Of a stretch of DNA of 64,000 bases, positions 1 through 64,000 are shown one piece after another. The position numbers were made by a program, and so were the translations under genes. The notes under the pieces are model-generated. The model was not told where the DNA came from, searched no databases, and saw nothing but the letters and a program-made list of their open reading frames with translations. How positions within the stretch are numbered: position 1 is the stretch's first letter; every line of letters begins with the position of its first letter. Source of the stretch: Anthoceros angustus (lineage: Eukaryota; Plantae; Anthocerotophyta); the NCBI GenBank assembly GCA_010909165.1, contig VJWM01000220.1, forward strand, positions 186,001 through 250,000, given 5' to 3'.

Positions 1-122
1 ATCACCACCTTGTCGTGCATGTCAGCATACTGGAACAGATGAAGGTATCTCGCTCTGCCCGCAGGCTTACCAGATTCACCACCTTCACCCACATCTCCCT
101 CTCCGCATCCCGAGGACACCAT
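1..122 (-). CDS. 5' end of a full-size ABCB (MDR/PGP) ABC transporter, running off the window
   Basis: Manual translation from ATG 122 gives MVSSGCGEGDVGEGGESGKPAGRARYLHLFQYADMHDKVV. This resembles the LFxYADxxDxxxM motif preceding TM1 of plant ABCB proteins. An in-frame ATG at 182 is an alternative start. Only 40 codons are visible. Confidence 0.65.
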   Translation of the reverse strand, partial: MVSSGCGEGDVGEGGESGKPAGRARYLHLFQYADMHDKVV

Positions 123-1359
123 CTCCACTACTCTAGCAAGCCTACTCTTGCTTACGGGTGCTGTGTGCGAGCCTTCAAACATGATGTGACAACCACCAAA
201 GCTAGAAGGAAGTCCGGACTGGGCGGTGCCGTGTGCGGAAGTTGTGCAAGCAGTAGAGGGAAGGGAAGTACGGGAGAAGGAGCTCCTGGCCTAAGAGGTT
301 GTACTAGGCCCAAATGTGACGACTGATTCGTGATCAGCCATAGTAGTGGCATTTGAATATCATTGCTCGACAGAGATCCTTACCCAGGGCTGACAGGACG
401 CCGCAATTGGGTAAGGCACGGAGCGACAGCAGGCTATCAGGATCCACTACATACGTCCTGCCATAGAATGCGGCTGCTCATTGGACAGGATTACGAAGCG
501 TCGGCACGCATTCCGCATCCGCCTTGCGGGCCAGTGCTGGGCTCGGGTTCGCCAGTATCAACCTGGACCAGTCGGCGCACATCCATTCGCTGACAGGAAG
601 CGTGTTGCGCCAGAATCACATCTCCCTCGAGAGCTGCACATGGAGGACATCAGCCTGGACCTGCAGACTGTGTCCAGGGCGGAGTGTTCTCCATGATTGA
701 TCATGCCGGAGTGTAAAGAGAGGCACTGACAATGGGGCTCATCTTCCAGATGTCGGCCGACATGAAGCTTCCGTATCACATGTACTCCGGGGAAGAGATG
801 CTTGGCAGAAAATGGGTTTGAGTCACGATTTCCACGACCCCGTGCGGAAAGGGCTCCCCGATCTCGCGTCTTGGACAGTTACAAGGTTGCAAATCCCTGC
901 AGACGTCCGGCGTGGACGGGGTGAGCAAGCTCTACAGTCGTCTTTGGTCCTAGTCATTGCCTGTTCGCCCTCCACAAACCCAGCAAAGAAGCAGTGCTTT
1001 TGGGGGGTGTGGGTTGGACGCAGTCTGTGTGAGGAAGAGATAGGCTACAGGCATCTGATTGCTTCCCTCTAGGTCAACAACCGTGGCGCTCCATGTAGGT
1101 AAATGGAGGAGAGAAGGCTGCGTGTAAGAAACATTTGCATGCAAAAACGTGAACGGCATGAGACGTAGTGGTCTTGGACTCATACTTTCACCTACTGCTC
1201 AGCTTCGTTGGTGACACCCACGAGAGGTACCTGCGGGTGGAAAGAGGACTTGTCAGGATAGTACTAGAGTTCCCAGAGAATCTCAGAGAGGGGGATTGAT
1301 GACTGGGTGCTTCTACATACTCTCTCCTCCAGGATCAGTGGTTGGGTACCTGGACCCCA

Positions 1360-3284
1360 TCATGCTGTGGTGGTGCGCCACCGGGCTCCTGAGTTCACCA
1401 TTTTCAAGTATGCCGAAGAGAAGTCCTTGAAGAATAGTGTCTGATCCTCTGCGTAGGCCTTTATCCATCTGCATTGAGTGGAAAATGTTATGTCTTGTAA
1501 CAGTGGAAGGGCACCTCACAGGACTTCTGAGTGGACTACTCTTACTGTTGGCATTCCTCATCCTCACTGATTGCTCGATCTGAAGGGATGCCCATCATGC
1601 CCCCCCCACCTGCGTGGTTGTGATTCAGAGTCAGGGGCAACGTGAAGCTTGCAACCTGCGGTGAAAAGGGATGACGATCAAGTGCACTGGACAAGGTCAC
1701 GTACCGGAAGCCCAGGGCTTCTGTGCCAGTATCTTGAAGTAAGTATTGTCGAAAACCGTAGGCTGTCCAAAACCCTTTCCACCGATTGTGTGTGCTCCGG
1801 AGAGTACGACCAGTTCTTGCACCCTGCAAGTTTGCTCAACGATATTCCTCACCTCCCCGTGCAAAAGTACTTCTGCCTTCCAACTTCAAGCAGGACAAAA
1901 AACTGCCTCTTGCCATCTGGAAAGTTAGCTGGAATCTCATATGGCGTGGTCCTGTGTACTTACGAGAACCCCTTCTTCTTGAAGACCTCCTTTAGCTGAG
2001 ATGCTGGTAGAGTCTCCTCGGGGATTTGGCCCTCAGGGTCAGGCTCCCTGGAACACACAGAGGAGCCATCAGTTGCTCGTCATCATCCTTGAGTTCAAGC
2101 ATGGGGAGACACGAAAGGGGGACCTTACGAAGAATCTAGCCGACCTAGCTTGACGTCAATATCTGGTCCCCCACAAATTGCCACCGCCTCTGCCCCAGCT
2201 AACGCCACAAGGTCCGCCCAAGACACTGTCATCGAAGGAGGCTTCATGTTCAGGTGATAGGAGTAAGACGGTTTGAGAAGAGGGTATCCAATAGGTGGTG
2301 AGGCTTGTGACCAGTAACCAACCAGATGACACAACTTCGCTGTCTTCCTTGGCCTTTCTGAGGAACTACACAAGGTAACAAGTCTTCGTGAATGACAGAG
2401 TGGCCTTCTAAACGCTTTGAGGTAACCTCCTGCCAGATCCCTCCCACCTACAAAAGTGTAGAGAATCAGTGGTACCTTCAATGGTTTCTTGAGGCCAAAA
2501 TTCTCCAACCTGTCGAGCTCATTGAGAATGGAACCATTCATGCCTCCTGCAAACGGATGGCAACATGAGTCACCTGCCGTCCTACTAGAACTGAAACACA
2601 TGTAGACATCATCACCATCACCATGTGCAGCTTCCAGCACCTGTCTTGCTCTCTAGGTCGAAGGTCCCGGCGTCATGGAATGCAAGCCGAAGCATAGAGG
2701 GAGCCATAGCCTCGCTTATGTATGATTGGAGTTCCGATCTGATAGTCTTCACCAAATCTTCCCTTGACAACCACAACAGTCTTAGCCTCAATGCAATGGA
2801 AAGGTTTCCAGCCACATAGCTCGAGCCCCATTAGGTCAGTACGCCAACCCAGAACCTTACTCTGCAGCTTGTGCCAGGTACCCGCTCCTCCAATCTACGC
2901 CAAACCCAGAAGCAACAGAACTCCCCAGCACCAGAGCTGCTGCCAGCATTCCATGCCTCCTCCCGAAGACTTCTGGTGACGACTTCGAGCTTGCTTCTGA
3001 GCATTAAACAACGCAACAACCCGCAAGCACCTCATCATTCAGACGGCAGCACGGAGACCTTCCCATGCTCCACCTACCCGACAAGACGCCCGCTGCCCAT
3101 CACCAACCAGAGATGCATCACCTTGAGGACAGGCAGCGGAACAGACGCATGCGCCCGACCTACTGGGCATCTGCGTGCTGGGTCCCAGATACACCGCCTG
3201 CTTCACCTTCCCCGGGCAGACAGAGGAGGACACCCATGCTGTGCTGCAAAGCAACCCACAGCCGCTTGCAGAAGCAGCAGCCAT
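1360..3284 (-). CDS. APX6: Ascorbate peroxidase-related heme peroxidase (APX6/APX-R), plastid-targeted, about 10 exons
   Basis: GT-AG spliced exons join in frame: transit peptide (3284-3122), FGRRHGMLAAALVLG...AQAAE, MLRLAFHDAGTFDL, GGMNGSILNELDRLENFGLKKPLK, VSWADLVALAGAEAVAICGGP, EPDPEGQIPEETL, QELVVLSGAHTIGGKGFGQPTVFDNTYFKIL, GIPSDRAISEDEECQ, WIKAYAEDQTLFFKDFSSAYLKMVNSGARW, with TGA at 1360-1362. The short GAHTIGxKGFG loop is typical of APX6. Confidence 0.93.
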
Positions 3285-3753
3285 AGCCAGGCACAGATCT
3301 TCCACCCACTTGCGCCACCGACCCCAAATCCACCACCCAGCAGCAGCACGAGACGAATCCGAGACGACACGATCCCACGTCGAGCACATTTATTGGGTTG
3401 TCATCCACCCAGCGCCATTATTGTCATGCAGGTTTACTGAAGATGTTAATCCGCTCCTAGGCCGGGTTTGTTCAACTTTCCGAGGCGAGGCGATGTCTTC
3501 CACCGGCTCTTCTCTGAACCTGTGCACGGGCTGCTTCTAGGAAGATTCGCAAGGCGGGATGGCTGGAAACCGGGGATTCTCCCCATCCCGTTTCCTGGAG
3601 CGTGAAGCAGCGAGCAAGCATCGGATAGGGCGGGCTTGCTTCTGATGGTTTTGGGCTCTCTGGGCGTGTATAGCAACAGTACCCTGTACTGCAGAGGTTT
3701 GGGCGCAGCTAGGCTTGTGGCGGTCGGGGCGTGATGGCCCGGCTGCATGGCAG

Positions 3754-4575
3754 ATGAGAGTTGTGGGATCACAGCTGGAAGGAGAGGCAGATCGCAGCGC
3801 ATTGGAGGCGGATCCGAAAAATCAGCGGAGGCCGGGGGCCGGTGACTGGGAAGGCCGAGAGCTCGGGGAGCCGGGATCCGTGATTCCGGACATGGCTGGA
3901 GGCGGGAGAGCGCTGGAAGCGAGCGGTTTTCCCCTGCTCAAGCAGGCAGAGGAGGTGGCTGGGGAGCGGGAGGCAGAGGAGACGGCTATGGAGGTGGAGG
4001 AAGGTGCGGGGATGGAGACGGCGGAGAGCAGGAAGCGGAGGCTGGAGATGGGCATGGTGGAGTATGTGGAGAGGTACTTCTACCAGTACAGGGATCGGAG
4101 GATGCCCACCATCGTTTCTGCCAAGCAGAGCGAGCAAAACGGGAGCTTCACAATTGACATGGGGGGGGAGGTGGGGGAGGGAGATGGAAGTGGGGATGGA
4201 CAAGGGCAGCAGCAGCAGCAGCAGATGGAAGTGGAGTCTTCTTCTTCTTCTGAGGAAGAGGATGAGACCTTGACGCAGAATCGGAGGCAGGCGTTGCTGA
4301 TTGCCCGGCAAATGACCTTGAGATCTAACCTCCTGAGGCAGGTGGCGGGAACGTTGCCGTCCAGGCAACCGGAGACGGCTCTGCCCATGGCATCTAGGGC
4401 GTTGAGGGATATGTTGAGGCGGATGTCGGATGTGGATGTCTTGACGCACCATTTGCTAGAGACGTCGAGGCAGCAGCTTCGGACTCGGACCAACTTGTTG
4501 GAGTCTTCTGGGGATGACCAGAGGCCAACCGGCCCACATGAAGGCAGTGACAGTCACCGGGATCCGCACAGATGA
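3754..4575 (+). CDS. Hypothetical single-exon acidic protein with poly-Q and S/E tracts
   Basis: Purine-rich ORF of about 273 codons from ATG 3754 (alternative ATG 3892), filling the space between two genes. No family recognised. Confidence 0.55.
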   Translation: MRVVGSQLEGEADRSALEADPKNQRRPGAGDWEGRELGEPGSVIPDMAGGGRALEASGFPLLKQAEEVAGEREAEETAMEVEEGAGMETAESRKRRLEMGMVEYVERYFYQYRDRRMPTIVSAKQSEQNGSFTIDMGGEVGEGDGSGDGQGQQQQQQMEVESSSSSEEEDETLTQNRRQALLIARQMTLRSNLLRQVAGTLPSRQPETALPMASRALRDMLRRMSDVDVLTHHLLETSRQQLRTRTNLLESSGDDQRPTGPHEGSDSHRDPHR

Positions 4576-4766
4576 TTGTCTTGTTGCTGTCGGAGGAGAG
4601 AAGATTTTGTTGTGGGAGCTCGAGCACCCGTGGTTGGCAGCTTTTGTTCTGGGATTCTTTGCTAGGTTTGGCAAATTGGTGCAATGGCGCCATCTGATCC
4701 AGGCTTCCAGTTTGCAGAACATTGGATGATTACCATGTACATAATGAGCGACTCAAGATGCTTGTC

Positions 4767-6225
4767 TTATCGTTTACTTCTCTTCTTACCAGCGCCATCG
4801 TTGGCAACCCCAGAGGCAGAGGGAGGTGCTGGGTTTCTCTTCTTTGCTATGCCTACAAGGTGTGGGTCTTGGAAGTCCAAAACTTCTTCAAACTCCAACT
4901 TTTCTAAATCCTGTGTCTCCTGCAGAATATCGACAAGCAAGTTGTGACGCTTATCAAGTCTTGTGATACAGACATAACGTAGGGTAGGTTCTGGACAGCA
5001 TCTTACCTGGATATATTTCAGGAGGTCGCGAGAGTAGCTCCTTGTTGATCCAAAGGTTTTGGTCAGGCTTTCGAGCACTGTTTGTGCTGCTCGAACAAAT
5101 TGCCCCTTGGCACCCACATTCTCAATGATTATGAAAGGCTGAGAACGAGTGAAAACGTCGTTAGTTACAACCTGTCTCTCGTATTTGGCAGTCTACCAAA
5201 GCTTGGCGTGCGTACCTTGCCAGGCTTCAAAATTCGCACCGCTTCACGGAGAACTCCAGCTATACTACCATCGGCCACATCACATAAGCAGTATACACTC
5301 ACCTGCATTAACACGACGAATGCATCTTAGAAGACTAACATGGTTTTACGGAGAATACTTTGCGCAGTCAACAAGGGCACCACCTACCACTGCATCCACA
5401 CTGCTTGAGGGCATCCCCAAATTATCCAAAGGTCTGGCTTTCACGACAATCGGGACACCTGCATTCAAAGCTGCTCACTGTCTGGCTAACGTTAGTGAAC
5501 AATACCATAGGGAGGAAGACGCTGCCACAGAAAGAGGGAAACGAAAATCAAGGAAGCCTGCTTTGGATTGGAAGAAGTTCTGACCTTGTTGTTCCAGAAC
5601 CTGAGTGTTGGGCTTAGCACTGACTGCAACAACTTGCACAGTGTCTTTGGGATAGTAATACAGATTTCTGCCCTCATGTATACTCAGATCCAGAACCTTA
5701 GCTCCACCTCTCGGTACATGCCTGGATAGCATGGCTGCAATGATATACTGTAACCACTCGTTAGACGGGCTGAACAGCCGATTCTTCCACAGCCAAGCCG
5801 TGAGAATGAAGCAGAGCACTGAAACCGATTCCTGAGACCGGAAGACAAACCTGCATTTTGAAATAAACCACAGCACGCACAGTGGCGAATCCGAGGAGAG
5901 TGGTGACAGCCACAGCCGATGCTGCTGTGTCAGGAGACACATCAAACGGCAATGCCATGGACAGGATGCTCCCTGGCCTCCGCCTGCGAGCATCACGAAA
6001 CGACATTGATGCTGCCAATAACCCTGCATTTCAGGCAGCAGATCCGAGTTCCACATACCTCATCCGGTTGCCCCTGCCACACGTGCTTCTCAGTTCAGGA
6101 GCTCGAAGCAGGAATGTACGAGGACCGAATGCTGCAGCATAGCCGAGTCTGAAAATGCGCGTCCCGTGGTAGCGGGGACAAGCTGCTCCCACGCTGGGCG
6201 GAGGCGTGCTGAGCAGCAGCTCCAT
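4767..6225 (-). CDS. SAM-dependent methyltransferase-like protein (Methyltransf_11/METTL7-like), probably plastid-targeted with one hydrophobic segment
   Basis: Spliced exons: MELLLSTPP...RM, a 75-nt intron (6058-5984) that removes an in-frame TGA, ...VAVTTLLGFATVRAVVYFKMQ, YIIAAMLSRHVPRGGAKVLDLSIHEGRNLYYYP, LGMPSSSVDAV, VSVYCLCDV...LREAVRILKPGK, PFIIIENVG..., QDPHLVGIAKK...*. The SVDAV and ExxRILKPG motifs are typical of class I methyltransferases. Confidence 0.8.
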
Positions 6226-6349
6226 TTCACACAAAGCAATCTCACCTGCTCTCTGCCCTCTCCTTAAGACGGGAGAAGAAAACGGGAAGGTGGCTTAGGG
6301 TTCACGTGGTGAAGCGCAGGAGGAGGCGAGCAGCGGGAAGGAATCAAGG

Positions 6350-6970
6350 ATGGGATTCGAGGCGGCCAAGATCATCCTGGGCTCGTCCTCGGCGACGAGG
6401 CAGCTCCTTCTGAAGGAAATGGGGCTGGATTTCGAGGTGGTGAAGGCGGGTGTGGACGAGAGCTCCATCCGGCGGGCCAAGCCGGAGGAGCTGGTGCTGG
6501 CTCTGGCAGAGGCGAAGGCGGACGCGGTCATCGCCAGACTGGAGGAGACGAGGCCGGAGCTCTTCCGCCCCGGGGCGCTCCCGGTTGTGCTCATCACGGC
6601 AGACCAGGTGGTGGTGCACGAGGGGGCCGTGAGGGAGAAGCCCAGGACGCATGAAGAGGCCCGCTTCTTCATCCAGGGCTACTCCCGCTCCCCGGCCAGC
6701 ACCGTGAGCGCCATTCTGGTGACCAATCTCAGCACCGGGTTCAAGAAGGCGGGGGTGGACAGGACGGAGATCTACTTCCACCCCATTCCGGAGAGCGTGG
6801 TGGACACGCTGGTGGAGGAGGGCGGGGTGTTCCAGGCCGCGGGGGGCCTGCTGGTGGAGCATCCGCTGGTGTCCCCGCTTGTGGCTGCCATGATCGGGCC
6901 TCTGGACAGCGTCATGGGCCTGCCCAAGGATCTCACTGCTGCTCTGCTGGCGGAGGCGCTGGAGTCCTGA
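6350..6970 (+). CDS. Maf-like nucleoside triphosphate pyrophosphatase (plant Maf/YceF-like), intronless
   Basis: 206-aa ORF with the Maf motifs ILGSSSATR, LALAEAKA, ITADQVV, REKP and SVMGLP, and strong GC3 bias. Confidence 0.92.
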   Translation: MGFEAAKIILGSSSATRQLLLKEMGLDFEVVKAGVDESSIRRAKPEELVLALAEAKADAVIARLEETRPELFRPGALPVVLITADQVVVHEGAVREKPRTHEEARFFIQGYSRSPASTVSAILVTNLSTGFKKAGVDRTEIYFHPIPESVVDTLVEEGGVFQAAGGLLVEHPLVSPLVAAMIGPLDSVMGLPKDLTAALLAEALES

Positions 6971-7279
6971 TTCTGCCTGGAGGCGGTGATGGGTGTTACA
7001 GATTCTGCTCAGATTGGTGGAGCCTGGTGTGGTTGGGGCTGGTCCCTAACGGTCACAGGCAACCTAACCAACCTGGGTCCTTCTTCACGCTTTCAGTTGG
7101 TGTATTGGAAGATGGAGTTGCCCGACTCCGAGCTTGGAGGTGACAGAAACATCTGAAATCACGGAGTTTGCATGAGTTTGTACAAGTTTTTGGCTTGCCT
7201 TCAGCCCCCAGCCGCGGACAGGAATTCACGACGCCCAGGGGGGGAAGCGTACCAGAGACTGCCGCCTCAAGCTCAGGAC

Positions 7280-7651
7280 ATGGGATTCCGGCCATGTGGA
7301 TTCTTGCTAGGCTTGCCTTTTATGCTGGCTACCTCGCTGCTCACCCTCGTGGGCTGCGTCATCTGGCTCGTCGGGTACAGATTCTTACTCTGCGCCGTCT
7401 CTAAATTGTCATTCTCAGAGACAATTTCGTACTATGTTGATCAGAATTCTGTGAAAATTTCTCGAGGTGCCGACCAGTTCCATTGCAGCTGTGTATCGGC
7501 TGAAGATTGTGAAATTGTGTGTTGCAGAACAATCGTAGGCTGCATCTGCCCATGCTGTGCTTGCATTCCTTGTGTGGTTGGTTTCGCACTCACTCTCATC
7601 AAATTGCCTATGCGAGTAACAGAGTGGTTTACTGAGAAGATCCCTTGCTGA
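7280..7651 (+). CDS. TAX1: TAXIMIN-type cysteine-rich signalling peptide, 2 exons (intron 7375-7527)
   Basis: Spliced product MGFRPCGFLLGLPFMLATSLLTLVGCVIWLVGTIVGCICPCCACIPCVVGFALTLIKLPMRVTEWFTEKIPC matches the TAXIMIN pattern RPxGFLLGLPF...CICPCC...LIKxP...WFTxKIPC. Confidence 0.9.
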   Translation: MGFRPCGFLLGLPFMLATSLLTLVGCVIWLVGYRFLLCAVSKLSFSETISYYVDQNSVKISRGADQFHCSCVSAEDCEIVCCRTIVGCICPCCACIPCVVGFALTLIKLPMRVTEWFTEKIPC

Positions 7652-8308
7652 GAGGCCAGGGGCGTTTACGCCACTGGAAGATGCCCGCAATTTCCCTTGT
7701 TGAGAGAATGGGACGTTTACGCTATTGGAAGCTGAAGCAGCTGTTATGGAGGCTACGACGAGCGACCGCGTCCAGATCTATCAGCCACGACAGCTGGGGC
7801 GCCTGTTCACGCATCTGCTATGCTTAGTGTTGTGGGACATTTTTCTTCGGGAACTCCTCGGAACAGTAGGAGGCCGATGTTGCTTAACTCACATCTTGAA
7901 CATCTTGGACCGGCAACTGGCATCTTGAGTTGAGTCCACCAGGCGTGGTCAGCAAATCTTGTACAGTACATCCTCTCCTTGCTGACATGTCAAAACATGG
8001 AAGCCGTAAGACACCAAAGGCGAAGGAACCTTTTGACTGAACAAGGACACGTCACAGTGAAGCATGTCCAATTTTCACATACCTACACTAGGTAAACGCC
8101 GATCCGCTTTTCATGCATCAACAGAAAGAGAAGCGGCCCCTCAAAAATAACTGCTGTCAGGAGCATTGTTGCTGCCAATGTATGACCTCCATGAAGCAGA
8201 CAGGAATCTGACAAACAAAACAGATGTGTACAGCTAAGACGCCCGTTTAGAGTGCGACAAGGGAAAAACCAGCCAGTTTTAGGATCCATCTTGGACACCG
8301 GGTTACCT

Positions 8309-9722
8309 TCAGACTGCAGCAGCATCCTTAAAGGCATCTTCTGAAGCCTCAACCGCATCTTCTGAAGCCTCAACATCTGCAAGAAACGGACTGTCCGACG
8401 TCAAACCCTGATATCAATTCTGTTAACCGGAACGTTCTACCCCAGCACAGAGTACTTGCAAAAATGCAATACTAGCAGGCAGATACTAGGCTATCTAGAT
8501 GTGGGCAGAAGAAAGAGAGTGGGCAAAATCCAGACCTTGTGGGCTTCCACTCTCAGGGGACTTCATGCCGCTAGGGTTCTCACAACCGCATCTGCTGCAA
8601 ATTCTCCGATCCTTTGGGGACTTGTCGATATTCATGTCGGGAACGGTTGAATAAATAGCAAACTTGTTTTCCAGCATCCACCGCCCGTCGTCGAACCGTG
8701 TGACTCGAAACAAAGGCCACCTGTTGATGCGCACCTGCTGCACTCTCTCTCCACTTTTAGGTGGCACAATTCTCCTGCAATCAAGCATACAGATATCATA
8801 CACGAGGAACTACGAAGCACCTTTCCACCACATAACCTCCTTAACACCCTTGAAACTCCGACCACGAAGGAGCAGTACCACATAGATTCGTTCCCACCCC
8901 AAATGGGATCTCCGGGATCGGCTCTGATGCAGCCATCGCAGCGGAAGTATCTGTGAAGCGGAGGCAATCCTCTGTACGTAGGATCCAGCAGCGTCCAGTA
9001 AGAACCGCATGTCTAACACGCACAGAGAAACTCGTCATTCACCTGTGAACAACTACAAAGAGGAAGGAAGAACGATGGAAGCCCGCAAAGACTTACTGGC
9101 TTCAGTCTGATTTCCCATGTACGAGCACAGGCTTCACGAAGAGTGATCTCCACCTGTCAAGACAGAGGACAGCCACAAAAAATTCAACAAACCAAAACCA
9201 TAATCTTGCAACCCTGGTGCAACATCCTCGTGACCGAACTATCCTACTGCGGCTCACCTGCCCGATGTCAGCGCGGGTAACCGAGAACGCCTGACACCGA
9301 GGCATCTGAGGGCACCGCAGAAGCTCTGCAGGCATGTGCGCCCTCCACTTCCACAACTCAACACAGAAGGGCTGCCAGAGCGCATCCACCTTAGCCACGC
9401 TCCCCCACCGCTTGCTCACCAACATGCACCGTGCCAGGCTGTGCGCATCCACCAGCTTGAGAATCCTGACTTGCAGGAAATCCGCACCGAAAACCTCCAC
9501 CGGATCCAAGACACGCTCTCCACCCGGACCTACCATGCCTCCATGACCTCTTTCTGCACTCTCCTCAGCCTCTCCCCTCCTGGCTCTCTTCGGCAAAGAG
9601 GCGTCCTCAACCCCAACCCCCTCTCCCTCTCCCTCCGCAGCAAGCCCCCGCTTGCGCACACCTTGAGCCTCATCGTTCCGACTTTCCGAACAGGCGGAGA
9701 CACCGCCAGTCTGAGTCTGCAT
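8309..9722 (-). CDS. F-box protein with a plant-specific C-terminal domain, 4-5 exons
   Basis: F-box LDPVEVFG...ILKLVDAHSLARCMLVSKRW...DALWQPFC, then spliced exons VEITLREACARTWEIRLKP, YWTLLDP...PPLHRYFRCDGCIRADPGDPIWGGNES and VRINRWP...YSTVPD. It stops either at 8495 or through a phase-compatible last exon DVEASEDAVEASEDAFKDAAAV* ending at 8309. Confidence 0.82.
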
Positions 9723-11640
9723 CGACGAACTCCGCAGCCCCGCGGCAGCAGTCTCCCGCCCTGACTCCCCCCTTTCCCCCTCCGCCTCCCAATCGCGAGA
9801 TCCCACGCTCGCGAGAACCCGGCCCCGCACCCCGCCGGTGGCCCTTGCTCAGCAGCGGTGCAGTCCCTGCTGCAACTTTCACCGCATCCTGCTGCATCTG
9901 CCGATACGGAAATTCCCCGGCCACTCCGAAATCACACAAGCCACTCCACTACCGCAACCAACTCGACATGAACCCCCGCGACAGAGCCCCGGACCGAAAT
10001 GAAGTCACGAAAGCGGGCGCCTGGCACCAAGCCGGAATGGACGCCATCGCAATCACCGGCCACACAAAGGAGCCGACGTCATCACCCTCACCAACGAACC
10101 CTGGGCGCGAAGCCCAAGGCCGGGGACTCACACGAGCGAGTCCGGCGCGAGGCCGGAAGCAAAGCAAACAAGGGCGGGAGCAGACAGGACCGCAACACAC
10201 GTTCCCTTCCCTCCTGACACACCCGGAGTCCGGACCCGGACAGTGAGAAGCGAAGGACACCACATATCGTGCGCTGGTGCGTGCAACATAGCCATGTACG
10301 TATGTAGGGTGTCCACGTCCGGCGTGCACGCTGCACAGTGCAACGGCAGGGGGTTTGTCCACAAACGGAGGCGCAGGTGTGGAGACTCTTCCGTGCAGGT
10401 GCAGATTCCTCGATTCCTCGATTCCTCCTCGCAATGTGGCCCCGCACGGGCGCGCCTATATCGCCCAGCCTGCATTATTTACCCGGCTATGGCGTCACTC
10501 CGGCTTTGAGTCGCGCGTGGGCGGGGGGCCCTCTGGGCCGCTGCCGCCAATGGGCCTCCGGCACGACCGGCAGGATCCGATTTCCCGTCTATATCAGGCT
10601 GCACCACGACTGCACGAGGACCCATGCGACACGCTCTCCTTTGGACTTTGTCGCCTGGATATTAGAGCTGTGAGTCGTCACTTGTCCGCGCTCCACTGCC
10701 TCATTCTCTACCTCTTTCTGTCTGCTTTCTGTACTTGTAAAGTGGAAACCAACCATGTATTGTATTCATCCACCCTGCCACCAAACCAACGGTATGCGAA
10801 TCAACTTTTTTTTAATATTAGATAATATTATAAATTTTGTTGGTTCGTTGGCTTAAGAAGGATGGGCCAAAACCATCACACATCTTCGTCCTTCTAGAAA
10901 CATAAATCCATTGGAACTCCAGAGTCAAGGGTTCTTTAGATCGTGTGTCATTAATAATTTGGGGGCTCTCTATTGGAAGAGCCTTATGGGCATCCTAGGG
11001 AATGGCACATCATCCTTTATTTTAATAGCTATGTGGAATTGGACATAATCCATATATGTCAATCAACTCTTTTTTATTTAATAATTAATTTTAACATATA
11101 TAAATATATCAAAAAAAAGGACAAGTACTACAGGCCTAATCCATATTTATCTCAAAAGAGTGATAACTCAAGTAACACAGTTATCCCATGTTATCTCATA
11201 TACTTAAAATAAATGGAGAAAAGAAGACTATATTACAAAAAAGAGATGGGAAAAACCCATTCACCCCAAAAACAAAGGGAAAAAACCCAACGAAGGGCAC
11301 CATGTCAAGGAGACTAGCCCCCTGGATTACGCATTTCAAAACTACCAACCGCTCGAAGAACTTCAGGGTTAGAAATGTGAAAAGGCCTACTTACCAGCGG
11401 TTAGGGATGTGAAAAGGCCTACTTACCACCGGAATTGAAGAAGCTGCATCTCCCGCACTAGCTATCATTTTGTACACTGCGTTGGCCAATGCCCTCTACA
11501 GAGTGATGGAAACCCTCTGCCCGGAAAATATATCAAACTCTTATTCTTGAAAACCCCTAAAGTTATGCTTGTCTCTTGAAATCCTTCATCCCTTACTCGG
11601 CACAATACCCATCGTAAGGATTGTACCTGCCTGCAACATG

Positions 11641-11798
11641 GTTTGAATTACAAGAAAATAACACATAACAGTTTGAATTACACGAAAGTGAGACAAATGA
11701 GATAAAACGGTTTGAATTACACGAAAGTGAGACAAAACGGTTTGAATTACACAAAAGTGAGACAAAAACATTTCGTATTACACAACAATGAGACAAAA
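11641..11798. repeat. About 30-bp tandem repeat, roughly 5 copies, in an AT-rich tract
   Basis: Repeated gtttgaattacacgaaagtgagacaaaacg with variants. Confidence 0.85.
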
Positions 11799-12849
11799 GC
11801 GTTATATTGTCTAATCGGTTGCTTTATCATTAACCCCATTGTCAAATTGACATTGAACTTTAGTGGACTAAAAAATATCAATCTTAATCATCTTACTTAC
11901 CTAAAATTGAATTGATTGAAAAAAATTAATTGTATTAAAAATAATAGATATAAAAACAACATCGGGTATAGATGGGTTTCTTTAGTAACCCTTTTTGTAC
12001 ACATACTTCAGTAAACCTTAAATTACACGTCGAAAAATGCCCATTGAAAACGGACGTTTTGAAGAGTTTAGATCTTATTTATGCATATATAAACGTATTT
12101 GATTTTAAACTTTATCATATTCTAAAGTTTCTTATAACAAGGTCATTCCCACGACCTACTGGATTCCAAATTGTAGAGGCTTTACAAAACATGTTTTGAT
12201 TTTGGTGTGCAAACTTGTTTGCGTTCCAACCTTTCACTCGCGCTAGTCAGTCCCAAGACTACTCTCGCTCTGCGAATTGTACTAGACCTTGTCTCTTAGA
12301 CATTGAGATGATAATATCATTGTTAACCTGATGCCCTTGATCCGCGTGCATTGCAAAAATGAGATTGATAAGGTCTGCACTTAGAGCTGGGCCCATGCTA
12401 AATATCTCAAGATGCTGAAATTTCTCACTCCTTGTTCAAAGTTTTGATCACGAGAAAAAAGGTAAGGGCTAAGTCAAGATGAGGACATATTCAGACTAGG
12501 TTGAAGGCTGAAAAGAGTTGAAAGGTTGGAGAGGATTGAAAACGTTAAAAAGAACCTTTTAAAACAACAAAATAAATTAAAAAATATTGAAAAAGCATAA
12601 CAATGTATTTTTTATGTGTTTTTTTAATTTGTTTTGCTCATTTATGCTGGGATTGAACCGAATGGGAATGCACTAGGAGGCATGAACAACAAGGGTATGC
12701 AAACTTTACAAGTCTACACAGTGAACAGCACGATGGATAGTTACACATTCCTCTACTTGAGCTCTCGTGCACGGTACGGACTAGGTTTGGGGGGGCCATT
12801 AGAGTACAAGGGGGCAACGCTGAAACCTTGGTGCAGTTGTCAGTAGAGC

Positions 12850-13410
12850 CAGAGAAGGAAGGCCCAACCGGGTTCGAGGTGGGGGTTGGGCCTCTGCGAG
12901 ATTGCAGGGGTCAAGAATAATCAGGCTGGGCGCTCCTCACGCGCCAGGGTTGGGGATTGGGGTGCCGGATGCGGGAGTCAGCTGCAGTCAATAGCAGCCC
13001 CACCATCGTAGATGTAGGTTCCCGTGTGTGTAGGTAGCTGGCGGTAGTGGCAGAGTTAAGGATGTAATAAAGGCACTTCCTTAGGAGCAGTATAAGAGGG
13101 GGGTTGCCACCCCCATTCTGTGATTTTCCTTTTGGGGTGGATACCGTGTCGAGCACACTGACCTTGGCGAGACGAGTGTTGATATGAGTCCTGAGTCACC
13201 AAGCGGGCTGACTACTCCGGAGAGGTCTATGCAGGTTCTGGTGATGAACCCCCTAATGCGTGGAGTTGAATGCAGGTGCTGAGAGGTCACGACCCCTGCT
13301 CCTCATAAGTGGATCGTAGTGACAAGCGAGCCGGAGTAGATGAGAAGGGCCGGTTGGCCGGTGAGGGTGTGTTGAGCCCGAACCAGTTGGACCGAGCGAC
13401 ACGGAATTTT
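12850..13410 (+). mobile_element. LTR-like fragment related to the gypsy LTR at 58233-59092 (boundaries approximate)
   Basis: taataaaggcacttccttaggagcagtataagagggg (13065) resembles taataaagacgccaccttgggcgcagataagagggg (58494). Both regions also contain cgacacgga near their right end. Confidence 0.4.
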
Positions 13411-15334
13411 CTGCAACCCCATTCTATATAGAAGTATAGGGAACCGTAAATTGTCGGAGAATTCCCCCCTCAACACAGAAGTCCTTGAACTGGCAATTGT
13501 TAAGTTCCCTTGCATTGTCAGATCTGATACACCAAAGCTGGCAACCGGTTTGCAACTCGGCCATAGTGACAAAAGGAGAAAATAACCCGAAGGAGTCACT
13601 CTTCAACTTGAGCGGAATAGCAAAAATGTAGCGAATATAGTCATCAACAATAATCATAAAGTGTTGTGCGCCGCCAAGTGAAGGGACAGGGAGTGGACCA
13701 CAAAGAATATCAACATGGACCAACTGTAAGGGCTGAGTAGCCCGACGGGCAGGTAGAGTAGGGTAGGGTAATAAGTTGCATTGTTTAGCATATATACAAG
13801 GTTCACATAACGGTGGAGTCTGTGAAAAGTGTGGGAGCTTATCCTTAGAAAGATCCTGCCTAAACATCTCAATAAGCTTATCATGATTAATGTGTCCAAG
13901 CTGAGAATGCCATAATAGGGAGTCACCTTTTCAGGAACTCCCTCTGTCAACCGCAGTTGCCATTGCGGGAGTGGGGGTTGTGGAAGCCATGATCACTGGT
14001 GCGACGGAGAAGACATAGAGGTCATGCTGCAGACGACCTCTCGCAACCACGCGGCCAAGAGCAACAGACCTTGTAAGGAGGCAATGGCCTCTGGCGAACT
14101 CCAGCTGGAATGTGCCGTCCTTCACCAAGTGTCGGACGGAGATAAGATTCTTAGCCATTTGCGGAACATGCAACACGTCGCTTAAGAGAAGAATAGAGCC
14201 GTCTTCAAGTATAAAAGTAACAGTGCCGATGCCCGCAATTGTAAGGCCGGAGTCATCGCCGAGAAGAACAAAACGTTGATCTTCGGCAGGTGGTAATCTA
14301 AGAACATATGTTGATGGTAGTATATATGTGCGGAGGCAGCTGAGTCCAGTAGCCAAGAAGTCTTGTATTCGAAAGCAACTAGGCAAACAGTGAGTGCAAT
14401 GTCAGACTTCTTCTGCTTGGAAGTCGAGGCCGAATTGGCAGTCTTGGCAAGATGTCGAGGCTCGCCAGCCTTTTTCTTGTGGCAGTTAACTCCTAGTGAC
14501 CGGGGATCTGGCACCAGTTGCAAGTGCCGGACTTGCAACCGAAACCACCAAGCTTGGAGGCGGAGGGCTCGTGAGAAGGAGCCGGAGCAGTTGAAGGCCG
14601 CCTATCTGACGGAGGAGGGCGGCGGTGCTGCTGTTGCTGGCGCTGGCGATCTTTGCTGATGAACATGACGCGGTCGCCACCATATTTGGAAGTGCTGGAG
14701 TTATATCTCGAAGCCTCCTCTTGAAGGAGAGCATCGCAATTTTGCAGATTGAAATGTTGGGTGGGCTGCTAGCCTTGACCGCCTGATGAGCCTCTCGAAT
14801 GGTGCCGTTCTGGGAGGACACGAAGGCTTGATAGTTGGCAGGAAGAGAGGCCAGCAATTGAACACAAGCTTCAAATTCCGATAAGGGAGTGCCAAGAGCA
14901 GCAAGGTGTGCCCGCAGATAACGAAACTTCCCAACGTATGTGCCTATGCTCTCATTATTATGCATGCGTAAGGAATAAAATTCGTAACGCACTGTTACCA
15001 ATGTCATAACGTTGGTAGATTGAAAAATATCGACTACCTGATGCCAAGCTTCAGCAACAGTCGCAGCCCCATCAGTATGATGCAAGGTTACTTCGTCGAG
15101 GCTGGAGATAAGAATGTGCATAGCAAGCCTATCTTGTTTCAACCAAGAGTCGAGGGCAGCCGAGGGTCCACGAGGCTTGGACACAGTTCCATCAACTATG
15201 TCGAGTAGATCTCTAGTATTCCGCACAAAACGCATGCATTTGGACCATATCTCAAACTTAGTGCCGTCAAAACGGTCCTTCTCCTTGAACTCTTACGTCA
15301 CATTCATGTAATTGATGATTGGAGTGGGTGGCAT
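13411..15334 (-). mobile_element. Degenerate, truncated Ty1/copia retrotransposon: gag, protease, GAG-pre-integrase and partial integrase
   Basis: Gag RFDGTKFEIW...LLDIVDGT...LLASLPANY, protease WLLDSAASAHI and LSDVLHVPQMAKNLISV, pre-integrase LWHSQLGHIN, integrase LQLVHVDILCGP...IVDDY...IRSDNA...FTVPYTS*NGVAE. Stops and frameshifts are present, and no RT or RNase H follows. Confidence 0.9.
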
Positions 15335-17379
15335 GGTCGAAGTTAAGGTGATCATTGAAATACCCATAACTAGATATAATCAAGCCGAGAGAAGAAGTTG
15401 TCGACGCTGAGTTATGACCCGGAGTCGAGAGAGACTTCTAGGGATACAAACTTGATTTAAAGTAATAAAGGAATACACACATTCGAGTTCAAGACCAAGG
15501 AACCGTGTCTCATCGAGGAGCGAACAAGCAAGATGTTGAACTACTGGCACGATTCGAAGTTGATGCAGATGATCCCAAAGGTGCCGACACTCAAGTTGGA
15601 AAAACTTCTATGTTGTAGTGTCAACTGAGTCATATAAGTAGTGCTGATAGGCTGCAGAGTCGAACTGAGGGCGCGGAGAAATAGGTTCCTGCTTGACGAT
15701 GGATAACTGAGGTGATGAAAGGGAGCTGGCGGCGAATTAAAAAGGGGCACCGAGGTCGAAAAGAGCACGCAACATGATAATTTTTGAAGCGGGGGAATAT
15801 AGTTACCCCCTTCGATCGAGACAGCACTCCCTTGTCACGATGTACACCCTTCTTGCAATAGCATATCTGCCCTACTTTGATAATGCGCACACCCTTTCTA
15901 AGCCCATACCTTTGAAAAAAGACGCACTTTCAAGTCTACACTCCAAAACTAGAGCACTGTAGGGTGTGGGCCCGTCTGCGTTTTTGTAGAATGCATAGAG
16001 GGCTGCCATTTTCATATGTTTATTACAACCGAAAACTTTACTTTCAAGTGGTAGAACACAATGAAAACAATCCTGTACTAGCGGGAGTCTCATTTCAGTG
16101 ATCGTGAGAACATTGCAACAAACAACTGCTAAAGGAGGTAGTGGTCATCAGCATCGACAATAGTCATTCAAGAGTGCGGCGACTGCCATGCCTTCTTGCC
16201 ATCGAGTCAAGGACCACCACCAAATTCCGAAGGCGGTCCATATCCTCTGCGTCAAAGCTGTCATTCTCCTCCAATGCTTGCTCGTATTTATTAGTATAAT
16301 TCTTGGGCTGAGCTTTGGACGATGTTGACTGCCACACAACATTTAGGGTCTGCTGACCCTCATCCAAAAGCTCACCAATCGTAGTCTTCAACCTTCTGCC
16401 ACTCAATGCAACCACTTGGGCTTTAAGGCAATGCCAGCATCCTTAAAAGGAACAAAGTTGGTTGCCCATGTGCCCATGCAAGCGTCCTTAAAATCAATAA
16501 AGTTGAGTTATTAAAAAGATTTAAGTTTCGAACACGGAACCTACTCATTACTACACCTCTTTCCCAAGCAATTGACCAACGATCCCAAGTTGCAAGACTA
16601 GTGAGCCGTTAAATATTTATTTTCTTAAAAACAGCCTATGAGGAGCCCATGGGGCGGTGCCCATGGGTAGGCGGGTGTGCTAGGGAAGGGGCCGGCCGGC
16701 GCCCCTAGCTCCACTGCATGCACCGACGGTGGTGCTAAGGGAGGGCGGTCGGTGGCGCCTCCTTAGCACCATCCTACATCTTGGCGTGCTAGGACAAGAA
16801 GGGAACAGCAGTATCCTATCACCGACGCAAGGTGTGGCCCATTTGCGTGAAGGGTTAAAAGATTTGCGTCCATAGGTGACGAAGAGTACAAGTGTTGGGA
16901 AGCCTTTGGGTGGACCAAGAAGATTGCTATCATTGTGGAGAATAACATTGGGCTAGTCGCGTCCTTGGAAGTGGTTTTCACGCATAAGTGGATCATCATA
17001 CCACTTCAAGTGCCGGATGAAGCTTTGCTGGATGAGGCATTATTGAGAGACCTCCCACAGCGTGATATGTACTTGGGGGCATATCAAAATGCTGGAAGGC
17101 AACACTGGGAATGGCGCGGATGAATGGGGACATAATGGAAATCTGGAAGGGGATGTTTCTAGCAATGCCATGCACTATGGATTCATAGGACAGAAGGCAC
17201 AAGGTGTGCTTTACAGGGGCGATAGAGCTGAAACGTTGTGTCTGTTTTAGTATCTTGTATAGTAACTGTTCATATCATACGAACGACGAAAGGTGCCTTG
17301 GAAAGGGCTAGATACTATTTACTCTAATAGTGCACATGGAAAGCAAATCAGATGTTGTGGGCTATGCACTTCCCTGGGG

Positions 17380-18604
17380 AGTTAGGAAATAAGTAGGGTT
17401 TCTGTTTTTTTTTAGGATTGAAGGATAAATAAGGCGGAAAGGGAGGAATAAATTGGGGTAGCGCCGGACGAGACCGAGTATACTCCGACTCGAGTGAACA
17501 ACGGACCCCTGCACCACTATGGCAAGCTCCGGACTACGCCGAGTAACGGATAAGTCCGGAACCCACCCAGTCAAAATAGGATAAGTACGCCTGTGAAAGT
17601 AACCTAGGAGTGAGGCGTGAGGATGCACGAGGCGGCGCCACGTGACGGCCCCGAGTGGAGGTCGGGCATGCAGAGGCTGTGACTGTGAATTTGCCGAGGC
17701 CGTTATAGCGGTATTCACGCCCGGCGCGCAAGGCGCAGTAAGCAAGCGTAGGGTCGAGTAAGCCATGCACTCGGCACATGGACAACAAGAGGCGCCTTCC
17801 CGCCAGCTTCCACAAGCGCCAAGGAGGGAGGCTCTCACGGCAGCCCATACCCTCATACCTGCGCCTGCAATCCGCTCCGCAATCCGGCTCCTGCCTTTTG
17901 GGCGCCTTTTAGAGCGTGGCGGACTGTCAAGGTTGGAGCAACAACGCGAAGGAGGAACATCGTGCCGACCGCCAGCAGCCAGAATAAGAGGAGGAGAAAG
18001 CAATGGCACCCAAAAGCCGACGGATGGGAGCCATGGACCCTCGTGGAGCGCAACATTGTGACCCGCGCTATCCGGACTGGGCCCCACCGGAGGAAGGGAA
18101 TTGGTGTGAGTGGCATCCGGACGTGTTCCAAATGGTCTCGGACCTTTGACAACGCCACTCTAGTCCGGGAGTTTGCCGGAAGATCTTGGCGGCGATCAAC
18201 AAGGAGGTCCGATCCAAGAACCTCCGGAGGACCCGAGGCGATGGACCTTGGAGGTCCCGAGGATGGCCTACAACTCAAGGAGGAAGAAGGGGCGCAGCGA
18301 GCCCCTTAAGGCGAAGGGAAGATAGGGCCACGGCGGCGATCCGAGGCTCGAACGCACGGACAACCAATGATGGTTGATATCCGATCCGGGCGATCGAGTA
18401 AGGCGGTAGCCGGATCATTGTCCATTGAACTCGCCACCAAGGTGGATCACCTTGGTGATAACTCGCTGGTATTCTGCATGCGCCCAATGGGAAGAGAGCG
18501 ATCGGGAAGGATTATCTTCGCGGTTCGCCGGGAGGCACGCAAGCTAAGGAGCGAGAAGCCTCGCTTATCAGACCCCCTACACCGATTCATGTATGGGGAC
18601 ATTT
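17380..18604 (+). mobile_element. Left part of the GC-rich retroelement-like sequence split by the CACTA insertion (left boundary approximate)
   Basis: Composition matches 55898-58232, and the ORF starting at 18367 continues in frame at 55901 when the CACTA and one TTT copy are removed. Confidence 0.55.
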
Positions 18605-19840
18605 CACTACAAGGAGGGGCTACCTTTTACAAATGGGTCTAAGTTTAGTTAGAGGAAACTACAACACTCTTACTGACTCAAAGCCTTGTAAGTTTTTGAA
18701 CATTTACAACAAGGGTTCCTAACTAATATGATGTGGCATGGATTTTACAACAGGGGTTTGTTGACATGGCATGTTGACACAAATTTTACAACGGGATTTG
18801 TTGACATGGCATGTTGACACAAATTTTACAACGGGGTTTGTTGACATGGCTTGCTCGTTGTACATGACGTTGTTAATTGTGCATAAACTCTTTTGATTTA
18901 GAAAACTATGGGGGTTATTTGTTAATAAAACTACATTTTGTTGAATTTATAATGACGTGGCATAAAGGATGTTGTAAAACGGTACTTGTAAAAGACGTTG
19001 TAAACCATGTTTGTTGTAGATGTGGTTGTAAATTGTGCAAGACTTGATTTTGGAATAATACCATTTATTGGAATATCTATGAATAGATTTATTATTTGCT
19101 GATGTGGCAAGTTCGTTGCAAATGATGTTGTAAATATGTTTCTCTGGATTTATGTTAGTTATGGGATTATCTTTTTTTTTGTATTCTTGACGTGTCACAT
19201 GCATTGTAGCTATGGTTGTAAAACGCATGAAAACCATTTTATATAAATATCTATAAATAAATTTATTATTTGCTGACATGGCAAGCTCATTGCAAATATC
19301 ATTGTAAAATGGTTTCTCCAATTTATGTTATATTATTGGATTATTCATTTATTGTATATTCTTGACGTGTCACATGCATTGTAGCTATGGTTGTAAAATG
19401 CACAAGCCAGCCAATATCCATGAATAAATATATTATTTGCTGATGTGGCATGTTTATGCATAAATGTGTAAAATTTTGGAAGACCTTTTCCTTATTTATG
19501 TAATTTATGAGGTTATATATTAGTAAGATTGATGTGGCATGCCTTTTCCTTATTTATGTAATTTATGAGGTTATATATTAGTAAGATTGATGTATGCCTT
19601 TTCCTTATTTATGTAATTTATGAGGTTATATATTAGTAAGATTGTCGATGTGGCATGCTTAAATGCCGCTGTAAATATGTGGAAGAGACCTTTTCCGATT
19701 TATGTCATTTATGAGGCTATATATTAGTGAAATTGCGATGGCATGTTCATTGCAAATACATTGTAAAATGTTATACAAATTTATCGATTTATAAATAGTG
19801 CCAACGCATTGTAAATGTCGGTGTAAGAATTTTCCTAGCT
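18605..19840. repeat. Left CACTA subterminal repeat region
   Basis: AT-rich, with many tttacaac/gttgtaaa and tgatgtggca/tgacatggca motifs and short tandem duplications (for example 19486-19650). Confidence 0.8.
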
Positions 19841-19849
19841 GTCAAAAAC

Positions 19850-20830
19850 GAGGCATGCATCTTGGCATCCAGTCCACCGAGCGCCCACAAGTCGTTATCC
19901 AAATGTCCTCTTTGCACAAGTGTGAGTGCACCGCCTTGTAAGGCACCAATGCTTGCACATGCCTTCAAAAGGCAAGCAAAAGTAACCTCATCACCACAAG
20001 CAGCCCTCCTGTTGCATTCGTCCATACAAAAATAGCGCCTCTTGACCAAGCCCTTTACATCCATACCCAAAGAATCGTGGCATTCCAAGTCACCACATCC
20101 TTTGGGCTCAAGCATTGAAAAACTTGATGCGCATCTTCTACTTCGCCACACTTTGCCTACATGTCCACGCAAGTGCCCACAAGTGTGTTATCTAGTCCTC
20201 TCCACAACTGTGAGTGCACCGCCTTCCGTAAGGCACTTGCGTTTGCAGCCTTGGAAGGCAAGCAAAGGTAACATGGTTGCCCACAATCGTGCCCTCCTTC
20301 TCCATTTGTCCATACAACAAGCGCCTCTTGGCCAAGCCCATGATTTGCATACCCAACTATCGTGGCCCATGTCACGACATCCTTTCGCCTAACCTATCGA
20401 AAACCGTGTTTGCCTCTTCCACCACCACGGTTTGCGTACATGTCCAGACGGTTGGCAATAAACAAGTTCGGTGGAATGTCACATGCAACATATCATGCCG
20501 CACTTTTCTCGCTAGATTCCGTGTCCACAAAGAAATGCACAAGCTTGAAGGGCTGCTACAAAGATGTGGGCATCCGCCACACACCGAGCGACACATCGCA
20601 TAGTAAAGTTGTATCGCCTCATTAGGCTCCCCATGTGTAGCATGTGCGGAGATTATTGAAAACCACATGAAGGGATTTGGTTGCCCACCCTCCGTAGCCT
20701 ACCTCCGGATACATACATCCGCAAGATATGGTTCCCCAAGTATGTGATTGACTACTCCAAGTTTGAGTGAGATCATGAACGCGTCATCCCACAACCATGT
20801 CCTTCTTATCTCGCACAAAGTTTTAGCACG
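19850..20830 (-). pseudogene. Captured PLS-class PPR gene fragment (further copies about 24490-25200, 31220-31900, 33227-33900)
   Basis: Across frameshifts and copies: PNPFMWFSIISAHATHGEPNEAIQLY, PNLFIAN, DMYxKxG.VEEANTVFDRLGVKDVVTW, IVGYANHGLGQEAL, NHVTFACLLKAC. Confidence 0.85.
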
Positions 20831-21269
20831 ACATATAAGATGGTGAGGAATAGAATAGTCTATCTACGCTAGATTTTCTGAGCTCCAACGGCCTCGAAGC
20901 TTTCCCTACTCACATAACGTCGATGGTTACAGTGTCACGACTCCCATATCCAATCCGCACACCTCCTGTGCTCGGGCTTTCGGAGAGCTCGACTTGGAAG
21001 GAGAAGCACAATGACCCACTGCATATTCAAAGAAACAAGCTTCTCATCCAACAAGTCGGCTTGAACATGTTGTTTAACCCGAGGACCTCACGGACTCCTT
21101 GCACGAATGTCGTGAGCGAGAGCTCCTCTTACCTCGCCTAGTTTCCCACGCACAAGAGGGGAGTCCTAGGAAGTGGTGATGGGAGGACGTTACTTGGTGT
21201 GGTCACACCGAGAAGCGGTGGCCGCTCAAGTCCGCTACGAGTCAGAGTCCTATCTATTCAAATAGGTAG

Positions 21270-21525
21270 GACTCAAGTCCTTGGTCTTTGGGGTTTGGGA
21301 AGAACAGACTCAAGTCCTTGGTCTTGGGTTTGAATGATGTTCCTTGGTCCTTGGGAAAGTAGCAAGTAGATAGAAGCCTATTTCGAGTCCTTGGTCTTGG
21401 AAGGATGTTCCTTGGTCCTTGGGAAAATGGTATGTAGATAGAAACCTAGTCCTTGGTCTTGGGTTTCGGAAGGATGTTCCTTGGTCCTTGGGAAAAGTAG
21501 CATGTAGATAGAAACCTATTTCGAG
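21270..21525. repeat. About 65-70 bp minisatellite within the module, repeated in six module copies
   Basis: Units of gatgttccttggtccttgggaaa...tagatagaaaccta...gtccttggtcttgg. Confidence 0.85.
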
Positions 21526-24500
21526 GGCCGAGGAAGGCAACTTCCTTGAACCATGGGAATTCCGTTTTCTAGATATTGCATGTAGGGCTATATATGCATG
21601 TTAGGTAGACTGGGGTAAAATTGGCCGACTCATCAAGGGCCCGGTCGGGACATGTACAATCTCGCTACTCCATGGCGGAGTAGTGAGTTCAACCTAGGCC
21701 GTGAGTATACGGTTGAAAATTTTATAGCAACTGCGAATCTAGGAATCCTAGTGTACTTCCTTTTGGATTGCGCCGCAATTCCAATGGAGATACACTAGGA
21801 CAAGCTGAGGTGCTACATATAAAGATTTGTAATACAATGATATGCGAGTTCTTGCATATTAGCAAAGACAAAGTCGCCTAATGAAATGGCCAATCCAGAG
21901 CGCCAAGAAGGGCGTACCGAGCTAATTTCTAATAGACTAATAGGTATAGAGTTTCGATAGGCCTTCACTTGCGATAATCTACATAGTATGCCGAATTGCT
22001 GAAAACCAATCTCTGAGGGATTTCACGAAGCATGGTTAGTCGTAACATCCGAAATGTAGAGGCATGTTGAAATGTTGAAATGTCACCGCAGATCCTGGAA
22101 GAGGTTGAAGGACTGTATGCGTGACGAAATGTCATTAGTGTAATGGCGCATTGAGGTGATTCCACCGAAAAACACATAGGAGTATTTAGATCCTTAGCCG
22201 CTAAGGTTGAAGGATCCTCTGGTGACCTTCGAGTGAAGAGGAGCTCACACTTTGACTCCTCACCTCACTTCCGTAATCTTGATCTCACTTCGAGCTCAAA
22301 CACGATCCCAAACGCAAGCGGAAGGTTAGTCAAGCAACCGGAGTATGTGCCTACACAAGAAAACCTGCAGATATATTAACGAAAGCTCTTTCAAAAGAGC
22401 GCACGAGAAGCATGTTCGAGGTCCGGGGTTAGGAGAGTCCGGAACTTTCCTATCTAACCCCAACTAGCCTACATGCCCTGCTACCTAATCCCACCTCGAC
22501 TGCCACCCCTGGAGGACTCTTCCTTTGGATTCTCGAGTCGGAGGGACTGGAGGCCTCAGAGCATGAGTCCTCACCACATGTAATCTTCGGAGGAACAAGA
22601 TCCTCCTCAATCCTCAAGAGATCCTCAATCAAGACACAAAGCAATTAGATAGCTTTAGAGCGAGTGGGAGTAGGAGCAGAGATGAAGCAAAACCCGGTCA
22701 CTTCGAGCGACTTACAACATGACCGGGGAACAGAGTCAGTAACACGCACTGATCCGCTTCATGACCGACCAAGATGCTTGCATCGATACAGATAGGAGAG
22801 CCCGATTGCACGGCCTAGGCTCACAATCTTCACATCCTTATCGGGGTTACCTCGAGGGAAATTGAGGCCGTGAGGGCCTCACCTCCTCCGTCAGACATAG
22901 CCTCGGGCCCACAGGTCAGAGGCCCCGAGCTCCCTCTGCGCAGGGCGAGGGGCACGCGTGGGAGAAATTGTGGAAGCTAAGCGCGCAATGGAGGACCTCC
23001 CATGTCCTCCGCGATTATGGCCTCGCCTAGTCCTCGACTGCAGCAGCGTGAGGGCGCTGCTTTCTCGGCTCGAGCTTCCCGCAGGCAGCCGGGCCGGGTC
23101 CCTTGCAGCGCAGAGGAGGTTGTCCTAGCCGCCTTGCTTGCAAGCGGCCTAGGGAGTCTCTTCTGGCGGGGTTCGCATCCTTAGAGGAGGACGACATCTC
23201 GACGTGTTACGCTCCACAACCCCTTCTCCAATTGCAGGCGTGAAGATGAAGAAGAGGAATATAACGCACTGGTGAGGACTGGTTTCTCACCGCACGCTCG
23301 AATATATACCGCGAGGAGCTGGGGCGAACGCATAACGCAATGCATCTGCTTTCACCCGACTCCATCCTACAAGGACCGGAGATGATCCGTTGTTGGAGCA
23401 TCACTTTCCAAAATGATCAACAAGTGGGAGTGAAGAGGTATACCCAAACACACCTCTGTCCGATCACCTCCTCCCGCTTCTCTCCGACGGTCACCTCCTC
23501 CCAACAAGACAAAGCATTCAATTGGGCTTTACAGCGGACCGTGTTTTACAACACGGTCCGCTGTAAAGCCCAATTGTACGTGTAAAATGTTTGAGACGGC
23601 CAGATCGGCCTCTCATGTTTTACAACATACGCATAACCTAATCTAATTTACAACACGATCCATTGCAAACCTCACTGCATACATTGTAAAGCGTTTAAGA
23701 GAGGCCAAGATAGGCCTCCCACAATTTACAACATAGTCTAATTTACAACACAGGCTGTAAAAGCGCACTTGTATGTTGTAAAATGTATGACAAGGCCGGA
23801 TCTCGACGCTTTACACCAAATTCACAACGTAGTCTCATATACAAGGTCCATTGCAAAGCGATCTTGCACGTTGTATACGCCTCAGTGCCATTGACAAATT
23901 CACATTGTAAGCGTAGTGCCATTGACAAATTCACGAGCCACGGCCACTGAGAGAGACACAAGCCACGGTTCCCCAAGTCGTATACTTGCTTTCGTGCTCT
24001 CACATAAATCATAGCAAGAGTTAGGAACGGCACAGAAGCCGGCCGCAACCAAGACTCCACAACACCCTCGCAAGAGAGATGCACCACCTTCAAGCAAGAG
24101 ACATGCACCACCTTCGTGCAAGAGACATGTCCTCTTCATGTGTCATTTAGTCACAAACAACTTCCACCAAAAATTGGACATCAGAACTTTAACGTGATTT
24201 CTTGATGCGAGAAGCCATATGAACTAGCATCCATGAATACACTAAGGAGTACCGGAGCCATTAGCCTTGGGTATTCTACCGATCTCGCCCATCAGCCCTC
24301 TTCTCCTCGCTCTTGGTTGTCGCTATCCGGGACGCCCTGTTGATGTTCTACGGCTTCGCGAGTTGCATCCATGTGAAATGTGAAAGAGATGTAGTGTGGC
24401 AATTATGCGGATCGGATGTTGAAGCCATGAGAAAATGCGAGTGGACAACAAAGTTGCAACCGACATCGCACGCTTGCAAGACGAGAATGCTCAAGCATTG

Positions 24501-27500
24501 AAAAACTTGATGCGCATCTTCTACTTCGCCACACTTTGCCTACATGTCCACCGTGCAAGTGCCCACAAGTGTGTTATCTAGCTTCCCTCTCCACAATGTG
24601 AGTGCAGCCTTCCCTTAAGGCACTTGCGTTTGCAGCCTTCTAAGGCAAGCAAAGGTAACATGGTTGCCCACAATCGGCCCTCCTTCTCCATTTGTCCATA
24701 CAGAACAAGCGCCTCTTGGCCAAGCCCATGATTTGCATACCCAACTATCGGCCGTCCATGTCACGACATCCTTTACGCCTAACCTATCGAAAACCGTGTT
24801 TGCCTCTTTCCAGCTCACCATGCATACATGTCCACCGCAGTTGGCAATAAACAAGTTCGGTGGAATGTCATGCAACATATCATGCCGCACTTTTCGCTAG
24901 ATTCCGTCCACAAATGCACAAGCTTGAAGGGTGCTACAAAGATGTGGGCATCCGCCTTCACCAGCGACACATCGCATAGTAAAGTTGTATCGCCTCATTA
25001 GGCTCCCCATGTGTAGCATGTGAGATTATTGAAAACCACATGAAGGGATTTGGTTTGCCCACCCTCCGTAGCCTACCTCCGGATACATACATCGCAAGAT
25101 ATGGTTCCCCAAGTATGTGATTGACTGCACCCAAGTTTGACTGTGAGATCATGAACGCGTCATCCCACAACCATGTCCTTCTTATACGCACAAAGTTTTA
25201 GCACGACATATAAGCCGGTGAGGAATAGAATAGTCTTCAGATTTTACAGAGCTCCAACGGCCTCGAAGCTTTCCCTACTCACATAACGTCGATGGTTACA
25301 GGTGTCACGACTCCCATATCAATCCGACACCTCCTGTGCTCGCTTGGGAGAGCTCGACTTGGAAGGAGAAGCACAATGACCCACCGCATATTCAAAGAAA
25401 CAAGCTTCTCATCCAACAAGCGGCTTGAACATGTTGTTTAACCCGAGGACCTCACCGGACTCCTTGCACGAATGTCGTGAGCGAGAGCTCCTCTTACCTC
25501 GCCTAGTTTCCCACGCACAAGAGGGGAGTCCTAGGAAGTGGTGATGGGAGGATTGCACTTGGTGTGGTCACACCGAGAAGCGGTGGCCGCTCAAGTCCGC
25601 TACACAGTCCGGTAGTCCTATCTATTCAAATAGGTAGGACTCAAGTCCTTGGTCTTTGGGAAAAGCACTCAAGTCCTTGGTCTTGGGTAATGATGTTCCT
25701 TGGTCCTTGGGAAAGTAGCAAGTAGATAGAAGCCTATTTCGAGTCCTTGGTCTTGGGGGATGTTCCTTGGTCCTTGGGAAAATGGTATGTAGATAGAAAC
25801 CTAGTCCTTGGGTTTCGGAAGGATGTTCCTTGGTCCTTGGGAAAAGTAGCATGTAGATAGAAACCTATTTCGAGGGCCGAGGAAGGCAACTTCCTTGAAC
25901 CATGGGAATTCCGTTTTCTAGATATTGCATGTAGGGCTATATATGCATGTTAGGTAGACTAGGGGTAAAATTGGCCGACTCATCAAGGGCCTCGGGTCGA
26001 CATGTATAATCTCGCTACTCCATGGCTGGAGTAGTGAGTTCAACCTAGGCCGGGAGTATACCGGTTGAAAATTTTATAGCAACTGCGAATCTAGGTAGGA
26101 ATCCTAGTGTACTTCCTTTGGATTGCATGCGCAATTCAATGGAGATACACTAGGACAAGCTACTGATTAGGTGCTACATATAAAGATTTGTAATACAATG
26201 ATATGCGAGTTCTTGCATATTAGCGACAAAGTCGGGCCTAATGAAATGGCCAATCCGAGCGCCAGAAGGCGCCTCGCCGCCGAGCTAATTTCTAATAGAC
26301 GCAATAGGTATAGAGTTTCGATAGGCCTTCACTTGCGATAATCTACATAGTATGCGTAATGCTGAAAACCAATCTACGAGGGATTTCAAGCATGGTTAGT
26401 CGAATATCCAAAATGTAGAGGCATGTTGAAATGTTGAAATGTCACCGATGCATCTGGAAGAGGTTGAAGGACATGCGTGACAAATGTCATTAGTGTAATG
26501 GCGCATTGAGGTGATTCCAGAAAACACATAGGAGTATTTAGATCCTTAGCTAAGGTTGAAGGATCCTCTGGTGACCTTCGAGTGAAGAGGAGCTCACACT
26601 TTGACTCCTCACCACTTCGAATCTTGATCTCACTTCCGAGCTCAAACACGATCCCAAACGCAAGCAAGGTTAGTCAAGCAACCGGAGTATGTGCCTACAC
26701 AAGAAAACCCCGATATATTAGCAAGACAAAGTCGCCTAATGAAATGGCCAATCCAGAGCCGAAGGCGCCGAGCTAATTTCTAATAGACGCAATAGGTATA
26801 GAGTTTCGATAGGCCTTCACTTGCGATAATCTACATAGTATGCGTAATGCTGAAAAACCAATCTACGAGGGATTTCAAGCATGGTTAGTCGAATATCCAA
26901 AATGTAGAGGCATGTTGAAATGTTGAAATGTCACCGATGCATCTGGAAGAGGTTGAAGGACATGCGTGACAAATGTCATTAGTGTAATGGCGCATTGAGG
27001 TGATTCCAGAAAACACATAGGAGTATTTAGATCCTTAGCTAAGGTTGAAGGATCCTCTGGTGACCTTCGAGTGAAGAGGAGCTCACACTTTGACTCCTCA
27101 CCACTTCGAATCTTGATCTCACTTCCGAGCTCAAACACGATCCCAAACGCAAGCAAGGTTAGTCAAGCAACCGGAGTATGTGCCTACACAAGAAAACCCC
27201 GATATATTAGCAAAGACAAAGTCGCCTAATGAAATGGCCAATCCAGAGCCGAAGGCGCCGAGCTAATTTCTAATAGACGCAATAGGTATAGAGTTTCGAT
27301 AGGCCTTCACTTGCGATAATCTACATAGTATGCCGAATTGAAAAACCAATCACAGAGGGATTTCAAGCATGGTTAGTCGTAACATAAATGTAGAGGCATG
27401 TTGAAATGTTGAAATGTCACCGCATGCATCTGGAAGAGGTTGAAGGACTGTATGTGACGAAATGTCATTAGTGTAATGGCGCATTGAGGTGATTCAGAAA

Positions 27501-30500
27501 ACACATAGGAGTATTTAGATCCTGCTAAGGTTGAAGGATCCTCTGGTGACCTTCCGAGTGAAGAGGAGCTCACACTTTGACTCCTCACCTCACTTCGAAT
27601 CTTGATCTCACTTCCGAGCTCAAACATGCATCCCAAACGCAAGCGGAAGGTTAGTCAAGCAACCGGAGTATGTGCCTACACAAGAAAACCTGCAGATATA
27701 TTAACGAAAGCTCTTTCAAAAGAGCAGAGAAGTATTCGAGGTCCGGGTTAGGAGAGTGCGGAACTTTCCTATCTAACCCCAACTAGCCTACATGCCTGCT
27801 ACCTAATCCCACCAGACTCCGTGGGTCTCGGAGGACTCTTCCTTTGGATTCTCGAGTGAGGAGAGGCCTTCGTAGCATCGAGTCCTCACCGCACATGTAA
27901 TCTTGGAGGAACAAGATCCTCCTCAATCCTCAAGAGATCCTGCACAAGACACAAAGCAATTAGATAGCTTTAGAGCGAGTGGGAGTAGGAGCAGAGATGA
28001 AGCAAAACCCAGGTCACTCATCGAGCGACTTACAACATGACCAGGAACAAGAGTCAGAATTCACGCACTCGATCCGCTTCATGACAGATGCAGATACATA
28101 GAGAGAGCTGAGCACTGCTAGGCTCACAATCTTCACATCCTTATCGTGGTTACCTCGAGGGAAATTGAGGCCGTGAGGGCCTCACCTCCCTCCGTCAGAC
28201 ATACGCCTCGGGGCAGAGCCTGAGCTCCCTCTTTGCAGCAGTGGCGAGGGGCACGTGGGAGAAATTGTGGAAGCTAAGCGCGCAATGGAGGACCTCCCAT
28301 GTCCTCCGACATGGCCTCGCCTAGTCCTCGACTGCCACAGCTGGAGGGCGCCCCGCTTCTTGGTCGGCTCAGCTTCCCGCAGCGTGGCCGGGGTCCCTGC
28401 GGCAGAGGAGGCATGTCCTAGCCGCCTTGCTTGCTGCAAAGCGCCTAGGGAGTCTCTGGCGGGGTTCGCATCCTTAGAGGAGGCGACTCATCAAGGGCCC
28501 GGTGACATGTATACAATCTCGCTACTCCATGGTGGAGTAGTGAGTTCAACCTAGGCCGGGAGTATACCGGTTGAAAATTTTATAGCAACTGCGAATCTAG
28601 GTAGGAATCCTAGTGTATTTCCTTTGGATTGCACGCAATTCAATGGAGATACACTAGGACAAGCTACTGATTAGGTGCTACATATAAAGATTTGTAATAC
28701 AATGATATGCAGTTCTTGCATATTAGCGACAAAGTCGGGCCTAATGAAATGGCCAATCCAGCCGAAGGGCATCACCGAGCTAATTTCTAATAGACGCAAT
28801 AGGTATAGAGTTTCGATAGGCCTTCACTTGCGATAATCTACATAGTATGCCGAATTGCTGAAAAACCAATCTACAGAGGGATTTCACGAAGCATGGTTAG
28901 TCGTAACATCCGAAATGTAGAGGCATGTTGAAATGTTGAAATGTCACCGCAGATCCGAAGAGGTTGAAGGACCATGCAGACGAAATGTCATTAGTGTAAT
29001 GGCGCATTGAGGTGATTCCACCGAAAACACATAGGAGTATTTAGATCCTTAGCGCTAAGGTTGAAGGATCCTCTGGTGACCTTCCGAGTGAAGAGGAGCT
29101 CACACTTTGACTCCTCACTCACTTCTGTAATCTTGATCTCACTTCCGAGCTCAAACACGATCCCAAACGCAAGCGAAGGTTAGTCAAGCAACCGGAGTAT
29201 GTGCCTACACAAGAAAACCCTCATATATTAACGAAAGCTCTTTCAAAAGAGGAGAAGCATGTTCGAGGTCCGGGTTAGGAGAGTGGAACTTTCCTATCTA
29301 ACCCCAACTAGCCTACATGCCTGCTACCTAATCAGTCGATTTGGCCGGGTCTCGGAGGACTCTTCCTTTGGATTCTCGAGTGAGGGAGGAGGCTCAGAGC
29401 ATCGAGTCCTCACGCACATGTAATCTTGGAGGAACAAGATCCTCCTCAATCCTCAAGAGATCCCAGTCAAGACACAAAGCAATTAGATAGCTTTAGAGCG
29501 AGTGGGAGTAGGAGCAGAGATGAAGCAAAACCCAGGTCACTTCTAGACTTACAACATGACTGGGAACAGAGTCGTAATTCACGCACTCGATCCGCTTCAT
29601 GACTGACACAAGATGCTTGCATCGATACACAGATAGGAGAGCTGGTGCTGCATGCTGCCTAGGCTCACAATCTTCACATCCTTATCGTGGTTACCTCGAG
29701 GGAAATTGAGGCCGTGAGGGCCTCACCTCCCTCCGTCAGACATAGCCTCAGCCCAGGCCAGGGCCCCGAGCTCCCTCTTGCGGGGCAGCGTGGGAGAAAT
29801 TGTGGAAGCTAAGCGCGCAATGGAGGACCTCCCATGTCCTCCGCGATTATGGCCTCGCCTAGTCCTCGACTGCCACAGCTGTGAGGGCGCCCCGCTTGGT
29901 CTTTCAGCTGCAAGCGTCGGGCCGGTCCCTGCAGCGCAGGAGGCGAGTCCTAGCCGCCTTGCTTGCTGCAAAGCGCCTAGGGAGTCTCTGGCGGGGTTCG
30001 CATCCTTAGAGGAGGACATCTCGACTCAGTTACGCCCACAACCCTTCTCCAATTGCAGGCGTGAAGATGAAGAAGAGGAATATAACGCACGGTGAGGATG
30101 GTTTCTCAGCACGCTCGAATATATACCAAGCGAGGAGCGGGGCGAACGCAATGCATCTGCAGCTTTCACCCGACTCCATCCTACAAGGACCGGAGATGAT
30201 CCTTGTTGGAGCATCACTTTCCAAAATGATCAACAAGTGGGAGTGAAGAGGTATACCCAAACACACCTCCTCCTTCTCCGACGGCCACCTCCTCCCCAAG
30301 ACAAAGCATTCAATTGGGCTTTAACGGACCGTGTTTTACAACACGGTGTTAAAAAACAATTGTTATAAAATGTTTGAGCGGGATCGCCTCTCTCATGTTT
30401 TACAACACGACAACCTAATCTAATTTACAACACGATCCATTGCAAACCTCACGACATTGTAAAGCGTTTAAGAGAGGCCAAGATAGGCCTCCACAATTTA

Positions 30501-32789
30501 CAACATAGTCTAATTTACAACACGATCCATTGCAAAGCGCACTTGTATGTTGTAAATGTATGACAAGGCCGGATCAGCCTCTGACGTTTACACCAAATTC
30601 ACAACGTAGTCTCATATACAAGGTCCATTGCAAAGCGATCTTGCACGTTGTATACGCCTCGGCTTCGCCATTGACAAATTCACATTGTAAGCGAGTGCCA
30701 TTGACAAATTCACGAGCCAGCGAAAGAGAGACACAAGCCACGGTTCCCCAAGTCGCACCACTTGCTTTGTGCTCACATAAATCATAGCAAGAGTTAGGAA
30801 GCACGAAGTGAGCAACCGACTCCACAACACCCTCGGGCAAGAGAGATGCACCACCTTCAAGCAAGAGACATGCACCACCTTCGTGCAAGAGACATGCGCC
30901 TCTTCATGTGTCATTTAGTCACAAACAACTTCCACCAAAAATTGGACAGAATAGCGTGATTTCTTGATGCAGAAGCCATATGAACTAGCATCCATGAATA
31001 CACTAAGGAGTACCGGAGCCATTAACCTTGGTATTCTACCGATCTCGCCCATCAGCCACTTTTGTTGTCACATCCGGGACGCCTGGTTTGATGTTCATTT
31101 CCCCTGCAAGCATCCATGTGAAATGTGAAAGAGATGTAGTGGCACCACAGCGGATGTTGAAGCCATGAGAAAATGCGAGTGGACAACAAAGTTCGTAATG
31201 ACGCTTGCAAGACGAGAATGCTCAAGCATTGAAAACTTGATGCGCATCTTCTACTTCGCCACACTTTGCCTACATGTCCACGCAAGTGCCCACAAGTGTG
31301 TTATCTAGCCGCCCTCTCCACAATGTGAGTGCACCGCCTTCCGTAAGGCACTTGCGTTGCACAGCCTTGGGCTGCGCATGGTTGCCCACAATCGTGCCCT
31401 CCTTCTCCATTTGTCCATAGAAAAGCGCCTCTTGGCCAAGCCATGATTTGCATACCCAACTATCGGCGTCCATGTCACGACATCCTTCGCTAACCTATCG
31501 AAACCGTGTTTGCCTCTTCCAACACCACGCTTTGTGTACATGTCCACCGATTGGCACAACAAAGGTGGAATGTCACTGCAACATATCATGCCGCACTTTT
31601 CGCTAGATTCCGTGTCCACAAAGAACAAGCTTGAAGGGCTGCTACAAGATGTGGGCATCCGCCACACCGATACACATCGATAGTAAAGTTGTATCGCCTC
31701 ATTAGGCTCCCCATGTGTAGCATGTGAGATTATTGAAAACCACATGAAGGGATTTGGTTTGCCCACCTCCGTAGCCTACCTCCGACATACATCCGCAAGA
31801 TATGGTTCCCCAAGTATGTGATTGACTCACTCAAGTTTGACTGTGAGATCATGAACGCGTCATCCCCACAACCATGTCCTTCTTATGCACAAAGTTTTAG
31901 CACGACATATGTGGTGAGGAATAGAATAGTCTATCTACGCCGATTTTACAGCTCCAACGGCCTCAAGCTTTCCCTACTCACATAACGTCTTTTGCGGTGT
32001 CACGACTCCCATATCCAATCAAGACACCTCCTGTGCTCAGCTTTGCAGAGCTCGACTTGGAAGGAGAAGCACAATGACCCACCGCATATTCAAAGAAACA
32101 AGCTTCTCATCCAACAAGTGGCTTGAACATGTTGTTTAACCCGAGGACCTCACCGGACTCCTTGCAGAATGTCGTGAGCGAGCTCCTCTTACCTCGCCTA
32201 GTTTCCCACGACAAGAGGGGAGTCCTAGGAAGTGGTGATGGGAGGACACTTGCATCAAGGAAGCGCCGCTGTCCGCCACAGTCCAGTCCTATCTATTCAA
32301 ATAGGTAGGACTCAAGTCCTGGTCTTTGGGGTTTGAAGAAATGCACTCAAGTCCTTGGTCTTGGTTTAATGATGTTCCTTGGTCCTAAGCCTATTTCGAG
32401 TCCTTGGTCTTGGGTTCTAAGGATGTTCCTTGGTCCTTGGGAAAATGGTATGTAGATAGAAACCTAGTCCTTGGTCTTGGGTTCTAAGGATGTTCCTTGG
32501 TCCTTGGGAAAAGTAGCATGTAGATAGAAACCTATTTCGAGGGCCGAGGAAGGCAACTTCCTTGAACCATGGGAATTCCGCTTTTCTAGATATTGCATGT
32601 AGGGCTATATATGCATGTTAGGTAGATCAGGGGTAAATTGGCACATTCTAAGAGGCAACCGAATCGCCTAAGGTAATGGATCGTGAATCCTGTGTACTAC
32701 CTAATGGGATGCTCGATTCGAGCATCTTGGATGCTTGTGACACACATGTGTTTGTCTCGCTTCAAAATGTGAACGCACTTCAAGTTCAT

Positions 32790-33095
32790 GCGGGCAAGGA
32801 ATCCTTCCGCCATCGGAAGAGCATTGGGGAATGGCATTTTCACTGATGGAGAGATGTGGAAGACGCAGGAAGACTTCAAGCTTGAGTTCTCTTCAGTGTT
32901 CGTGATTACAACACCAACGCGGAGAGCGGTCTGTCAAGACATTGCCCAAGCCGGAAAGGAGGAGGTTGTTGACATGCGGTGAATGATGGTGTGTGGAGCA
33001 TGTTGCACCGCCTTCTTAATGCGTGAATTTTGCTCGACAGCCAGTGCATTGAAGGATCTCTTCGCATGACATTCGATTCCATTTGCAAAATCGGG
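32790..33095 (+). pseudogene. Captured cytochrome P450 fragment, CYP86 clan (CYP704-like), with an intron (other copies about 34800-35110, 36245-36555, 38385-38692)
   Basis: Consensus across copies: ERLGNGIFNIDGEMWKTQ(R)KTSSLEFSSRV.RDYNT...AGKEEVVDM, then an intron-like gtgaatg...ttgaag, then DLF.RMTFDSICKIG. Confidence 0.85.
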
Positions 33096-36000
33096 CAACA
33101 CCCTTAGGCAAGAGACATGCACCACCATCTATGAGTGCAATCGCGTTCCTTCCACAATTTGTGAGTGCATACGTGCCTTTGCATCTTCCAGCTCACCATA
33201 TTTTGCATCGCCCTCTTTCATGGGTCGCTCAAGCATTGAAAACTTGATGCGCATCTTCTACGCCACACTTTGCCTACATGTCCACCAGGCAAGTGCCCAC
33301 AAGTGTGTTATCTAGCCTCTCTCCACAATCAGGAGTGCACCGCCTTCTCAGAAGGCACTTGCGTTGCACGCCTTAAGGCAAGCAAAGGTAACATGGTTGC
33401 CACAATGTGCCCTCCTTCTCCATTTGTCCATACTAACAAGCGCCTCTCCATGATTTGCATACCCAACTATCGGGCCCATGTCACGACATCCTTTCTCGCC
33501 TAACCTATCGAAACCGTGTTTGCCTCTTCCACCAGCGACATGTCCACCGAGCTTCAAACAAGTTCGGTGGAATGTCACTGCAACATATCATGCCGCACTT
33601 TCTCGCTAGATTCCGTGTCCACAAAGAAATGCACAAGCTTGAAGGTCTACAAAGATGTGGGCATCCGCTTCACACCGAGCACATCGTGATAGTAAAGTTG
33701 TATCGCCTCATTAGGCTCCCCATGTAGCATGTGCGAGATTATTGAAAACCACATGAAGGGATTTGGTTTGCCCACCCTCCGTAGCCTACCTCCGATACAT
33801 ACATCCGCAAGATATGGTTCCCCAAGTATGTGATTGACTGCACCCAAGTTTGATCGTGAGATCATGAACGCGATCCCACAACCATGTCCTTCTTATGCAC
33901 AAAGTTTTAGCACGACATATAATTGAGGAATAGAATAGTCTATCACGCATTTCTAGCTCCAATCGAAGCTTTCACTCACATAACGTCGATGGTTACAGTG
34001 TCACGACTCCCATATCCAATCCAAGACACCTCCTGTGCTCGCTTCTGAGCTCGACTTGGAAGGAGAAGCACAATGACCCACATATTCAAAGAAACAAGCT
34101 TCTCATCCAACAAGTGGCTTGAACATGTTGTTTAACCCGAGGACCTCACGGACTCCTTGCACCGAATGTCGTGAGCGAGCTCCTCTTACCTCGCCTAGTT
34201 TCCCACGACAAGAGGGGAGTCCTAGGAAGTGGTGATGGGAGGACGGTTACTTGGTGTGGTCACACCGAGAAGGCTCAAGTCCGCTACGAGTCCGTAGTCC
34301 TATCTATTCAAATAGGTAGGACTCAAGTCCTTGGTCTTTGGGTTTGGGAAGAAACAGACTCAAGTCCTTGGTCTTGGTTTGAATGATGTTCCTTGGTCCC
34401 AAGCCTATTTCGAGTCCTTGGTCTTGGGGTTCTAAGGATGTTCCTTGGTCCTTGGGAAAATGGTATGTAGATAGAAACCTAGTCCTTGGTCTTGGGTTTC
34501 GGAAGGATGTTCCTTGGTCCTTGGGAAAAGTAGCATGTAGATAGAAACCTATTTCGAGGGCCGAGGAAGGCAACTTCCTTGAACCATGGGAATTCGTTTT
34601 CTAGATATTGCATGTAGGGCTATATATGCATGTTAGGTAGACTGCAGGGGTAAAATTGGCACATTCTAAGAGGCAACCGAGAACGCCCTAAGGTAATGGA
34701 TCGAATCCTAACGGTGTACTAAGAATGGGATGCTCGATTCGAGCATCTTGGATGCTTGTGACACATGTGTTTGTCTCGCTTCAAAATGTGAACGCCACCA
34801 AGTTCATGCAAGGAATCCTTCCACATCGGAAGAGCGGTTGGGGAATGGCATTTTCAACATCGATGGAGAGATGTGGAAGACGCAGAAGACTTCAAGCTTG
34901 AGTTCTCTTCCAGAGTGCTGTGATTACAACACCAACGCGAGAGGGGTCTTCGCGCATTATTGCCCAAGCGGAAAGGAGGAGGTTGTTGACATGTGAATGA
35001 TGGTGTGTGGAGCATGTTGCAATCGCTTCTTAATGCGTGAATTTTGCTCGATGACCGCAAGCCATTGAAGGATCTCTTCGCATGACATTCGATTCCATTT
35101 GCAAAATCGGGCAACACCTTAGGCAAGAGACATGCACCACCATCTATGAGTGCAATCGCGTTCCTTCCACAATTTGTGAGTGCGCTTTTGCATCTTCCAG
35201 CTCACCATATTTTGCGATATCCTCTTTCATGGGTCGTCACAAAAACTTGGCGGCATTTTCCACACCAAATTTTGCATACATGTCCACTGTAGGTGCCCAC
35301 CACTACATTCTCCAGCAGGCCGAGCCCTTGTCAGCCATAAGGGCATTCCATGTCACCATATCCTCGACAAAGCAAGCAAGACTACAAGAAAGGTTAGGAA
35401 TCACCACTAGTTGTCCATCATAGTGAAGACTAAACCAAGAGGTTCTTTGAAATCAAGACACCTCTGTGCCCGGCTGTGAGAGCTCGACTTGGAAGGAGAA
35501 GCACAATGACCCACCGCATATTCAAAGAAACAAGCTTCTCATCCAACAAGCGGCTTGAACATGTTGTTTAACCCGAGGACCTCACCGGACTCCTTGCACC
35601 GAATGTCGTGAGCGAGCCCTCTTACCTCGCCTAGTTTCCCACGCACAAGAGGGGAGTCCTAGGAAGTGGTGATGGGAGGATCCTTGGTGTGGTCACACCG
35701 AGAAGCGGTGGCGCTCAAGTCCGCTACGAGTCCAGTCCTATCTATTCAAATAGGTAGGACTCAAGTCCTTGGTCTTGGGTTTGAAGAAACAGACTCAAGT
35801 CCTTGGTCTTGGGTTTTGAATGATGTTCCTTGGTCCTAAGCCTATTTCGAGTCCTTGGTCTTGGGTTCTAAGGATGTTCCTTGGTCCTTGGGAAAATGGT
35901 ATGTAGATAGAAACCTAGTCCTTGGTCTTCGGGTTTTAAGGATGTTCCTTGGTCCTTGGGAAAAGTAGCATGTAGATAGAAACCTATTTCGAGGGCCGAG

Positions 36001-39000
36001 GAAGGCAACTTCCTTGAACCATGGGAATTCCGCTTTTCTAGATATTGCATGTAGGGCTATATATGCATGTTAGGTAGACTGCAGGGGTAAAATTGGCACA
36101 TTCTAAGAGGCAACTTCGAGAATCGCCTAAGGTAATGGATCGAATCCTAACGGTGTACTACCTAATGGGATGCTCGATTCGAGCATCTTGGATGCTTGTG
36201 ACACATGTGTTTGTCTCGCTTCAAAATGTGAACGCACCCAAGTTCATGCAGGCAAGGAATCCTTCCGCATCGAAGAGCGGTTGGGGAATGGCATTTTCAA
36301 CATGGAGAGATGTGGAAGACGCAGGAAGACTTCAAGCTTGAGTTCTCTTCCAGAGTGTTCGTGATTACAACACCAACGCTGCAGAGACAGTGCTTTGCGG
36401 CAAAAGATTATTGCCCAAGCCGGAAAGGAGGAGGTTGTTGACATGCGTGAATGATGTGTGGAGCATGTTCAACTTCTTAATGGTGAATTTTGCTCAGATT
36501 GGGCAAGCCATTGAAGGATCTCTTCGCATGACATTCGATTCCATTTGCAAAATCAAGAACACCCTTAGGCAAGAGACATGCACCACCATCTATGAGTGCA
36601 ATCGCGTTCCTTCCACAATTTGTGAGTGCATACGCGTCTTTTGCATCTTCCACCACCATATTTTGCATCGCCCTCTTTCATGGGTCGCTCAACTGCCAAA
36701 AACTTGGCATTTTCCATCAAATTTTGCATACATGTCCACGTAGGTGCCCACCACTACATTCTCCAGCAGGCCGAGCCCTTGCTACCCATAAGGGCATTCC
36801 ATGTCACCATATCCCCATAAAGCAAGCAAGACTACAAGAAAGGTTAGGAATCACCACTAGTTGTCCATCATAGTGAAGACTAAACCAAGAGGTTCTTTGA
36901 AATCAAGACAACATCCCCACTTGCCAATTAAGACGATCCATGTAACGTAGGGGTCGTTGTTCAATAGCATCCATCATAGCATATGATGGGCGAACCAGAG
37001 ATGAATAGATTCTTGAATCAAGAAACGATTATCCCCACTCGCCAAGACCACATCCATGGTGCTCCCATTCCTCCTCCATAAGATGATCCAAATGACGAGG
37101 CGCTGCTCTACAGCCTCTCAGTGTCCAAAATTTGTCGCCTTATTCTCCAAAACCTCGGAAGGAGGATTCGCACCGACTCCTCTCGAGGTACTTAGCGCCA
37201 ATTTGAGTAGGCGGGACAACTTCCCTACATCGGGCGGGGAACCCTGCCGCCAGATGGCGCCACTTGTTCGCATGGCGAAACGGGAGACTTGTATCACAAC
37301 CATCTTGTGAAGCGACCCTATGTCCTCACCTTGTTTACTATGTGTCCTCAACAATGGTCCGAAGGCTCGCATTTTCCACAGGTAAAGCGGCCCGAGTACA
37401 CCGCCGTGCTCGCCACAAGAAGCCGTGAAAGGTGGAACCCCAAGATACAAAAACCCCGCTTGAGTGCGCCATCGGAACAAAGGCGGGTATCCGCTGCAGA
37501 AATCATCAACGTCGTCTTCTTTACTCTTTCCGACTATCGCCGAGGCAAACGCCAAGATCGATACCACACTCAAAGAAAAAGAGATTGATTTGTGGCCCAA
37601 TTCTAGTGCGGCCATCACCGCTACCAAGAAGCCAAGAGGTCGATCATCGAAATTGGCGCAGAACTACGCCATCGCAACAATCGGTCAGGCGCTACGTCGG
37701 CGAACCCTTAAACCACGAACCCGTTGCCTCCCAACCAACCCAACAAGTCCAACGGGGATGTGATGCAATTTGAAGAAGGACGCGGCGGGCCGGCAAGAGC
37801 CTACGCACTAACTATCTCGATGTCGTACCCATGTCGCATTAATATGCATCCGAGTTCAAGTCCGCTACTCAGTCCAGTCCTATCTATTCAAATAGGTAGG
37901 ACTCAAGTCCTTGGTCTTTGGGGTTTGGGAAGAAAAGACTCAAGTCCTTGGTCTTAGAATGATGTTCCTTGGTCCTAAGCCTGTCGAGTCCTTGGTCTTG
38001 GGTTCAAGGATGTTCCTTGGTCCTTGGGAAAATGGTATGTAGATAGAAACCTAGTCCTTGGTCTTGGGTTTTGAAGGATGTTCCTTGGTCCTTGGGAAAA
38101 GTAGCATGTAGATAGAAACCTATTTCGAGGGCCGAGGAAGGCAACTTCCTTGAACCATGGGAATTCCGTTTTCTAGATATTGCATGTAGGGCTATATATG
38201 CATGTTAGGTAGACTGCAGGGGTAAAATTGGCACATTCTAAGAGGCAACCGAACTGCCCTAAGGTAATGGATCGTGAATCCTAACAAAGGTACTACCTAA
38301 TGGGATGCGATTCGAGCATCTTGGATGCTTGTGACACACATGTGTTTGTCTCGCTTCAAAATGTGAACGCATCACCCAAGTTCATGCAGGCAAGGAATCC
38401 TTCCACATCGGAAGAGCGGGGAATGGCATTTTCAACACCGATGGAGAGATGTGGAAGACGCAGAAGACTTCAAGCTTGAGTTCTCTTCCAGAGTGTTCGA
38501 TTACAACACCAACGCGTTTAGAGGCGGTCTGTGGTGATTATTGCCCAAGCCGGAAGGAGGAGGTTGTTGACATGCGTGAATGATGGTGTGAGCATGTTGC
38601 ACCGCCTTCTTAATGCTCGAATTTTGCTCAGATTCAGCAAGCCATTGAAGGATCTCTTCTCGCATGACATTCGATTCCATTTGCAAAATCGGGCAACAGT
38701 TAGGCAAGAGACCACCATCTATGAGTGCAATCGCGTTCCTTCCACAATTTGTGAGTGCAACGTTCTTTGCATCTTCCACCACCATTTTTGCATCGCCTCT
38801 TTCATGGGTCGTTCAACTCAAAACTTGGCGGCATTTTCCGCTCACCAAATTTTGCATACATGTCCACGGTGCCCACCACTACATTCTCCAGGCCGAGCCT
38901 TGCTGTACCCATAAGGGCATTCCATGTCACCATATCCCGACAAAGCAAGCAAGACTACAAGAAAGGTTAGGGAATCACCACTAGTTGTCCATCATAGTGA

Positions 39001-41344
39001 AGACTAAACCAGGTTCTTTGAAATCAAGACATCCCCACTTGCCAATTAAGACGATCCATGTAACGTAGGGGTCGTTGTTCAATAGCCGTCCATCATAGCA
39101 TATGATGGATGAACCAGAGAGAACCGAGATTCTTGAATCAAGAAACAGCTTATCCCCACTCGCCAAGACCACATCCATGGTGCTCCCATTCCTCCTCCAT
39201 AAGATGATCCAAATGACGAGGCGCTGCTCTACAGCCTCTCAGTGTCCAAAATTTGTCGCCTTATTCTCCAAAACCTCGGAAGGAGGATTCGCACCGACTC
39301 CTCTCGAGGTACTTAGCGCCAATTTGAGTAGGCGGGACAACTTCCCTACATCGGGCGGGGAACCCTGCCGCCAGATGGCGCCACTTGTTCGCATGGCGAA
39401 ACGGGAGACTTGTATCACAACCATCTTGTGAAGCGACCCTATGTCCTCACCTTGTTTACTATGTGTCCTCAACAATGGTCCGAAGGCTCGCATTTTCCGC
39501 TCACCAAATTTTGCATACATGTCCACGGTGCCCACCACTACATTCTCCAGGCCGAGCCTTGCTGTACCCATAAGGGCATTCCATGTCACCATATCCCCGA
39601 CAAAGCAAGCAAGACTACAAGAAAGGTTAGGGAATCACCACTAGTTGTCCATCATAGTGAAGACTAAACCAGGTTCTTTGAAATCAAGACATCCCCACTT
39701 GCCAATTAAGACGATCCATGTAACGTAGGGGTCGTTGTTCAATAGCCGTCCATCATAGCATATGATGGATGAACCAGAGAGAACCGAGATTCTTGAATCA
39801 AGAAACAGCTTATCCCCACTCGCCAAGACCACATCCATGGTGCTCCCATTCCTCCTCCATAAGATGATCCGTAGGCGCGGCTGCTCTACGCCTGTGGAGT
39901 GTCCAAAATTTGTCGCCTTATTCTCCAAAACCGGAAGGAGGATTCAACTCCTCTCGAGGTACTTAGCCAATTTGAGTAGGCGGGACAACTTCCCTACACG
40001 GTGGAACCCCAAGCCGCCAGATGGCGCCACTTGTTCGCATGGCGGCAAACGGGAGACTTGTATCACAACCATCTTGTGAAGCAAGCGGGGCTATGTCCTC
40101 ACCTTGTTTACTATGTGTCCTCAACAATGGTCCGAAGGCTCGCACCGGTTTTCCACAGGACAAGCCAAAGGCGGCCCGAGTACACCGCCGTGCTCGCCAC
40201 AAGAAGCCGTGAAAGGTGGAACCCCAAGATACAAAAACCCCGCTTGAGTGCGCCATCGGAACAAAGGCGGGTATCCGCTGCAGAAATCATCAACGTCGTC
40301 TTCTTTACTCTTTCCGACTATCGCCGAGGCAAACGCCAAGATCGATACCACACTCAAAGAAAAAGAGATTGATTTGTGGCCCAATTCTAGTGCGGCCATC
40401 ACCGCTACCAAGAAGCCAAGAGGTCGATCATCGAAATTGGCGCAGAACTACGCCATCGCAACAATCGGTCAGGCGCTACGTCGGCGAACCCTTAAACCAC
40501 GAACCCGTTGCCTCCCAACGGAACCCCAACAAGTCCAACGGGGATGTGATGCAATTTGAAGAAGGACGCGGCGGGCCGGCAAGAGCCTACGCACTAACTA
40601 TCTCGATGTCGTACCCATGTCGCATTAATATGCATCCGAGTTCAAGTCCGTTGCCTTGGATGCATTCGATGAAAGCGGCGATGCGGTGGAGCGCGCGAGG
40701 TCGCGGGTGACCGAGCGCCATCGCAACGTGGAAATGGACCATGGTATCACCGCTTTGCAACATTGATGATTTCACCGGACATGCAAGGATCCGCATCGAG
40801 TAGAACCCCAACCCAACAGTGACCTAGCATGTTTTAAGAAAAACTAAAAATATTTTTGAACACCAACCTATATCAACTATCTATCTATCCTCCCATCGCC
40901 TCTCCCTCTTTACCTCTTCGCATTGTACCCTTCCTTGCCCCGCATAACATGTCTATTACTCCAACTCTACTATGTAACTCATTGGTCATCATCCGCTCAT
41001 ACTATCGCCATCTTCATCATCCTCACTCATGCTATCCCCGACTAGAAGCCTCACGTTGTACTCGGCCTTCCACTAGAAGCCTCACGTTGTACTATGCGTC
41101 TTCCACGACGCTTGTACTCACCATAATTATAATTAAATAAGTGAAATATTTAAGACTTGGGATACTTTTTATACTTATAAGAAAAGCTTTAAAATATTTT
41201 TCAACCTATCAATTACCTATCTATCCTCCCACCCTCTCCACTCCTTATCCCTCTATCGCCTCCCCACTCCTTATCCCTCTATCATCTCCCTTCCCCTTCT
41301 CCTTTCCACATAACAAGTCTATTACTCCAACTCTACTATGTAAC

Positions 41345-44300
41345 TCATTGGTCATTATCGCTCACGCTATCATTGTCTTCATCATCCTCACCTATGATAT
41401 CCGCATCCTCATCATCTTGACTCATGTTATCCTCGTCTTGAGCCTCACCTTGTACTATGCCTTCCACGTGCGCTTGTACCCACCACAATTTTCCATGCAT
41501 TTTAGAATTCTCATACAAAAGACTTGCTCCACTTTCTCCGATACTAGTACAAATGGCTCATCCTCCAACTTATCATTGGATAACATGACATCGTTAACCA
41601 TGAACATACGAGATGTATCTTTTGATGGTGTGTGCTCTTTGTTCCATTGAGCCTTGAACCATCTCACCTTCAACACATTTACTTTTTAGACGGCCCTAAG
41701 TCCACCTCCAAAATCTTTTCCACCTTTCCAAAGATAGGGAAAATGCTATAATAGGTTCGGTGTCCCGCGATGAAACACATGCTTGGCTATATAGATGTTT
41801 TATAATGCTATCACATGTATTCTTTCCCCTATCTCGCATCTATAGTCCTTATATGATTTCCATATGCCCACATCATTTTATATGATCGCACACTGAGGAG
41901 GTCCTCGCACAATTGGTCCACATCCAACCCATAGGTTTGTACCGCATTTCCCTTTCGCTACTTTAACTTCATCTATCAACCATTCGCAAAAGGACGCTGT
42001 CGTCATATACACACTTTTCGCCATTTTTGAGTACAGCTGAGTTTTCCACTAACACTTTCCTCATCCGTTGCATTTCCACATCATTCGGTCATAATTTTGC
42101 CATTCCTTGCAATAACACCCCACATTGGGTGACATCATCTTGATTTCCACACTCTTGGTGCCTCTTCATGTGTATTTCCAAAGAACTCGAGCTATAAAAC
42201 ATTATCTCTTGTGCTAAGTATCCTAAAGCCATGCTACCTTCGTCGGGCTTTCGTCGAACAAGTCCCTTTAACACTTTCATGTGCCTTTCTAAGAAATACA
42301 TCCATCGATATCGAGTTGGTCCACATAATTCAACCTCCCGCACAAGATGAACAACAACATGTACTTGACTTGTCGAAAAGTCGTTGGAAATTCCCTCCAA
42401 CACACACATGATCTCCACACTTTTCACCTTCATAGCTGGAATTTCATCCTTCGCAATTTCTTTTGAACAAAGCCACCGAATAGCTCGGCAAGATCACATA
42501 TAGCCTTGTGAACATCATGATGTATTAATCCTTTCAAGACAATTGGCCACAATCCGTAATGATGGTGATGATCATGAGACTTTAACCCCGAAAATTCCCT
42601 CTTCTCTCCTTTAGAAAACAACGCTCAAATTTGACCCATACCAGGAGTACGTATGCAAATCCTTGTTCTCAATTTTTCCTCTGCATTAGCATACATTCGC
42701 CTCTTTTGCTGCCATGTCCAAGAACCTGTGGTCGTGTCGTTATAAATGTCCGTCCCTGGTTCGCCAGTTTTTGCTACCTTGCACCCCATTTACAATGTTT
42801 TGGCCTCTTTGTCTCCTTCCAACAGCGATGGCCTCGCATGGGGCCACCAATCTTGTTTGGTATTTGAATACTCAAGATCTCTACGACTAAGGGAATCTTG
42901 ATTCCCACATATGTGTGCCAAAATCTGACTTACATTCTTTCCAATGTGCATGATATCAAATAAGTGTCCGATCAACAATATCTCGCAACCACCAAATAGC
43001 ATGACTAAAAGTTAACCTTCATGAATAGCTATTAGTCTACCTACCGATGCTACCAATAATATAATTAAAATATTCTTGAAAAGGGTAATACTTGCAAGAC
43101 CCCATATGCATGCATACATACCTCCCAAGATGGAAGCTCCCGAAAATTGAAGGCTCGCTAGTAACACCCTGTCTGCCTTCACCATTGTCTTTTGCATATT
43201 TCCTTAAAGCTTTCGATCATAATATCCTCCGGAGTTGGTGCATAGTCCGGATGAATAATTTCCATCTCACCTTTCCATTGAATGAATCCCGCTCTTCCAC
43301 TCTAAACTTGTGTTCCTCGTAAAATTTTCTAAAATTCTTATCATACGTCATTTTGTTTGTGAACATTGACTTTCTTGCTTCTAATTTGTCCCAACATATT
43401 GGACATGCCCGCTTCCCTTTTGTTTGCATTTTAGAAGTGAAAGAATATCCTGGATAATCATGCATCGCCCACAACAATAAGGCCTTCAATTTAAATTGTC
43501 TTTGAGCATTTCCAATAGCCATAGAAGCATCTTGTACGACCACACCTTCCTCCCAGACCTTCAACTCTTCGATGAGTGGTTGAAAATATATATCCGCATC
43601 TTTGACTTGCTTCGGACCGTGAATAATCATTGACAACAATATATGCCCATTCTTGATAGATAACCAAGGAGGCGTTATAATTGACAAGAAGCACGGCCAT
43701 ATAGAATACCTAGAACTTTGGTGCCCAAAGGGATTAATCCCATCCGTAGCAAGTCCTAATCGAATGTTGCGCCTCCTTAGCAAACTCGGATAAGTGTTGT
43801 CCACATGTTCCCATGCATAGCTATCCGATGGGACCCGCATAATCCCATCATTAGACTTATTTGTGGCGTGCCATGACATCATACTTGCTAGCTCCGGACA
43901 TCTAAACATTTGTTTCAATCTAGGAATCAATGGAAAATATCAAGTAGCTTAACTGCACACACTGCTTCTTCGTGTCAATTCGATACCTATGTTTCCACAC
44001 ATCTTGCGAATAGCAATTAAAACTCGTGAACAACATACAATCATCTTGACAAGCATGTATGGATGTATATGTTAGGCCAAACCCTTAAGCATCTTTTTAA
44101 TTTCAGCCCTACTTTTGGCAACTTGTTGCCAATCGGGAGGCCTAATTTGCCTAGTAATGATAAAATTGAATTCAAAGATGCATCCGACCAGCCATGCCTC
44201 CTTTGGATGTTCAATAACAATAAAATGAATGCCAATAAACTTATCTCGGCTCCAACCCATAGAGGCGTAGTTGCGGTGTGCATCGCCTTTAATTCCTCGT

Positions 44301-44460
44301 GCAAGGAATCGACTGTTCTTTAGTCATTTCGCGATGCGAAACCCCACCAAGTGCCTCCACCAACTCTATGGTCACTTGTTCGTCGGGATGAATGTTGACA
44401 TGTTCTTCATCAACCTCAAAATGATCATCAACCTCAATAAAATCTTGTTCCTCTTCAATC
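41345..44460 (-). pseudogene. CACTA TnpD/Tnp2-type transposase, frameshifted as assembled
   Basis: TPLWVGAEISLLAFILLLL...HGWSDASL...LPIGNKLP, IPRLKQMF...MSWH...MRVPSDSYAW...RNIRLGLATDGINPF...YSIWP, DYPGY...ACPIC, HLFDIMHIGKNV, GLKSHDHH, VHVVVHLVREVELCGP.RYRWMYFLERHMKVLK, DEPFVLVSEKVEQVF, and an acidic tail ending in TGA at 41345. Confidence 0.95.
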
Positions 44461-44653
44461 GATTATTCAATCACACGCACAAAATAAATATCAAATAAGT
44501 ATATAAAATATTGTAGTACTATATAGAATAAATTATATTATAATTTAATAACTTTAGTATAACCACTATTATTAAGGAAATATTGAACAACATGCAAAAC
44601 TAAAAGGTTAAGAAGTCAAGTCGAGATATACTAATTGTTTTGTTGCGATATAG

Positions 44654-45517
44654 TCAATATACACAAGGTACAAGACCCTCAACATCAACTCTTCTACATC
44701 CTACAACAAAAACTATTCCACATCCTCGTGCATCAACTTTGCCTTCAATTTCTTCCACTCCATCTGCGTAATTTAATGTGTCTATGTACTCTTCCGGCCT
44801 TCCTTTTGGCTTCAAATGGTTCGGGTTATACCAATTGTAATCAACAAACAACTCTTCCCAGCATTAATGGTCCTCACGCCCAAGTGCAAATCCAATCAAG
44901 ATGGTCGCCACTTAGTAGCTCATGCCCATCCGACCTTTCTTCCCAAATGCAATTTTGCTTGATTGCGATATTTCCACTACTACTATTCATATATCCCGCC
45001 ACATTCCCATATGCAACATGCCCATCGAGGTACTCAATTGGGCCATCATTAACATCTTTACGGAGTCTATTGAAAGTCAATGCATACTGAATCAACTGTT
45101 GTAGTTCACTATCTTGTTATATTCTCCTGTATACTTTGGACCCCAAACACAAACAAAGGAACTCCATTCACATTATCTTTTCTCACTACGATTTTCTCCA
45201 TGGAAAATAAACCCAACCCCATGGCTGGGTTTGTTGCCTCCTTCACTATCCACCTTCGCCCCAATATAGAAATGACTTGTTAATAGGAATAGGTCCCTTC
45301 TCCCACATTCCCCATTCTCTAGGGTACACGCCTTTCAAAAGATGCTTGTATAAAACAATAGCATCATGAGACTTTGGATCTTCCCCTCTTTTGGATGATA
45401 AGGAGGTGCAATAAAGGGTCCATCGCCTTTCCATCCAAAGGTTTTCCTACACCGCAAAGCCATGTGTCCACTCCTACGCTGACTTGTTATAACATGCAAA
45501 TTTCAAACTCCTTCCAA
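44654..45517 (-). pseudogene. SET-domain (lysine methyltransferase-like) coding region inside the CACTA, broken by about five frameshifts as assembled
   Basis: Manual join of frames gives RWIVKEATNPAMGLGLFSMEKI (GLGLF at 45219-45205)...LFVFG/GPKY...QYAL...YLDGHVAYGNVAGYMNSS (45008-44979)...QNC...ICTWA/VRTINAG/ELFVDYNW (44854-44831). The SET motifs appear in canonical order and spacing. Confidence 0.75.
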
Positions 45518-45737
45518 CTATAAAAAAACAACCATAATTACACATATGAATAATTAAACTACCTTTAATATAACAAGAGAAACATACTTACCACAATTAG
45601 TATGCCACATCGAATTATTCTATAGATAATATTATATAATTGCTTTATTATTGTATTTTCTAGCATAGAAGAAAAGGGCTCCATAATTACTTCATTAGTT
45701 TATTTCCTAGCATAGAAGAAAAGGATTGCAACTCACG

Positions 45738-45913
45738 TTGTGGCTACGGTGGTTCTCCTTGTCGCTATTTCTCCTCCTTCTCCTCCTCCTCCTTCTCCTC
45801 GTCCTCCTTCTCCTCCTCGTTGTTCTTCTCCTCCTCGTCCTCCTTCTCCTCTCGCTCTTCTTCATCTCCTTGCGGTTCTCCACCGGGACTTCATTCTGGG
45901 AGGTAAGGTCCAT
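45738..45913 (-). other. Purine-rich low-complexity putative first exon (Glu/Lys- or Arg-rich) upstream of the SET exon
   Basis: ATG at 45913, a GAG/AAG-rich tract, donor-like gtgagt at about 45737, an AT-rich interval, and acceptor tttttttatag before 45517. Confidence 0.4.
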
Positions 45914-47335
45914 TCTTGCGCAAATGTTTACGTATTGGTTAGCTCACGAACTCGCCTTGCACTCTTTGCACCAACATTTTGGAAAATATATTGGATATTT
46001 GGGCGCTTAAATCTACGAGCGATCCATAAGGACCTACCCTCAACAATGATCGTGGGTTAGCTTAAGCTCGACAACACTTGCCCTGCCTTCACCGAGCACG
46101 TTGGAAAGTGCAGAGGCTACCTTCGATGAAGTGCTCCGGCCCTCGCTCCAACCTCCGATCCGAGCGTAAATCCGCATAAATCGAGCCAATTCTAATCTAG
46201 AGCAATTCCATGCAACCGATAACGCGATACTCAAAACGCTTTACAAAGAGCATAGACCTGCTGAACGGACTTGTAGCTATCTAGCATCCGGATGGTCGAT
46301 TTAGGTGTGCACCGTTTTTATTGACCCTTGCTACTAGAAGGCCCTCGCCACGCACGATGGAAGGCCCTTCTAGCTATGTAGTGGATGGTTAGTAGCTGGG
46401 ACAAGAGAAAGGCCTCTTACATGGTGCTTGTTAGTCAATCCAAAGCGCTTTACAACACGAGGCGTTGCAAATCGGTTTGGGAAATTTGCAACGCTCTCTT
46501 ATCAACGCACTCAGCAACATTTGCAACGCACTCGCAGCAGCCAATTCTAATCATGAGCAATTGCATGCAACCGACAATACTCAAAACGCTTTGCAAAGAG
46601 CACCGACCGAACGGACTTGTAGCTATCTAGCATCGCGGATGGTGCCGACCCTTGCTATGAGAAGGCCCTCACGCACAATGGAAGGCGGCTTGGCCTCTTA
46701 TCGATGCCGCTGAAACCATGAAAGCAGGCCTCTTACAGTGCTCGGTCCAAAGCGCTAGCTAAGCAACAGCGGGCAATTTGCAAAGCATTCGGTAAAGCAC
46801 CGTAGTGTGCTATTGATATAGCCTTAGCTTACTTAAGGCGCAAGCCTTTCCTTATTTGCGTGGGACTCAAGATTGTGAAATGTGTGAGCAACTTTATATC
46901 AAAAGCTCGATGCCTTTACATCACCGATAGGATCGTCTTTGCCAACCTCGCATGACTTGGGTAGACTACGAAACCACATTTGTGATGAGTTCATTATCAC
47001 TCGATCCGGCTCGGTCCGTATCGGAGCATAGTCTTCACAAAAGCGTAAGGTGGCTCGTCGTGCTCCATTCGTGATGCCGATTAAAACCTTGAGCCCCTCA
47101 AACAAAATCTACCTTATTAGCATTTATCATGCAAAAGATCACTCAGACTTTTACACTTACGATAGAAGGAGATGATTAGGTTGGGCACAAGATCAGATTT
47201 CTCCAAGTCGAGTCATCCGAGTTCCGCTTTCACAAAAGTAAGCCCTTGGAGACCGGATCGAGAGTAGTACCAACTGTGATGATAGCACTCAAGGCGCATG
47301 GAAGCATGTGACCAAAAAACAAGGACGAGTTCCAT

Positions 47336-47640
47336 CCGGAAGGGTGGGACCCTTCTCTTTCTCCGAGGAAGGCTAGGAAGCGGACGCAATGTTACACAAC
47401 CCTTGTCACAAGGGTCAAAGTTTGCACAATTCACAGTGCATCACCTCCTCTTCATCACGGTCTCCTCCCGACGCTGGGATCCACCTCCGGAAGGGTGGGA
47501 CCCTTCTCTTTCTCCGAGGAAGGCTAGGAAGCGGACGCAATGTTACACAACCCTTGTCACAAGGGTCAAAGTTTGCACACCATGTGCATCACCTCCTCTT
47601 CATCACGCATCTCCTCCTCGACTGGGATCCACCTCGGAAG
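47336..47640. repeat. Tandem duplication with a period of about 151 bp
   Basis: ccggaagggtgggacccttctctttctccgaggaaggctagg... occurs at about 47336 and 47487. Confidence 0.85.
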
Positions 47641-48498
47641 GTCCTCGGCCGCCCGCCAGTTGTCTACCGCCATCACCTCCGGATGGTTCTCGGCCGCCCG
47701 CCAGTTGTACCGCCATCGCCGCTCAAAACGCACTTGACGGCCGGTGCTTAACACAATCGGAGTTCACAACCGAGTTCACAATCGGTCGGACAAACACAAT
47801 CGCTCAAAGTGTGTGCTCACTTTGAGCCGCAACCGCCGACTTGGGAACGGATCAGCTATAAAACTATAGTGTCTGCACTGAGGCTGAAACAGGAACAAAG
47901 TGAGGCCCCAAGGAGCCCCTTACTCTCAAACTCCATGGCGTCAAAGAAACCATATGTGGGTCTTTCAACTGTCTCGGCGGTACGAGAGTGGGTGTGTGTT
48001 AATGCGGAACCTCGAAATGCGCTCGTGCGATCGAGGATTGAACTCTCATTAGGTACCGCCTAGCCCGCTTGTCAGATCGGCAACATCAACAAGGCATGAT
48101 GATGAGTGCCAAGAAGACTTAAATTCTTTAGCGACCGTTTAAGGAGGGGCGAATCGAGGTTTTAAGACTCGGGCTCAAGTGGATGGCCGAGGAAGCATTG
48201 CCCTTTAGCCCTTATTCTATTCATTCCCACCGGATCTTTTACACATTAAAGGGGCACGAGTCCCAAGCAATAGCCTTGAAAGCACCTAAGGGACAACATA
48301 GCTACGCTCCATACAATCCTCTATCTCGCCATCAAAATATCTCCGAGGAGCACACTACGCTAAGCCTCGTGCTCAAGCACTCCGTTTGTCATATCTTGCC
48401 ATTTTCATGCCAATGGTTTCCCTCAAAAGGAAAGAAGCATTAAAGCTTTATTTGTAGGCTTGCATGGGTCACCATCAAAACCTCATCACTCATATGCT

Positions 48499-48805
48499 TT
48501 CACCCGTTTTCGGGTAATTGCAGTTGCGGCATGGGGACCTCTTCCACTCCTCCAATATTGTGTCCGATTGAGTTTGATCGGGATGAGCTATTTGCCACCT
48601 TTGGAGTATCAAGGAGGATAAAAGTGTTTGAGTTTGCAACGGTGGTCAATGACATGGCTGATGTGCATTGTCCCATGGTAGAAATGTCTACCCGCTCCAA
48701 ATTGAGTTGTCGAGTTGGAACAAGTACATAAAGTCGCACATTGCGGCGTGATTATGAAGGGATTGCAAGATGGGATGTGAATACGTGCGAGCATCACGGA
48801 GTATG
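48499..48805 (+). pseudogene. COP1: Captured COP1 WD40-region fragment
   Basis: FTR..RVIA/LRHGDLFHSSNIVS/IEFDRDELFATFGVSRRIKVFEFATVVNDMADVHCPMVEMSTRSKLSC/SWNKYIKSHIA/DYEGI..WDVNT matches the start of the plant COP1 WD40 domain. Confidence 0.92.
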
Positions 48806-49729
48806 TGTACTGCAGGCCCAGCCTAAACCTCACCAAGTTTATTACTTGGTTCTCGAGGCGCGGATTCACGTGGCCATCGGCTCCACTCCACCGGCTAGTT
48901 TGCAATCTAGTTTTCTCAACTAAGCCCCGGAAGTGTTCGCCACCAAGAAGCCGAGAACTTTTGCACAGCAGTGCAGCCGTGGAGCCGAGCATGCTTAACC
49001 CGAACGCCTTTTGCCCCATTTTGGCGTTTTTCATATTATGAATTTCTAATTACAAGAAAATCGACCGCAATGTTCTCAACACCACAATTACCGTGATGAC
49101 CTCCTCTTTCCAACCATATGTTCAAAAAGCACCACCCCTCGGAACATGCACAAATTTCCATAGCCATTTCGATCCACCTTGGGCACCAGTGAGGTGAGCA
49201 TCTTTCTTTGCCTACCATGAACTAAGGTGAATCAGATACGTATGTACACAAGAATGTAGGGATCGCGCATGACATCGATCCTAAGCGCCGTGGCCGACCT
49301 TTCTTGAGAAATGAAGAGCCGAGCCAGAGAAGAGAGGGTCTCTTAGTTTCCTTTTGTGCGTTCCATATGTGTACCACTTTTACCTACTAGAGATTTTAGA
49401 ACGTAAAAGTGAACTGAACGTTGTAAATAGTAATAGTTTCTAATTTTACAACGGAGTGTGTTGTAAATGGTAATCGCTTCCGACTTAACAACGGAGCGTT
49501 GCAAATAGTAGTTTCAAAGTCGTTTCATACAAACTCACCAGCACTGCAGTGCACGAGGTAGGTGACGCAGTGCACATGGTGAGGCGGTGCAATGCATGCA
49601 AGATCTTGTCCAAGGAACATGCTTGCACACAAATCGATATAAAGGCGGGTTCATGTCACAAGTAGATGTTTACATACTGCGACGTATGTGTTGAGAGCCT
49701 GTATGTCGATTGCCCTGGGTGTGTGAGAA

Positions 49730-50010
49730 CCGGCTTGCCATCGGGTGTGTGACGTGGGGAGCTTGTGCTAGTGTACTTGAGGGCCATGCGGCCAGCCATC
49801 GGGTATGTGAGGTGGGGAGCTTGTGTAGCTAGTGTAATTGAGGCCATGCGGGCCCCGCCATCGGGTGTGTGAGGTGGGGAGCTTGTGTAGCTAGTGTAAT
49901 TGAGGGCCATGGGGCCAGCGGGTGTGTGAGAGCCGGCTTGCCATCGGGATGTGTGACGAGTGGGAGCTCAGATGTAGTGTAATTGAGGCCATGCACCGCC
50001 ATCGGGTGTG
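49730..50010. repeat. About 55-65 bp tandem repeat, 4-5 copies
   Basis: Units of gccatcgggtgtgtgaggtggggagcttgtgtagctagtgtaattgaggccatgcg. Confidence 0.8.
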
Positions 50011-51039
50011 TGTGATGAGAGTGTGTATTATAATTGAGAGTCTATGTGTTTGAGAGAAGCCAAGCCAACCATGCCTCGCACATTTTAGAAGCGGGAAGGT
50101 CATGAGAAGTGCGGGAAGGCTTTGTAAAGCGGGAAGAAGCACGAGGGAATTTGACGTCCATCCAGACACAAGGCCCGCACCTTGTTTGCTTAAGATTGTC
50201 GACTTGGCTTTGCAGCTTCCAAGGATTGCTTGAGAGAGAGATTGCCCGACTTTGTAGGTGGCAGCAGTCACATGTTGAGTCAGCGCCGCCTCCCTCTCTC
50301 ACGCGCCGAGATCTTGGTCGCGGGCACGGTACACGTTGTGTATTGCCTGCACACAAGCTCTAACAACGGCACATGGTGTTTAGTTAGTGACTACACACAA
50401 GCTCGTGTTTAGTTAGTGACTGCACGAATTCGACCTACAACACAATTAGGGCTTACGAAATTGAATTCCTTGGATCAAGAAGGTTTGTGTGCATCCCCAA
50501 TCTCTTATGCTTGGTGCTTTTTTAGGGCACGCACTTTCATGGGCAAAGGTTGCTAAGCGCCTTTCTACTAACCCCAACCACCTTGCAATGTAGATGGCGC
50601 ACTACACGCAAGCGCGGTTGGGTTTGCATTGTCATGCGTAACGCGATAAGGAAACAAGACTTTGGCCACAACAGATTAGTGGTGGGGACGCAGCAGTGGA
50701 TGCCGTGGTGGAAGGATCTGCCTCTAACGGCTCGGTGGTTGGGTTTAGTAGACAGCGCAAGCCAAGGAGCGCTTCCGCTTGTCGGACAAGCCTAGCGTAA
50801 AAAATGGGCCACCGTGAAGGCAAAGAAGCGGGAGGGCGTCTCAAAGGAGCGGAAGTCGCAAGGCGTCGCCGCCTCGAAATGTGAGTTGTGCATCAACGGC
50901 TTTGTCCAAGCGCAGATCGCACGACCAGTTTGAATCACCGCCTTCAACTAGTTCGAGCTCTAGGGTCGGTGATGATAATGAGCTCTAAACGATGGCTTTT
51001 TCTTTTCTCACTTGTGTGTGGTAGGAAAGCGAGCGCCAC

Positions 51040-53447
51040 GCTGCGGTGGAGAACAAGCCTCCTCCCGATGCGTGGAGGAGGAGCAGCCTCCCGATGCCGT
51101 GAGGAGGAGCAGCCTCCTAATGCCGTGAGGAGGAGGCCGCCTCGATGCCGTGGAGGAGTACCGCGCGCTCCCCATGGGCTTCACTGTGGAAGAGCTCGTG
51201 CCGCTGGAGAAGCGAACCGACTGCCTCAAGTCACCACCACCTCCTCTTAGGTCTTCGGATGAGAGAACAAGGGCCACCAGTGGCTTATGTGCACACGCAG
51301 ACCTTTTGAGAAAGATGATAGCACGAAGAAGGCAGCTGCTTCCTCCCTTGTCCGTGACACCGGCTCAAAACTTACCTGGACCTTCAATCCGGTGTCCAGT
51401 ACTCCCATGCCACTCCTACTCCTAACCCTTCCGTCAATGTTGGTTCTCGCTTTGAAGAAGTGCAGTGATGGAGCAGCAAGAAGTGGAAAATCCACTGTGG
51501 AGGAGGGAGATGGCGTGACGGAGATCCGCCGCAATTGCCAAGGAGAAATCGAATTAAAGGGAGATCGCCCAAATGCACGCACGTCATTCCACAATCGGAC
51601 ATTCATCTAGAATCGTGTTCTTGGTTTTAGTTGAAACCGACTTTGCTTTTACTTTCATAAGCTTGTCCAGTGTGTGTGTGGCCTTGATCGACGCCCAATG
51701 TTTCTTTTGGTCTCTCAAGCAGCAAGTGTGTGGCCTTGATCCGATGTTTCTCTTTTGGTCTGGTTGCCTAAAGCCACAAGTGTGTGGCCTGATCCGTATT
51801 TTCTATTGGTCTGCTGCCTAAACATGCGTGTGTGTGGCCTTGATCGCCTGGTGTTTCTTTTGGTCTCTCAAGCCTAAACAGTGTGTGGCCTTGCCCGTGT
51901 TTTTTTGGTCTCTCAAGTCTAAACTGGCGGTGTGTGGCCTGACCCATGTTTCTTTTGGTCTCGCAAGCCTAAACATGCGTGTGTGGCCTTGATCGCCCAT
52001 GTTTCTCCTTTGGTCTCTCAAGCCTAAACAGTGTGTGTGTTTCTCGTTGGTCTCTCAAGCCTAAACATGCAGTGTGTGGCTGCTTGGCTAACTGCATAGG
52101 ATGTACATGCCACATGCTCGCAGCATGTGCTCAGACAAGCATGTGGCCTATACATGCCACTTACAGCCACATGCGCACGCATGTACAAGCATATTCGATG
52201 TTTTCCTTCTCATGTGTCGTTGGATTAAAGAAGATTCATACGCTTATGAAGTGCTCCAATTTCGGTTGAGGTGGGTAATGCGGCACTTCATGGATCCATT
52301 GATTGGCAACCGGGAGAGAAACTAGAGACACAAGCAATTGTGGAGGCACATTCAAGAGATGTTGGTGGGATTTGGAGCATGGCTCATGTGTGTGACCAAA
52401 TGTTCAACACCATGTTGCGCAATTGGAAGAACAATCTTGCAAGATGCGCAAGACAATTTCTTGAGGGTAATCATCCACCTAAGTATAAGCCTCGTGATAT
52501 CTCGGCCGACCGTGGGATCGCATTGTGGAGAATGAAAAGCCAAGGCCGGGATGGAGATCGCACAAAAACGCATAGCAATGTTGAGGAAGTTGAACTCGGA
52601 TGCCCACCGTATGCCCACTTTGGTAATGGTGGGTTTGTGAAGTTTACAAATCGGTTTTACCAACTCTTTGGTAGACGCCCCACGGAGCAAGAGATGAGGG
52701 TGGCAAGAAGGCCGGAAATTGGATAATAAAACTTGAAACATATTGGACGCCAATCTTCCTCATCCGAGCGTTTGGCTCCAACCCCGAGAATAGGTGCCAA
52801 ACAATTGTGGCGGACCTCAAGGATGCTGGTTACAAAGATGATGATTTGGATGGTAAGATTTTGATTTGATGTCTTTGCAAGTTTTGATTGTCCTATTTTA
52901 ACTCGTTTTTGGATTTGCCATAGGAGCCGTAATCCGGCATTGGAGCGCAAGCAAGTGGATGATGACGGCTGGTTTTGGACAATTTGGTGCCTAGATTGAA
53001 GCCCGGGTTAAGTGAGGATCTTTCTCCTCCGTAGTTCTTATAGAAGATCTTTCAAGTCTGCTTGTTGTAACACCGGCTTCTTGGTAACATATTCGATTCT
53101 TGCAGAATCGGTGGCCTCCGCCTCGGGTGGGAAGCCTTAACCTCCCAAGTGTGGTCATGTGGAACGAAGCCACGATGAAGTACTTGTTGAAGTTGAACCA
53201 CTCCATCTCATGGAAGAGGTGGAAGAATTTGAAGAGGTTGAGGTATCCCTCTCTAAATGCAGGAAAAGTTTTTCAATCTCATGGCCTCTCATCGAATGAC
53301 GACAGAACTTGAAGCTCAACGCCTGCTGGAAGCTAGGTCCGGACTACGCCAAAGAGCTCAAGTCATCAAGGGTGAAGAGCATGAAGAGGAAGGAAATGAG
53401 GCTTCAACAAGTCCAATTTGAAGAGATCAAGGAGCGAGGAATTCTAG
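51040..53447 (+). pseudogene. Second CACTA ORF (possibly TnpA/ORF2-like), divergent from the transposase, frameshifted and probably spliced
   Basis: A QPPDAVEEE-like peptide repeat at 51050-51160 and a repeat-filled intron-like stretch at 51620-52230. ORF 52271-52726 contains MLRNWKNNLAR...KPRDIS...YAHFGNGGF, reminiscent of the HxxGxxGY/F motif of CACTA ORF2 proteins. The family assignment is weak. Confidence 0.4.
51668..52080. repeat. About 55-60 bp minisatellite, roughly 8 copies
   Basis: Units of gtgtgtggccttgatcgcccatgtttcttttggtctctcaagcctaaaca. Confidence 0.85.
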
Positions 53448-53519
53448 TTTGGTGCTTTCTTTTAGTTGCTCCTTAGAAACTCTTAGAAATTGATCCGACA
53501 TCGGCTTTTGTGGGAATGT

Positions 53520-53645
53520 CCCCTTTGTGTGTGTCTGGGGGAATGGCCCCAATGTTTGTGAGTGTGTGTGTCTGGGGGAATGGCCCCCATGTTTGTGTGT
53601 GGGAGTCTGTGTGTCTGGGGAATGGCTTCTATGTTTGTGTGTTTA

Positions 53646-53683
<38 letters not shown>

Positions 53684-54150
53684 TGTGTGTGTGAGTTTCT
53701 GTGCGAGCCTGCAAGAGTGTGTGCGAGCCTGTGAGCAGTGTGAGAGCCTATGAGCACCTGTGAGAGCTTGTGAGCCAGGAGCCTGTGAGCCTTGAAAATT
53801 GAGCCTTGAGCCTGTGAGAGGGAGAGTCTGTGAGCCTGTGAAACTGTGAGAGCGAGAGTCTGTGAGCCTGTGAAACTGTGAGAGCGAGAGCCTGTGAGCC
53901 TGTGAAAGCCTATGAGCTTGTGAGAGCGAGAGCGATAGCTTGTGAGCTTGTGAGAGCGACAGCTTGTGAGGCTGTGAGAGCGAGAGCTTGTGAGCCTGTG
54001 AGCGCGAGAGCTGTGAGCTTGTGAGCGCGAGCGAGCTGTGAGCTGTGAGAGCGAGAGCTTGTGAGCTGATTATGTGAGAGCCCGTGGGTTTGTGCGAGTT
54101 TGTGTGAGTTTGTGTGTTTATTTGTGTGAGTTGAATGTGTGGATTTGTGT
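53520..54150. repeat. (GT)n microsatellite and tgtgag/gagcc simple-repeat tract
   Basis: Pure GT run at about 53648-53680, followed by degenerate gagcctgt/gagcttgt repeats. Confidence 0.9.
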
Positions 54151-54374
54151 GAGGATCTGTTCATTTTGGGGTTTAGAATCGCTTGCATTTGGTAGTAGCA
54201 TTCCATTTCGTGTCCCACTAATGCACAACAAGGTGAGATACAAAATTTACAACAAAGGACGTTGTAAAACACTTGTTGTAAATATGCCCCATTTAAAGAA
54301 GCTGAAAATAGATATTTGTGTTATTAATAATATGTATTTTGTTTAAAGTCTTTACATATATATAATACTTAAAA

Positions 54375-55562
54375 GGCGTTGTAATTTAAATGTTGTAATA
54401 TGTTGTAGATGGTTTTGTAAAACACTTGTTGTAAAGCGTTGTAATTTAAATGTTGTAATTGCTTGCAATTGGGATGTAGATGGTTTTGAAAACAGTCGTT
54501 GTAAAGCATTATAAACTTAGATGAATTAATATGTTGTAGATGGTTTTGTAAAACCGTTGTAAAGCGTTGTAATTTAAATGTTGTAATTCCTTTTGCAATT
54601 GGGATGTTGTAGATGGTTTTGTAAAACAGTCGTTGTAAAGCGTTGTACCCACAGACGTCTCAAACTTAGATGTTGTAATTGCTTTGCAATTGGGATGTTG
54701 TAGATGGTTTTGTAAAAGTGTCGTTGTAAAGCGTTGTACACCGAGACGTCTCAAACTTAGATGTTGTAATTGCTTTGCAATTGGGATGTTGTAGATGGTT
54801 TTGTAAAACAGTCAAAAGCGCGTTGTACCCGCACCGAGACGCCTCAAACTTAGATGTTGTAATTGCTTTGCAATTGGGATGTTGTAGATGGTTTTGTAAA
54901 ACAGTCGTTGTAAAGCGCGTTGTACCCGCACCGACGCTCTCAAACTTAGATGTTGTAATTGCTTTGCAATTGGGATGTTGTAGATGGTTTTGTAAAAGTG
55001 TCGTTGTAAAGCGTTGTACCCCAGAGACGTCTCAAACTTAGATGTTGTAATTGCTTTGCAATTGGGATGTTGTAGATGGTTTTGTAAAACAGTCGTTGTA
55101 AAGCGCGTTGTACCCGCACAGACGCCTCAAACTTAGATGTTGTAATTGCTTTGCAATTGGGATGTTGTAGATGGTTTTGTAAAAGTCGTTGTAAAGCGTT
55201 GTACCCACACCGAGACGCCTCTCAAACTTAGATGTTGTAATTTTTTGCAATTGGGATGTTGTAGATGGTTTTGTAAAACAGTCGTTGTAAAGCGCGTTGT
55301 ACCCACACCGAGACGCCTCTCAAACTTAGATGTTGTAATTGCTTGCAATTGGGATGTTGTAGATGGTTTTGTAAAACAGTCGTTGTAAAAGTTGTACCCA
55401 CACCCCAGACGTCTCAAACTTAGATGTTGTAATTCCTTTTGCAATTGGGATGTTGTAAATGGTTTTGTAAAACAGTCGTGTAAAGCGTTGTACCCACAAG
55501 ACGCCTCAAACTTAGATGTTGTAATTCCTTTTGCAATTGGGATGTTGTAAATGGTTTTGTAA
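54375..55562. repeat. Right subterminal tandem array, unit about 90-95 bp, about 10 full plus a few degenerate copies
   Basis: Unit agatgttgtaattgctttgcaattgggatgttgtagatggttttgtaaaacagtcgttgtaaagcgttgtaccc...gacgtctcaaactt, starting at about 54668, 54759, 54852 and onward. Confidence 0.93.
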
Positions 55563-55897
55563 ATGGCACCACGTCATCACATGGTGATGTGGCAATGAGG
55601 GCCATGTCATCAAATTATGCCATGTCATCACCGATGATGTGGCAATGAAGGGCCATGTGGCAACAACATGCCATGTCATCACTTGGTGATGTGGCGATGT
55701 GGCGCCACATCACCACTTTAATGACAATCGAACCGCCATGTCGCAATTTTACAACATCATGAAGTTTTGCCATAACCAAGAGTTGGCGCCTGCTTTTACA
55801 ACATCATGAAGTTTTGCCATAACTACAGTTGCGCTGCTTTTACAACGTTGTAACACCCGCTGTAAAACCGCTGTAAAACCCTCATTTTCTTGTAGTG

Positions 55898-58232
55898 TTT
55901 CGGGCCTCAAGGAGGGAGAGCTTGAGTGGGCGCCTAGGGCCGAGGCCCCGCCAAGTAGAGCGCAAGGGCGCCCGGGGCCGGAGGCCTGTGGCAGAGCGCA
56001 AGGGCGCCCGAGGTGGGGGTCGCCCTTCAAGCGACTGGGAGGAGGACGATCGAGGATTCCTGACTCCATACGCCTGAGCGAACCCCTCACCACCTGTGAA
56101 GTTTGGGAGGCGATTCCCTTCCTCCTTTTGGTGCCCTCCGAGTGCAGAGGGAGCGATGCCGGAGGGCGCTGGCGCCCGCACCGATGCAACAGCCCAACAA
56201 CCACGACCGCCGAGCCCCGACGAACTCAGGGAGCCAAGAGGAAGACGGTGCCGCTTACCAACGCAAAGACCTCGTAAGGTGCCGATTCCCCCGCCTACCT
56301 GAGTGGCAAGAGGTCAAGAGGCGTAAGGAGGGCGTAAAGGGACGTGGCCCAAGGAGCAGGAGGTCACCGCGCAGCCCACCTCGAGCCGGCCCCTGCCCCG
56401 GCTGTGAAGGGGCAAAAGAGCTTGCTCCTGACCCCTCACCTCCTCCGAGCCCTGTGAGAAAGAGGGCACAAAGGAGTTAGAGGCCAAGAGGGCCAAGAGG
56501 GTGAGACTGACCACCACTGTGACCCGAGGGTCCCGATTAGGTCCGAGAACCCACCGACTTACGATCATGGAGGTCCTGGCGGATCGAGAAATGCCGGCTC
56601 CCACTACGGACTTTGTGGGGCCTCACTGGCCGTGGAAGAAACACAAGTCTGCTACCGCCATGGACGGAATGCTTTGGGGTCTCTGGTACATGAGAAGACC
56701 TGTGAAGTGGAGGCCACCCGAGGAGGATGGTGGAACCCAAGAGCAAGTGAAGGCCGAGGGGCAAAGGAAAGGCGGAGTCCCTCCGGATCGAGGAAGGGAA
56801 ACGGTGGCGGAGCGCGAGGCCCGGCGGTTCAAGCAGACTGGTTAAGGTTCTTCACCATCAAGCAAGCTCAGAGGCCCAAGCGGGCGGAGGACCTTGTGCT
56901 AAGAGGGAAGCGCAGCAGAGGCTAAGAGGCCCCGCACAAGCAGAGAGCTCGGACCGCGGAGGCGGCCAGAGCAAGGCCAAGTGGGCGAGGCCTGTAAAGG
57001 CGGCGGAGCCTGCCGCTGCAAAGAGCGACCGGATCACCATGACGTGATCGAACCGTGGAGAGAGTCACAGTACCGAGGTTACTGGCGGCGCACAAAGGCC
57101 ATGGAGGTAAGGGCTGAGATAGGGGATCTCCGAGTACACGCAGAGGTAGAAGGAGGCGAGCAGATGGAGGATGAAGGACACGCTGGAGCTACAACCCAAG
57201 ATGCGCTTGAGCAGCAGTGATTCTCAACGAGAGAATCCACGACGAGCACGAAATAGTGCCCGGCCTCCTCAAGACGGAGGAAAATCGCGACTATCCAAGG
57301 AGTTGGACGCTGTGCTGTATGAGCCGGAGGAAGTCCGAGCCTGGACGAGGTATCCGATCACTGGAGAGGGAGTCATGAGCTAAAGGCCGTAATGAACGGA
57401 GGAGCGCGAGCACCGGAAGTGTAAAAGAAGCCGTCCAAATGAGAAAGGCGGAAGGGAACGCCGCGCTATGGCGGTAAGTCGCAATGGAAAGGAAACGACG
57501 GAGCCGGAGCAGGGAGCAATGGCACTGCAGGAGGTGACCGAGGCCGCCTTGTAGCCTCGGATATGCCGGCCCCACACAACCGGGCAGGAGAGGTGGCCCA
57601 ACAACAAGCAAAGACGCCCCCTAACACTTATGGCGGAGGGAGTATCGGTGCCCGCACACGTGGAAGAGGCACCAACAAGTCGATCTGACTTTGCCTATTA
57701 CCACCGAGCCCCGGCGAGAAGCCTCTCGACTCAGAAACGGACGGACCTGGAAGGCTCAAGGAGATGAAGGCCACGGGACAAAGACAGGACCCTAGTGGCC
57801 CCTGCTTGGAGATGACGGAGCGGAGAGGAGCAACCGAGGAGGAACGAGGGAGCGCGATGCGATCGAGGTAAGCACCCCGCACCTCACCATGGAAGGAGGG
57901 GCCAACGGCGAGTCACCGGATCGGGAACAGGAGGACTTCGAGGAGAGCCACTGAGGAGTCCCGTGAGGGAGGAAACCCGGTGGCGTGAGTCCGACTTTGT
58001 CCGGACCCAGAGGAGGACCAAGTCCGGACTCAGAATAAGTCCGACTCAAGTCCGGACTGAATAAGTCCGGACTCAAGTCCGGACCACAAGTCCGGACCAC
58101 GAGGTCCGGACCACAAGTCCGGACCACGAGGTCCGGACCAAGTCCGACTCAAGTTCGTGAGTCGAGACAGACCTCGAGGACCGGCCGGGCAAGAAGGAGG
58201 AGCCCCTTCGACTTACGCTTAGGGGAGCAGAA
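55898..58232 (+). mobile_element. 3' region of a gypsy-like element: degenerate extra ORF, short tandem repeats and putative polypurine tract
   Basis: GC- and purine-rich coding-like sequence continuous with 18367-18604, agtccggac repeats at 57988-58150, and purine tract aggggagcagaa at 58221-58232 directly before TG. Confidence 0.55.
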
Positions 58233-59092
58233 TGGTGGCCCCACCGGGCGGACCTGTGGAGGCCAGGGAGGATGACGCCGTGGTAACGGGTCGATCACGC
58301 CAGAGCCCAACCCGGCTGTGATTCCGGGAGAGGAGGGGCCCCGCCACGGATCATCCGATTGGGTGCACCACAACCGCTGTGACGGGGATTGACCACCCAT
58401 TCCGAGGCGGGCCTGTGACCTTCCCACCACACGGCGAAGGAGATAGGGGAGGATAGGCGGCCGATTAGGTATACCGAGTCACACGTGTGGGGGTAATAAA
58501 GACGCCACCTTGGGCGCAGATAAGAGGGGCCGAGCCTAGTAAAGCATCTTTCTTGGTGTTGATGCGCGTTCTTGCACCTTTGTGAGTCTTCTTGCTAACG
58601 TGAGTCCCGAGTCACCGAAAGGTGCACGACCCGGGAGATTGATCAAGGTCCCGTGACGACTTAACGCTGTGGTGTGTGCGGGGAAGGGTGACCGCGTGCC
58701 CCGAGCCGCGGTCCGACAACCGACTGAACGCGTGAGCCGGAGGAACTCCGGAGGTGGTAGAGCCCGGACGAGAGGCCCGGAACGACGAGGAGGTCCGGAT
58801 CACAGAACCCGCGCTTTTTCTAAGATCAAGAGTGTAGCGTGAGAGGAGAGAGGAAAGGACCGATGCGTGAGGATGTATGTGAACGATACGGACGCGAACG
58901 GGTCCTAAACGCTTGGCCATACCGGCTCACGTGAACGCTAGAGTAGTTAGAGTATGTGTGTGCCGAGACCGAACGAGCTAAGGACGGTAAGAATCACCAA
59001 ACGCGTAAACGGGCCTATCATTCCTTTGGGAACGGACTTCTTCCTACAACGACACGGATTGTGCGCCGGCCATCAAGAAAAGTCCCGCCACA
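58233..59092 (+). mobile_element. Putative LTR (TG...CA) followed by a primer-binding site
   Basis: Starts tggtgg after the purine tract and ends cccgccaca. It is followed by ttttggcgcgccggg (59093-59107), resembling the tRNA-Asp-type PBS TGGCGCCGTTGCCGGG of non-chromoviral gypsy elements. Confidence 0.6.
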
Positions 59093-62000
59093 TTTTGGCG
59101 CGCCGGGAATGAAATCGGTCTGTGGTGCCGCAGCCCTTAGGAAGAGAAGGTAAGTGAATGCGTGGCGGTCGAGCGGCGGTCAAGAGTGAACCGCCGGAGG
59201 ATCGGACGTGGTCACCTCGCGTGCTCTCCGAGCCGTGAGAGGAGAGACGCCAAACCCAACGAGAGAGCACCGCCGATCGAGGAGGGAGAACGTGGTCGAA
59301 TTGTCGACCAAGACGAGTACGGGTACAGGGACGCCAACGGAAGAAGGTAGGACCCACGCCTAACCCATCGATGGCGCAGCCATGGCCCCTACCGACCAAA
59401 CAAGCGATCTATATTCGGAGGAAGAAGGAGCGGATGCGAGACCTTTGTGGAGGACTTCGTGTCCAAAGCCAACTTCAACGGAGAGGGAGTCGACGCTCAT
59501 CCAAATTTTCCAAGGGGTTCTCCGAGGACACCGCTCAATGGTATCGGAGAAAGTACCGACCACCGGAGAATGCCCCACCCGCCTGCTTGAAGCTTTGAAA
59601 ATGCCTTCTTAGAACGGTTTCGAGGGATCACCGTGAGGGGTATGTATTATCAAAGTTGGAAAATCAAGCGAGGAAGAAGGAGAAGCCGGGCTCAGACATC
59701 GAGCGGTTCTATGCCCCGAGGGATCGCATCCAACCCATACCACGATGCAAGCGACGGTGGTTCGCGGCCGGTCTAGCCAAACCCATGGCTGTGCACGCCC
59801 CGCCGCTAGCCGAGAAGGACGTGGCAAGGCGGTCGAGCGGCCGAAAACTACGAGGAATCGCTACATCGAGGATAAAGAACCGCTCAAGGAGGCAAGAAGA
59901 AGAAGAAGAAACGGGTTCGACTGAGGAGGAAGAGTCTTCGAGGAGGAGGAAGACCAATCGAGGTGTCTGAGGAGGAGCAGTCGTCAAGAAGAGACGGAGG
60001 TCTCTAGCGAGGAAGAGTATCCCGCAAGAAGAAGAGCAAGAAGGCCCCGCTAAAAAGAAGGTGGTAAGAAGGAGGTGGTGACACCAAAGACCGTCCGAGA
60101 AGCTCCACGACCCGACTCAAAGGAGGTAGCAGTCCGCGGGAGGACCGGAAAAGTGATAAAGAGAGTAGAGGACCGCGATAAACTGTTAAGGACCGAGAGC
60201 GCGGAAAACACCGACCACGGCGAACGATCTCGTGCCGTGCAATACACGGCCATTCGAAGTCCAACCGCCTCAAGGCCGGCATCAAGTGGACTACGAATAC
60301 GAGGAGGAGGCCGAGGAGCAATGGGAAGAGGCCTATCATGTGAAGCCCCTCCGGGCCGCGATATCCCAAAACCATGTATCCGCCAACCGGAGGTCCGCTA
60401 CAACGAGCCCCACCGATGCAAAGACCGCATGGGAGCCCTTCGTATCCTCCGACGGCCGTGGTCTGGAACTGCGAATCTCGCCATTACTCCAACGCGTGTC
60501 CGCACTCCAACGAGGTGGTAATGGGGACTTGTGGTGGCGATCGCAAGGCCGGGCATATGTGCAAGACGCTATGTCCCAACCCCGCACAAGGAGACGACAT
60601 ATGCCACACCAAGCGGAGAACTCGACCACCAACGCCACCTCCTAAGACGCACACGGCAAGTCAAGATGCTCCATGGAGTGGGAAGAGATTCCCAGGTACG
60701 CGAGATGGAAAAGAACAAGAAGGTACTGGGGTGTCGAAAGGAAGGGAGTGTGGAAATCTTGAGGTGTCTACTGAGTCAAGGAAGGAGCGACGAGAAAGGC
60801 GCCATTGAAGAAGAACAAGATCGAGGAAAAGCGCCACTCCGAGGAAGGCAATCAAACCAGCAGAGGATCCGACCGATGAAGGAGGGCTGGACGGCTCACG
60901 AGGGATTACCCAAGGAAGTTCTCCTGTGACAGAGAAGGGAACGCCTCCCGCGACGGCGACGTTAGCTTCCACCGGACGTAGTCCGGAGGTGACCGAGATG
61001 TTGCAGGAGGAAATGCGCAAGCATCCGGAGAATACCGTAACACGGGTGACCCGGGAGAGGATGAGGACGCAGCAGCAGGATCCTCGATTGGGGTAGAAGC
61101 CTCGCCTTTAATGTGGCGACCGATGATGAATCGCAGACCTGTGTCCTTTCGATACCGCCGAGGGATAACCCAAATACCGGCAAGAGGTCCGCTGGCCGTT
61201 AGGGGAAACCCAGCCATGAGCACCAAAGCCGTGAAGGGTAGCACATGGAAGTGAGGGTGGTGTCCCATACGACCTGGGGCGCCAGTGGTACAAGTGGAGA
61301 TTGGATGTATCATCAAGGATGTACTGCTGGACACGGGTCCGAGTCAACCTCATCAGCCACGACGAAAATTGGGCTTCACATCCTTCAACCTCAACGAAGA
61401 CTCGAGAATGGCGTATATGTCAAGAAGAGATCCGGGAGTTAACCGAGTCTTGGCCACCATAGCCGCACCCTACAAACCGGATTTTGTTGTGATCAAACCG
61501 CCGGACCATTAGGGTATGAGGTGTTGTCTGCCATGGTTGGCCTGCATAAGCTACACTTTGGAAGGAAGGAGATTCACTTCAAGCCGTGGACTGGGACCCT
61601 AAGGTGCGAGAAGGGAGGGTTGCTATCACCGGAGCAAGGACACCTATTGTGGGGAAACCGTGAGCACTACGAAGGGTATACCTCGGAGGACTCCACGGCG
61701 ACGTTAGCTTCCACGAGTCCGGAGGTGACCGAGATGTTGCAGGAGGCGCAAGCATCCGGAGAATACCGTAACACTAAGTGACCCGGGAGAGGATGAGGAC
61801 GCAGCAGCAGGATCCTCGATTGGGGTAGAAGCCTCCCTTTAATGTGGCGACCGATGATGAATCGCAGACCTTGTGTCCTTTCGACACCGCCGAGGGATAA
61901 CCCAAATACCGGCAAGAGGTCCGGCTGCCGTTAGGGGAAACCCACCGAGCACCAAAGCCGTGAAGGGTAGCAGTGGAAGTGAGGGTGGTGTCCCATACGA

Positions 62001-64000
62001 CCTGTGGCGCCAAAGTGGAGATTGGATGTATCATCAAGGATGTACTGGACACGGGTCCGAGTCAACCTCATCACCGAAGCCACCACGAAAATTGGGCTTC
62101 ACATCCTTCAACCTCAACGAAGACTCGAGAATGGCGTATATGTCAAGAAGAGATCCGGGGAGTTAACCGAGTCTTGGCCACCATAGCCGCACCCTACAAA
62201 CCGGATTTTGTTGTGATCAAACCGCCGGACCATTAGGGTATGAGGTGTTGTCGGGCCATGGCCGGGTTGGCCTGCAGCTACACTTTGGAAGGAAGGAGAT
62301 TCACTTCAAGCCGGTGGACCGGGACCCTAAGGTGCGAGAAGGGAGGGTTGCTATCACCGGAGCAAGGACACCTATTGTGGGGAAACCGTGAGCACAAGGG
62401 TATACCTCGGAGGACTCCAATCCGACGAACAAGATAGCTCCGAGGAGGCGTACCCTTTCGCCAAGATCCGCTGGTCCGAGGAGGAGATGGACTACCGCCG
62501 GGATGCCTTTGGTGCGGAAGTGATTGATTGTTTTCGAGTAAACGCCACAACGGGGCTGGAGGAAGGAAGTGAAGAGGAGGTCGGACCAGCACAAGGGGGA
62601 GACAGCGAAGAGTCGGACCAAGGAAAAGCGGACATCGAAGGAGTAACACGATTCACCTCCGACGAGCTCTTCAGAGAATGGGGATGCGAGGACGATCCCC
62701 GAGAGGAGGACGAGGGGTTTGGACGCAATGAGGCAAAGACGAACGGAGACGGTGAACCCGGACGACGTGGAAGAAGTGGAGGTCCGCCAGCCTCAAGTTT
62801 AAGAAAGGCATGCCTCCTGACCAAGGAAGGACTAAAGCACTGGGGAGTTTTATGGTGTTCGCCTTCAAGGTCACGGACATGAAGGGCATTCAAGAAGTGG
62901 GAGAGCATAAGATCGATTTGAAGCCGTGAGCGTGCCACCCGAATCCGACAATACAAGCTCAACCCCAAGTATTCGATCAAGGTGAAGGAGGTCCTTGATA
63001 AGTACCGGAGGCAGACATCATTTTCCCCATCGTCAGCGAGTGGGTCGCTACCGATTGTGGTGGTTCCCAAGAAACACCAAACAAATTCGGTATGCCAAGA
63101 TTGAGGAAGCTCAACGAACGGAGAAGGACCACTTCGATGCCATTCAGACTACATTTTGGACAAGGTGGTGGACGGACTACTTACTCCTTCCTCGGATGGC
63201 TACTCCGGATATAACCAATTGCACCTAAGGGAGTTTGACCGACAAGACGACCTTCACTACGGAGTGGGGTACGCTTGCCTACAAGAGAAGTGCCTTTGGG
63301 ATGACCGAGCGCTGTGGTCGCTCATGCGTATGGTGACCAACGCCTTCCGTGACTTCGAGGGACTTCATGGAGATATTCTGGATGATTTTGTGTGCATGGG
63401 GAGCAGGACAAACACCTTGGGCATCTAAGAAGGTGCTTGAGCGCCGCCGAGACTCAATTGAGCCTACACCCGAGAAATGCTACTTTGGAATGACGGAGGG
63501 AATCTTGTCGATGTCCGCTGGAATCGAGGTGGACCAGACAAGGTCCGGTCATCCGCCTCCACCGACGAACCTAAAGGAGCCGAGAGGTTTCGAATGGTGG
63601 GATACTACCGCCGGTTTATTAAGGACTTTGCTAAGAGGGCGCTAAGTTGATGTAATTCATGGAAGGAGGAGGTTTGGACCGTCAGGAGCGAGAGGAGGCC
63701 TTCGGATTTACGTAACACCTTGGTAAGCGCAGTTCTAAGAGGACCGGATCGAGCAGAAATTTCATGTGTATGTAGATGTGTCCGCTTTTGCTATCGGAGT
63801 AGCCGAGCCGATGGACGACAAGCGGGATTATCCCGTATACTACTACCGGACGACTCACCCACGCTGAACGAAAATACACAACTACAGAGCGCCAAGCACC
63901 GGGTATGGTATATGCCAAGAAATTCGACACTACCTACTACCTGTGAGTTTGTGTTCTATGTAGACCACTTTGCGTCAAGCATCCGGTGAATAAGACGGAC
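59093..64000 (+). mobile_element. Ty3/gypsy (non-chromovirus-like) gag-pol, frameshifted, running off the window
   Basis: Gag NAFLERF, a Cys/His cluster at about 60525-60610, protease IKDVLLDTG (61313, duplicated near 62035), RT EHKIDLK..YKLNPKYSIKVKE..SEWV.PIVVVPKK..YSF/DGYSGYNQ..TTFTTEWG..ILDDF, then GYYRRFIKDFA and RNase H FHVYVDVSAFAIG..ERKYTTTE. The PR-RT-RH order is gypsy-type. Confidence 0.93.

Follow-up and report, generated by a model that had tools for sequence, protein, structure and literature searches.

A CACTA transposon of Anthoceros angustus carries a SET domain of a distinct clade, probably within its transposase gene

Red-algal Plavaka elements, which belong to the EnSpm/CACTA superfamily, carry PAG2, a DNA methylase fused to a SET domain that has been proposed to modulate transcription (10.1101/2025.02.11.637652), and in Phytophthora the HarbingerS and MuDR families encode histone methyltransferases of the SET type (cited in PMC12730594). 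Helentrons have a SET open reading frame (ORF) of ~150 residues, the SET domain being 50% similar to that of Clr4 (PMC4067079), and in SETMAR (Metnase) a methyltransferase domain is fused to a transposase (PMC9062482). VANDAL VANC and Spm TnpA are anti-silencing products (10.64898/2026.08.24.746577, PMC13547354); TnpA arises together with TnpD by alternative splicing (Spm3) and leads to hypomethylation of its own family (10.64898/2026.08.24.746577). As far as the available portions of these sources go, those anti-silencing factors of plants that have been tested to date, VANC and TnpA, are proteins that bind DNA, and transposon-borne SET genes of algae and oomycetes are known from sequence, with a function that is proposed only.

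The window analyzed here, a 64,000-nucleotide stretch of Anthoceros angustus contig VJWM01000220.1, contains a CACTA element of 37.3 kb with CACTACAAG termini at 18605 and, on the opposite strand, at 55897, and with TTT on both flanks. Its ends, repeats and cargo are arranged as follows.

18602..18604, no strand: left copy of the target-site duplication TTT, the same TTT standing at 55898-55900
18605..18613, plus strand: left terminal inverted repeat CACTACAAG, matching the right end at 9/9 first bases and 14/30 first bases
18700..19800, no strand: left subterminal repeats TTTACAA / TTGTAAA, 15 copies in kb 18-19, in tandem units
19800..40650, no strand: internal cargo of repeatedly duplicated blocks, mostly 87-95% alike, with PPR-like and P450-like scraps
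48444..48800, plus strand: COP1-like scrap, a captured fragment, apparently intronless, assigned by eye with no Pfam match
52250..52726, plus strand (opposite to the transposase): 158-codon ORF, possibly a TnpA-like accessory fragment, with no Pfam match
54250..55888, no strand: right subterminal repeats including a 92-bp unit in 10.5 copies, with 32 motif copies in kb 54-55
55889..55897, minus strand: right terminal inverted repeat, reading CACTACAAGAAAA, the 13-mer being the sole exact match in the window
55898..55900, no strand: right copy of the target-site duplication TTT, pairing with 18602-18604

A CACTA/EnSpm element is expected to end in terminal inverted repeats of CACTA(A/G) type and to be flanked by a target duplication of 3 bp, and both are found here. 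The subterminal repeats of this superfamily are also present, with the TTTACAA/TTGTAAA motif occurring at no more than 3 copies per kb elsewhere, except in two inner clusters of 7. Both of these clusters lie inside the cargo (19800-40650), which holds ~20 kb of duplicated sequence, and they are possibly remnants of element ends; an inverted repeat whose 27-bp arms match perfectly across a 4-nt spacer (23519-23576) sits within one, the second being near 30500. The cargo also shows nested direct duplications (for example 21626-25975 versus 28484-32642) and a 489-bp unit in 2.9 copies (26278-27703), and its duplications are either real Pack-type amplification or an assembly artefact. The PPR-like scraps gave a weak Pfam match below cut-off (E=0.003), while a Pfam scan of the element ORFs gave no match for the P450-like and COP1-like scraps; we take the former to be P450-derived and, by eye, the 48444..48800 fragment to be COP1-derived. 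The ORF at 52250-52726, whose resemblance to TnpA is likewise one that we presume by eye, was considered as a relative of the SET protein and ruled out, being unrelated on comparison. Outside the element, Copia-type retrotransposon gag, protease-region and integrase pieces are found at 13427-15292 on the minus strand, and host-type genes for a peroxidase (2128-2652), a Maf-like protein (6299-6967) and an F-box protein (9105-9848) are present. The immediate flanks (17400-18604 and 55898-58000) are GC-rich and purine-skewed, have no Pfam match, and may be the two halves of one older repeat split by the CACTA insertion.

The transposase gene and the SET domain share the minus strand, and are given here from the 3' end of the gene to its 5' end.

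41450..44480, minus strand: TnpD-type transposase core, indel-broken, with Transposase_21, DUF4218 and weak DUF4216
44481..44653, minus strand: AT-rich gap separating SET exon from transposase core, ~170 nt, GC 0.20
44654..44830, minus strand: tail of ~55 codons 3' of the SET domain with a stop at 44654, from reading frames
44831..45279, minus strand: SET domain of a distinct clade without cysteine clusters, with four single-base breaks and a fifth near 45258
45280..45517, minus strand: 5' portion of the SET exon, with an N-terminal extension that is conserved, from a match to the related protein P0004 and a third-position bias against a divergent copy
45518..45736, minus strand: predicted GT-AG intron, GC 0.26, donor 45736 and acceptor 45518
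45737..45990, minus strand: upstream exon with a CxCxxC…HL motif (45976) and then a glutamate-rich tract, like a transposase-associated domain

Pfam places Transposase_21 at 43220-43939 (E=3.7e-52) and DUF4218 at 42092-42493 (E=2.8e-22), and the motifs ATDG, HDYP, CPIC, SHDHHHH and MYFLER represent the acidic, C(2)C and H-rich motifs of the enzyme. The CACTA/EnSpm DDE transposase is defined with C(2)C and H(3-4)H motifs in the available part of PMC12730594; a transposase of this type is what the window holds, with its frame broken in this assembly, and the combination of Transposase_21 with CACTA ends is not that of a Harbinger, Mutator or Rep-helicase element. No coding start belonging to the transposase core itself is seen upstream of it. 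An internal duplication (40832-41558, 68% alike) with an acidic reading lies at the gene's 3' end. From its base composition and position, the gap at 44481..44653 is probably an intron, or a 3' UTR plus the end of an intron; a consensus splice donor was looked for at the 3' end of the window SET exon and was not found.

SET domains are defined by GxG, NH(S) and ELxxxY motifs. On the minus strand, and in three frames, the window reads MGLGLF at 45222, YAL at 45086, YLDG and GNVAGYMNSS at 45032-44979, RTINAG near 44870, ELFVDY near 44850 and the stop at 44654, so that GLG, NSS (with the His replaced) and ELFVDY follow one another in sequence. These are the motifs that a sequence-only reading of the same DNA had quoted in SET order, and they are borne out between 45290 and 44654. 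When the window's three single pieces were scanned with Pfam SET (PF00856), none matched (0/3). For the frameshift-aware profile search proposed with that reading, a profile was made from seven relatives, with the window sequence left out; it aligned full length to 45279-44831 at 97.0 bits, compared with 14.0±1.1 bits for 12 shuffles and 13-19 bits for 6 stretches of the neighboring transposase, which places the SET match far beyond chance and agrees with the earlier statement that the whole domain is present. Likewise upheld were co-orientation with TnpD, as both Transposase_21 and DUF4218 lie on the minus strand, a distance of about 200 bp or less from the transposase coding region (the gap is ~170 nt), and a composition similar to that of the transposase (GC of SET exon and transposase alike, 0.40-0.43). 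The extent of 44654..45517 once assigned to the feature holds for the SET region, whereas the larger unit to which the domain belongs, predicted to be spliced, begins near 45990 and thus outside it. The window SET domain shares 35-56% identity with six proteins and with the related contig L001, and 26% with the contig L002, and no pre-SET or post-SET cysteine clusters occur in the window or in its aligned relatives. Judged by sequence, it belongs to a distinct SET clade.

A search of 1.84 billion representatives with an 80-residue middle piece gave 3 matches. One of them, P0003, was real, while P0001, with cadherin repeats, and P0002, with SEA repeats, were discarded as spurious; P0003 led to P0004, and a four-row profile then gave P0005-P0007 (3 of the 7998 candidates scored). 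In a metagenome scan 2 of 221 pattern matches were confirmed, L001 and L002, while a first metagenome scan (0/169), viral contigs (0/20 and 0/53) and prokaryote genomes (0/92) yielded no confirmed pattern match; given the prokaryote result, no close bacterial source is seen by those patterns. No homologue was found among 27 candidates when the 80-residue piece was compared with longer proteins. We scanned nine relatives or pieces for SET (P0003-P0007, P0009, P0014, the L001 ORF and the L002 piece): two passed PF00856, namely P0006 (E=7.2e-7, 30 bits) and the L001 ORF (E=1.4e-5, 25.9 bits) against a cut-off of 22.4, three had matches below cut-off (P0005, P0009, P0014) and four were without a match, P0004 and P0007 among them. 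Domains that accompany SET in SUVH, ATX/trx, ASH1 and E(z)-type proteins (pre-SET, AWS, post-SET, SRA, PHD, PWWP) had no Pfam match in P0005, P0006 or the L001 ORF. Such extra domains are the features that distinguish SUVH, ATX, ASH1 and E(z) proteins, and with the cysteine clusters also absent the earlier view that this is not a plant gene of the SUVH/ATX/ASH/E(z) kind stands. The P0005 cluster has 9 members, several of them split or partial, as expected of a repeat. Within this cluster (members P0008-P0015), P0010 and P0014 each represent half of a single gene, on contigs of equal length (8102), which suggests a broken copy among near-identical ones. An Atlas search with the window piece returned SET clusters in 2 of the 3 rows listed (0.85), which serves as a lead only, and one with P0003 returned unrelated clusters.

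The position of the SET domain relative to the transposase became clearer from the DNA of the two related loci. On L002 the SET domain lies at 1124-1573 (E=1.7e-20), with in-frame stops and the final Tyr absent, and a co-oriented transposase is present (Transposase_21, E=2.5e-12); identity to the window is 26% for SET and 33% for the transposase over its best segment. A transposase is present at 1/2 related loci, L002 only, and L001, whose contig runs for only 225 nt beyond the stop of SET, is silent on this point. Positions 1-80 of L001, at the contig start and upstream of the gene, hold short TTCGCAAAT / TTTGCGAAAT repeats, which may be subterminal repeats. A CxCxxC motif, which in the window reads CWCKEC…HLRKNG, occurs on the same strand 420-700 nt upstream of SET in 3/3 DNA loci (window, L001, L002); the motif was spotted post hoc, and one would be expected by chance at ~0.07 per locus (within 750 nt). 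The L002 copy has PF13963 as its sole Pfam match (E=0.038, 14.6 bits, below the 27.7 cut-off), the L001 copy had no PF13963 match in the Pfam scan, and the window's copy, which is frameshifted, was not picked out by a two-sequence profile of the motif. We take PF13963 to be the N-terminal domain of TnpD. Because the cysteine motif is transposase-associated-like and stands upstream of SET in the window, L001 and L002, SET appears to fall within the transposase gene, and on this sequence arrangement it probably lies there after an N-terminal cysteine-motif exon. On L002 the motif and SET share one frame and are followed by the co-oriented transposase; on L001 an in-frame splice over a predicted GT-AG intron would give a 341-codon frame of motif plus SET with the stop directly after SET, and the P0005 and P0006 proteins end no more than 6 residues past the final Tyr, both of which favor a separate SET product. 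The order of motif, SET and transposase is common to the window and the independent contig L002, and its recurrence at 26% SET and 33% transposase identity implies that the SET-transposase pairing is old and no chance capture. The sequence-only reading had placed SET next to the transposase: adjacency to the core holds, and with the cysteine-motif exon upstream a place inside the transposase gene is more probable than a separate neighbor gene. Its inference of a resident element gene fared well, given the CACTA ends and 3-bp duplication, the distinct conserved SET family, and the same order of SET then transposase at the diverged L002 locus.

This assembled copy is indel-broken. Homology requires five single-base breaks, near 45258, 45143, 45102, 44875 and 44855, the P0004 match covering 45290-45258. 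Short-read contigs (run X1) carry a one-base insertion at 45258 and at 44876, in the direction needed at 2/5 breaks, from which we conclude that part of the frame damage is assembly error; these figures rest on 12 of 39 indels listed. Among those 12, the indels at 45062, 45125 and 45226 match no needed break and would disrupt the frame unless compensated by other indels. X1 contig depth over the SET exon is 166-198 versus 31 for a nearby 2.2-kb contig, suggesting that the SET exon is present in several copies, depth being a rough guide that gives no copy number. The 2.2-kb contig matches 44331-44590 and then continues into unrelated sequence, and among 8 of 172 X1 pieces listed only a depth-5 contig crosses that exit point. 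A divergent X1 contig has 22 base differences (13 of 22 listed) and also a one-base deletion. Leaving aside the 2 listed differences downstream of 45259, 7 of the 11 listed upstream fall at third positions of the homology frame, against 2/11 in each other frame, and 6/10 codons are synonymous (P=0.039), which speaks for selection on the SET frame. CHG is depleted in the window SET exon and transposase and in L001 and L002, at an observed/expected ratio of 0.30-0.60 versus 1.16 in window positions 1-11000, as expected after long methylation.

Catalytic roles in SET enzymes belong to GxG, to the NH-motif Asn and to the Tyr that ends ELxxxY, and all are kept in the window, P0005, P0009, P0006 and L001. 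Their retention across relatives only 35-48% identical favors catalysis, and the residue pattern suggests that the SET protein is an active enzyme. Throughout the family, Ser, Asn or a similar residue takes the place of the NH-motif His. A replaced His and a small residue two before the Tyr recall PR-type SET domains; the PR profile had no match in the scanned relatives (P0005, P0006 and the L001 ORF among them). Structure prediction, the other check proposed with the sequence-only reading, was carried out and gave two AlphaFold models of pLDDT 28.5 and 34.4, neither usable. A Foldseek search with the second of these low-pLDDT models returned nothing at E<=0.001, MLL SET rows at E>6 not being counted, and sequence searches of solved structures returned no SET protein; a phosphorylase match (E 0.04-0.1) was rejected as a 28-residue chance alignment. 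Pfam and structure prediction largely fail to detect this SET clade, which is therefore probably under-annotated.

From these sequence features we propose, with confidence evenly divided, that the CACTA SET exon would give rise by alternative splicing to a small lysine methyltransferase that marks the element's own chromatin to keep it active. One promoter would give two transcripts: one joining the cysteine-motif exon to the SET exon and ending at the stop after SET, the other linking that first exon to the transposase core, in the manner in which Spm produces TnpA and TnpD. Through the N-terminal domain that both products have in common, the SET protein would be recruited to the element or its transpososome, where the mark written would, as a best guess, be activating histone methylation of the H3K4 or H3K36 type, and such marking of its own chromatin would counter silencing of the element. 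The wider proposal of an old land-plant CACTA lineage that has a histone methyltransferase in its transposase gene, whether as spliced sister or fusion, and writes activating marks on its own copies is one of which we are less than half persuaded, and we offer it tentatively.

The same exon order could also reflect a constitutive SET exon and a single SET-transposase fusion, SETMAR-like and still mobile, that would methylate chromatin at the element ends or at new insertion sites. In the window and on L002 the SET exon has the cysteine motif on one side and the transposase core on the other, motif and SET share one frame on L002, and the core's lack of its own coding start is as such a fusion would have it; in addition, the Trp-stop ends of P0005-type proteins resemble a TG|GTAA donor, and we infer an equivalent from the TG|GTATAA that the window has there. 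However, L001 and P0006 stop shortly past SET with no strong donor before the stop, and the 3' end of the window SET exon offers no consensus donor, such that we regard a constitutive fusion as possible but unlikely. Proteins of the SET family with non-histone targets, or inactive ones, are common, and a resident SET product might accordingly methylate the element's own transposase or a silencing factor, or act as a catalytically weak binder or decoy. Replacement of the NH-motif His across the family, the absence of pre- and post-SET zinc clusters and the lack of detectable likeness to any solved SET sequence would all suit a product of this kind, which the kept GxG, Asn and final Tyr at 35-48% identity nonetheless render doubtful by favoring catalysis, and nothing here indicates a non-histone target.

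We consider each of the two remaining explanations very improbable. Were the exon a fragment of a host gene, incidentally captured like the PPR-, P450- and COP1-like scraps, it would be in keeping with an element rich in such pieces and with the X1 contig that joins the 5' region of the transposase to other sequence. An independent locus, L002, nevertheless has the same order at 26% and 33% identity, the domain is whole and matches the transposase in composition, the repeat-like P0005 cluster has nine members with several split or partial, and read depth (166-198 versus 31, a rough guide only) suggests several copies, all of which make capture a poor prospect. That the motifs are a chance resemblance in a domain without a SET fold is the least credible reading, to be entertained only in the slightest degree: the window pieces lack a Pfam match, the predicted folds are of low pLDDT and the P0003 Atlas search led to unrelated clusters, but the alignment with relatives that score above the Pfam SET cut-off spans the entire domain, its motifs are correctly ordered, and two of the three Atlas rows listed for the window piece are SET clusters (0.85, a lead only). 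The preferred reading stays that of a spliced sister of the transposase.

Compared with known systems, the locus comes nearest to Plavaka PAG2, likewise a SET domain (PF00856) on a giant EnSpm-superfamily element. PAG2, by contrast, as described in the available part of its source, is a separate gene that shares a three-gene cassette with PAG1 and PAG3 and occurs with a Plavaka transposase, whereas the window has a transposase of Transposase_21/DUF4218 type and a SET domain 3' of a transposase-associated-like motif; the two are set apart here by description and not by sequence. The DNA methylase domain PF01555 had no match in the relatives or in 148 element ORFs, a scan in which short or frameshifted ORFs could be missed. 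As far as their sources are available, the HarbingerS and MuDR families resemble the window as cut-and-paste transposons with a resident SET gene and differ in superfamily and in their oomycete host; Helentrons share a transposon-borne SET domain of ~150 residues, yet they are rolling-circle elements, and the window SET clade matched no solved SET sequence. SETMAR serves as the template for the fusion alternative, unlike the window a domesticated, immobile, single-copy primate gene with a mariner transposase. TnpA and VANC provide the model followed here, that of a second element product, sometimes spliced from the transposase gene, which counters silencing of its own family; they differ in being DNA-binding regulators, with no SET or methyltransferase domain named for them in the available text. 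The sequence-only reading knew of no described SET-encoding CACTA family, which, within the literature covered, still holds for land-plant Transposase_21 elements, while the EnSpm superfamily already has Plavaka PAG2. No SET domain in a land-plant Transposase_21-type CACTA element was found in a survey of the full-text literature, whose scope excluded Repbase Reports and most subscription journals, and the available parts of PMC11982613 and PMC12477816 do not mention SET domains for plant CACTA elements; such an element may have been described before. SET cargo being known in algal and oomycete transposons, the new part is probably the variant, a distinct clade embedded in a plant CACTA transposase gene, and the cysteine motif upstream of SET in the window and both related loci is new here. 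If the proposal is true, a plant transposon would counter silencing enzymatically, beyond DNA binding alone, and with intact natural versions in P0006 and L001 the question of whether a transposon can write its own chromatin marks becomes directly testable in a plant.
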